A stretch of DNA of 64,000 nt from Octopus sinensis (GCF_006345805.1 NC_042997.1:131192001-131256000); one strand, 5' to 3'; shown: positions 1 through 64,000, numbered from the stretch's first letter. Notes: a model not told the origin generated them from the letters alone. Made by a program: numbers and translations.

Positions 1-1244
1 CCCCTCTGTGTTTAGCCCCTTGTGGGTAGTAAAGAAATAGGTATTGGACTACCAACTTAAGGAGCATCTATTTGTGTTATGCTACTGGCATCGAACCAGG
101 GGACAGTCTGATTTTTTCTTTTGTTGTTGTAAAGAGTAAGAGTAGCACTGTAAAATTAACGATCGTTTCATTTATTCTACGATACTTCGGATATAACTTG
201 AAGAAGTATGGGCCTCACCCAGCAAACTTGCTTCTAGATACTTTTTTTTATATAAACGAAAACTTCAATGGCTCATTAAATTATGTGAATCACTGCGATT
301 AAGTCGGATCCAGGATATTACTTGTATATACTTAAATGACATGGATAAGATAAGAACAAGGGACCACGAGGGACGTAACTAAATACTATGACTCACTCAG
401 TTCGATGCTTCGCTATCTGCCCCAAGGGAATATTAAACCTTCAGAAAACGATAACCTCTCGTTGGTTTAAAAATAAAGGAAATATTCCAAGGTCAAATAA
501 TATTAATGCGAGGGCTTACGTCAGCAACAGATTTATTGACACTACCGAAACTTTTTGTGTTGTTTTTCAATGTCGTTCTCTCTGTTCAAACGATGTATCG
601 AATAACTCCAAACTGTCTTTGGTCATAGTTTCATACATTGTTAGTAACATGGCGCTTGTTGCTAGACAAGGTTTCGTGCCTCGCTGAACAGAACTCTAGT
701 CCTATATATTTACTCTAAATTAACCCGGTCACGTACTTAAAACATTTCGAAGACAAACTGTTCGTTTGGTTTCCCATAAAATAGCGCGACCCTTTAACGG
801 CAGCTTTGGCTTATCGTTTTTTTTTCTTTGTTTTTGTTTTTGTTTTCCCACCGTCTTTTGGAACTGAAATTCTTGGAAAACAATTTACCGCTTCGGAGCG
901 AAAGATTTCTAAATAGATGGAATTTGCATCGCTTCTGAGTCAAAGGCCAAAGGGATTATTCAATCGTTACTAATTAGTAAAAAAAAAAAGAGTTTCTAAA
1001 AAATAAGAGGGTATTATAGCTTACTTTTCAGGACATTTGTAACAGGAGTTAGAAGGGGCTGTAACTTCCCACCATTGATTTCAGATGTCATCTCTTCTTT
1101 CCATATCTTCTACATAGAGTCCTGTGGTAAAAAAATAAAAGGTTCATGCAATTTATTTTTTACTTTATAGATCTTGAAAAATTTTGCAACAACTTCGAGG
1201 GAAAAGCTGAAAAAAATCTAGCTTTTTTTTCTGCAGGTTATAAT

Positions 1245-1449
1245 ATTGGTTTCAGGTTTTAGCACAAAGCCAGTAATTTCAGGGGGAGGAGAAAATTTGA
1301 TTACATCGACCCTAGTGTTCAGCTGGTACTTATTTTATCGACCTCGAAGGGATGAAAGGCAAAGTCAACCTTGGTAGCATTTGAACTCAGAACGTGAAGA
1401 CGGACGAAATGCTGCTAAGCATTTTGCCTGATTCTATCAGCATGCCGCC
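1245..1449 (-). mobile_element. tRNA-derived SINE (family with central GGTCGACTTTGCCTTTCATCCTTTCGGGGTCGATAAA domain)
   Basis: Reverse complement shows head with B-box GAGTTCAAAT and the central domain found in more than 15 other copies in the window. Confidence 0.8.
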
Positions 1450-3050
1450 TTCTAGAGGTTATGATACGAACATTATTTTCGGACAAAGTTAGAAATATCT
1501 TCCAAAATGGAATTAGTTCATTTGATCAATAGTGTTATGTGTAACATTCCCGTTAATAGAGCTGTGGTTTGGTAGATATGGTATAGCACTGGATTAAATG
1601 TACCATATCTCTACAGTCAGAGTTCAAATTCTACCATAACTGACTGTTTTTCATGGGCACAGATATGATTCTGTGTTTAAGAAGTTCACTCTGCAATCAC
1701 ATGGTTTTGAGTTCGACCCCACTACGCTGCACCTTGGGCATGTGTCTTCTATCATATCTTCTAAATATCATGAGTGAAATTGGATTTGCGAAAACTATTT
1801 CGAAGCCTATCAACTGGAATTGTATTTTTTCTAATGTGATTGACTTAATCTGTTGCTCCGGTTCATCGCCACAATCTAGTCCTTGGGTGGCTCTATTGGA
1901 ATTCATTCTATTCCGAGATTTCAGATCCGGCTTTTGGTCAGAAATGCATGGTTTCTTATGAAGGCCCAATGGATTTATCGACCTTAATTTTCCCTATTGC
2001 CCTTCCCTACAAGAATATGGGTTGTAGCAGCGAAAAATAGTAATATCTAGATTAATCGTGGGCGACGTGGAGTAAGGTAAGGTGTCCAACTGGCAGGGTC
2101 GTTAGAGCGCCGGATAGAATGCTTTAACGGCAATCGTTCGGTGGGGAGGAAGGCGTCATTAAGACCTGAATGTCTACGAAGACGTCCTCTTACCACAGGT
2201 TGTTGTGGACCACCAAAGTATTTACTACTGTGTCGCAAAGATGACACCGGGTGCACCACTGTCTCTGGTCGTGAACCTTTGTGTTTAATTTGCCCATGCA
2301 TTTCTACCATCGGGTAACTATGTATGTGATGCACGAACCCTTTCTGCTGTCCCATAACTACCAAGGTTCGTTCCTTGCATCTCTTTCGCGAACATGAGAA
2401 GCCGTCTTCATTTTTAGGTAAGAGTATTTCGTTTTCCTTCTTCTTTCTTGGTTGAATTTCTCAGGCAAAAATATACGCTTCTGTGACACCTTTTCACGCT
2501 TTGTCTTCTATCTGGAAATGACCCATGTTTTTTTTTCGTTCGCAACACAAACAAAAAACGGGTTACTGTTGTTGTTAGCGGTTTTGTTATTGTCATTTTA
2601 GTTAACGTTTTCACCACTTACTTTTGTGCTTCTGAAATTGTAATTGTGTTTATGACTATCTCTGTCATTTTATTTTGTTTTTCTAGTTTTAAATTCATAG
2701 TATTTTCACACGTTTGTGAAGAAGCTTTATTACTACCACTATTGAATCTAACATCTTTTTGTGGTCATTTTGGATTTCGAATAGAAAATACAAATGGCCA
2801 CAATGCAAAAATATATACACGGTTGAAAATGTTTAGACAAAACTTTTTTTGCAAATTTAAAATTCCAACCACTTTTGCCGATTTAAAATTCTAAAACCAT
2901 TTGTTAGTAAAAAAGAGAAAAAAAAACACTTTTTACATCAAGAAATCTTAGTAAAAAATGACTTCTAGGCGGAGATCTATGAAACGTGACAATTTACAAC
3001 TAACAACAGTAACAACAACAGCAACGATATTAATAATATTAATATTAATA

Positions 3051-3094
<44 letters not shown>

Positions 3095-3095
<1 letters not shown>

Positions 3096-3612
3096 TGGCT
3101 TCTGATCTTAACTGATTGGAAGTGTTATCATGTACATTGTATTGTCTTGGTATAAAAGATGGGCTACAGCAAATATTCTGCTCAATACCACAGATTTGCT
3201 TGTCAGTTGTTTGACCTTAACCAGTTGACCATGTCCCTTAGTGGCTGATTATATGTGCATCTCTGATCACGAGCAGAAGTGGTGGGGGAGCAGCATAGCG
3301 GTGTGTTGAAAGGAATTCTTAGAGGCTTGGATAATTCACCTTTGGAAACATGGGTGGTTCGTTCAACATCTTTAAACAATTCTTATTCAGGGACCTTTTG
3401 AGCGAGATGGGCTACTCGACCAGAAAAAAATTCTAACTGGGCTCCACCTGCAAGGTCATACGCTGTTTATCTTGATATGAGATCACAATGTCGCGCACAT
3501 ATGGTTGTGATGCATGCGCCTGGTGTATCAGACGGGTAGTCATGATGGGTATACTGGGCTTCGTATATTTTACCCCAGTGTCACTTTGATGGCATGCACT
3601 GCTCTCTCACTC
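3095..3612 (+). mobile_element. Non-coding retroposon or LINE 3' UTR embedded in (TAA)n
   Basis: About 520 bp of mixed-composition sequence bounded on both sides by (AAT)n; ends CACTCAATAATAAT; no credible ORF. Confidence 0.5.
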
Positions 3613-3659
3613 AATAATAATAATAATAATAATATAATAACAATAATAATAATAATAAT

Positions 3660-4189
3660 GGGGATTTGAAGCTGGAAACACATGGTACAATCATTGAGTG
3701 GAAAGAGGACTGGAGTCGAAGAAATATAAGATTTTGTGGGATTTTGCTATTCAAACGAACAAGAAGTTAGAAAATAATAGACCAGACATAACAATTATAG
3801 TTGAGGAAAAGCGAAGTTGCTTACTTATCGACCCATCATGCCCGTTTGATTTCGGGATCGTAAAGAAAGACAATATATTTATATATAATCCCTTAAAATT
3901 TGAAATAGGAAGAATTCGGAGCATGCGAATAGTAAAGGTCGTGCCTATAATAATTGGTGTGTTGAGAACAGTAAGGCAAAATACTGAAAAATGGCTGAAG
4001 GAGATTGGAATAGCATGCCCGGTAGAGCTCCTACAGAAAGTTTGTCTCTTAGGGGCAGCGAGGATTATCAGGTGGATTCTAAGCACTGGAGAGACTGCTG
4101 AAAATTTGTGGATACCTAAGGTTAGAGATAGTAACCCGCTACCGACATAAATCCTTCCAGGAATAAGACCGAATCTGAGCCAAACCAAA
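3660..4189 (+). mobile_element. 5'-truncated R4/Dong-type LINE, C-terminal restriction-like endonuclease domain
   Basis: ORF 3698-4150 has ILWDF, NRPDI..LLID..CPFD (PD..D RLE motif), VVPIIIG and LQKVCLLG; (TAA)n on both flanks. Confidence 0.85.
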
Positions 4190-4619
4190 ATAATAATAAT
4201 TCCTTTTATTAACCAAAAGAGCATACGTGAGGATAACATATCAAGGACAGACAACACAATTTGTATGGGGATTTACATAAGGGTTGGGGAGAATAGAATA
4301 GAAAGGACAGTGAAATGCGATTATCGTTTTCCCTTCTGGCAGCCGAAGTTGATTCCTTTCCAGAAGGATCAGTAGTTATACAATCTCATTCCCCCTCTTG
4401 TGTTAACCTCTGCCCCTGCTCTAATGAAATATATACCTATATATGCATACACAAGTTCATATCTATTTCATTCCCTATTTACACCGTATTTCGTTTCATT
4501 TTTTCCTTATCAGTTTTCCTTCCCTTTTTTTCCCCATGAATACAATTTGTTACATGCCCAAATTTTAAGACGCGTCACATATCTTTGAGACTCAACAACG
4601 TTCTTCAGTAGTGCTTGCT

Positions 4620-4770
4620 GATGTTTTCTTTCTTTCTTTCTTTCTTCTTTCTGTCTTTCTTTCTTTCTTTCCTTCTTTCTTATTTTCTTTCTTTCTCTCT
4701 CTCGCTTTCTTTCTTTCTTTTTTCTCTCTCTCCCCCTCTCTCTTTCTCTTTCTCTCTCTCCCTCTCTTTT

Positions 4771-4801
<31 letters not shown>

Positions 4802-4842
4802 CTCTTTCTTTCTTTCTTTCCTTCTTTCTTTCTTTCTTTCCT

Positions 4843-4901
<59 letters not shown>

Positions 4902-4902
4902 A
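4620..4902 (+). repeat. (CTTT)n/(CT)n compound microsatellite
   Basis: Seen directly. Confidence 0.95.
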
Positions 4903-5293
4903 CATAACTGTAACATTCCTCCGATGATTTATATCTGTCAACAGAATAAGATGATTCGTGAAAATAAAACCAAGTTTGGTTGCTATGGGGTGTTTCCCAA
5001 TGGTACTATTTTCACATTATATGCTATTCATTATAAGAAATGGTTCCAGTGAAATTTTAAAAGCAAGCAAAAGGATTCCGAAACGAAAAGTAAAATGTTA
5101 AACTTTTACCTTTTACTTGTTTCGGTCATTGGACAGCGGCCTTGCTGGGGCACTACATAGAAGAGATTTATTAAAAAAAAATCGACCCCAGTACTTTTTT
5201 TCTCTTATGTTCAGTACTTAGTCTATCGGTCTCTATTGCCGAACTGCTAAATTATGACAACACTGGTTGTCAAGCGGTGGGTGCGTGTGTGGC

Positions 5294-5674
5294 AAACCCT
5301 AGTATCGATCTATTGCATTTCAATCTATTTTAGGGTTAGGGTTAGAGTTAGGGTTAGTTAGGGTAAGTTAGGGTTAGAGTTAGGGGTGGGGAAGGGTATC
5401 ATTTTTTTCTTCAGAAATGTAAATAAACCCAATCTGTTTCTTAAACGAGGGACATTTTCATACGGCACAGAATGTTTTCACCTCAATAGACGTCATTGAT
5501 TGGTTGAAATTGAAGAAAAAAAACAACAAATATCTTACAAACTATAGAATTTTCACAATAAAGCCAAGAGAAAAAGATGTTTTATAAATACATTCTACCA
5601 GTATACGAAGTTTAAAAGTGTTTAGTTACGTGGAAATTATTTTAAAAAACTGCCGTTCAAACCGAAAAGATCCC
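5294..5674. mobile_element. MITE-like repeat with an internal degenerate (TTAGGG)n tract
   Basis: TTAGGG-like units at 5330-5396; ends AAAGATCCC; internal motifs (TAACTAAACACT, TGGTAGAATG, AACCAATCAATGACGT on the minus strand) shared with the TIR element at 56164-56386. Confidence 0.6.
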
Positions 5675-6547
5675 TTTCCATTCTAATTTTCTTTCCATTC
5701 TTTTGCTTCCGTTTGGTAATTTCCTTTTGTTATTTTTTTCTTCGCTTCACGTAAAAAAAACAACAACCAACCAACAACCCCCCTCCCCCCCAAAAAAACT
5801 AACTTGGAATTTGTTCCTGTCTGCTACATTTATTTTTTATATTTAAAGGTCTAGACGTACGTCAAAAGGAATGCAATACATTCTAAGCAACTGCTGTCAA
5901 AATGTCGTCTGTTCCCTCTGCTGTCATCGGTGTAAGACTTAAGAGTTAAATTCTCTTTCTCGTTCTAATATGTAATTTAAGCTTGTTGTACTAATACACA
6001 GCAATCTTCGAGCACTAAACATGCCACCTCAAACACACGCGAATATACCCACCCCCGCAAACAGTCACTGATATAAATAACCAAGATTTTTTGTACCTTA
6101 TTCATCTATTTATTTATTTAGTTGGGTATCGAATAATTTTGGCATATAAACTCGTAATATGCATCTGCTGGCAAAGTGAAATTAAATATTCTGGGAATAA
6201 CTAAATAAAGAATAAACTCACTTTTGTAATTTAGCTAATGTAGTTTCACATTCCTTGTTTTCACCGAAACTTGCGTATTCTTTTCGTTTTTGCTGTCGAT
6301 GTAGATTTAGGATTTATAAAAAAGAGTTGCTACTTTATTTATTTATTATTTATTTATTTATTTATTTCTATTACTGGACTTGCCGTTAACAAATAAATAA
6401 ATTTTATGTCATCAACCGTTTTACTTGACGTTAAAAGTAACAAACCGCCATCTGAAAGTTTCTGAGCTAAGGAAATATATAGAACGTGTGCGTGCGCGTG
6501 AGTGTGTCTGTTTGCGTACAAGCGTTTGTGTGTGAGTGTGTATGTGC

Positions 6548-6589
<42 letters not shown>

Positions 6590-6995
6590 AAGATCATATA
6601 TCAATTCTATTGCTGGTAATTATAAATTTCTTGTTATGTAAGACAAATCACACATTGAATGTAAGATTGAGCTGTCGTTACTAGGATCATATTTGTAGAA
6701 TGTTGTAATTATTCGTTTTCCGAGAGTGTCAGCGATGTATCCACTTGCATTCTTTGAAAGTCAGATCTCGTCATCCCTGTACAAACCTACATTAATGCCA
6801 TTAAAAGAACTCTCTATTCTGTGGAGAAGGAACAAGCTTATAATTTCGCATAATTCGGCCTCATCAAAAGTAGACATATGACATCAAAATTATCTGTTCC
6901 GTTCTTCTTAACCCAGAAAACATTGGGATAGTTGTTTTGTGTGATAGAAAATATAACTTGGAAAGTTTGCCGTATTAGATTCGTCCTTTGGAACG

Positions 6996-7072
<77 letters not shown>

Positions 7073-7076
<4 letters not shown>

Positions 7077-7318
7077 GTGCCGATTTTTAAAGGAAAGAAA
7101 AAAGTCAATAAATACTTGCCATTACATTTTTAATCAACCAAATATGAACCATTTTGTTGCACAATGCATCTCCATCTTTCCTTTAACTTGAAATTACCCT
7201 CTTCCCAGAATTGAGGTGGTTTCATGGCAAAGAATTCATCAAGGTATCTTTTTACGTCATCCAAGGAATTGAAATTTTTACTAATAAGACTATTCTTCAG
7301 AGACCTGAATAAGTGGAA
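7073..7318 (-). mobile_element. mariner transposon 3' fragment
   Basis: FRSLKNSL..KNFNSLDDVKRYLDEFFAMKPPQFWEEG..KLKERWRCIVQQNGSYLVD* is a mariner C-terminus; terminal TTGGGTGCCGATTTT next to a TA run; truncated at (CATA)n. Confidence 0.85.
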
Positions 7319-7360
7319 CATACATACATACATACATACATACATACATACATACATACA

Positions 7361-8775
7361 AAGAATGTTACAAGTACCTAGGCATAGAGTAACCCGAGAA
7401 TATTACACCAGACTTAGGAAACTATAGCAGTCGGAACTCTCCTCTTACAACAAAACAATATCCCACAATGCATTTGCAGTACCAGTGCTGATTCCAACAT
7501 TTGGGGTACTTGATTGGTCTGTAGAGGAAATCCACTCTATAGATATCTAAACCCGCAAAATCCTGACAACAGCTACGAACTTCCAGAGAAACAGTGATGT
7601 TGACAAGCTCTACCTAAGATGAAATGAAAGTAGTAGAGGCCTAAGATCAGTGCAGACGACCTTCGAATGCTGAATGGTATCATTCAGCCAGCACCTGCTA
7701 AACAACAGTAGCAAAAATAAATATATAATGCTGTGCCGAAAAGTGAAGTGAGCAACATTGTACGAAGCACTCTCTTCCTCATGATCTCCTATACAGCCCC
7801 CAAAACAGCTGGGCTCTCTTACCTCAGAGAATACCTGGATGGAAAACACTCGGCATACAAAAGAAAAAAAAAAAGACTATGCATGGGTATGTTGCCCGGA
7901 ACCTTGAAGAAGACAGTAGAATCGACACGAAGTGCAGCCTCTCTTGAATACAAGATCGCTACTATATCACATTACACTTTGAAGGCTATGCGTTTGCAAT
8001 CCAGGAACAGGAGATTGCCACAAAGTACCTGGTGAACAAGAGAGACCGTGACGCTCTTGTAATTCCAAGGTGCAACCGCATGTGTAGGCTATGTCATGTT
8101 TCTGTGGAAGACATCATTCATGTGATTAGCAGCTGTCCTAAAATGTCGTCACGGTACTACCTCCCTATGCGGCACGATGTTGTTGGTAAAACAATTTACA
8201 ATGCCATCCGCAAAAAGACTGTCCTGAAATAAACTTTGAAAATCCCCCTGTTACAGAATACATCCATAAACACCAACTCAAGGAATACTGGTGGAATATT
8301 CCCATCAAAACTTCTGTCAAATGTAAACATAACAGGCCGAATTTTGTTGTTTGGGACAGAGGGGCAAAGATATGTACCATCATAAGGCCATCTGCCCAGC
8401 AGATATAAATATCTCTTTGAAAATCAAAGAAAAAGAGGATGTCTATGGACAACTGCTTCGAAACCTCCAGCATCTATATCCAGACTATGAATTCATATTC
8501 ATACCAATCATAATTGTAGCACTAGGTTTTGTTAGTAAATGATTAAAGCTGAATCTGGATAAATTGGGATTTTCAGAAAGAGAAATCGACCGGCTAATTC
8601 GTACATTACAAGTGCAATCTGTGAGTGGAACAGTAAAAATATGCCAGACTTTTCTCAAGTTCCAAATGTGAATTTGTCTGTGTTAACTACATCCCAAAGT
8701 TGAGGCCTTGTATCTTTGTTGGAAACCGGCTCCCACCTCAGTGGAAGATTTATAATAATTAAAAAATAGAAGAGA
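7361..8775 (+). mobile_element. 5'-truncated, decayed R4-type LINE (RT end, CCHC knuckle, RLE, 3' UTR) in (CATA)n
   Basis: YKYLG; SDVDKLYL..RGL; CRLCHVSVEDIIHVISSC; RHDVV; HNRP..CPADINI..KEKEDVY; several stops and frameshifts; (CATA)n on both flanks. Confidence 0.9.
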
Positions 8776-8785
8776 CATACATACA

Positions 8786-8816
<31 letters not shown>

Positions 8817-9083
8817 GTGTACACACATGCACACTGACGTCCACATATGCGCACAGACAAACAAACAGAAAGAACGCAGCTCAGATAAAGGACAAAATCA
8901 ACAATTATGGAAGAAGTTGCAAAAAGCAACGAAAATTTAAGAAAAATAAATAAGTAAATGAGTGGAAATGGAACCGATGAGTGTGTTAATTAATAAGTCA
9001 TTAAAAAAGATTGACTCTCTCCAGACAATAATTGTGTGTGAGTGTGTGTGTGTATACATACACACATATATGCATGTGTATAA

Positions 9084-9119
<36 letters not shown>

Positions 9120-12100
9120 CATATATATATGCACATAAACATGCACATATATATATATGTATGTATATACATACACACACATGTATGCATATATGCATAT
9201 GTGTATGTATTATGCTTTTTGGGTCTTCTGGATACCAAAACCTCTCATATATGCATATATATATATATATATTATATATATATATATATACATACATACA
9301 TACACACACACACACATGTATGTATAGATATTTATAGACATTTGTATACATATATTTATATACATATATGTACACTTATGCATTTTTCTGTCGTTCTATC
9401 TATCCATCTATCTACCTACCTACCTACCTACCTACCTACCTTCCTTCCTTTCCATTTTAACTGCAACCGGTTAAGAAAAAATATTGGAATTAAGAATTTA
9501 AATGCATTATTCATGAATTTAACAGAGATAATGGCCTTAGTTTTTATTGAAACAACTGCATATTGTTTGTATTTGGTGTTTTTTCGTTGTAATAGTTAAT
9601 ACTTGGTTATTGCCGTTGAATGAATTTTCTATAAACGGCGTATTTTATCCAAACTAGAAACTAAAAACAAAATCTATTTCTGGCTCCGCTTAGTAGTATA
9701 TTCTGTCTCTCGATTTCCTTCACAAACCACAAATAAAAATTATGAATCACAGTTATTACTTTACAGTATTGAACCGCTTGTTTTATACAGTAGGTTATAA
9801 TGATAAAGTTAGTGTCATACCATTGTTTCATTGTATTTGATCGATATCAAGAAGACGAAAAAAACATCAATTATAGCTCGTAGCAGGACGTTAGGCTGAA
9901 AAATTACTTAACTGTTTATCCTCGAATAGTTCAAATGTGTATAGCAAAATATACGGAAGTGAGTAATCTTCTACTCATTGCTTTTAGAGTTATGTACTTC
10001 GCTAGCAGAGCTCTGAGAATCTAGGATATATTTTAGCAGATGTTGCATTTTTTCGTACAACTCATATCAGAAAAATTTTGGATTGTCATGAGATAAACAG
10101 TATTACAGAGAAGTAAGACATGTGTTGTGTATTTAAAATTAAAGTATCGTTTAGTTTTTAGCTCTGATCTGACATTGTACGTCGTTCACAGACAAATCCC
10201 AAAATATAACAGTCATCGTGCAAATTCTTGTAGTCAGGAAGTCACCAATTCGTTACGAAAACATGATAGTCGGTCGTCAAATATATATAGAATCAATGTA
10301 TATCAATACATCGGAGAAATGATTGAATAAAGAGAACAAAATTAATTATTAAAGTGGCCATTTATTAAGATGATTATTGTGTTAGTCGATACAATATAGA
10401 AAACAACTTTTTATAGCTGAAGTTATTTGCAGATCTCCAGTCCATTCTCAATGATAGCTAGTAGTTTGTTTCATTTCTGTGATAGATAAAGTAACAGTTG
10501 CATTGTCCTGCTCATGACAAGACATACCCGAGGAAGATAGCCATGCTATTGGTAAGCACCGAATTACAAAAGAAGTAGAAAGCTATTTATCTTGTGTATT
10601 TATAGTCTTCGAAACTAAATGAGGTCAAGCTAAAATATAAAGGGGTTTCTCCTCTATATCAGGACTCGAAAAGGTATAAAAAGTCAACCCATTAATTTCT
10701 AAGTGCAAAAAGTGAGAAAGCTTGGCCGAGGACTTGTTTGAAACTATGGATTCGATTTTGGATCCTAGCTTTGGAAGTTATAAACCTGTCCGCTACAGGT
10801 TTATAACAGATTATCTACATATGTTATATAAAATGTTAAATAGGTGAGTAATACATAACAAACGTTCTTTGAGGCATTTATCAAATTATCATAGAGTGAT
10901 GGATAGCAGAACTGATAAAACACCAGAATACATGTTTTGATTACAACCCTTTACATTCTGAGTTCCCACTCCAACAGGTTGACCAAGCCTTACATCCTTC
11001 CGAGATCAACTTTGCCTTTCATCTACGGCTGAAACAACAAAGTATCAGTGTTGTACTAGGTCAATGCTCTCTACTACTTACCCTCAAAACTGTTGGCATT
11101 GAACCTGATTCAGAAGCGATTATTTGGACGTGACGTGGTAAGTAAACTAAGTTTCACGAACCGGTTTCGATTTTTTTAAAGCAGAGCTATAGGCCAATGG
11201 ACAATTCATGAACACCATTTAAAGCATAAATGTCAAATAACTTTCAAAGTGATTCTGTGATAATTTCTTCTCTTATAATTCTATTAACATTTAGGATGCA
11301 TGAAAAGAATAAGTGTCATCAGGACATGGTAGATTATTTATTTTATCAACATGAGAAGGATGAAAGGAAAGTTTGTATCTGCCGGCTTTGAACTCGGAAC
11401 GTAAAGGGCCGTAACTACATTGCACAAGCATTTTCCACCGATGCCCTAACAATTCTGCTAATTGCCACAATGAAATTCGGTTATTTTTTGATCAGTAAGT
11501 ATAAGTAGACTAGAGAGTAGAGCGCCAAACTTAATACATTGAGGGACTTCGTTTTTCATCGACCAGGTCCCATAACATTTGTTTTTAATTTAGGTATGTG
11601 GCTTGCAGTTTTAAAAATGGGCTTAGTCAATTACATCGACTCCGTTACTTTATTTTGTCGACTCTGGGGGCGATAAACGGCAAAAAATGACCTCGGAGGG
11701 ATTCGAACTCCGTTTTACGTAATAAACACCAGTTACAGATTAAGTTGACTGCGTACTTTTAAAAACGAGTCCTATGGATAATAAAACAGATATGATATCA
11801 ATAGACAAAACAAGAAAAAAATTCATGTGGTTTTCAACAAGGGTTACAGCACGTAAATGCATTCCGGTGATGTTTTAACAAATTGAAATTAACCCAAGGA
11901 AAAATCGTTACATGTGAACAAGTAAATTCAATCGACTGCACGGAATCACTCACCACTCCATAAATAGATCCTATATCGAAACCTTACTCATTAGTGTTAT
12001 AGAAAATAGTGATGAATAAGGTTTCAATATCAGAACAGGCTATAAAATTACCTTTTTTTTGTGTGCGTATGAAATGGATTTTTCTCGTGTTATGTAAAGT

Positions 12101-12164
12101 GGAAAAAGCGTTTTGGTGTACGTTTATGCGCCGTAACCTCCTACTGAAAGAGCACGTATCCACG

Positions 12165-12206
<42 letters not shown>

Positions 12207-12321
12207 TAGATATATGCACACATATATACATGATATATTTATATATCTATATATATATATATATAATATTATATATATATATATATAGACAGATAGATAT
12301 ATGCACCACATATATACATGC

Positions 12322-12371
<50 letters not shown>

Positions 12372-12471
12372 NNNNNNNNNNNNNNNNNNNNNNNNNNNNN
12401 NNNNNNNNNNNNNNNNNNNNNNNNNNNNNNNNNNNNNNNNNNNNNNNNNNNNNNNNNNNNNNNNNNNNNNN
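12372..12471. other. Assembly gap (100 N) following a (TA)n tract
   Basis: Run of N. Confidence 0.99.
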
Positions 12472-12970
12472 AGGGATTTAGGCCTGAACAATTTATGGTA
12501 AAGACTGTTTCAAATAGGCACAAGGGTGGAAATTTTGAGGTTAATCGATATTTTATCGATCTTGGACTGATGGAAGACAAAGTGTATGCTGATAGGATTT
12601 GAACTGGTAAAAATGAGCCGTAACTGATTTGGTAATAATTGTAGCTATTACTGGCACAAGGCCAGAAATTCTGGAGGAAGTAGGGTTAGTCGATTACATT
12701 AACGCCAGTATTGAAATGGTACCGCCAATGGTAGCTCTAGATGAATTGGTAATAATGGAAATGAAGAGGTCAGTGAAGCGGAACATGAATTAAGGAATAG
12801 TTTCTAGACACCTGAAATATTTTGATCTAAAGCAATAAATAAAACAAAATATAACGTAAGAAATTAAATTTTGTTGTAGCTAAGCAAGGTTCAGCCACTA
12901 TAAATATAAGTCTTGATGTATATGATATATGTAAACGTACGTTGTATATATACAAACATGTTAAATTTGT

Positions 12971-13110
12971 ACATTATTTACAATTGACGGATATTTGTTC
13001 TCATCTTTGTCCCCAAGACACCTGATGAAGGCTGGAGGGTATATCAGCCGAAACGTTGTGTTAATAACAAACAAGATGAGGACAAATATCCGTCAACTGT
13101 AAATAATGTG
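12971..13110 (+). mobile_element. Penelope-like element terminus with inverted duplication
   Basis: About 38-bp inverted repeat (ACATTATTTACAATTGACGGATATTTG / CAAATATCCGTCAACTGTAAATAATGT) enclosing a hammerhead motif. Confidence 0.65.
13017..13062 (+). ncRNA. Minimal type I hammerhead ribozyme motif
   Basis: GACAC-CTGATGA-A-GGCTG[10 nt]CAGCC-GAAA-CG-TT-GTGTT: stems I and II pair, stem III is a palindrome (AACGTT). Confidence 0.8.
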
Positions 13111-13284
13111 CATAATTCCTCATCACTTAAATTTAGAAATATTAACTTTGCCTATTTCTCTGTAGTTTAAAAACAATGACGAACAGCCGTAATCTATTTT
13201 CAACATTTATCGAGTTCGTCTGAATGTGTACATCACTTGACCAATCCCAGAGAAACGAGTAGCCAATCTCTATCTCTCTTCTCC

Positions 13285-13329
<45 letters not shown>

Positions 13330-14309
13330 TATATTATTATATATATATATATATATATATATACTTTATTAAAAAGCATGTTAAAAAGCGTGAAACTGAA
13401 TAAGAGTTTTTGAGATATTTTTGCTGCTTTTTAATAAAGCATATTACTCTACATCTGGTATTCGAGTACTATTTTTCCCACCTTGTCTCGCATTTATGTG
13501 CTTACTCTGGTATCACTTCATACACGCCAGCTCAATTTGATTCGTTCTCAGTCGAAAGACACTTGTTGTTATTTCTTGTTTGTATTCGTAATTGTGTTCT
13601 CTATAAATAAAATTTATGTTTAGTTGTATGTTGATGTTGACATATAAATAAAATAAATTAACCAAGTAAAAAACGAGACTATTCTCATCATACGTCAACA
13701 TACATCCAAACATATTCTAAATTTTTAATGTGAAGTTAGAAACTTAATTTTAAGAGTAACGTCGATTTTAAGAATAATAGTGTAATCAATAGATAATATT
13801 ATAATTATAAAAAATTAGATTTTTACTTATTCAAAAATATTTTAAAACTTATCGGATTAGTAATTTGGTGTCTTGTTTGCCTATCTGTATGTTGATGGTG
13901 GCATACATATAAAATAAATTAACCACGTAAAAAAACTAGACTATTCCCATCATACATCTGTTTCCGGCTTCTCCTGGCTTTTTATTAATTACTTCTCGTA
14001 CACGGTAAATATATATAAAATAGCAAATATATTTTAAGAATTTTTAAATGTTAATGAATTATCTCGCCTACACTGGATCTCTCAAGGTTGGATTATACAT
14101 TGTTCTCCAGGAAGCCATGATTGATTCGCAAAAGAGAGAGTTTTCAAAAGGATAAGTTAATATTTCTATTTCTTATTTTTCTTCCTATTTTTTCTTCCTC
14201 ATTATTGTTCTTTATTTAGTAATGAGTAAGTATTTCGACGATTTCTAGTTGTATAATTTTGATTGTCATGTCTTTATATAGGATGTAAATAGTTAGTTTT
14301 ATATAATCC

Positions 14310-14405
14310 AGACCTGAAGATTGGCAGTATAGTCAGATTGATATGGTATTGAATTTTTATTTCAGCAATACCGATAGATTTATTATCATGAAACGCGCGT
14401 TGTCT
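14310..14405 (+). ncRNA. Hammerhead ribozyme motif with about 70-nt stem II
   Basis: AGAC-CTGAAGA-[long hairpin including GGTATTG/CAATACC]-GAAAC-GCGC-GT-T-GTCT; stem I AGAC/GTCT is perfect. Confidence 0.65.
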
Positions 14406-14592
14406 ATATAATTTGATATATGACTGAGACTAGTAATTGTAGATATTAATTTGATAAAATTTAATCTTATATCTCTATCATAGATAATGTCGTTCAATGT
14501 TGTTTGAGTTGCTTAAACCTATATATATGTATATAATACAGCGAGAAATTCATTTCAGTACCACCAATAACTCCCTAATATAAATAAATGAA

Positions 14593-14680
<88 letters not shown>

Positions 14681-16173
14681 TGTATGTATGTATGTATGTA
14701 TGTATGTATGTGATGTATGTTGTATGTATGTATGTATGTATGTATGTATGTATGTATGTATGTACGTCGTACGTACGTACGTACGTACGTGTACACACAC
14801 ACGGCGGGCTTTTTTCAGTTTCCGCCTAACAAATCCACTCACAAGGCTTTGGTCGACCCAAGGCTATAGTAGAAGATATTATAGAAGATACTAAAATACC
14901 ATGCAGTGAAACTGAACTCGGAGCCATGTTGTTGGGAAGCTAGCTTCTAACCACACAGCCATATATATATTTAGTAGCTCCAGAGGACTGTAGCAACAAA
15001 TTTGTACACTATGTGTTTAACATTATATTTAATATCAGAGGCCTGTGAACATGCGGTTCACATAGTCTGTAATAAGATCGACGTTATATAATCTAGTGAG
15101 TAACGTTACTTCTGTCTACTATGAGTATTACGGAGCAAGAATGAAGGACTCAGTGAAGTAGTTTCGGTTCTTGATTGAAAGCATTTAACGTGTTTATGCA
15201 TGAACGTCTTTGAGAAAAATGCAAATGTTCCAAGACCACATCACTCTTTTCTATATATTTGTTACCATCACTAATTCCACACTTTCTAAAAATAAATAAA
15301 TTGAATTTTAAGTTGCACTCAAGCCACAACCATTGAGTAAAAAACATAGCTATTTCCATAAATAAATAAAAAACAATATTAAATTGTACTCAAATTTTCC
15401 TTAAATAACAAATTACTGTTAAAATAATGTTTTGGTCTAATGGTAATTAGTCGTAACAGATCTGCTAATTAGAGCTAACCTGTGGCTAAAGAACATCCTC
15501 CTATTATAGCCAGCCAAGTAGGAAGTCTATTCGACCGCTCAACCTACAAGAAGTGGCAGTCAAATCTCCCTCAGAAACGCATATCCAACCACATAAAAGA
15601 TGTAGTCAACATAATATAAAAAGGATTTGAGGGCAAGATTTGAAACCTTATCCTTACACTGCAGCGGAGTTGGGTGGGGGTGAGAAGCGGCAGAGGAAGT
15701 ACGAGTGGGGGGACGATATGCTGAGGGTGACATCTTTTGGGTTTGCTTTATAAGCCTGTATGGTGGTTGGCGGGAAACTAAAAGGTCGCTCTGGGCGGCA
15801 CATACTCTAGCTACGCTATAGCTTACCTCATAGGTATGCTGGCCATAGGTTTAAATGATGCTAACAACAATCACATCAGACACTTGCTCCTCCCCAACTA
15901 CCCAAAGCTGTCTATTATAAAAATAAGAGACGACCAGAGTGAAAGCTGTAATTATATGCGTTCGTTTCCGTTGAAATTTTAGCCCCAAATTTCTTTTCAT
16001 TGATATTAAATACATCAACATATGTTACATATGTATATATTCTTAAGCTGCATGACACCTTTCCGTAACCTCTTTCGGGTCTCTTTCTGCCCGCTTCGTA
16101 CACATTTGCACACATATACATACCCACATTTGTATGTATGTATGTATGTATGTATGTATGTATGTATGTATGT

Positions 16174-16222
<49 letters not shown>

Positions 16223-16889
16223 TACGTACGTACGTACGTACGTACGTATGTATGTATGTATGTATGTACGTACGTATGTATGTATGTACGTATGTATATG
16301 TCGGTGTCTGTATGTGAATACACACACTGAAGGCAGAGATCTGAGAAGGCCATTTTACTAATGCTGAATATTTTTTAACCATTGTTGTCCGTTTATGCTT
16401 TATTTCTTCCACTGAAATCTACTTTGATTCATGAAATTAAATATTTGGGCGAATAATCTAAGGTTGTATACAACAAAACCTGTTTTTCTTTAACTCCGGA
16501 TGTTAATAAAACAGATGCATGTAAATATTATTCTGCCAATTGATACAATATAGAATGTTATTCGATATAACTTTCTATGACATATGGAATATTACGTTTC
16601 CAAAGGAGTTTCTGGAAAACTTCATAAATCAGTAAAACCAAAGAAAAAAATTTCATAACAAATAAAAAAGGAGAACTTCTCAAACAACATTACAATGAAT
16701 TTTGTCCAGTGAAAATGAGTACTTGTTCCCATATTGCGAGTAACAACAGCTGCTGAAAGTAAAATTATACAAAATCTCTGGGGTTGTGGAGAACAGTGAT
16801 AAATAAAGTTAATATAAAATCATTTGCAGATACAAAAATACACGCAGTTCACGATTATAAATGATTTTGATAAAAATCGATTTACATAA

Positions 16890-17100
16890 TATAAGTTCCA
16901 AATTTTGGCACAAAACGAGCAATTTCTGAAGAGGGACTGAGTCAATTAAATCGACCTCAGTGCTCAACTGGTATTTATTTTAACGACCCCGAAAAGATGA
17001 AAAGTAAAGTCGACCCCAGTGGAATTTGAGCATAGAACGTACAGACGGACGAAATGCCGCTAAGCATTTGCTCGGCGTGCTAACGATTCTGCTAGCTCAC
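16890..17100 (-). mobile_element. tRNA-derived SINE (central-domain family)
   Basis: Full head, B-box and central domain on the minus strand. Confidence 0.8.
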
Positions 17101-18283
17101 TGCATTTCGGTTTATAGTGTTTACTATAAAATATCTTTAGTTTTAAACGAAGTCTGGCTGCATTGATTGAAGATTTCACTTTCAATGGAGCGGTAAATTC
17201 TAAAATGCATTGAACATTTTTTTTCTAAATCGAACGAAGCAAACAATAAATTATATAATAAGGTATTAGTTTCTGGGCATTATTGACTTTTTGTGGTTTA
17301 AAATTTTTTTCGCTTCCTTTTAGTTTAATTGTTGGAAATATGGAAAAATTGCTGTTGGTTTTAATGACGTTTTGTTTCATCAGTTAAACTATATTTTGTC
17401 CTGATTTTATTCGTGATTTTGCTGCTGAATTTAATGACTCATGCCAAACTTTGAATCATCAGTTGAAATTTTGAAGCTAAAAGCAATTCACAAAATGGAA
17501 TTCCTACAAGCCACAGTAACGAAACTTAAAAGAAAATATACAATGGTATATGCGAATGTGATTATTTAAATCATATATGCTAACAACCAGTCTTCTTTTC
17601 GACACGAAGCCACGAAGTTACCTAGTCATATATAGGATCTGAAAGCCAACTGTATACTACAATCATTAAGTGGAGCAGTGTGGTACGACCCACGTAATAC
17701 GTTAATGATTCAAGGTGGTGCAGGCTTTGTTTAGCCAAAAGAACTCAGACCTACAATCTGAAACTTTTATTAAATGTAAGAACCTGGATAAATCTCTTTT
17801 ACTGAACTGGAAAACACCACCATGCTCGGATTAAGCAAGCAATCTCACAAACTTTAACCATCTCTCAGTTGAATTAATTTATAATAATTCTGATCCGAAC
17901 GGGCTGAACTGATGCAACTCCTAATTTCCATTTCGTTATTTTCATTTCACGTTTTCGTTCTTTTACTTTCCTTTCTACTTTACTCGCGTTTTCTCAAAGA
18001 CCAGTGTCTTTTTTCGCCTTAAAAAAAAAAAAAAAGAAAAAAGGCCGACCATTTTCTATAGTCGAATCTGAAAGATTGCCTGGAAATACACGGCACGTCA
18101 TAGAAACTTGTCAGACCATCGTGTTTTGACAGCATAATACTAATAGTTGTCCGAATTTAAATCCTGTGTACATTAAATTACACCACACACAAAAACCCAC
18201 ATACACACGCAAATACACACACACACACATACACGCACACACACACACACACACACTCACACACGCACACACACTCACACACG

Positions 18284-18324
<41 letters not shown>

Positions 18325-18404
18325 ATATATATATATATATATAACCACACGTGAATCGTTGGCGATTTTCTTCCTCCGTCTTCCCTTCTATTGGACTTTC
18401 CTCT

Positions 18405-18440
18405 GTTTCCGAAGAAGAGCGTCTGCTCGAAACGTTAAAC
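18405..18440 (+). ncRNA. Hammerhead-like motif with variant core CCGAAGA
   Basis: GTTT-CCGAAGA-A-GAGC[GTCT]GCTC-GAAA-CG-TT-AAAC, within a ~200-bp repeat flanked by (TA)n. Confidence 0.6.
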
Positions 18441-18533
18441 TATCCTTCTTTCCTTCCCTGAGCGTCTGCTAATACATTACATGTACCACGTACTCGCGTT
18501 TTTGTGCTTTTTGTGATGGTTCTTATTTGGATT

Positions 18534-18570
<37 letters not shown>

Positions 18571-18726
18571 AAAAAATAAGTTCAAAAAAGAACAATTCAA
18601 ACTTTTACAACTTGCTTGTAAATATCCGATTTTTCCCTATTACACCTTTTGTATTCTCCCTTATTATATCTTATTTTACTTTACTTTATTTTATTGAACC
18701 TTTTTTTATGTCCTTTCAAAAATTCT

Positions 18727-18826
18727 TCACACTGATGAAAATGACAATGCATAAATTTAATTATAATGACTATGATTATAATTTTTCTTACATATTTGTA
18801 TTGTACTTTGAAACGCGTGTATGTAA
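18727..18826 (+). ncRNA. Hammerhead ribozyme motif with about 70-nt stem II
   Basis: TCACA-CTGATGA-AAATGACAATGC..AATTATAAT/ATTATAATT..GTATTGTACTTT-GAAAC-GCGT-GT-A-TGTAA. Confidence 0.6.
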
Positions 18827-18928
18827 TGAATCCAAATTTGTATTAAATCTAATTTTGATGCAACATCTTTTACTCTTTCATTTTGATATAATTGTTTATG
18901 GTATATTTATCATTATATATATATAATA

Positions 18929-18971
<43 letters not shown>

Positions 18972-19591
18972 TAGTCAGGAATCATATATCCGAAGAATCA
19001 CACTCTAAAAGTTAGAGCAGTAATGTATTTACATAAAGTTAAATATTTATCCTGTCATAGAGTGACTAATGGTTTCACATTAATAAACCGCTTAGCCTTA
19101 TAGACAACTCACCAGACTCCAATGACCGCAAACATATAACCTCTTTTGAAACCGGAAGAAGAAAACCATTACAGACAGTTAATTTGTAAATAAAAGAACA
19201 TTATATAGTGTCTGAGCCTTAAACGGGACGGGTTGTCACCCTTAGATCGGTCCGGTCAACAAAGTTTTATGATCCTAATCGACAAACGGTTTTCTATTCC
19301 AGTTTAAATAGAGGTTATATCTGCGATCACTGGAATCTGATGAGTCGTCTATAAGGCTAAGCGCTTTATGGATACGAAATCATTGGTTAGTTTATGACCG
19401 GCCATATAATCAACCAATCTGTGAATATTATATATATGTATGTACCCCTCAAATTACTTTGGCCAGAAAATAAATTTCCCCAAACTAAGAATATCTTCCC
19501 TATCACAAGACTATTAAGAAGTCAGTTCTTAGTTTCAAGAGATTTAGAAGAATTTAACTGATAAAATGTATCCAGAAATGAATCTGATGTA

Positions 19592-20863
19592 TCAGGTAAT
19601 CCCATAAGTTCTGTCCGAATTTTGAATAAAGAAAACAAGTGATCAAATGTTATATTTAATTAAAATTTAATCATCAATGGATTTTCCTTGATTATCTATG
19701 ACTTCCTTCCATCTATTTACAAGCTTTTTAATCCCCTCAATGTAAAACTCTTTTGGTTTCGAAGCGAAGAACTCTGAAATGTCAGTTTCGACCTCCTCCT
19801 GACTTGCGAAAGTTATGTCCCCCAAATAATTCTGTAAACTACGAAACAAATAGTAGTCTGAAGGAGCAAGGTCGGGAGAATGAGGTGCATGAGGAATTTT
19901 TTCCCAACCAAGCTCTTCGATCTTCTGTGATATCTTTGCAGTGTGGGGTCATGCATTGTCCTGATGAAACATAACTCCTTTTCGATTCACTAAAGCAGGT
20001 ATTTTTTCTTCAAAGCTTGGTTCAAACATTCTCATTGCTGACAATAGACTTGAGCATTGATTGTTGAATTAGGTGGTAACAATTCAAAGTGAATTACTCC
20101 TTTGCAATCCCACCAGATAGAGAGAAGAACCTTTTTTCAATGAAGTTCCCTTCTCGGTTGTGGTTGAGTTTTTCCCTTTTACCAAGCCACTGTTTAACAT
20201 TTCGATAGAAGATCCATTGTTCGTCACCAGTTACAAGTCTATCCAAAAACGGTGAAATGAGTTCGCGAGAATGGAGAGAAGAGCAGATATCAACTTGGGA
20301 TTTGTGGTTGCTTTCGGAAAATTCATGAGACACCCATTTTCCAAGTTTAGGAACCTTTCAAAGTTGTTGGAGATGACGATGAAGAGTTGTATGGTTTAAG
20401 CTAAGCTTTATTGCCAATTCTTCAACTGATAATGCAGGATTTTCTTCAAGTAATGTCTCAAGGAGCTTATCATCAAACTCAACTGGACGTCCTGTTCGAT
20501 CTTCATCTTGAAGGCTGAAATCTCCACTTCTGAATTTTGCAAACCATCTTCTGCAAGTTCTTTCATTCAAACATTCTTTCCCATAAACTGAGTGTATGTT
20601 TCGAGTCGCTTTGGCTACAGAGTTTCCTTTTTTGTACTCATAAAGCATTATGTGCCTCAAATTCTCTTTGTATAATTCATGTTAGAAATAGTTTTAATCA
20701 AAGAAATTTTAATTCTATTATTCTGTAAAATAATATTCAATTAGTTTAATGTACACAAATGCATAAAAACAATTTTAAATTCCATTAGATATTGTAAAAT
20801 ACTATTAAATTTTATTCAATTTTAAAAAAGGTAAAATCGGACAGAACTTATGGGATGACCTTG
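19592..20863 (-). mobile_element. Full-length mariner (DD34D) with pseudogenised transposase (ATG 20680, stop 19667)
   Basis: About 30-bp TIRs (TCAGGTAATCCCATAAGTTCTGTCCGA / TCGGACAGAACTTATGGGATGACCTTG), TA on both sides, 1272 bp; VTGDE, HQDNA and PDLAPSDYY motifs; frameshifts and a stop. Confidence 0.95.
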
Positions 20864-20865
20864 TA

Positions 20866-21982
20866 TTTGACAACAGAAACCACATCACCTTTATGCGGCT
20901 CGGCCGAATATGAGTTGCTCTGTTTTAATTAGGCAGTAGGATCCTCCTGGTCCGTACCAATTCCGAATCGACTATCATCGCCGGCCGACCGTGAATTGCG
21001 CATCCCGATGCGACGACTGAACTCTGCAAGGACAGCCAAGCTTGTGAGCCCACGCCTAATGATGAGCTCTAAGCCATGTAGTTATACGGCATCTCAGGCG
21101 TCGAACCGTGTTGTTCTCTCCTACTATACTCCGAGCGACTCGTATGAAGTCTCGCGCCGCCACACGACGAACGAACGCGTGTGGAGGTGTAGACGCCGTT
21201 GCGAGAGAAGGCTGCGCGCGGCCGGTCGATCCCGGTGGACCGAAGGTGACGGTTGGAAAGGTGCCCGGGATGCCAATTTCGAGCCAATGCTACAGCCCCG
21301 TATCCTGTCGCTTCGCGCGAAGATATGTTCCAGTATCCGGCGATGCGATTGGAGCGAACGGCCATGCGTGTGCGCGTGATACACTGCTCGATCCACCCGT
21401 CCTCGGAGCCAATCCTTTTTCTGAAGATATGGATCCAGTTTACTGGCCTTATCTACACGAGGTTGTACACCTTAGATATCTACTGCGGACGGTGGGTACA
21501 GATCGACTCGAGAGCTGCGAACCCTACGCACCCAGGTTTTTCAGGCCTGCCAATGAGGCACCAAAGCTGCCCGGGTTGCAGCACTTTATAGACACCATAT
21601 CGGTATCTTCGGACGATCCGATTCTATGAATGAAGTTCTTTACGAAGAAGCGACTACTTTCCTCGGATCATGGTAACGTCTCCGCGTTCGCTTTCGTGTG
21701 GCTGCTTTTCCCTGTCACCGGTTTCAACGACGGATGCATAAGATGTGCACCGCGTTTCCGCCACCGGACGGGCACTCTCTGATTTCGGGTTCGGCAATAT
21801 TAACCTGATTCCCGTTCAGTGTGAGGCCGGCCACGTTCGCGTATATTTTTTATTGTACATGTTTTGATGACGGATCCGGCGCCTTTCGTGGAAGCTTCTT
21901 AGAACCGACTGACTCGTGCTTGACTGCCGTTGGCACGGAACTCTTCTTTACTTCGGTCCCCGAATGTCTTGTATGAACATTT
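20866..21982 (-). pseudogene. 28S rRNA: Decayed 28S (LSU) rRNA fragment, about 1.1 kb
   Basis: Collinear matches to conserved LSU blocks (reverse complement): CAGAAACCACATC, GTTTTAATTAGGCAGTAGGATCCTCCTGGTCCGTACC, GAGCCAATCCTTTT, GGTTCGGCAATATTAACCTGATTCCC, GAACCGACTGACTCGTG; many transitions and deletions in normally invariant cores. Confidence 0.85.
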
Positions 21983-22370
21983 CCTCTTTCTTTCTCTGTC
22001 ACCCAGCCTTGTCAAGTTTCTGAAGCGAAGGAGGAGGTATAGAAAAGCGTGTGAAAAAGAAGGAAAGTGACAAGTATTTAAGATCAAACAACTCAAATAT
22101 AGATATTATCATTGGTTATCGAACGATTCATTAATAGGCTACGGGGCTTATTTCATTCTATATACACAATTTATTTGTAGTTTTGTATTTTTGTGAGCAT
22201 AAGTGTGTGTGCCATGTGTTAGGCACAGACAAATATATCTACATAAATCTAGACTTATATTTATGTGTTGTGTGTTAGCTATGAGCATATATATACGTTG
22301 GTTAATATGTTTGCATAGTGTAATCAGATAACAGACGAACAGAATTCTGTATGTGTATGTATGTGTGATG

Positions 22371-22402
<32 letters not shown>

Positions 22403-23651
22403 TGTATGTATGTATGTATGTATGTATATGTGCTTTTCGAGTTTAATCGGTAGACTTCTTGCAGTCTTTTCTCTCTTTCTCTAATCGATTTTCTTTATTA
22501 CTGCAACGCACACGTTTTCTTTCTTTCTTTCTTTCTTTCATTTTAAAAAGCTTTATCTCTTCTTCCTCCTCTTCTTCCTCTTCCTCCTCCACCTCCTCCT
22601 CTTCCCCCTTCCCTACCCCTCCTCCCTTCACTTCTGCGGTTGCTCATTATAGATATACAAGTGCAATGACTTACACTCATGGACGGAATTCAAATTTATA
22701 AGAGACTAGCTTAAAAGCCGCACTCCGTGCGGACTTTTAAGCTAGCTCATGCGGAAGTTCAATTGGACCTGCGGTTCAAAACTAAACGGAGCTGAATATC
22801 ATGACTATAATACGTCTATAATGACTAATTTCCACGGTGGTGTTTGATCAGAGGTTAAGGACGGATGAGAATTAATTCTGTAAGGCAATCATTCTATTGT
22901 TCCAGTCCCAAGTTGAATTCCAACTGTTGCCCAATTTGTCCCAAAGTTCTTATCTCAATGTAAAATTAACGAAGCGAATGTCATTTATCTCCCCCTTGCT
23001 CTCTGATGTCATCTGACAAACGTCAACTAAGATGGCGTGAATCAGCCAAATTTTACCTGCTAGAAATAGCGACCCAAATGCTCTTAAATCAGATCCCAGT
23101 ACTGTATGTTCAAGAACCAAATGAAGGGCAGATTTTCAATCCCGAGACCATTCTGATTCCAAAAAGATATAATATGTCTATGTAGAGCAAATGTAACCTG
23201 AGATACAGGGATCCCAGACAGATAGAATTTCACTTTTATGACGGAATTCTGGACAGTTCAACCAACCAAATTCTACACATTATATAGTAATCAACCCGAT
23301 ATCATAGTAGATCTTTGCCCAAGATGCTGGCAGTGACCTTGAATTCGATGTCACATGGCTGCGAAGCGAACTTAACAACATCGTCATGTCTGATACACAT
23401 ACGCACATACTGAAAAGTATGAAATTTTCACGAGGAATTTAATTTAGCGAAATTCGCGAGGCCGACATATTCACGAAAATAAATTCCGCGAAATTTAATT
23501 CCAAAAGGTAATAAGTTTCAGTCATTTTCATAAAAATTTATGGGGAGAAACCTAAGGCAAGAAAATCAAGTTCTTTGTTATATGTTTATTTCAAATGAAA
23601 AGTGTACAAAAATGAACGATTAATCAGTTAGAATTACGGCATTCAATGAAA

Positions 23652-24944
23652 TCATCTTTTTTTGTTTTGAACAAAATTAAGTATACCTGTGTCATTCCAA
23701 CCTTGCAGCAAAATATTTTTTTGTTTAGATGAACAATCAAATGATGACAAAACCCATTTAACATGTAATGGTTTTACAATTGAGAGTTTTAGATCAACAT
23801 TAACATTATGTACAGATTTACCGGAATTTAACTGTGAAGTAACTTCATCTGCATACCATGAAGTGAATTTTTGTTTTAATTGTTGTTTGTGAAAATGATT
23901 ACCACTAATATAAAGATGTTGAAGTTCGCTTGTATATGAAGCAAGAATGTAAAAAAAAAATTCAAGTCCTTGCGACTTGAGTACAGGCTTGACAGTTTCT
24001 GTCTGGTGAACTTTGAAAATATCTAAAAGGACTAGATCTTTCTGTGCGAGTGGCAGGTTGAGTTTTTCTCGTTGATCTTCGAAGTATAGACCAAGAATGT
24101 TCTCAATGTAGATGACCGTAGTGTGTACAGTAGTCCAGTGATTTTTAGAATGAGTAATATTCCAATCTTTGGTGAATTTGAATGAAGAATGACGAGAGTC
24201 TGTCTTCCTTTGGTAGATGAGTTGCGGGGGTAAAAATGTTCCAGTTGCTGACATTCCGAGTACTGCAGTTATCTGGCGTTTGTTGTTGGCTCCGTGTATT
24301 TGTACTTGTTTGGCGCCTTGCTGCTCCATAGTCCAATCTTTGACGGGGATGATAGGAAGACCAAAGTTGACGATCATAGATGGGGCGATTTTATGTTTTT
24401 CAACGACAGTCTGTACACGACCAAGGAAGTCATCTTTAATGTTTTCGAAGTTTGGTGGTAGGGTTTTTGCGAATTTGGTGCCTTTGCATTTGACGAAGCC
24501 CATGCGCTTTAGTGTGAATTTAGTCCCTGAATCGGAGATGTCGCTGGGGCCACCGTATTCTTTGAGTTGAATGCGGTCTTGATTTTTCACGATGCCGAGA
24601 GCTGAAGCCATCACAATAGGCTTCAACAGAAAAACTATGGAACCACTATTACGAAGACTCTTGATATGATGTATTACATGATTGTCGAGATCTTCGCCCA
24701 GAAGTGGTGGTCTGCTGCGTTTTGCTGGTGGTAACTCAAACACATCGTAAATGTTTTTAGCAGACTTAAATTCATTTTTCAATTTCTTGACGTAACCATG
24801 AATAGTAGATTCAGATAGAGGCCAATTGACACACACGGTAAACGCGGTCTTTGATGTATAGATTATAAAATTTAGAAATCTGCTATGAAAATTCAGAAAG
24901 TTTACATTGCCTGGTATCATAATACATGAAGGAAAACACAGCAA
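23652..24944 (-). mobile_element. pogo/Tigger-type transposase (CENP-B HTH plus DDE_1), probably catalytically dead
   Basis: SESTIHG, GRPPLL-like, KRQITAV, FLPPQLIYQ and HW motifs; LLD retained, but the expected NxDxTG reads IVNFGLP and QPLD reads QHLY; TTCGCGA-type subterminal repeats near 23410-23510 and 25145-25200. Confidence 0.85.
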
Positions 24945-25204
24945 GTGACGCAGTCACTGAATTGTATCGCAGTAATTCAACACGAACAGTGAATAGGTAC
25001 AGATCACTGATCGTACGTAACATTTACTATGTCAACATATAATTTTACTTGAAAGATAACTGCTTGACAAGTGTTGAAAAAGAGAGATATTATTTACCTA
25101 GATTTAATAAAATAAACATTCCAAAACATTTTCAAGCATGTGTATTCGTGAATTTGTCTCTAAGTTCCAATTCGTGAAATTTTGTTCCTGGAAATTTAAC
25201 TACG

Positions 25205-25582
25205 TTGGTAAGTAGCTTGTTTACCAACCACATGGTTCCGGGTTCAGTCCCACTCCGTGGCACCTTGGGCAAGTGTCTTCTACTATAGCCTCGGGCCAAC
25301 CAAAGCCTTATGAGTGGATTTGGTTGATGGAAACTGAAAGAAGCCCGTTGTATATATACGTGTGTGTGTGTGTGTGTATGTGTGTTTGTGTGTCTGTGTT
25401 TGTCCCCCAGCATCGCTTGACAACCGATGCTGGTGTGTTTGCGTCCCCGTAACTTGGCGGTTCGGAGAGTGAGACCGATGGAATGAGTGCTGGGCTTGCA
25501 AGGAATAGGTCCCGGGGTCGATTTCTTCGACTAAAGGCGGTTGTCCAGCATGGCCGCAGTCAAATGACTGAAACAAGTAAGA
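25205..25582 (+). mobile_element. CORE-type tRNA SINE (head slightly truncated)
   Basis: CACCTTGGGCAAGTGTCTTC core-like motif, internal (TG)n, tail GGCGGTTGTCCAGCATGGCCGCAGTCAAATGACTGAAACAAGTAA. Confidence 0.85.
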
Positions 25583-25583
25583 G

Positions 25584-25646
<63 letters not shown>

Positions 25647-25661
25647 GTGTGTGTTTGTGTG

Positions 25662-25868
25662 TTAAGGTGGTGAGCTGGCAGAATCTTTAGCGTGCCGGGC
25701 AAAATACTGACAGGCCGTTCGTCGGTCTTTACGTTCCGAGTACAAAATCCACCGTAGTCGACTTTGCCTTCCGGTGTCGATGAAATGGGTACCAGTTAAG
25801 CGCTGGAGTCGATATAATCGACTTAGCCCCTTCCCCGAAATTGCCTTGTACCAAAATTTAAACACCAA
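25662..25868 (+). mobile_element. tRNA-derived SINE (central-domain family, short tail)
   Basis: Head GGTGGTGAGCTGGCAGAATC, central domain, tail TTGTACCAAAATTTAAACACCAAT. Confidence 0.8.
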
Positions 25869-26840
25869 TGTATATGTGTGTGAGGGAAAGGGAGTGTGTG
25901 TGTGACTGCTAATCTGCCTCTGTGTGTGTGTGTGTGTGTGTGCTTGAATGGAATTGATATACATGCAGTCCTTCATATAACCGTAAATATTTTAATACCA
26001 GCTTAACAAACATGGAAATCACTCCGTTTTCGGTTACAAAAGCGCTACTTGAATGAAAGGAATTTGGTCAGACACACCCAACTAATGTCATTTCAGTTGT
26101 TGAGGATCTCGTCAGTTCTATTCTAGTTTTCTATTCCATTCTCAGTTGCTATTTTCCCCTCACTTCAATGAAATAACTTTATACTTTCATCCAAAAAGAT
26201 AATTTATTTTTCATTTAATTATTCAATTTTTTTTTTGTTCTTACTGCAACAGACAGATTGTGGGTAATTTGAAAACAAAGGGGAAAAAAGTATATAGTTT
26301 TTTCACATAGACACAAAATATATCAAGTTTTTTTTTTTTCTTCTTAAGGTCGGCGGAATGAATCTGGGTGAATGCTTAGGAATAGAGTCAGTGCATTAAT
26401 GATGTAAGGGGAACGAAATAACTACAGCTGTCATTTAATACTGGATTGTGCGTTCCGTCTGCCGACAGCTTACCTCCATAGTTCTTGCAACAGGAAAGTA
26501 TTTCAAAGAATAGTTTACACGCGCGCACAGAGGGGGGGGGAGTGATAGAGAAATAAAGAAAGAGAGAAAGAAAGAGAAAGTGAGAGAGATCTTTTATATT
26601 TTACTTGTTTCCGTCACCGTTTTGTGGCCATGCTGGGGCATCGCCTTCAAGGGTTTAGTCAAATAAATCGGCACTCGTACTTACTTTTTTTTTTTTTTGA
26701 AGTCTGATATTTATTTTATCCAGCTCTTAAACCGAACCGCTAAGTTACAGAGTTATAGGGACGTAATCAAACTAATACTAGTTGCCAAGCGGAGATGGGG
26801 AAGTAGGGTGAGAAGGATAAGCGGACACAAAAACTCAGAA

Positions 26841-26885
<45 letters not shown>

Positions 26886-27686
26886 TCACACATCACACAC
26901 ATGCATACATGCATATACACCAGAGACTTCCACACAGTTTCAGTCTATGAAATTGACTCACTAGGCATTGGTAAGCTCTAAGATGGGAATCTTTTAATGA
27001 AAATTTATACAAATCCCTTTCAAACGGCATAGATTATGATTATAAAGAAATTAGTGGGGAACATATTTTCGGGGTTTTCCCCATTTTTTTTAAAAACCAA
27101 AGCCTTCGAAATGATGGGGTTGAAGGGGGCATGTTTGTATGAAAAATGTTTTGAAAACTCTTTTTTACAGCCCCTCCCTTCAGGTCTATTTTGGCCAATT
27201 TTTTTTGCACTTCAAAACCACGAAGAGAGCATTTACGGTAAAAAAAAAAATTAAAATTAATATTTTCAGAGGGAAAAGTGATTTAAGGGCGATTTGGCTA
27301 TTGTTTCTAGCACATCCATCCAAAGACAACCCTCCTCGTTTCTTTATCACTCTCGCATGTATTAATGTTTTTCAATATTTTTTCCCCATAAATAAATTTA
27401 TATGCTATAAAAAAGAAAACTTGAGAAATTGTGAATTTTTTATAACTCCACTCCCTGCCCCCGATTGATTCTGTTTAGAAATTAAAATATTGGAGAGTCA
27501 GAGAAGGTCATTGCTGGCATTTATCCACAGTGATTTAAAAACATTACGGAGATGTACTTGCATAGCAAGTGACTGGATCTGAGATCGTGTGTTGAAACAA
27601 AAACAATTGTAGCGTGAAAGATGTTTGTAAACCATTCAAGAACACACAAATACCGCAAGTTTCACTTCAACATTAAAACTTCATCT

Positions 27687-27735
27687 GTGTCAAAATATTT
27701 TCGTCGCTTTGAAACCGCGACCTGTTCACTGATAC
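27687..27735 (-). ncRNA. Hammerhead-like motif with G3-C8 core (GTGAACA)
   Basis: Minus strand reads TCA-GTGAACA-G-GTCGC[9 nt]GCGAC-GAAA-ATAT-T-T-TGAC; adjacent inverted copy of the core at 27756-27771. Confidence 0.55.
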
Positions 27736-30700
27736 AAAAGTGATGCAACACGAAGTTTTGTCAGTGAACAGCACACACAGATACGCGCGCGCATGCACGC
27801 GCACGCACGCGCACGCACGCACACATTCATTGCCTTTCATTTGTGTGTATGTGTATCTATGTGTGTGCGCGAATGTGTATAGGTGTATGTGTGTGTGTGT
27901 CACTGTTGAAGTTGTGTTTGGAAACTGAGTAAGGTGCAAGTTTCGAGTACTTGTCGGTAACATTTTGTTTTTTTCTTCTCGTCTTCTAATCGTAATTACC
28001 CAACTTTCTAGGCTCTTCTCAGAGCTATCACGTGTTCAAAAATTATACGGGTATCTTTAAAAAAATTCATTCAATAAATAATGTTTTTACATTACGCATA
28101 CATTAATAGCGAATTAAAACTTAAAAGAGAAAGTGAGAGACTTTGCAAATGAAAACGGAATACTCCGCAGTGAATGCAATGAATATTTAAATTTGTGATG
28201 AATTGGACGCAGAGAATATTTAAATTTGCGAGAAATTGGAGTTTAAAAAATTCAATGAACTTGAGAAATCGAAATCATAGGGAATTTCTTAGAACATGAA
28301 TTTATAAAAATATTTCCAGACGGTCAACCCTTTAATAATTGCTTTCTTTTAACACCTTTAGTAATTGTTACATACCTAAGTAATAAGCAGCTTTCTCCAT
28401 TATAGTATAGATGCAAACACTAGAGTCTTGATGTGCTTCTGGGTATCATATTTGGGACGGCTGCTACATACATAAATATCCTGAGCCTCACCCAAAAACG
28501 AGGTCATTTGGTTGATTGACAATGACTTACTCACCAATACCTTATAAATAATGATTATAACTGATGTCCTAGTCTGATGAATATACAAGATGCTTCTCTG
28601 GCTTTGCAAGTTGACAGAAAAATGGTGGCTCTTATTCTTCTCGTATATTTCCATTCAAGTGTTTCAAGATTATTAAATCGACTCCAGTATTCGACTAGGA
28701 TTCCATTTTATTGAACCCAGAATTAAGAAAGACAAAAATTCAACATCATTAAGATTCAAACTCGGAACGTATGTAACCCCAACGAAATACTGCTGGCATT
28801 TTGCCGACTCTAATGATTCTGTCAAACCACTTGATTTTGAGTGAAATAAGATCTCACTATAATTTATGCACCCTAGGCATGGTCTAGCGGTTAATGTTTT
28901 TCACTCACGATCTTCGGACCTTGGGTCTGATTTCTGGACAGTGTGGTGCTTTATCTCCATAAGTAGTACTTCCTTTCGTATTGCTTCCATCTACTCAACT
29001 GAAAATTAGTACTAGTTGGAGTACTGGAGTAGCCCTCTCTCCTTCCAACTGTTACATCACCGGTGTTCTACTAGGTCAAGTGTGAGAGAGTCAAGAAGGT
29101 GTCTATATTTGTTCATGACTGCATAGGTACCTAAAACAATTAGCGAAAGGATAGTACATGACACTGTCATACTCGCACACCAGTGACGGATATGTTTTTT
29201 TTTAAATATAATTTATGTGTATTTGTTGTTGTAGCCCCAAGTCAGACAGTTCTAGCCGTGACCATCCCAACTTGCTTTAAGTCTCTAATACTACTTTATC
29301 TAATGTAAGATTTAAAGAAGATTTCGCTGCTATTATTAACGGGTCAAGCGACAGGATACAACCTCCGTTGCTTGCTCGAGTGAGCTGGATATACGACACT
29401 GGTTCGATTTCCAGTTGAATATTCTGTCTCCTTCAGTTACATTTTAAAAGCATAATCAATGGGTAATCTGAAGAACCATGTCACCCGCTAAAGTGCATGA
29501 AAATAATTGACAGAACCTTTAGATCGTCTAAATAAATGCTTTGCCAATCAAGATAGAATGTTTTACGGTGAAAGACGATGGTAGGATGGGGAAAAGGCCA
29601 CCTTTATTTTTCAGACTTCCATCTTTTCGAGGTCGAAAACTAAAGTACCAGTCAGACACCGCGGCAGGATTTTCCTTCCCTATCTCTCATAATCTCTCCG
29701 TCTTTCCTCCGTTAAGCACACACACACACACAGTCTCTCTCTCTCTCTCTCTCTTCCCACTCAGAATTTTTGCTAATTATTATTTTTAATTTGATTTTAA
29801 ACATGTAATGTAGTTAATAGTAATAAGATAAAAAAAGAAATAAGTTGACACATTAACAACGAAAAGTTGGATGAACGTGTCGATAAGTCATTCTTCTTCG
29901 ATTCATCGATTTATTGTTAAAAGCTTGGAACGGACACGACATTCCACTGATGAACAAGTGATTAGCGTCATAAAATTCTGTTTCTGCAGTAGTTTGATTG
30001 GACAAGCACACAGCTATATGTAAACCATATATATTTTTGTGTTATGCACATATTTCTGACGCTTGTTCAATCTGAAGTTATGTCTGTTCGATGCATTCAT
30101 ATGTTGAAAAGGGTGTGATAATATATTTTGTCACTGTGAAAGAATTGTATTCATACATACGATGCGTAATATACACTGGAGAATACTTTTTGTACAAGTT
30201 TAAGTAATGAAAATAAAATTTAAATAGTTTGCTTAAATATTCCTCTGTAAATTGACACATACGGAATTTCTATATTAAAAATTAAAATTAAATCCATGAT
30301 AATTAAGAGCTCAATTAACACGAGGTCGTTAAACATAAAGGCGTCATTACATAGCAGTAAATTTGAGTGGAACTGACTCGCATGTGCATACATAATCGGC
30401 TAAAACGACCTTTAAGAAGAACATAAGTAGAAAAGCATAAAAACTGCCTTTCCATCTCCGTGTGGTTCATCTTGGTAGCGCCCAACATTAGGGGCCAAAT
30501 ATATCCATAAACCAAAAAAAAAAAAAAAGGTAATTGATAAGTTCAGGCTGTTTGGTCATGTTACTCAATTTTGGGTCCTGCGTATCGTGTTTTCTTCACT
30601 GAGGATCCGGCTGGGGTGACGGCTCGTGCTAGTCGGTCACATGCCACTTGGTCACAACGGACGAGGAAGTAAGTAACTTGCAGAGATGAGAACTAACTGG

Positions 30701-31453
30701 GACACAACTGGGAGGGTTGTTCAGAATGATCCGAGCAAATATAAAAAAATGGTGGATGCAGCGACGCGCTGCAATTGTGCATGGCCCCTACATCTGACCT
30801 GACCACGGAAATTATTACAAATCGTTAAACGGCAACACATCATTACGATGTTGTCCAAGTGGGACCGACTTACATTGCTCATCATAATCGTTTTAGCTGA
30901 CATACAAATCGGTCCCATTAGGATTTACTGCAATGCAACCATGCGATGGCATTTAACAACCCATTATTAATTGATCTATTAATTAATGTAGATTTATTTT
31001 TTGAAGCTGATGCATCAATTCCCTATATAGTTATTTGCTCCCTTATGTTGAGCGTCACCGAGATAAACCACATCGAGATGGAAAGTCAGTGTTTATGCTT
31101 TCTGCTTTTATTCAAAACATGCAAATCGTCGTTAAACAAAGCAATGTTCAACAAACATGCGATGTAGGTATCGACCAATTCAGTTCCACTGACCAATGAA
31201 TTACGTGTAAAAACAGTCACTAATTGAAGGCAAGTGTTTTGAAAGTACATGTACGTCAATTGATAGGTGACATTTTCCTTTATATCGACCGAAGATGCTG
31301 GAAAATGGAGACTTGTAAAAGAAAATGGATACTTGTAATAGTACATATGTACTAATAGTGTACCTAGAAGAAAATCGGTGTGCCTGTGTGTGTTGCACAT
31401 TTGTGCATGTGTGTGAGAATGTATCTTGTGTATTTGTGTGCATGATTGAAATA

Positions 31454-31502
<49 letters not shown>

Positions 31503-31519
31503 GCAGACGCATAGAGAGC

Positions 31520-31596
<77 letters not shown>

Positions 31597-31842
31597 CGAA
31601 CGATGACACCAGATTCAATTTACCTTTTGTTAAAATGGCCGCTATTCTGCTATAGCACATACTTCATTGAATTGAAATGTGGTTTAACACGAGTTGTTTA
31701 TCATGCGATGTTCTACCGTCTTTGGTTTCTATTCAGGCTTATAGTCATTCCAATTCGATAAAGGCGTACGGAGAAGTATGGAAGCCAGAGCTTTTTCCTT
31801 TCTCTTCCTTTCTTTCTTTCTTTCTTTCTTTCTTTTTCTTTT

Positions 31843-31877
<35 letters not shown>

Positions 31878-32466
31878 CTCTCTCTTTCTCTCAATTTTCC
31901 CTCCCCTTTTCAGTCTATTTTTGTGTGCGTGCGTGTATATATATATATATATATACACACATGCCTACATACATACATGCGTACGTGCATACGTACACCA
32001 CACAACACACACACACACACACACACACACACTGAACAAAATCAAGAAAAACAACAAGAGAGGCAAGTTTTGACAAAAGAGTTATTAGTATAATGCTTGG
32101 CAGGAAAGAGAAAGAGTTTTTAACGTTTTGGATATTAGTCCTTTATCCAAAAAGAAAAGAAAGGAGGAAAGGTGGTGGAAGGGAAGAAAGCGAGCTCGCA
32201 TACACACATACGCATGCTAAAATCATTTCGACATTGACGTCAATGTTACATAATGTAATGTTATACTGAAGAAGATAGAGGAGACAATACGGATGTGGAA
32301 CAGTGATTGAAGTATGTTTCTAAATGGCTTTATGCCAATCCGTTAGGTGTCCTCTCCTGGATGTGATCTAGGATCGGTGTATATCAACATTAGCATCCCA
32401 AGTGGCGTGTACCCGTGGAACTCATAGGCAGTACTTTCAACAGGAGGTTTGCATGTCAGACGCGAC

Positions 32467-32533
<67 letters not shown>

Positions 32534-33466
32534 CCACACTACATTATCGGATGACGTATGCTAGAGTCAATGTACATCTAGTGTACTTGGAAATGTTTTG
32601 CAATGTTGTAAGTTGACTAATGGATCTAGAAGAGCAAAATGTTTGATTGAAATTCTGTTTCAAATTGGGAGGAAAAAACCATTTACAGAGATTTCTCTAA
32701 AGCAGCAGCGAGTGACGATCACGTTGCGAAACCATGTTGCGTAATCCATGAAAATCGTCATATGATGTGTGAATTAAGCTTCTGTAAATGCTCGTATCAT
32801 GTGAGTTTAAAAGAAAAAGTGAAGGTGCTGCGTGGTGCTGCAAAACTTGTGAACAAAAGAGGATCGAGTCACAGTCAAACAGGGTTGTTTGATTTGTCGA
32901 ATGTTGACGAAGGCTTTCGGAAAAGTTTGAGAACAGGTGGCGAAATGCGGGTTTGCAGGGAACGGTATAGAAACAAAAAGTAGTCGTTACACTGGGTTGT
33001 GTTCATCGCTGTCATGACCAACAATACGACATCAGAGTCGCTAAAATGTGAAAGTAATGTTGATTGTCATTTTTGATTGACTAAAATTCTCTAAAATTTC
33101 ATTCTTTAAAGATTCGTGACTTTTTAATTTTTATTTTACCGCAAAAATGATTATGATGTGCGTAATTAAAATGAAGCAGGGCACCTGTGTAGAAAATTTC
33201 CCGAAAATTAGACCTGGTTTGTCAAATTGAAAAAAAATCTGAAGGGCGTCATTGTTTATCATCACTTTGTTTCACGTAGTCAGACGATCAATAAAGAGTT
33301 TTACTTATAAGTTCTGAGGCATTTGAGTGAATGAATGCGAAAGAAGAGAACTGTGGCACGGACGAACAAAACCTGGATGTAGCACTATGACAGCACGCTT
33401 GCATACGAGTCATTTCCTATAATCGTGATTATGGCAAAGAATTAGATGACTTTCGTTTATATGCAT

Positions 33467-33517
<51 letters not shown>

Positions 33518-35199
33518 CTGGGAGTAGCTTACCAACAATGATAAAGCCATTTTAAAGGAGACAAACCTGATTAGATTGTATGTTGAGCAATAAATTGTCC
33601 GTTTTTTCTTTCGGATAGATTTGTGTGCTTGTTTATGTATGTGTGCATGTATGTATGCATGCATGTATGTATGTATGCGGGGGGAGGGGTGTCTAGAAAA
33701 AGAAAGAAAATAGAGAAGATATTTCTCTTCCATATTCTTTCCCTCCTTCATATAGGAAATTCAAGCTGGGAGAATAATTAAATGATTCTTCGGGGCTTTC
33801 TTATAAAGGCGAAGTTTCTTTGAACTAAATGAAATTTTAGAATTTAATTAATATTTCATCGTTTAATATTTAATAAGAAAAACAAAGAATCTACTCACCC
33901 GCCACCAAAAAAAAAAAAAAAAAAGAACCATTAATTTTTTTTCTTTATCGTTTATACGAAAAAAAAATTACATTCTGTTTTGAAGATTTAAGGAGAAAAT
34001 GATTAAACGCTATGTGGAACACTCAATTTATTTGAACTAAAGAGAAAGCCTCTAAACGGCCACTCGCTTTCCTAGAAATAACAACCAAATCTCCTTCAAA
34101 TCACATCCCGTGTTTTCAAAAAGTACACTAAAAATGTACAATATTTGGAATTGAATAAAAGAGAGGCTGGTTGCGAGTGAGACACTTCCGATCGTGGGTC
34201 TACCTTGGGGTTAAAAACTTGGAATTAAAAATAGCGGCAGCAGCAACAAAAAGTGTCTTTTTTTTTCAAAAAAATAAAAAGAACTCAGACGAATCCCTAA
34301 AAGCAAATCCATAAAAAAAAGAGGGGATGACTGGTTAGAACGTCTTTGAACAAATGTCTGCTCAATTAGGTCTAACCTAGGGTTAAATAATAGCAGCCAG
34401 CATGGGAACCTTTACATCGTTGTTGAACATGCTAGAAATAGCATCCAAACCATGATCGCAAGTTGTCTACTGTCTTAAAAAGAACACAAAGTACCGTCAT
34501 GGTTGGAAAGCCTTTAAATCACAGGTCTCCTTCATCAGCGTTGTCCTGGGACTGAACAATTCCAGCAACAATTAATTTATTTCAATAAATCAACCAATTA
34601 TTAATGGCTTAGTTGTTAGTAATTGATTTGATTGAGGTAAATTTGTCGGTGAGACGACATTGTAAGCAATTTCCCATTCCATTTTCTTGTCAGCGTTGGA
34701 GCGAATTCGTTTTATTTACATCAATCACATGTACCCTCGAGAAACATCACCGAGTTTTATTTCACTCATTATATCAGTCGACGAGAGAGGATTGGACAAT
34801 CTTTTTACTATTAGAAATGTATATCGGATAGTTTGGGAGTGTTTACGTGCTGAGAAGAAAAAAAAATCTCTAATTCTATAAATCCATTGGAATATCAACT
34901 TATATTAAATTACTGTTATGGTCTGAGATTTTACAGACTTCATTTGCGGCTGGTTTCAAATTTGAATGCAGGCGGAATGGTAGTAAAATCCTCCTAATGC
35001 AGAGCTTCGCAATCTTTTTTTTTTCTTTTAGTTCTCGACGCATTGGAGATTAAATAGAAATTACAGGCGTACTTAATATGGAAAGTTTTAAAAAATGAAC
35101 TATACATAAAAATTTAAAATCCATAAGCAGAAAAAGAAAATCAGAAAAAATATTGGCTATTTTGTTTTATTGCTTACTCTACAACCATTAATAATTCTT

Positions 35200-35790
35200 T
35201 CTACTATAGGCACAAGGCCTGAAATTTGGGGGAGAGGCATAGTCGATTACATCGACCCCAGTACTCGACTGGTACTTATTTTACTGACCCCAAAACAGAT
35301 GAAACGTAAAATCGACCTTGGCGGAATTTCATTTTAGATCGTAATGACAAACGAAATACTGTTAAGCATTTCGTCCGGCGTGCTAACGATTCTTATTTCT
35401 TTATTGCCCACAAGGGGCTAAACATAAAGGGGACAAAGGGATTAAGTCGATTATATCGACCCCAGCGCGTAACTGGTACTTATTTAATCAACCCCGAAAG
35501 GATGAAAGGCAGAGTCGACCTCGGCGGAATTTGAACTCAGAACGTAGCGGCAGACGAAATACCTATTTCTTTGCTACCCACAAAGGGCTAAACAAAGAGG
35601 GGACAAACAAGGACAGACAAACAGATTAAGTCGATTACATCGACCCCAGTGCGTAACTGGTACTTAATTTATCGACCCCGAAAGGATGAAAGGCAAAGTC
35701 GACCTTGGCGGAATTTGAACTCAGAACGTAGAGGCAGACGAAATACGGCTACGTATTTCGCCCGGCGTGCAAACGTTTCTGCCAGCTCAT
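35200..35790 (-). mobile_element. Nested or tandem array of three SINE units
   Basis: Tail GGGYARTAAAGAAAT joined to AGGTATTTCGTC (35565) and to AAGAATCGTTAGCAC (35395) inside the neighbouring SINE heads. Confidence 0.9.
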
Positions 35791-37099
35791 TGCTTTACCT
35801 CCGGCCATTAAAAATGGTTCCCAAAAGTCTTAAATATTACCTTAAAAAATCTCCAGAAGAAATAGTACATGCTGGACATTATTGTCCAAGTTATAATATG
35901 CCTGACAAATAGATACAAAATACAAGTTAAAAATAAAAAAATAAATGAAATAAAAACAAAACTGTCGTAGCTGAACTGCCTTTGACCGTAGGTCTCGGAG
36001 ATCAGTGCCACGCTGGAACTAGTCACTGGTCACCGCAGTCATGTCCACACATGGCCGCCGCGTAGGAGGTCCACTCGACGGCACTGTCCCCTCACTATTC
36101 AATGGTGCATTCTCAGATTTACTTCATTTTAGCATTAGTACAAATTAGTACCCACCCAGAATATTCTGAAGCCCCCCCCCCCCCGCCCCATACACCAAAA
36201 TCTGGCGACGGGCCTGTGTCTGCAGGATGCGGTGGAACACGCCATTTGTTCGGATGTATTCCCTACCGCCATATTTTGCTGCACACCCCACCACATTTTT
36301 TCTTTCTTTTTGTCTCCTTGTAATAAAATTGTGATTCTTTATGTAAATAAAACAAATTTTGATTAACAATGTAATAAATCAAAAAAAAAAAAGAAGAAAA
36401 GAAAAAGAAAGAAAAAAGAAAAGAAAAAACGAAAAATTGGAAAAAGTAGCACGCTGCTAAAATTGTCGTACTTATTTCACTAGACATCAACAATAGTCGG
36501 AAATGTGTCTTTGTAAGTCAACGTAATTGTTTTTTTCTTCCATCCTGCATGCATGCTTGCGATTTATGCTGATTTATTGTGGACATAGTTATTCATATAA
36601 GGCGTTGTCGTAGTATGGAAGGGGAAATGAGATTGTATGACATTCGTGTTTTTTTTTCCAGCAAGTAAGTCTAAATAAAATAACATGTTACAACCATTTT
36701 AAGTGAGAATGTCACGAGCCAACGCGGAAGCCTCAGAGTGGTCGTGCGATCTCTTAAAAAGCGAACCAAATCTCATTCGTGTCACTCAACCTCTGCAGCA
36801 GCGGTCCTCAGTTTTACTTCGTTTTACACTGGAGACAAAAGATATAAATTTACTGGTATGCTTCGTATGGAAAGTTTAAAATCATCGTTCCAGAGTATGA
36901 ACTATTGAAAATTATCAAGTTTTATTGATATTACGTAATAAAATTTTGAATCGTATATGTAGGCTTGACTATATAGTTAAGAAATTCACTTTGGGTCTAA
37001 TAGTACTGGGTTTGGTTCCACTGAGCGGTACCTCGAGCAAGTTTATTCTACTAAAAGCCGGGCAATAGCCCCGGAAAAACTGATTCTTTGTTTCTGACA

Positions 37100-37427
37100 A
37101 AGATACAAGGCTCCATCTTTGGGATGTAGTTAACACATGCAAATGCACATTTGGAACTTGAGAAAAGTCTTGCATATTTTTATTGTTCCACTCACAGATT
37201 GCACTTGTAATGTACGAATTAGCCAGTCGATTTCTCTCTCTGAAAATTCCAGTTTATCCAGATTCTCCTTTAAGCGTTTACTAACAAGACCTAGTGCTCC
37301 AATTATTATTGGTATGAATATGAATTCGTAGCCTGGATATAGAAGCTGGAGGTTTCGAAGCAGTTGTACATAGATATCCTCTTTTCCTTTGATTTTTCAA
37401 AGAGATATTTATATCTGCTGGGCAGTT
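37100..37427 (-). mobile_element. R4-type LINE 3' fragment, same family as 7361-8775
   Basis: Close match to 8390-8720 (CPADINISLK to KFQM* and UTR); 5' end abuts (TATG)n. Confidence 0.9.
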
Positions 37428-37585
37428 ATGTATGTATGTATGTATGTATGTATGTATGTATGTATGTATGTATGTATGTATGTATGTATGTATGTATGTA
37501 TGTATGTATGTATGTATGTATGTATGTATGTATGTATGTATGTATGTATGTATGTATGTATGTATGTATGTATGTATGTATGTAT
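37428..37585 (+). repeat. (TATG)n microsatellite
   Basis: Seen directly. Confidence 0.97.
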
Positions 37586-38717
37586 GGTTTGATATGACGT
37601 ATAGTAAATAATTCAATGCAATTCATTGGAGTAATTATTTTGGTAAAATTAAAGAAGTGAAACTGGAAGGTGTGCATACACTATTTGCATGTATGTATGT
37701 ATGTATGTATGTATGTATGTATGTACGTATGTGCACTTATATATTACAAACACATACACAGCCACACACACTCAAACACACACACACACGCACATATATG
37801 CATGCATACTTACATATATATATACCTACACACCACACACAATCATCTTATCTTCAGGAAACTATTATAGTTCTTCAGTTGATAACCATAATGACTTTTT
37901 TAGGAGGTGTGGGGGTGATTAAATATATATATCAACTATTACTTGAAAGAACGTGTTCACTATGCACGCTTTCTCCATAAGCACGCAAACACACACACGC
38001 ACGCATGCACACACACCGTCTCTCTCTCTCTCTCTCTCTCCCTTCATTTCTTCTCCCTCTCACACAAGCACGTTTTAAATACACAAACCCGTTACTCGGA
38101 AGAAGACTGCACCTTAAATAACATACTTTGATTCACACATGGACCTGTGTGCATGCGCATACGTATATGAGTGTGTTTGCGCATAATTAATGTGATGTGG
38201 TGTGTGTGTGTGTGTGTGTGTGTCTGTACAAACAGTGGTGGTGATGGTGGTGGTGAAATATGTGTAGACAATTCAATGCTGTATGTCTGATTAATTACTT
38301 AACAGAGAAGTTTTATTGCGAATAGTCTGACGCCACAGCGGGCAAGGGCTCTTCTTGTCGAAAGCTTTGCCTTTGAAGGTATGTACGTGTACGTTGTGTT
38401 CATGTACGTGTGTACATCTGGAGATAATATAACATATATACCACATCTACACGCATAATACATATATATACGACGTCAGAGAATAAATGCTATCTTGGTT
38501 TTTATCTCAGACGTTGATAGTTTTGCTAAATTAAGCAACACTGTGAGTTCGGAAGACACCCTTGTCCCACCATCACCGTCACACACATACAAGTAAAAAG
38601 ACCAAAACAAAACAATTTGGGAGACTAATGAGGGATCTTCTACGTGCTCGCTTGATCTACTAGAAATAGCAGCGAAATTTCCCTCAAACCACGCAGTAAA
38701 AATAATAAATGCGCCCT

Positions 38718-38955
38718 TTTAAAGCTTAGCCAGGCTCATAGGCCCGGTTTCCCGGTTTCAATGGCGTATGTGTTCCCCAGCTGGACGTGACGCCAGTCCA
38801 TCGAAGCGTTACTCATTTTTGCCAGCTGAGTGGACTGGAGCAACGTGAAATGAAGTGTTTTGCTCAAGAACACAACGCGTCGCCCGGTCCAGGAATCGAA
38901 ACCACAATCTTACGATTATGGTGCTGACACCCTAACCACTAAGCCACGCTCCTCC
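38718..38955 (-). mobile_element. tRNA-derived SINE (third family)
   Basis: Minus-strand head GGAGGAGCGTGGCTTAGTGGTTAGGG..GGTTTCGATTCC with A and B boxes. Confidence 0.75.
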
Positions 38956-39237
38956 ACCGAACCACACAATACCATTTTGAAAAAGAGAAGGACATTTTGA
39001 TGATGTAGTTCCTGAAAACATTCTCTGAAAAAAAAATGAGATGGTCTTGGCTGGAGCGCTTTAATCATAGGTCTGCTAGATCAGAGCTGATCTGCAAGTT
39101 AAACAACAACGACAATGTCGATACTAACAAACAAAACCAGCAGCAGAAGCAGCGGCAACAATGACAACGATGACGGAGCCGCCAACAGTAACTTCGCAAA
39201 CAGCAGCAATGGATGGAAGCACTCCGTCGGTTACAAC

Positions 39238-39572
39238 GACGAGGGTTCCGGTTGATCCGAATCAACGGAACAGCCTGCTCGTGAAATTAACGTGTAAGTG
39301 GCTGAGCACTCCACAGACACGTGTACCCTTAACGTAGTTCTCGGGGATATTCGGCGTGACACAGAGAGTGAAATACAGGTACAACAGAAACAGGAAGTAA
39401 GAGTGAGAGAAAGTTGTGGTGAAAGCAGGGATCACCACCATCCCCTGCCGGAGCCTCGTGGAGCTTTAGGTGTTTTCGCTCAATAAACACTCACAACGCC
39501 CGGTCTGGGAATCGAAACCGCGATCCTATGACCGCAAGTCCGCTGCCCTAACCACTGGGCCATTGCGCCTCC
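39238..39572 (-). mobile_element. tRNA-derived SINE (fourth family)
   Basis: Minus-strand head GGAGGCGCAATGGCCCAGTGGTTAGGGCAGCGGACT..GGTTTCGATTCCCAGACCGGGCG followed by about 260 bp of non-tRNA body. Confidence 0.75.
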
Positions 39573-39789
39573 AAACAGCAGCAATAACAACTACGTCAAC
39601 AATATCGGTTTCAAATTTTGGCACAAGTCCAGAAATTTTGGGTAGGGATTAAGTCAATTAATCCAGTGCTCGGCTGGTATTTATTTTATCCACCAAGAAA
39701 GGATGGGAGGCAAAGTCGACCTCAACGGAATTCCCGGCGCAGTAACGATTCTGACAGCTCGCCGACTTAGCAACACCATCACAATACCA

Positions 39790-40150
39790 ACAGCTGTATC
39801 ACATATGACTGGACTTGGGCTAAGAGAACAGGAGTTAAAGCAGCAAGCGAGCCCAGTATGCGAGCATATTCCACTTCCTGTTTCAATTAGTTTGCACATC
39901 ATGTCTGTTACAAGTAGATATCACTCAAATTGCAAAATCTTCCTTCGTCTCTACTTAATTTATTCCACTTCTGTTTCAATTAGTTTGCACATATGTCTGT
40001 TACAAGTAGATATCACTCAAATTGCAAAATCTTCCTTCGTCTCTACTTAATTTTATTTGCACCTTTCCCCCGGATTAAACAACTAACTCTGAATGGATTT
40101 TAGCATAAGTTCTGCCGCAAATGTCATCTACAAAGTATCAAGAAAAAGAC
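39790..40150 (-). mobile_element. Probable old CR1/L2 RT fragment containing a 94-bp tandem duplication
   Basis: FVDD, LFNPGK and RILG remnants in broken frames; near-identical duplication at 39867-39960 and 39961-40052. Confidence 0.4.
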
Positions 40151-40281
40151 ATATGAATGTATAACAGAAAAACAACATCGAAACATACAAATATATGAAG
40201 TTTGCGGTCACAGCTTCAATTCTTTTTACATGTTAAACAAATGGGCATATAAATGGGACGGAGTGTGCGCGCAATTATGTA

Positions 40282-40312
<31 letters not shown>

Positions 40313-40354
40313 ATGTATGTATGTACATATGTATGTATGTATGTATGTATGTAT

Positions 40355-40484
40355 CTTCTATTTTTAATTATTATAAATCTTCCATTGATGAGGGAACCGA
40401 TTTCCAACAAAAATACAAGGCTCCATTTTGGGGATGTAGTTAACACAAAGAAATACACATTTGGAACTTGAGAAAAGTATTGCA
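40355..40484 (-). mobile_element. R4-type LINE extreme 3' end in (TATG)n
   Basis: Matches 8645-8775; TATG repeats on both sides. Confidence 0.9.
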
Positions 40485-41213
40485 TGTATGTATTATTTTA
40501 TTTGTTTCAGTCATTTGATTGCGGCCATGCTGGAGCACCGCCTTTAGTCGAGCAAATCAACTCCAGGACTTATTCTTTGTAAGCCTAGTACTTATTCTAT
40601 CAGACTCTCTTGCCGAACCGCTAAGTTACGGGGACGTAAACACTCTAGCATCGGTTGTCAAGCGATGTTGGGGGACAAACACAGGCACACAAACATACAC
40701 ACACAGACAGACATACACACACACACACACACAACACACACACACATACATAACACACTGTGGGTTGTATTAGGTATGTATGTATGTAGTAATGTAATGT
40801 GTGTGTGTGTGTGTGTGTGTATATGTATGTATGTATGTATGTATGTGTTTGTGTGTATGATTAAATGTGTTTATGTGACGGCATATGATTTTGGCGGTTT
40901 CAATGGGGAAAGCAATGCTTGTCATCACCACTAATGAAGAAAACAAAGAAAGAATGGAGTGGGTAATTTCGAAGAACACATTTTTCATGCAGAATTTAAG
41001 CGAGCTGCATGAAAGCGCTTCGCCAATGTAGTGAATGCGAACCACAGATGTAGAGTATAAATTTTGTCTTAGGACACCATGTTCTTAATGGTCAGTGATG
41101 GTCTTCCTCGTTTACGGGTGGAAAGCTATCAAGTAATATACGTACGTAAGAACATATAACATAAATATGAGTTTATCGTAATTCCTTTTTCTCTTTATCT
41201 GTATATTATTTAC

Positions 41214-41706
<493 letters not shown>

Positions 41707-42109
41707 TGTGTATGTATGCGTGTGTGCGCGCGCACAGCTGTACACATATGCTTGTGTATGTATGCTTAAATAGATATGTAGATGTTTATATAGGTATGCA
41801 CCAAAGTATGTGCATATATGTATAAGTGTATATGTGGGTGTATGTATACACACACACGTATGCATACATAAATGCATATATGTAGACATCTGCATGTGGA
41901 TACACATGTTTTCGTTCATGTACGTGCTTGCCTATATTTTTGTGTATCACTGTATACACACAGACACACATATACAATGTATGTGCGTATCAACGTATGT
42001 ATATTAACGACTATTTATATGCGCATGTACATATTCATGCATGTGCATATAACCACACGCGCACGTTTATGTATAACCAAGTATGTATGTGTTTGTTACA
42101 TATCCTTTC

Positions 42110-42902
42110 TCCTATAGGTACAAGACTCGAAATTTGAGGAGGTGGACTAGTGAATATTCAACTGGTATTTCTTTTATCAATCCCGAATGAAAGGCAAGTG
42201 GACCTCAACGTAATTTGAAATCCGGACTCAAAAGTCGGATGAAACGCCGCTGAGCATTTTATCTCGGGTGCTAACGATTGTGTCAGCTCGCAGCCATTGT
42301 ACTTGTTATATATACTGATATATATTTTCTACTCTAAGCACAAGGCCCGAAATTTTTGGGAAGGGGGCCAGTCGATTAGATCAACCCCAGTACGTAACTG
42401 GTACTTAATTTATCGACCCTGAAATGATGAAAGGTAAAGTCGACCTCGGCGGAATTTGAACTCAGAACATAAAGACAGACGAAATACCTATTTCTTTACT
42501 ACCCACAAGGGCTAAACACAGAGAGGACAAACAAGGACCCAGTGCGTAACTGGTACTTATTTAATCGACCTAGAAAGGATGAAAGGCAAAGTCAACCTCG
42601 GCGGAATTTGAACTCAGAACGTAACGGCAGACGAAATACCGCTAAGCATTTCGCCCGGCGTGCTAACGTTTCTTATTTCTTTACTGCCCACAAGGGGCTA
42701 AACACAGAGAAGACAAACAAAGACAGACAAAATGATTAATTCGATTACAACGACCCCACTATGTAACCGGTACTTAATTTATCGACCCCGAAAGGATGAA
42801 AGGCAAAGTCGACCTCAGCGGAATTTGAACTCAGAACGTAAAGACAGACGAAATAACGCTAAGCACTTCACCCGGCGTGCTAACGTTTCTGCCAGCTCGC
42901 CC
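42110..42902 (-). mobile_element. Tandem or nested array of four SINE units
   Basis: Tail-into-head junctions at 42490 (AGGTATTTCG) and 42675 (AAGAAACGTTAGCAC). Confidence 0.9.
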
Positions 42903-43237
42903 TCATATATATACTGATATATTGATGAAGGACTCTATGTAAGTCTGTATACTTATTCGTACGTTTGTATGCACTCATGCAGGCGCGCGTGCGTACGTCA
43001 GGCAGTGAACTGGCAAAGTCATTAGAGCGTCGGATAGAATACCTTGCGGTTATGTTCCGGCTCTTTACTCTCTGACGGCAACGCCTATGACACCATATTG
43101 GCCTCGGCTTACTCTTGGAAAATATCGGTGAGGTCGGGATCAGAGACTTGCATGCATGGCCAACTGCTGCTCTTCCATGAAACCATTATCAAGGCCTGCG
43201 CCTTGGAGAGGAAATATCCGCTACAGATTCAGTCTCA

Positions 43238-43384
<147 letters not shown>

Positions 43385-44202
43385 CTACAGACAGACATAC
43401 ATACTTTTATGTATGAGTATGAATATGTCTATGTAGATATATACGTGTACACAGTTATGTGTGTGTGTGTCTATGTGGGTCTATGTGTATGTGTCTATGT
43501 GGGTCTATGTCTGTGTGGGTCTATGTGTGTGTGTCTATGTGGGTCCATGTGTGTGTGTCTATGTGGGTCTGTGTGAGTGTGTCTATGTGGGTCTCTGTGT
43601 GTGTGTCTATGTGGATCTCTGTGTGTGTGTGTGTGTCTATGTAGATCTGTGTGTGTGTGTCTATGTGGGTCTGTGTGCGTGTCTATGTGGGTCTGTATGT
43701 GCGTGTCTGTGTGTATGTGAGTGTGTATTTATTTATGTCTATGTCTGTCTGTCTCTCTGCCTATCTATTGTGTTTGTATGTGTGTGTTTGTGTATGTGAA
43801 TATGTATGCCATTTCCATTGATTACTTGGATTCCTCCTTTAAGGAAGGAGTTGGTTTCTAACAAAGTCCCATTGCTGGGAGCTTATGCATAAAAGTGTAT
43901 GCAACCCAATTTTTCTCCTTTGCCTGAAAATCTTAACTTTTGCAGATTGTCGCTAGCCAAACGTACAATGATTATTGGAATATAAGTGAATTCACTCCCA
44001 GAGTGCATATGCTGTATGCTTCGAAGCAGTCGTCCTTTTCCTTCTTGTTCATATGGAAGAAAGGTTCACATCTTCTGGACAGCTGACTTCTATTATTGCG
44101 TACGAATTTTCTTTCCTGTCTCAAATAACTATTATCAGGCCTATAATGTTTGCACTCGGCTCCACTTTTGATGAGATTGCTTCACTGATATGTATGTATT
44201 TG

Positions 44203-44246
<44 letters not shown>

Positions 44247-44444
44247 GCTTCCAACCAGGACTTTCGCGTGTGTCTTTATTTCTCTATCACTATATATGTT
44301 TCCCATTCTCTACCCGTATCTCTCCAATGCTCACTCTTGGGCTACCCATTTTTTATCCCCTTTCTTCCCTCTTTCAATCAATCCCAATCCCCAACACTTT
44401 TATCTGAATGTTACACGCGCACAATATATATAATATATATATCT

Positions 44445-44493
<49 letters not shown>

Positions 44494-44530
44494 TATATAC
44501 ATATTATATATATAATAATATATATAATAC

Positions 44531-44575
<45 letters not shown>

Positions 44576-44576
44576 T

Positions 44577-44622
<46 letters not shown>

Positions 44623-44800
44623 CTATAACACACCACACACATATTATATATATATATATAATATATACACCACACACACACATATATATATATATAATAT
44701 ATATATATTATAAATAATGAGGGAGATAAATTATATTATTTTGATCGTTGATGATATATTTCTAGCATATGGCCGACTACCTAGCAGTCTTGCCCTGCCA

Positions 44801-44851
<51 letters not shown>

Positions 44852-44951
44852 CACATACATATTGTATAAAAGATCGTGGATAAGGCCAAAACAATGCGAA
44901 GTAAATGCAAGGTAAATCACCAGAAAACAAATATGTGAATTACCTTGTATT

Positions 44952-45051
44952 CAATATTTTGGTGTTATGACCCCCTTTTCAAGAAATTGACGTATGATAC
45001 CGGCAACATTCGTCAATTTCTTGAAAAGGAGGTCGTAACCCCGATATATTG
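44952..45051. repeat. 41-bp-arm hairpin; each arm is a hammerhead-like motif with a U3-A8 core
   Basis: Arms 44952-44992 and 45011-45051; consensus TTC-TTGAAAA-G-GGGGT[CRTA]ACCCC-GAAA-TA-T-T-GAAT. Confidence 0.6.
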
Positions 45052-45342
45052 ATTTAAATAACTGCTCATTCAGTTATATATATTGATTTAAATAACTCTT
45101 TAGTATTATATACTATAAAATATCAAAGTTTCGTCGCACGTCTATAACCAAGAAATATATAACATTTTACTGGGTCTCAAAATTGTGTGAATGAGGAAAC
45201 TTTGTGACATTTGCCAGTAGTTGATATTATGAAGGAATAAACGAAATTGAATATAACTGTTTTATATGTTTTATCGTTTTTAAATGTTTACTGTGATTCT
45301 TTCGCAGCGTAATATTTCAGTCTCAACTCAATCTCAGAAACC

Positions 45343-45770
45343 GATTTCTTTACTACCCACAAGGGGCTAAACACAGAGGGGACAAACAAGGACAGACAAA
45401 CGGATTAAGTCGATTACATCGACCCCAGTGCGTAACTGGTACTTATTTGATCGACCCCGAAAGGATGAAAGGCAAAGTCGACCTCGGCGGAATTTGAACT
45501 CAGAACGTAGAGGCAGACGAAATACTGCTAAGCATTTCGCTCGGCGTGCTAACGTTTCTGCCAGCGATCACCTTGTTTCCCAATATCGGTTTCAAGTTTT
45601 GGCTCAAGGCAAGAAGTTCGGGTGAGGGATTAAGTCGATTTCGTCAACCCTAGTTCTCATTCAACTGGTACTTATTTTATGGACCCCGAAAGGACAAAAG
45701 GTAAAGTCGGCCTCGGCGGAATTTGAACTCATAACATAAAGACGGACGATTCTGCCAGGTCGCTGCCTTG
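45343..45770 (-). mobile_element. Two adjacent SINEs (long-tail and short-tail types)
   Basis: Central domain present twice; long tail at 45343-45405. Confidence 0.85.
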
Positions 45771-48153
45771 TGTCCCAATATTGTTATCATTAATAACTTG
45801 TCATTCACAGACAAACTAACAACATTTCGCACGGCATAAGCTTCACTGTTCGCTCTTCATCATTCAGCCACCAACGAATTAGATACTGCAGGTTTTATCT
45901 CGTTTGTTTTCACGGTTGATTACTTGGTTCAATGTCTGCTCTAATGCGATCAGTAATCTCCAAACCCCACAAAATCTATTTTTTAGCTTTTATTTTTATG
46001 AAATTTTGCTTTGCTTTGTTAGCAAATTATTTGAATATTAATTCTTCAGCTTAGCTCTAAGCAGCATATCATATGTTTACTGGGCGAGCTATAAATGCTA
46101 TTAAAACCGCAATCTGTTGAACGTAAAGCAAAATACGATAGAAATATATGAGTTTCAATTGTTGGTACCAGGCCAGCAATATCGGGGGAAAGGGTAAGTC
46201 AATTACATCGATTCCAGTGCTTAACTGGTACTTATTTCATCGACCCCGAAAGGATGAATGGCAAAGTAGATCTTGGTGGAATTTGAACCCAGAAAGCAAA
46301 GACGGTCGAAATGCCGCTAAACATTTTACCAGGGGTGTTAATGATTCTGGCAGCTCCGCTATCTTACAGCAGAAATACATTCGCACACGAAAAGGAACAG
46401 AATTTTCTTTCTGATATTTGTGACTGTAAAAGTTATTATCGTTAAATATATCTATTCTTTAATTCTTTCAATGGTTCAGTCGTAGGACTACGGACATACT
46501 GGAATACCACCTTAATTTTCTTTCAATTTTGTTGCTGCTTTATGGCTGGAATTTGGTTTATAACTAAGTTTGTAGCAACTGATTTTCCCTGAGTATATCT
46601 TTTAATAAATAGTTGGCTGGTCCGAGATCATTGTTAGGAGCTTATTCAATATTTCATCAGAGGCCCCTTTCATATTTCTGATGCCAAGAATTTTGGAGAA
46701 ATATACTTGATCGTATCGACCTAAGAACTTGACTAGTATTCTATGGTCATGGCTAGAACGTCTTTGATAGTAAGCCTGTTTTATTGTTTGATGATAGTTG
46801 ACTTCAGTGTCGTAACTGGACTACTCTAAACACATCCCTGCTACGCTATGAGTTGACTTGGAGTTAAACAACAACAGCATTTCAGACTTCCAGTCTATGC
46901 ACTACAAGACACTATCTGTTCTGTCTTCTTGTACTGTCTTAGCTATGCACTTAATATTACACCATCTGTGTTTACTTTTCAAGAGAATAACAGACCCGAG
47001 TCAAGGAAAATTGACATCGATAGACTAAACCAATGTTTCTCATAGAATGGGCAAAATCCGATGCATGAAGGGGGCCGTGAGGATTGAAAATGGAGTAGAC
47101 AAATTGTCATTCTTTTATTTTTTAAATTCTTTTACTCGTTGCAGTCACTGGACTGTGACCATGCTGGGGCAACACATTGAAATGATTTAATTGGACAAAT
47201 CGACTCAAGTAATTATTTTTTTGAAAAGTTTATTCTATTGGTCTCTTTTGCCGAATTGCTAGTTGCATGAACGTAAACAAACCAATACCAGTTATCAAGT
47301 AGTGTGAGGACCAGCACACACACACACTCTCTCTCTCTCTCTCTCACACACGCCCACACACACACACACACACACATTATCTTCGCAATTATAGTACATG
47401 CATTGCAATGTGATTTGATAGGGGTTATAGTTAGGCGCAGTACGTCTGAAATAGTAAAAAAGGGGTAACATAAAACTGAATTCTGGATTTCAGCAGCCCG
47501 TTTTAGAGGGCATACAGTTTCGATCAACTATGTCATCTCTGTACACAATCATTATCATCATCACCATCATAATCATCACCGTCGACATCAGCATCATCGT
47601 CATCATTATCGTTATCCTTCCTCTTCTCTTCACCATAGTCACATCAACATCGCCACCACTTCCGTCGCCACCATCCTCGCCGAATTTAGAACATAAAAAC
47701 GGACGAAATGCCGCTAAGCATATTGTGAGGCGTGCTAACAATTCTGCCAGATCCGCCGCCTTAATAATAACGACAATAATTTCGGGTCTTACTCCGCAGT
47801 TATTTAACAATTTTGACAGAATCAACTGAACATCATGCTCACAAGGGATAATGTTGCTTAAGAGGTCAACCATATCAGATAATGAATTTTCCCTTCAGTA
47901 TTCAGTAACATCACGGGCTTTCCTAATCTCACTTTATCTGACTTAAAAAGAAAAGAGAAACGAAAGACAAGCGCAAAACAAATCGAAAGAAGATTTTTTC
48001 TTCAGTTGGAAACTACTTTTTTTAAAATTCGGAATGAAGAAGCAATTACTTGACATATTTTGATCTACTAAAATGCTTTTTGTATTAAAAGTTTCGGTCC
48101 ATTCTTTAAGAATTTCTGTAAAAAAATAATTACGTCTGTCACACTACAATTCT

Positions 48154-48438
48154 TATTTCTTTATTGCCCACAAGAGGGGACAAACAAGGACAGACAAACG
48201 GATTAAATCAATTACATCGACCCCAGTGTGTAACTGGTACTTAATTTATCGACCCCGAAAAGATGAAAGGTAAAGTCGACCTCGGCGGAATTTGAACTCA
48301 GAACATAACGGCAGACGAAATACCGATAAGCATTTAAAATATCTTACTCAAGAACACAATACAGCCTGGTCCAAGAATCGAACTCATTGCCTCATGATTG
48401 TATGCCCGACGCTCTAGCCACTGAGCAATGCGCTTTAC
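48154..48438 (-). mobile_element. Chimeric SINE insertion with a perfect 16-bp TSD
   Basis: GTCACACTACAATTCT at 48138-48153 and 48439-48454; the insert is the tRNA head of one SINE family fused to the body and long tail of another. Confidence 0.85.
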
Positions 48439-48706
48439 GTCACACTACAATTCTACTTTTAAAGATGATTTTATTTATTTTAGTGTTTTCTACTTTACGC
48501 AATGGCGGTGGATTGGCAGAATTGTAGAACGTCGGAGATCTTTTTTTTTCTGCTTCAATATGTCCTCAGCTCAAATCCCACTGAAATCATCTTTGATCTT
48601 CATCCCTCCGAGATCGATTAAATGAACTACCAGTCAAGCACTGCGGTTAATTTCTTTGAGACCTTTTGCCGATTCAAAAAAAAAAATCAATATTTTATAC
48701 GACCTT

Positions 48707-49154
48707 TGGTGGCGAGCTGGCAGAAACGTTAGTACTCCGGGCGAAATGCGTAGCCGTATTTCGTCTGCCGTTACGTTCTGAGTTCAAATTCCGCCGAGGT
48801 CGACTTTGCCTTTCATCCTTTCGGAGTCGATTAAATAAGTACCAGTTACGCACTGGGGTCGATGTAATCGACTTAAACCGTTTGTCTGCCCTTGTTTGTC
48901 CACTCTATGTTTAGCCTCTTGTGGGTAGTAAAGAAACAAGCATTTCGTCTGCCGCTACGTTCTGAGTTCAAATTCCGCCGAGGTCGACTTTGCCTTTCAT
49001 CTTTTTGGGGTTGATTAAATAAGTACCAGTTACGCACTGGGGTCGATGTAATCGACTTAATCCATTTGTCTGTCCTTGTTTCTCCCCTCTGTGTTTAGCC
49101 CCTTGTGGGTAGTAAAGAAATAGGTGGCGAGCTGGCAAAATCGTCAGCACGCCG
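48707..49154 (+). mobile_element. Tandem long-tail SINE array
   Basis: Two long-tail units plus the start of a third head (49123-49154), which is interrupted by the ORF1 element. Confidence 0.9.
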
Positions 49155-50792
49155 TGTTTGATGCTTCGTGTTTTTTTCCGTCTGTATAAGTTGAATGGTT
49201 AAAGGCTATATTTGTTTTTGTTTAATTGTTTTGGATTTTTGCTGTTCGCAGCGGTGGTGTTTTTGAAAAATGGCAAGGAGGAACAGGTATTCTGACCTCA
49301 GTGAGTCGGACCTGTCGACTTCGGAGGATGACTGGCGAGAGCGGTCAACAGGCTAGATATGGCGTTAGAAGGGAAAATGAATTACGCAGGAGTAATGAAG
49401 GCAACAAGCAAAAAGGTTGACCGGCAAAAGGTTACCAGACGGCCAAAAATGGGTGAAGAAGGTAGGCGATGACGTGGAGTTGTCTCCGCCAAGGAAAACA
49501 ATAAAAAATTTTGAAAGGAATACCATAACGTACAAGGTGTTTGCAACAGATAAAAGAAAAATGGAAACAGTTGGAATAGAAACCGTGGAGGAGGCATTAC
49601 GAACAACAGCAGAAAAAATAATATTCCTGACAAGAGGGAATAAGTTCGGTACTGTCGTTGTACAGTTCGAATCAGAGGCAGTCGCTAGGAGGATGGCAGC
49701 AAGGACTATCAAGACAGAAAAAGTAGACCTTCTGCCCTCGTATCCGGGAAGGAAGACGTCCAGAATCAGGGTGGAAGGAATCCCACCCGACATAGAAGCT
49801 GAATGCGTAGTGGCAGCCATCGTCATTGATAATGAGGATAAGGTGAACATACTAAAGGCCACAATTACGGATGAAGGCAACTGGAAAGGAGGAGTATTAG
49901 AGATGAGCGTCCAAGTGGAAACTGAAGTTCTGGAACGCTTAACAGAAGTAATCACGATGGGAGACATAAGTCTACGAGTATGGGTGGAGGGCAGAGCTCC
50001 TCGATGTTTTAAATGTGCCCTGAAAGGCCACATAAGAGCTAACTGCCCTCCACCAGTGAAGGAACCAACGAAGGAGCCCGTGGAAGATATAGAAGGTACC
50101 CGCAAGAGGAACAGAGGGAGGCAGAGGAGGAAAAGAGGGAAGATCAAGCAGAATGGAAAACCAATGGTAAAAGGAAGAAGAGAAAAAGAAAGAAGGCAAG
50201 TTATAATGAACCTCAATCCACCCCAGCACCACCCACGCCCCTCTTCGTCCCACACTTCCCCTGCAGACACAAAACCTACCCACTCCCCACCAACAAGAAA
50301 AAAAAAAGCAGGCACACAGAACAACTTACAAAATTCCCCTCCCGTAATGCCCGTTATAGGTTTATTGGACGAGGAAGACGAGGACCTGCTGGAAATATTG
50401 AGGGACTGGGGTGAAGTTGAATTGCTGGATAGTTGGGATGAGGAGGGTTGTATGGAGGTGCTTTTAACGGGGAAACAAGTGCAAGAACTTGAAAATGAAC
50501 TGAACAATGTTTTTGCGTTAATAAGAAAGGATATAGCCCCGGACTGGAAAAAAACTAGAAAAACGGTACGGGGTGAAAATATGGGATTATGTATTGTTCG
50601 GAAGATTTTAAGAAGAGGACATAGGAAAAGAGGACAGATAAGCGATGTTATCTGATGGGGCAGGTAACATCACTTTCATCGTTCATTTTCACCCTCTCAT
50701 TTTTATCATACGTTTGTTTTTGTATTTTTATTGTCCCCAATGTGTTGTTTGTTTCTTATCTTCGTCAGCCCGTCCTGGGTAATAAAGAAATT
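49155..50792 (+). mobile_element. ORF1-only non-LTR retroelement (HAL1-like, L1/Tx1-type)
   Basis: Splits a SINE head; TSD AAAATCGTCAGCACGCCG (49137-49154) and AGAATCGTTAGCACGCCG (50793-50810); single ORF1; 137-bp 3' UTR ending GGGTAATAAAGAAAT; no ORF2. Confidence 0.8.
49270..50655 (+). CDS. LINE ORF1p-like nucleic-acid-binding protein (about 461 aa after repairing two compensating frameshifts; 412 codons open from 49417)
   Basis: NYAGVMK (SYAxV-like) motif; RRM-like TVVVQFES; RIRVEGIPPDI; LRVWVEGRAPR-CFKCALKGHIRANC (CX2CX4HX4C, 50005-50046); basic linker; acidic C-terminal segment. ATG 49270 is in frame with 49417, with a shifted segment at about 49350-49415. Confidence 0.8.
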
Positions 50793-50982
50793 AGAATCGT
50801 TAGCACGCCGGGCAAAATGCCTAACGCTATTTCGTCCGTCTTTCTGCTACGAGTTCAAACTCTGTCGAGGTCGACTTAGCTTTTCATCCTTTTCGCGTTG
50901 CTAAAATAAGTACCAGTTGAATACAGGGATCGATATAATAGACTTACCTCTTCCCCTAGTACAAAAAGATTCAAACCAATAT
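50793..50982 (+). mobile_element. Downstream half of the host SINE interrupted by the ORF1 element
   Basis: Continues the head (GAATCGTTAGCACGCCGGGC), B-box, central domain and short tail. Confidence 0.85.
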
Positions 50983-52858
50983 TTTATACGGTCTTTTACC
51001 TAAGCGGGCCGTGTTCGATTCTCGGAATGGAAACGCTACAATTTTAGGCGCAGGAATGGCATGACATGGCTGAGATTAATCACTTGATTTCTGGTTTAGT
51101 TCCACTACACTGCACTTTGAGCGCGTACATTTTGCTCTAGCCCCGGGCTGATTAAGGCCTTGCAAGTGAATTTCATTGACAGGAACTTTGGAAGCTCGTC
51201 GTGTGTGTGTGTGTGTGTTACGCGTGTGTGTCCCCGTTTCACCGCTTGACATCCTCTGTTGGGTTGTTTGCATCCCCGTAATCCAGCGGTTTAGCAAAAG
51301 TCATTGATAAAATAAGCACAAGATTTTTTTTTTTAAATAAGCACTAGGGTTGATATATTCTACATTATTCTTTTATTCGTTTATACGTTCCAGCCCTAAA
51401 GCTGTGCCCATGCTGGAGCACCAAAATTTGAAAAAAAATGTTTTTTTGTTTTTAGGCGGTAAGTTACGATTTGATGGCAGTTTAGTTGCTATTTCTAATG
51501 TGTAGGGCGTCTCTGAAGTGGCTCGATAATTGGCTCAAGTCTTTATTTCCACAACTGTGTCATAAAACGATGTTAACCTTGTTAGCTCACTCCTCTATGA
51601 TTATTTAACCATCAACGTTTGGTTCTCTTTTATTATCCAGTTCATTTTAATAGACATTTCGTCGTCTGCGTGTTTGTCTGTCTGACTATCTCACTGTCTC
51701 TACCCCTCTCTCCCTTTTCTCTCTCAAATTTCCCTCTCTCCAACACATTCTCACCGCCTTTTATTATTATTATTATTATTATTATTTTGCTTTGTTCTTC
51801 GTCGGTAATAAAATCCGGTGTTTGTATGCTTATGTCAGTGTGAACATAAAATGGAAAGCCAAAAAAAAAAAAAAAAATCCGTTATTTTCAATCAAACGCA
51901 AAAGCGTGTTTGCGAATGCCGGGAGAAACGAGACTTTCGGAAACTGAAGATAACTTTGAAAATTACCAGGCCGATTCCACCACCACCACCACCACCATCA
52001 GCCAACCCGAACTTTCACCCCTCCCCTACTATGTACAACTTGGGGGAGTTTGCAGTGCTCTAATTATTCCGACGTTTACCACCAGTCTCTCTTTCTCTCT
52101 GTCTTTCTGTCGCCCCTCTCTCCCCTTCTCTCTCACACACATACTCACATGCACAAACACACACACACACACACATATATATATACATACATATATATAC
52201 ACACACACACACGTATACACACACACACACATACACATATATATATATTATATGTATACATATACACACACCTCTGTTTTGTAGTGTTATGTTAGCTTAC
52301 TCGGCATGTTAAACTGCTGAAGAAGAAAAAAAAAAAGAAAACTAGAAAAGCAGCACGTACCCCACCTATCACACCCCCAACACATATAACTCTAATAAAG
52401 TAAAAACAAAACAACAAACCAAACAAACAAACCAACAACAAGAAAACACATCAGTTAACAGTCGTCCTCTCTGCTTCAGGCTCCTAATTCTAAAAGGGAG
52501 ATACCCTGACACCCTTATTTCGCTCATATATACATATACCATGACTTCTGTTCAGGTGCTGCACGTTAGCAACGACTTGCTAGGCCAAAACTGAGTTACA
52601 CTGGGGATATTTAATTACAAAAACAAAAGGATAAAAAAAAAAGAGACTGTGTGTGACGCCTGGATTTGATCTTACAATCCTCTTATATATTGTTTACGTT
52701 TGTAAAAAATTAAATTTTCTTTTATATTGCCTTCGATAATTATGCCGGGTTGGAAACCAAACTGTTTCCGGACTTCTATAAACGAAGGTAAGTCAATTAA
52801 CATTTTCTAAACGCAGAATATTAAATAATGTATACGTACATACATACGTACACATACA

Positions 52859-52921
<63 letters not shown>

Positions 52922-53749
52922 GTCTGTCTGTCTGTCTGTCTGTCTATTTGTCAGTCTGTCTCTTTATCTATCTGTCTGTCTGTCTCTTTATCTATCTGTC
53001 TGTCTGTCTCTTTATCTATCTGTCTGTCTGTCTATTTGCCTGTCTATCTATCTATTTATCTGTCACTCTATCTATCTGTCTGTCTGTCTAAATATTCTAT
53101 ATGCAAGATGCACACATACATATATGTATGAATATCAGGCTTTTGTATGCACACACATATATATACATGCATGATACTTACCAAGTTTTTTTAAGCGCAA
53201 TAATGCACAAACCGTGAACTAAACTTTCGGCCCTCGAGTCACTTTCGTAACTTTCTACTGATTAAAAATAATAAAAATATATTAACTCACGTATTGAATC
53301 CTATTTTTCCTGTTCTTCAACCCCACATCATTCACACAAAGTACATGTATGTGTGTGTGTGTGTTTGTGTACATGTATCACCACAAATTTGGCTGATGTC
53401 GACTTGATCTTTCATCTGTCAATAAAAACTAATAAAATACTGTGATTGATCTAATTGACAAAATCAGTTCGTTATTGATCAGACAAAACCAGTCTCCCCT
53501 CTCCCCGCCTACCAAATTTGGCAGCTTGGGCCAACATTACAAATCAATATGTACCAATGGAAGTTAGCAGAATTTTACTTGTTATTTTCGATGTAATCGT
53601 TATGTATTTTCATATCTAAAACATATATATCAATGTATAAACACTAAAACACATAGCATTTATTTAAGCACACTTGGATATGTTTGTGTACGTACGCATG
53701 CAAGTATGTATGTATGTATGTATGTATGTATGTATGTATGTGTGTATGT

Positions 53750-53793
<44 letters not shown>

Positions 53794-53943
53794 ATACGTA
53801 TATTCATTTATACATGCTAACGTACATACATATATACATGTACAGACACATATACATACATACACAACAGTAAATGAATGTGTATACATACACACATGTG
53901 TGTATATATGCTGATGTATGTGAGTATATATATATAATATATT

Positions 53944-53975
<32 letters not shown>

Positions 53976-54017
53976 TGTATGTATGCATAAGCCGTAGTGT
54001 ACATAGATATATACATG

Positions 54018-54077
<60 letters not shown>

Positions 54078-54152
54078 GATAGAAATGGTGAAACAACAAA
54101 AGAATGAAAGAGACCTCGATATTATGTAAATAGAGGAATTTATCTGTAAATG

Positions 54153-54218
<66 letters not shown>

Positions 54219-54619
54219 ATCTATCTATCTATCTATCTATCTGCATAAATATATGGATGTATATACATATAAACATACACATAAACACGTATACATGCAC
54301 ATATATACACATACATACCAACAAAAATATAGTTACAAATACACAAACATGCTAGCGTAAACGTACAAATACATACAAACACAAGTGAGTCTGTGTCTGT
54401 ATATAGTATTTCTGTAAGTGGATAATACATATATGTTTGGTGCAATATATGTATATGCACGTTTGTGTGTGTATTGAGTTGTGGAGAACATAAAGCTGTA
54501 TACAATTTCACAGCTTCGTAACGGGACCCGGCACACTTATTGTATTGCTACACCGCATGGTTGAAACACATATTTATATACTGCAAGCCTTCTATAACAT
54601 GTATATATCTATGTACACC

Positions 54620-54678
54620 ACGCTTATACATACATACATACATACATACATACATACATACATACATACATACATACA

Positions 54679-54710
<32 letters not shown>

Positions 54711-55251
54711 AATATATATATTCATACATACATACATACATATAAATATATATATTCATACATACATACATACATACATATAAATATATATATTCATACA
54801 TACATACATACATATAAATATATATATTCATACATACATACATACATACATATAAATATATATATTCATACATACATACATACATACATATAAATATATA
54901 TATACATACATACATACATACATATAATATATATATATATATACATACATACATACATACATATAAATATATATATACATACATACATACATATAAATAT
55001 ATATATACATACATACATACATACATATAAATATAAACATACATACATATAAATATTTATACATACATACATACATACATATAAATATATATATATATAT
55101 ATGCATACATACATACATATAAATATATGTACATACATACATACATACATATAAATATATATACATACATACATACATACATATAAATATATATACATAC
55201 ATACATTTAAATATATGTACATACATACATACATATAAATATATATATACA

Positions 55252-55283
<32 letters not shown>

Positions 55284-55330
55284 AATATATACTTACATAC
55301 ATACATATAAATATATATATATATACTCAC
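54620..55330 (+). repeat. Higher-order (CATA)n/(TA)n minisatellite
   Basis: Recurrent ~26-34-bp unit CATACATACATACATATAAATATATATATT. Confidence 0.9.
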
Positions 55331-55769
55331 ATACATTAGCATATATACACACATATATTCAATACGTATGCGCACATACATATACATGCATATATGTATG
55401 TATGCTTGTAGACTCCCTGTAGTTGTACTTGCGCACTTGGATATTTTATTTATGCTTACGTACAAAGATGTAAACATATACCAATGCTTGTGTATTTGTT
55501 ATGATTGTAAAATAAGTCGTTCGGTATGTCTTTGGATATACACACAGACACACGTGTGCGCATACAGACACACGCAAACACACATGTACACATACGCTCA
55601 CACACATACACAGACAGACAAACAAGCACACGCACCAACACAGACACACACACACACACACGCATGATCACAGACGCAGACTTATTAATTTCATTTACGT
55701 CGCTCCATTCGTCATCATATCTCATAGGCAGTATATATGCAGCTATATATGTATAGTGAAACACCGCAG

Positions 55770-56162
55770 TATTTACGTTTGTTCTCTTCTATTTATTCGA
55801 AGTCTTCCTGTAAAGAAGGAACTGCTTTCTAACAAAGATATAAAACTCCATCACTGGAATGTAAGTAACAAAAACGATGTCACGCGTTAAACTTAAGAAA
55901 AGGTTCGCATATGTTTACTGTTCCGCTTACAGATTGCATTTATAATGCACGTGTTAGCTGGTTGGACTCTTTTTCTGACAACCCCAGTTTATCCAGATTG
56001 TGACTGAAATCTCTACTAGCAAACCCATGTGAACAAATTATTATTGATATAAATGTGAGTTTATAATCTGGGAATAGAAGCTGATGGTTTCGAACTTGTT
56101 ATCCTTAGTTATACGCCTTCTCATTGATTATCGAAAAGATATTCACATCATCGGGGCAGCTG
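55770..56162 (-). mobile_element. Old R4-type LINE 3' fragment
   Basis: Minus strand reads SCPDDVNI..LLFPDYK..IIIC..NLDKLGLSEKE..QSVSGTVNICEPFLKFNA*, homologous to 8390-8670. Confidence 0.75.
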
Positions 56163-56163
56163 A

Positions 56164-56386
56164 CGAATCTTTACCTTTTGACCGACAGATTTAAAAATAA
56201 TTTTTTGTAACTAAACACTTTCAAATTTCGGACACTGGTAGAATGTTTTACTCTTAGTATTTTTGAGAAAAACTTATATTTACGAAGTAATTTCACGTTA
56301 AAGTAGGCCTATTTCGGTAATTTCAACCAATCAATGACGTGTATTCAGCTGAATAAAATTACTGTACGTCAAAAGGTAAAGATCCC
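56164..56386. mobile_element. MITE with ~19-bp TIR and an apparent 6-bp TSD
   Basis: CGAATCTTTACCTTTTGAC / GTCAAAAGGTAAAGATCCC; AGCTGA at 56158-56163 and 56387-56392. Confidence 0.75.
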
Positions 56387-56840
56387 AGCTGACCTCTATG
56401 GGTGAATGGATGGATGAATGGATGGAAGAACGGACGGACGGGTGGATGGAAGTACTGTAGTGCAACAACGTTCAAAGCCGTTTTCGCCGAAAACATTCCG
56501 CCTGTTGTCAGAGGAAAGTGAATCGATTGGGCTTTGGGCGGGAAAACAGGACTTATAGTAGTGATCATTGTTGTAGCGGTAGAATAAAGAGAGGATGAAT
56601 ACGACACGTCTATATACTCCTGATTAGTGTATCTTGCTGAATGGAAGGTTTGTTAACCAATCACATAGCTTTTTTAACGTAGTATGTGCATGCGCGCTGT
56701 GTTGGTAGTTTGTAAGTTATATTCGTGCTGCTCTGTAGAAGGTCCACAAATGTTCAGTGAGAGATGAAATACTTTGTGGCTTTGAAGTTAGTTTTTTTCT
56801 TTCTTATGGTGCAAATGTATTTTCGTCATGAAAGGTCATC

Positions 56841-57113
56841 AGAGATTGTTAAAGCTTATAAAATTTTAGCTGTATAAAAAATGACTATGAAGTAAAGATT
56901 GTTTGCCAATATAACATGGAAGTCCTGGTTTAGGACTAATGTTGCTGTAATTTAGCCTCACGGATGTCCTGGATTAGCTAAATTACAGCAACATTAGTCC
57001 TAAACCAGGACTTCCGTGTTATATTGGCAAACAATCTTTACTACAAAGTACTGTTGCTGAATAACGCACGTTGTGAGTTTAAAAAATAGTCATTTTCTAA
57101 AAAACATGACTAT
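56841..57113. repeat. Foldback unit, copy 1 (about 65-bp arms)
   Basis: GTAAAGATTGTTTGCC..GTAATTTAGC and its reverse complement, with a 20-nt loop. Confidence 0.85.
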
Positions 57114-57298
57114 GGCGCAGGAGTGGCTGTGTGGTAAGTAGCTTACTTACCAACCACATGGTTCCGGGTTCAGTCCCGCTGCGTGGCACCTTGGGCAAGT
57201 GTCTTCTACTATAGCCTCGGGCCGACCAAAGCCTTGTGAGTGGATTTGGTAGATTGAAACTTAAAGAAGCCCGTCGTATACGTGTGTGTGCGTGTGTG

Positions 57299-57356
<58 letters not shown>

Positions 57357-57557
57357 TGTGTGTGTGTGTGTCTGTGTTTGTCCACCCAACTTGACAACCG
57401 ATACTGGTGTGTTTACGTCCACGTGACTTAACGGTTCGGCAAAAGAAACCGATAGAATAAGTACTAGGCTTACGAAGAATAAGTCCTGGGGTCGATTTGC
57501 TTGACTAAAGGCGGTGCTCCAGCATGGCCACAGTCAAATGACTGAAACAAGTAAAAG
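57114..57557 (+). mobile_element. Full-length CORE-type tRNA SINE
   Basis: GGCGCAGGAGTGGCTGTGTGGTAAG head, GGTTCAGTCCC B-box, CCTTGGGCAAG core, tail GGCGGTGCTCCAGCATGGCCACAGTCAAATGACTGAAACAAGTAAAAG. Confidence 0.9.
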
Positions 57558-57563
57558 AGAGAG

Positions 57564-57839
57564 AGAGATTGTTAAAGCTTATAAAATTTTAGCTGTATAA
57601 AAAATGACTATGTAGTGAAGATTGTTTGTCAATCTAACATGGCAGTCGTGGTTTAGGACTAATGTTGCTGTAATTTAGCCCCAGGAGACATCGTCTCCTA
57701 GGCCTAAATTACAGCAACATTAGTCCTAAGCCAGGACTTCCGTGTTATGTTGGCAAACAATCTTTACTACAAAGTACTGTTGCTGAATATCTCACGTTGT
57801 GAGATTTAAAAAATAGTAATTTTCTAAAAAATGACTATG
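57564..57839. repeat. Foldback unit, copy 2
   Basis: Direct repeat of 56841-57113 with a different loop sequence. Confidence 0.85.
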
Positions 57840-57869
57840 TTCATTTTTTTTTTCCTGCTTGCTGAATCG

Positions 57870-57964
57870 TTAAGAAGCAGCATTGCCTGTGAACTTTGCA
57901 AGCTCTCCGAGGCCAGTGAACACGATACCTTTGATGTTCCGTTCAAACTGTTGCAGATCAACAC
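57870..57964 (-). CDS. Probable terminal coding exon of an unidentified host gene (xVDLQQFERNIKGIVFTGLGELAKFTGNAAS*)
   Basis: Polypyrimidine acceptor CCTCTTGTCTTTTTCTGCAG|, phase 1, non-repetitive protein-like codons, TAA stop; no upstream exon identified. Confidence 0.5.
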
Positions 57965-58217
57965 CTGCAGAAAAAGACAAGAGGAAATTCCTGATAGTCG
58001 AGGGAAGGACTGGCCATTGTGTAGCGGGCCGGGGTGGATATAACAAGGGTGACGAGAAATGAAGAGACAAATGTATCGGAAATGCTAGACTGGAAGAAAT
58101 ACCAGATTAACCAGTTCCGAGGAACATAGATCATTATAGTGTACAGAAGTATGTTTATCATTCGGCCGTTTAGACTTAAATACCTGATATTGGTTCATAC
58201 GCATGTTTTCTATAAGT

Positions 58218-58291
58218 GGTCACATGACCTGGCCACGTGATGGTGCATATATCGATCGAGTCCTGTTTTTACGCGGGCTATCCAATCCAAT
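58218..58291. promoter_or_regulatory. Possible regulatory cluster (E-boxes, CCAAT)
   Basis: GGTCACATGACC near-palindrome, CACGTG and tandem CCAAT in locally CpG-richer unique sequence. Confidence 0.25.
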
Positions 58292-59399
58292 CCTATCATG
58301 TAAAAGACCAGCGTAGCGCGGGAAAATTATGTCTGTTTACTGGAGCGCCTAATCAGCTTTTAAAAAGAGGAATCTTTCCCGTTTTCTCCAGCGTGGTGGG
58401 AAGACACGGTCGAGTTCGGATCTCCGCAGAGAGGCGAGTTATTTTACAGAGAGCCTTGAACGTTATTGCATTCTGTTTGCTCAAGCACACATCACCAACT
58501 TCCAACAGCATGAGAAACCAATATGTACATTTTCTTCTGACAATATCATTTAAGGTATACCAACGTTTGCTGTACCGATTCATTAAGCGGTTGAATAAAA
58601 TGTAGCAGTCAATTACAACTCTTGTCTTTGTATTTCTTTCTGCTGTTATACCTGACTCATTTGGAACTATGAAATTGTAATTTTACCAGGACCAGAACTT
58701 CACGCAACTCAACCACCTAAAATAGTATCAGTAGAAAAGTCAGAGAGAGGAGACAACACACATGTGGGTCAAAGGCTGGGATGTGTCTGTGAGTGATTTA
58801 AATACCAATAAATCGAGTTGCCCTTCTCTGGGTACTAATTATAGCTGGTCAAGCGGCCGCAAAAGAGACCCTTTTATTGAGTATAATAGACAAGCCAATA
58901 ATTGTACTACTGTCTTGTATCACCACTAAGGAGAGTAGGATCCTCAGCTAACGAACTGGGGATCATTTGATAGCGGGCGGAATAGCAAGAATAAAAATTT
59001 AAAATTTTATTTCTATGTTATTGACTATCGCACTCTGTAAGGTGTTTTTGTACTATACATGTTTTATATATCTAATATATATGTATCAGATAAGTAATAA
59101 TTAAATTATATATTGTGCACTCTATTGTTTTTTATGCATTTAATTCCTCTGGTCCGTGATAAAATTGTTTTGATTGAAACCGGTCCAATAACAACAAAGA
59201 ACAAAGACTTTTTGTGGTCACTCTTTCTGGTAGAAGTCGCCAAATCTCCCTAAAACACCCGTTATGAAAGAATGCGTTCGATTATGTAGACCTAATTATC
59301 CCTTAAGCAAAACAGAATGGTTTTGCCTAAAATGTTCTTGACCATAGTTCGATCAAGGCTAACTAGGGCTAAACACCGACGACAAAAACAACGTCGCTA

Positions 59400-59630
59400 C
59401 GAGTCAGTGAGGAAGCCTCTACGTGATCATTCGATCTGCTAGAAATAGCCATGAAATCTTAGTCAAATTACATCATACCGTCTTATAAGAAGAATATAAA
59501 AAGGACACTAGATAATGTAGTTCTGCGAATCCTTAAAAAAGACAGGAGAGTCATGGCTAAAACGCCTTTGAACATAGATTTTCTCAATCAGAGTTTACAT
59601 CAGGTACAACAATAGCAGCAACAACTTCGG
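59400..59630 (+). mobile_element. Dispersed SINE-like repeat ending in (AAC)n
   Basis: GCTAGAAATAGC..GATAATGTAGT..CATGGCT..CTTTGA blocks recur near 34050-34560, 38640-39110 and 59210-59390. Confidence 0.55.
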
Positions 59631-62223
59631 TATTAACCATTTTACCGAACAAAACATCTCTGTGGAAGCAATGGTTTCACCTTACCTATTATCTCTTATT
59701 TGTTTACACAGTGCTTTAAAAATACACATAAGAAACTATATATATATATAGTCAGAAACGTGAAGAAAAATGGAAGAAAAACAGAATAAATTTACTTTGG
59801 AACATTTGTTTGGAAATTTACTTTGGAAGATTTTTTTTCTCTCAGTTCATTTTACCTTTTGTTCGTGGAACATTATTTCTTCTTCTGTAATTACTCAATT
59901 CTCTTATAAATCTTTACAAAATAAAATACGAAAAAAGTGTGACGTGACGAGAATGAATATTCACAATAAAAAACACATTAACTCATTGAACTGCTCTTTT
60001 TTAATCCAATGCAGGTCACCAGTAGTTTTGCATGGACTCCGTGGTTGTCGCCATCGTGGTTGTTATTTTAGTAATCTTTCTTGCAATATATTTTTGATGT
60101 TAAAAGACACCGCTGGTGGGATCTGAGCCAGCTTTGTTGACAGTATACACATCGGATGTTAGAACGAAGAGAATTTATTCGTTTTTATTTTTCTCCTTTA
60201 CGCTATCTTTCTGTCAAGATTCTTCCCTTTTTTTATTTTTTTATTATCTATCTCTGTCTTCTTTTTATTCTTATTGTTCTTATATTTTGGTTAGCTTTCA
60301 TCCCAATGTCAGATCAGATAAAAATCTATAAGAAAAAAGAAAAGAAAAAAATGGAGACCAGTAAAATGCTTTTTCAGTAGTCATCTATATTCACATGCCG
60401 TTTTCTAAGCGATAAGACTGTCCAAGTTTGTGGGGGTTTTTTGACGAAAAGACAGTCAGCTGCAAATGTTACTAAGTGTTTATATTCAACGAACCAAAGT
60501 TTGACTCCGACGAAGCAGTGTAACCTTTGCTTCTACGGTCTCTATCTTCCATCGCAAAAAACAAAAAAAAATCTTACTTCCACTACCACCACTTCTACCA
60601 CCGCCACCACCATAGCTTCATCTTTGTTCACGTACATAACTAGCTTCGATGCTGGGTGGTACATTTTCTTTGTGAATAAATTCTACGACCCAGTTTCAAT
60701 TTGCTATTGTAATAGCTTCATTTATCGCGTTAATGCCATTAGCTAAATACATTAACAAATCATCTCTTAATGTTTTTCACATTACTAACGCGTTTAAATG
60801 CCCAATTACAGAATCGTAGTTGTTGTATTGGTATTATTTTTTGGCGGAGTTTCGGATTCCATACCTCACGGGAAAGAAAAAAAAAGGTTACGGAAAGGGA
60901 GGAGCGCAAAATTGTGAAACGATTGAATTTTGGAAAAATACCTATTTTTTCGTTTTTACAATTTAGTTTGTAAGATTCTTGGTGTGAACTCATGTATTAA
61001 AAAAGATTTTGTTGTATGTAAGGAGGGTCATTATGCCAATTATAAACACAGCACTGGTTCTATTCAACTTCTTTAGTATTTATTTAACTGGTCAACTAAA
61101 TAACCAATTAATCGACTGTTTGATCAGCCAAACGAATAATCAGGCATTTGATTAGTTAACTGGTTAAATGGTTAATTAATTCAGTAATAATATAACAAAA
61201 GAAGTAAAACATAGCCAGTGCATGTGTTTATTATTGATTTTATGACCTTCCTAATATACAACAAAACAGTTTTCTTTTTTCTGTTTTTATAATCATAATT
61301 TCCGTTGTATGAAACACATGAATACTATAAGAAAAAAAGAAGGAAAATACAAAACAAAACTGAACGCTAATTTTTCTTTCGATGATGTATGGGGCGCCTT
61401 ATCCGAATCTCAGTCATTATATTTTGTGACAACTGTGATGGAAGACTATGTCTTATATCAACGGTTCCTACATTAATTTTGGCGCGCAACTCATATTTTT
61501 TCTCCAAATCACGAAATCCAGAGCTATATTTTACAAACAACACCCCATCAGCCTAAGGCATTGGATAAACCAAGAAAAAAAAAGTGCTTCTGAGAAAGAA
61601 TTTATCTATATAAATAAAGAGAAAAGACCATATCACAACATTATTTTGATAGTGATAAAGGTGGCAAGCTAGCGGAACCAGCGAACAAAATGCCCGTTTA
61701 TATTCTAAGTTCAAATCTCGCCGAGGTTTTTTTTACCTTTCATCGTTTTAGATCTGAATAAAATAAAGTACCAGTCAAATACTAGCATCAATGTAATCGA
61801 TTTCCTGTTCCCTTCAAAATTGCTGGCCATGTGCCAAAATTTGAAGCCACTTTTACGAAAAGGGTAAAAGTAATTTTTTATATAAATATGTTTGTATCAA
61901 ATTTTATTTAAGCATATTTAAGCCCGCAAAATTCCGGATGACATTTTTTTCTGCGGAACTCACTTCAGAGTAACACTATCTTAAATATCTTAAATTCGCT
62001 TCAGGTTCCATAACGTTGCTGTGGCATTATTTGTTTGAGTCATCTAGATTTTTTCCAGTCCGTCAGATATTTACAATGTTTCTTGTACTATCAGGCATTT
62101 CTTATATGTTTATGTGTGTGCGTGTATTTATATGTATCACACACACACACACACACACACATACACACGAGTATATCGTTAGCCACTACACACATTTGTT
62201 CTCTCCTTGTTTTTTCTGTGTCC

Positions 62224-62259
62224 CTTTCTGTAGAAGAGCGTAGGCTCGAAAAGTAAAAG
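62224..62259 (+). ncRNA. Degenerate hammerhead-like motif (core CTGTAGA)
   Basis: CTTT-CTGTAGA-A-GAGC[GTAG]GCTC-GAAA-AG-TA-AAAG, in a ~190-bp repeat ending at (TA)n. Confidence 0.5.
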
Positions 62260-62345
62260 ACTTTTTCTATTCCTGAGTGTTATACTAATACATCTATTTG
62301 TTTTGTACACCACCTGTCTTCGTCTTTTGTTTTTTCGTAAACTCT

Positions 62346-62378
<33 letters not shown>

Positions 62379-62387
<9 letters not shown>

Positions 62388-64000
62388 TTTTTCTTATCAG
62401 TTTCAGCTCAGATCTGTGACAATGCTGAAGCACCGCCGTTTTCCTACACTGTTATTATTGAGAGCCTCCTCTGATATATGGCATTTGGTGAATAAGGAAG
62501 CTTGATGTCGCTACTCTCATTTTCACCTTCTGCCGTGCGGTAGATTCATCTGGGACTCTCGACAAGAAGAGATCCAGTTTTGATTTGAAAACACCTACAT
62601 TCACTTTCTGTAGGTACCCTCAGGCTCTTTGGGAGAATATTAAAAAGATGTGAGCTCCTGAAACCCAGGTTGTTGCAGTAACTGGTCCTGAAGCGTGATG
62701 GCATTGCTGGGATCGTTGGCATTGTGCAGTGGCGACTCGTTTTGGCATCTGTGTAACTTTCGATGCCCAAATTTGGCACAATCCATTCCAGGATCTTCCA
62801 GATGTATATTACTGCATATCTCTCCCGCCTTCGCTTCAAGGAGTAAAGTCTTAGCTGCTTCAACCTATCCCAGTAGCTGAGCTGTTGCAATGGGATGATC
62901 TTTGCGAAGCTTCGCTGAATTGCTTCAAGGTCTGCTGTGGAACACAACAGACCAAAAGACACTTTTGAACTGGTCATTCAGTACCTCACTGATCCTGGTT
63001 GGGCTATCTGTGAGGGAGCCATCCTTTTGGAAGAGGGATCTTATTTTACAGCGAACTGAGGTTATTTCTTTGCCATTATGAAAGTAGGCCTTTGGGTTTG
63101 ACTTAATATTTTTCATAACCCAGACTTCTTTGTCTGCTCTCTCCTTCACATAGGATTGTTGCAGGCTTTTTTCAAACTCCATCAGTGTTGTTTTTAGGTG
63201 GGACCTCTCACTACTTTTGGTATATTGGTTGAAGCGATTTGCAACCTTCGTCCGTCGTCTCATGAGGATTTTCCTCCCCCTTTGAATCTTATTCCTTTTT
63301 CTGTTGGTCTTGTACTCTGGGACATTTTTCTGGCATAAGATTTGCATAACAGATATGAAATATTCTAGTTTCATGCTAATGTCTGGTGTGGAGAGACATT
63401 TTGGCCAGTCCTGTCTTAGGATCTCTTTTTGGATCAATTTCCAGTCTGCTTTGTGGAAGTTCAGATTGGAGAGATTTTTGGTGCTTCCTTTAGGCTGTAT
63501 GTCTCTGCTTACTTCTGGTCCATAAATAGACAGCTCTATTATGTTGTGATTCGAAACTAAAGTCGGCATCACTTTCACATTATGGACGGTATCCTTATTG
63601 TTCGTGAGGTAGAGATCCAATATGTTATTCACCCTAGTTGGTTTGAGCACAACTTGCTCCATGTATAGGACATTGGTGAGGTTAAGCAGGGACTCCATCT
63701 GTACTTGTTTGCAATGAGTCATTCTTGAGGACATGAGGCCTTCGAGCCATTTGATGTTGGGGAAGTTGAAATCACCAATAAGAAACACGCTCACGTGATG
63801 TTCCATTTTCATGAGGATTTCTTTTAATCTTGTGAGGCAATCTTCAAACTTGCCTATGTGGTTTCGAGCATCCTGTGGGCGATATGTATTGCGTATGACT
63901 ATATTGTGTTGTCTTGATTTTACTAGAGTGTCACATACTGAATTTGAGCATGACAGTAGGACCTGGGGTGTGAGATCCCCACGGATGTATACAGCAATTC
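62379..64000 (-). mobile_element. CR1-type LINE: APE endonuclease fused to the post-RT C-terminus, RT domain deleted; runs off the window edge
   Basis: Frame open from 63998 to 62925: IAVYIR, YRP, GDFNFPNIKW, PTR..NILDL, SNH, KxFY-like tether ending QFKSVF, then immediately LEAIQRSF..YWDRLKQLRLYSLKRRRER; 3' UTR and poly(A) at 62379-62545. Confidence 0.9.

What the first reader, a model, noticed from the sequence alone, without database searches (positions are those of the whole stretch)
35200..50810. Long-tail SINE repeatedly inserts into its own family's head, building arrays
I read ten AAAGAAA(T/C) tail junctions, at about 40, 35395, 35565, 42490, 42675, 45343, 48153, 48937, 49121 and 50792. 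Seven continue into another SINE head at a few recurring positions (AGAATCGTTAG/AGAAACGTTAG, GGTATTTCG/AGCATTTCG, GGTGGCGAG). The unique-sequence target at 48153 (AGAATTGTAG) resembles the preferred site. This implies a sequence-preferring endonuclease using abundant SINEs as landing pads and explains the arrays at 35.2, 42.1, 45.3 and 48.7 kb.
Basis: partly seen in the sequence, partly recalled or inferred. Interest (0 to 1): 0.7.

Follow-up and report, generated by a model that had tools for sequence, protein, structure and literature searches.

The report
Octopus SINEs landing in SINE heads
In this octopus genome window, one young family of short retrotransposons (and a LINE-derived element with the same tail) sits again and again at three fixed spots in the 5' heads of other copies. 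This builds head-to-tail arrays, most likely because its partner enzyme prefers a short DNA motif that those heads carry.

Summary
The window (Octopus vulgaris/sinensis complex) holds exactly ten 'long tails' (...GGGTAGTAAAGAAAT). Seven run directly into a same-strand SINE head, at only three positions: about 15 (AGAAWCG), about 48-55 (GGTATTTCG) and 1. Chance expectation is 0.8% per tail (P = 2e-13). Other tail types never do this (0/19 against 7/12).

One 'tail' (50791) belongs not to a SINE but to a 1.64-kb ORF1-only LINE derivative. It lies inside a SINE head with an 18-19-nt duplication of head positions 10-29, both here and at an independent O. sinensis locus.

Verified targets outside sense heads begin with the same 4-mers (AGAA, GGTA). 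Downstream S/X units are 13-24% diverged against a median of about 6.5% for long-tail units. Both points favour successive, motif-preferring insertion.

The simple nested picture fails, however. No long-tail SINE inside an array has its own duplication or an orphan head piece. Single duplications flank whole arrays. So either the 5' end is resolved by homology with the host head, or some arrays are one-event template-jump chimeras, of which one clear example exists at 48.15-48.45 kb. DNA tandem duplication is excluded.

A close precedent exists (Tx1-Mar/SINEU-3), so this is a new variant of a known kind.

The parts
1..38 (+). 3' end of a long-tail (L) SINE cut by the window edge. The tail is followed by AGGTATTGGAC, which is non-SINE sequence.
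35565..35803 (-). Array A35 unit 1: full-length L SINE of subfamily La (GATAAATTAAG). Its tail ends at 35565.
35395..35564 (-). Array A35 unit 2: L SINE (Lb) starting at head site B (AGGTATTTCG). It has a 14-nt internal tail deletion.
35197..35394 (-). Array A35 unit 3: old short-tail (S) SINE starting at head site A (AAGAATCGTTAGC). It is 17% from the S consensus.
35805..35815 (-). Upstream copy of the direct repeat ATTTTTAATGG. With ATTATTAATGG at 35185-35195 it flanks the whole A35 array (10/11 match).
42675..42903 (-). Array A42 unit 1: full-length L-tail SINE with an S-like body (GTCTGTCTTTACG). It is 10.9% from the L consensus.
42490..42674 (-). Array A42 unit 2: L SINE (Lb) starting at site A (AAGAAACGTTAGC). 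It has a 31-nt internal deletion and is about 2% diverged.
42326..42489 (-). Array A42 unit 3: short-tail SINE starting at site B (AGGTATTTCG).
42906..42922 (-). Perfect 17-nt direct repeat ATATATCAGTATATATA. Its second copy at 42307-42323 makes it flank the whole three-unit A42 array.
45344..45573 (-). Solitary-looking full-length L SINE. Its tail runs into non-SINE sequence (CGGTTTCTGAG) and no TSD was found.
45587..45769 (-). Older ATATT-tail (X) SINE with an internal deletion. It is flanked by the 12-nt TSD ATATTGGGAMAC (45770-45781 and 45575-45586), which directly abuts the L copy's head.
48154..48337 (-). L SINE from position 33 to the tail. It forms the 3' part of a chimeric retrocopy.
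48338..48438 (-). 5' 100 nt or so of an unrelated tRNA-like SINE family ('SINE-Y', full copy near 38700-38950). It is fused to L position 33. The chimera is flanked by the 16-nt TSD AGAATTGTAGTGTGAC (48439-48454 and 48138-48153).
48504..48694 (+). Very old X-type SINE. Its tail (…AAATCAATATT) is followed by TTATACGACCTTT (48695-48707).
48709..48937 (+). Array A48b unit 1: full-length L SINE.
48938..49121 (+). Array A48b unit 2: L SINE starting at site B (AAGCATTTCG).
49122..49154 (+). Head positions 1-29 of host X-type SINE 'H'. Its last 16-18 nt (AATCGTCAGCACGCCG, 49139-49154) are repeated at 50795-50810.
49155..50791 (+). ORF1-only LINE derivative ('ELT'). It starts TGTTTGATGCTTCG and carries a gag-like ORF with a CCHC knuckle (49271/49417-50655, frameshifted near its start). 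Its 3' UTR ends ...CCTGGGTAATAAAGAAAT, the long tail.
50792..50983 (+). Remainder of host SINE 'H', from head site A (TAGAATCGTTAGC) to its ATATT tail. It is 24% from the X consensus. TTATACGGTCTTT follows at 50984-50996 and matches 48695-48707.

Best explanation
The long-tail SINE and the ORF1-only element share a 3' tail, so they are presumably mobilised by one LINE partner, which is not in the window.

That machinery starts target-primed reverse transcription preferentially at nicks just 5' of AGAA(T/A) or GGTA(T/C)/GGTG. The SINE head carries one of each: AGAAWCGTTAGC at about 15, GGTATTTCG at about 48, GGTGGCG at 1. Old and new SINE heads, including the family's own, therefore act as landing pads, always in the same orientation. 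Repeated hits stack units head-to-tail.

When the incoming copy has no homology to the host (the ORF1 element), the product is a textbook nested insertion with an 18-19-nt duplication of head positions 10-29. When the incoming copy is itself a SINE, I infer a different 5' join. The free upstream host-head strand anneals in register to the homologous new cDNA and primes second-strand synthesis. The 5' junction then becomes invisible: no orphan head and no recognisable TSD. The host's original TSD ends up flanking the whole array.

Shown: the junction positions, their specificity to the long tail, the verified targets, the nested ORF1 element, and the age difference between units.

Inferred: that the preference resides in the endonuclease, and the homology-assisted 5' join.
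For: - Enrichment and tail specificity: 7/10 tails in sense heads against 0.8% expected (P = 2e-13). Long tails enter internal head positions in 7/12 cases against 0/19 for S/X tails (Fisher 3e-4)..
- Independent DNA targets outside sense heads begin with the same 4-mers as the head sites. These are the TSD AGAATTGTAGTGTGAC at 48138-48153 and 48439-48454, the TSD GGTAC for the antisense insertion at L001 6001-6163, and GGTATTGG after the tail at 38. AGAA and GGTA each occur once in the roughly 75-nt head, so coincidence for both site classes is about 1e-3 (my estimate).
- The full tail is retained at every junction, so microhomology with the tail does not explain the motif.
- The ORF1 element lies in a SINE head with duplicated positions 10-29, in the window (49139-49154 / 50795-50810) and in O. 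sinensis L001 (19 nt, 18/19 identical). The host SINEs have different tail types, and the A/T variant at position 19 agrees within each locus.
- Ages: downstream S/X units are 13-24% from their consensus, like solitary S/X copies (13-34%). L units are 2.5-11%, median about 6.5%.
- Outer TSDs pair the first unit's 5' flank with the last unit's 3' flank, as expected if they belong to the original host.
- Precedent for a LINE/SINE pair sharing a preferred target inside another transposon and forming tandem copies by sequential insertion: PMC4494074.
Against: - No L SINE inside an array shows its own TSD or an orphan host-head piece. The in-register join that explains this is inferred, not observed.
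- In A42 the head of unit 2 (positions 15-47) is pure L type with no private changes, although the model derives it from the S-type host.
- In A42 unit 1 (10.9%) is more diverged than unit 2 (about 2%), which reverses the predicted order.
- A35 unit 1 carries A19 where the host has T19.
- The RT of this system demonstrably makes one-event chimeras (48154-48438).
- The duplicated 10-29 around the ORF1 element could instead be a head piece that belongs to that element family's own 5' end. Only two copies were available.
- The sample is 12 tails from 85 kb, and subfamily consensuses rest on 5-11 copies.
Confidence: 0.5

Rival explanations
1. One-event template jumping. Reverse transcription starts on the downstream-most SINE RNA at an ordinary target. 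The RT leaves that template inside the head and lands on the 3' end of a long-tail SINE RNA, sometimes repeatedly. The concatenated cDNA is then integrated once, so a single TSD flanks the array. This is the same kind of product as U6/L1-type chimeric retrocopies.
For: - Significant direct repeats flank only whole arrays: 17/17 at A42, 11/13 plus shared ATATT at A48b, 10/11 at A35. No unit has its own.
- First units are full length and later units are 5'-truncated.
- Each unit is internally of one subfamily type, for example the pure L head of A42 unit 2.
- A clear one-event chimera, SINE-Y[1 to about 100] + L[33-tail], lies within one 16-nt TSD.
Against: - Jump points would have to coincide with the 4-mers that start verified DNA targets.
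- The only truncated L copies outside sense heads start at 33 and about 64-72, not at 15 or 48.
- S/X units in A35 and A48b are 17-24% diverged against 5-7% for co-array L units, which demands old, decayed template RNAs.
- The acceptor is always a long-tail RNA even when priming began on an S/X RNA.
- It does not explain the overlapping head pieces on both sides of the ORF1 element, unless that element carries a head fragment of its own.
Confidence: 0.3
2. Re-mobilised composites. An array arose once, was transcribed through (the tail has no T4 terminator), and the multi-unit RNA was retrotransposed as a unit. The similar junctions at different loci would then be copies by descent.
For: - Identical junction strings AAAGAAATAGGTATTTCGTCTG at 35565 and 42490.
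- The first units of A35 and A48b share CGTAGCC, and their second units share GCTACG and GGGGTTGATT.
- A whole-array TSD fits this model.
Against: - Pairwise distances are star-like. A35 unit 1 against A48b unit 1 is 21/226, and unit 2 against unit 2 is 13/170, no closer than to unrelated copies.
- The arrays differ in unit order, subfamily and downstream partner.
- The shared sites include CpG transitions.
Confidence: 0.07
3. Tethering to the Pol III transcription complex. The integration machinery would be drawn to SINE 5' ends by bound TFIIIB/TFIIIC, as for yeast Ty3 or Dictyostelium TRE elements, rather than by DNA sequence.
For: - All junctions lie at or within about 50 nt of SINE 5' ends and in one orientation.
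- S/X SINEs also pile up exactly one TSD upstream of other SINE heads.
Against: - Verified targets with the same 4-mers exist where there is no sense SINE head (48138-48153; L001 6163, inside an antisense SINE body).
- Many hosts are old, decayed copies that are unlikely to bind TFIIIC.
- The positions are exact to the nucleotide.
Confidence: 0.05
4. DNA-level tandem duplication or unequal crossing-over, or insertion of 5'-truncated copies into the tail of an existing copy.
For: The arrangement is head-to-tail with no spacer and no internal TSDs.
Against: - Adjacent units are 9-11% apart, no closer than random pairs. They belong to different subfamilies (La, Lb, S, X) and start at different positions.
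- Downstream S/X units are older than upstream L units, which is the wrong order for tail-targeted additions.
Confidence: 0.03

Closest known systems
Tx1-Mar LINEs and SINEU-3 in crocodilians (Kojima 2015, PMC4494074); more broadly, target-preferring Tx1-clade LINEs (Tx1L in Tx1D, Keno in U2 genes, Kibi/Koshi in microsatellites)
   Same: A LINE lineage and its SINE share a preferred target inside another interspersed repeat. They make TSDs of about 16 nt, and tandem SINE copies arise by sequential insertion. Here a LINE-derived ORF1 element and the long-tail SINE share tail and target, with TSDs of 16-19 nt. L1-Tx1 LINEs are reported as recently active in O. vulgaris (PMC13282606).
   Different: - The target lies in SINE heads, including the inserting family's own head, so each insertion creates a new target.
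- The preference is partial: 4 of 12 tails lie elsewhere.
- SINE-in-SINE events show no sandwiched TSD.
- The clade of the partner LINE is unknown, because no ORF2 was found.
Template-switch chimeric retrocopies (U6/L1, U3/L1, 5S/L1; Buzdin and colleagues; recent survey bioRxiv 10.1101/2025.02.02.635956, listed but not read here)
   Same: A full-length copy of one small RNA is joined to a 5'-truncated retroelement, and the whole is flanked by one TSD. This is exactly the anatomy of 48154-48438 and, formally, of the arrays.
   Different: The truncation points recur at three head positions that match DNA target motifs. In two arrays the parts differ strongly in age. Up to three or four units are chained.
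Chimeric L1 formation, in which nascent cDNA anneals to a homologous genomic element (Gilbert et al. 2002 and Symer et al. 2002, recalled from memory, not checked here)
   Same: It gives a precedent for resolving the 5' end of a new insertion by homology with a resident copy, which the in-register model requires.
   Different: In those cases the resident copy lies at a distance and the intervening DNA is deleted. Here the homologous sequence is the target itself, and the outcome is a partial tandem repeat.
HAL1, the 'half-a-LINE' elements of mammals (from memory)
   Same: A LINE derivative that keeps ORF1 and the 3' end but lacks ORF2, like the 1.64-kb element at 49155-50791.
   Different: It is an unrelated lineage. 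The octopus element has a CCHC-knuckle ORF1 and a stringent-type tail shared with a SINE.
SINE-derived satellites in squamates (PMC10702118, listed but not read in detail)
   Same: Both link interspersed SINEs to tandem arrays.
   Different: Those are long homogeneous DNA-amplified arrays of SINE portions. Here the arrays are short (2-4 units), heterogeneous and made by retrotransposition.

Membership tests
tRNA-derived SINE (SINE2) | Head recognisably derived from a tRNA | tested here: not met
   ARAGORN finds no tRNA-like gene in the window. Rfam finds no tRNA match at E up to 1 in 48400-51200. The head folds as a long imperfect hairpin.
tRNA-derived SINE (SINE2) | Internal Pol III promoter boxes A and B | tested here: inconclusive
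   By eye, GAGTTCAAATTCC resembles box B (GGTTCGANNCC). TGGCAGAAAC matches box A only partly. No transcription data are available.
SINE in general (non-autonomous, LINE-dependent retroposon) | Short, many dispersed copies, flanked by TSDs, with a 3' tail shared with a LINE-type element | tested here: met
   There are 23 copies with heads in 64 kb. TSDs are 5-19 nt. The last 60 nt or so of the tail are shared with the ORF1 element's 3' UTR.
Target-specific or target-preferring LINE/SINE pair (Tx1-Mar/SINEU-3 type) | LINE-type element and SINE insert at the same sequence | tested here: met
   The ORF1 element lies at head site A in the window and in L001. L SINEs lie at site A at 35395 and 42675.
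Target-specific or target-preferring LINE/SINE pair (Tx1-Mar/SINEU-3 type) | Reproducible TSD of the target at each insertion | tested here: inconclusive
   Met for the ORF1 element (head positions 10-29, twice) and for 48153 (16 nt). Not visible for any SINE-in-SINE junction.
Target-specific or target-preferring LINE/SINE pair (Tx1-Mar/SINEU-3 type) | Nearly all copies in the target | tested here: not met
   Four of 12 long tails lie outside sense SINE heads. This is a preference, not strict specificity.
Target-specific or target-preferring LINE/SINE pair (Tx1-Mar/SINEU-3 type) | Partner RT/endonuclease belongs to a clade with target-specific members (Tx1, R1, R4 and others) | not testable with these tools
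   No ORF2 with this tail occurs in the window, L001 or L002. The ORF1 has a single database homologue, only a sub-threshold zf-CCHC Pfam hit, and no informative PDB relative.
Template-switch chimeric retrocopy | One TSD around a 5' full-length RNA copy joined to a 5'-truncated retroelement | tested here: met
   Met at 48154-48438. Formally also met by A35, A42 and A48b.
Template-switch chimeric retrocopy | All parts inserted at the same time, so equally diverged | tested here: not met
   A35: 7.4% / 6.5% / 17.3%. A48b: 6.6% / 4.9% / 24.5%. The caveat is that consensuses come from few copies and source RNAs may already have been diverged.
Tandem duplication / satellite | Neighbouring units most similar to each other, in the same register | tested here: not met
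   Adjacent units differ by 18/170, 19/185 and 16/184, like unrelated pairs. Their registers and subfamilies also differ.

The most novel reading that the evidence does not exclude
A SINE/LINE system whose integration machinery recognises a motif in the SINE family's own head, so that every insertion makes a fresh landing pad. Its 5' ends are resolved by homology with the host head, giving TSD-less, in-register arrays. This would be a retrotransposition-driven route from dispersed SINE to tandem array, and a way for a very abundant element (SINEs are 11.6% of the O. vulgaris genome) to keep inserting into 'safe' DNA.
Probability: 0.35. Interest if true: 0.65.

Novelty: new variant of a known kind. 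Interest (0 to 1): 0.5.

Why it matters
Octopus genomes are unusually rich in SINEs, and their expansion has been tied to genome reorganisation.

- A partner LINE that prefers SINE heads would explain SINE clustering.
- It would reduce the harm of new insertions by steering them into existing repeats.
- It would generate mosaic subfamilies and short arrays.
- It would bias repeat annotation, because apparently '5'-truncated' copies are really interrupted hosts.
- It offers a tractable natural case for asking how the 5' end of a target-primed insertion is resolved when the target is homologous to the incoming cDNA.

If the arrays are instead template-jump products, the system is a rich source of multi-unit chimeras for studying RT template switching.

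Tried and rejected
- **More octopus loci through proteins.** The ORF1 query gave one homologue (O. sinensis, locus L001). The DDE-transposase ORF gave the O. vulgaris ortholog of window 14160-34726 (L002). That locus stops 500 bp short of the first array and shows no SINE presence/absence difference. The LINE endonuclease ORF gave nothing. All three searches are spent, so no orthologous empty or filled site could be examined for any array.
- **Exact-pattern scans.** The tail pattern was scanned in metagenome and prokaryotic genome collections. There were 17 hits, and none contained the SINE; they are chance matches.
- **Partner LINE in the window.** The only LINE fragment (62546-63812, minus strand) ends in a poly(A)/(TA)n tail and is unrelated. 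No further ORF1-element copies were found.
- **tRNA origin of the head.** Neither ARAGORN nor Rfam supports it.
- **RNA structure as a cause of RT stops.** Site B lies at the loop/3'-arm boundary of the head hairpin, not at a stem base, and the fold z-score is only -1.3. This gave no support.
- **Dimer-as-unit propagation and tandem duplication.** Both were rejected on pairwise distances.
- **Microhomology between tail and target.** This was rejected as the cause of the motif, because the full tail is retained at every junction.
- **Literature.** Searches found no description of octopus SINE arrays.

Full report
**What the window is.** It is AT-rich eukaryotic DNA packed with copies of one SINE superfamily that shares a head and body of about 165 nt (...GAGTTCAAATTCCGCCGAGGTCGAC...). 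nhmmer with a model built from four copies finds 23 copies with head sequence in 64 kb. The species is an octopus. A 430-aa DDE-transposase ORF is 99% identical to an O. vulgaris protein, and the O. vulgaris locus fetched with it (L002) aligns to window 14160-34726 at 96-99%. The only homologue of the 412-aa ORF at 49417-50655 is an O. sinensis protein, whose locus is L001.

**Tail types.** Three tail types sit on the common body:
- L, 'long': ...CTTAATCCGTTTGTCTGTCCTTGTTTGTCCCCTCTGTGTTTAGCCCCTTGTGGGTAGTAAAGAAAT(A).
- S, 'short': ...GGCCTTGTGCCTAGAGTAGAAAAG.
- X: ...GGCCTTGTGCCAAAATTTGAAACCAATATT.

L copies are 2.5-11% from their consensus, with a median of about 6.5%. S copies are 13-28% and X copies 14-34%. 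L is therefore the young family. Its level matches the SINE+LINE burst at JC 0.065 reported for O. vulgaris (PMC13282606).

**The observation.** Seven continue without spacer into a same-strand head, at three positions only:
- Site A, position about 15: ...AAAGAAAT(A/T)|AGAA(T/A)CGTTAGC, at 35395, 42675 and 50791.
- Position 1, GGTGGCGAG: 49121.

Sense heads occupy 0.8% of oriented positions, giving P = 2e-13. With the two L tails of L001 added, 7 of 12 L tails enter internal head positions, against 0 of about 19 S/X tails (Fisher 3e-4).

**What the arrays are not.** They are not DNA tandem duplications. Adjacent units differ by 9-11%, no less than any two L copies. They belong to different subfamilies (La with GATAAATTAAG, Lb with GATTAAATAAG, S, X) and start in different registers. 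They are not a dimer family copied as a unit either, because the distances are star-like. Truncated copies were not added behind existing tails, because the downstream S/X units are the older ones.

**A new piece: the ORF1 element.** The 'tail' at 50791 ends a 1.64-kb element (49155-50791). It carries a gag-like ORF with a CCHC knuckle, has no ORF2, and has a 3' UTR that converges on the L tail. A second copy, 86% identical, lies in L001.

In both loci the element is preceded by SINE head positions 1-29 and followed by a SINE that resumes at position 10-12. Positions 10-29 are therefore present on both sides:
- Window: AATCGTCAGCACGCCG / AATCGTTAGCACGCCG.
- L001: CAGAAACGTTAGCACGCCG / CAGAAATGTTAGCACGCCG.

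The two host SINEs have different tails (X in the window, S in L001). The A/T variant at position 19 agrees within each locus but differs between loci. In L001 the host's own 17-nt TSD (ATTAT(T)TATTGTTTCACA) encloses the whole. The simplest reading is two independent nested insertions at the same head site, each with an 18-19-nt TSD. The caveat is that, with only two copies, I cannot exclude that the head piece belongs to the element family's 5' end.

**Verified targets elsewhere.**
- The L copy at 48154-48337 is flanked, together with a fused 5' part of another SINE, by the 16-nt TSD AGAATTGTAGTGTGAC.
- In L001 a 5'-truncated L copy (6001-6163) splits an antisense SINE, with the TSD GGTAC. 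This starts like site B.
- The tail at 38 is followed by GGTATTGG.

AGAA and GGTA each occur once in the head, so their coincidence with the two internal junction classes is unlikely by chance, about 1e-3 by my estimate. The complete tail (AAAGAAAT, usually plus A) is kept at every junction. The motif is therefore not a by-product of tail-target microhomology. It behaves like a cleavage or priming preference on DNA.

A systematic flank comparison against 3000 random window pairs finds significant direct repeats only around the following:
- Whole arrays: A42, 17/17, at 42906-42922 and 42307-42323.
- A48b plus the host: TTATACGRYCTTT at 48695-48707 and 50984-50996.
- A35: 10/11, at 35805-35815 and 35185-35195.
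- The 48.15-48.45 kb chimera, the ORF1 element, and the X copy at 45.6 kb.

No L SINE inside an array has a TSD of its own, and no orphan head piece precedes any full-length unit. Simple nested insertion predicts both.

Two explanations remain.
- (a) The upstream host-head strand, freed by the staggered cut seen for the ORF1 element (positions 10-29), anneals in register to the homologous cDNA and primes the second strand. The product is host[1-29] + L[30-tail] + host[10-end], which looks exactly like 'full copy + truncated copy' inside the host's TSD.
- (b) The arrays are single-event products of RT template jumping between SINE RNAs.

**Weighing (a) against (b).**
- For (a): the match between DNA targets and junction sites, the tail specificity, the nested ORF1 element, and the ages. 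In A35 the units are 7.4 / 6.5 / 17.3% diverged. In A48b they are 6.6 / 4.9 / 24.5%. The downstream units are as old as solitary S/X copies.
- For (b): the chimera at 48154-48438. There the first 100 nt or so of an independent SINE family, which has a full copy near 38700-38950, is joined to L position 33 inside one TSD. This shows that the RT does jump.
- Also for (b): array A42. Unit 2's head (15-47) is pure L type with no private change, where (a) predicts host S type. Unit 1 (10.9%) is older-looking than unit 2 (about 2%).

I therefore put (a) at about 0.5 and (b) at about 0.3, and I think both processes probably contribute. Tethering to Pol III factors is a minor rival. It is suggested by a separate pattern, in which S/X SINEs repeatedly sit exactly one TSD upstream of another SINE head in a TSD-SINE-TSD-SINE-TSD arrangement (L001 9405-11500 and 18000-18470; window 45575-45781). 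The verified targets outside heads argue against it for the L tail.

**Comparison with what is known.** The nearest precedent is Kojima's crocodilian system (PMC4494074). There, Tx1-Mar LINEs and SINEU-3 share a preferred target within a Mariner family, make a 16-nt TSD, and form tandem SINE copies by sequential insertion. The octopus case has the same logic, with three differences:
- The target is in SINE heads, including the inserting family's own head.
- The preference is partial.
- SINE-in-SINE junctions lack a sandwiched TSD.

L1-Tx1 LINEs are among the recently active clades in O. vulgaris. The partner here could not be identified, so clade membership is untested. The alternative anatomy matches U6/L1-type template-switch chimeras.

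I rate the finding a new variant of a known kind, with interest 0.5. The decisive test could not be run with the collections on hand. It is a comparison of orthologous loci across octopus species for intermediate array states, together with a genome-wide target logo.

Noticed in passing
window 49155-50791 (+); L001 9465-11055: A 1.64-kb ORF1-only LINE derivative ('half-LINE'). Its gag-like ORF has a CCHC knuckle, it has no ORF2, and its tail is shared with the long-tail SINE. The window copy has a frameshift or stop just after the ATG at 49271, while the L001 copy reads through. Only one protein homologue exists in the 5.8-billion-protein database.
   Followed up: partly
L001 9405-11500 and 18000-18470; window 45575-45781 and 48684-48708: Short-tail and ATATT-tail SINEs repeatedly sit exactly one TSD upstream of another SINE's 5' end, in a TSD-SINE-TSD-SINE-TSD arrangement. 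The units are of different subfamilies, so the same target was re-used. The TSDs begin ATTATT or ATATT, like the tail ends.
   Followed up: partly
window 48154-48454 (-): A one-event chimeric retrocopy. The 5' 100 nt or so of a different tRNA-like SINE family is fused to long-tail SINE position 33, and the whole is flanked by the 16-nt TSD AGAATTGTAGTGTGAC.
   Followed up: yes
window about 38700-38950 (-), also about 39590-39640 and 51000-51150: Copies of a second SINE family with a clearer tRNA-like head (GGCTTAGTGGTTAGGG...GGTTTCGATTCCTGGACC) and a body containing GTGTTCTTGAGCAA.
   Followed up: no
L002 (O. vulgaris) reverse-complement coordinates 4600-4830, against window 18537-18568: A perfect palindrome (foldback/MITE-like) of about 230 nt sits inside a (TA)n microsatellite in O. 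vulgaris and is absent from the window. It is the only large indel in 20 kb of orthologous sequence.
   Followed up: no
window 23652-24944 (-): A 430-aa open reading frame of a pogo/Tigger-like DDE transposase. It is 99% identical to an O. vulgaris 'hypothetical protein', and relatives carry Pfam DDE_1 (PF03184).
   Followed up: partly
window 62546-63812 (-): A LINE fragment with an apurinic-type endonuclease domain (PF14529) joined to a C-terminal ORF2 piece. The RT region is missing, and the fragment ends in a poly(A)/(TA)n tail near 62360-62400. It is unrelated to the long tail.
   Followed up: partly
SINE consensus positions 31-60 (e.g. window 48739-48768): The head contains an imperfect inverted repeat (GGGCGAAATGCT / GGTATTTCGTCT) that forms the top of a long hairpin. 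Insertion site B lies exactly at the loop/3'-arm boundary.
   Followed up: partly
window about 12250-12400: A run of N (an assembly gap), which shows as X in ORF translations. Microsatellites (TA, CA, TATG-type) are very abundant throughout the window.
   Followed up: no
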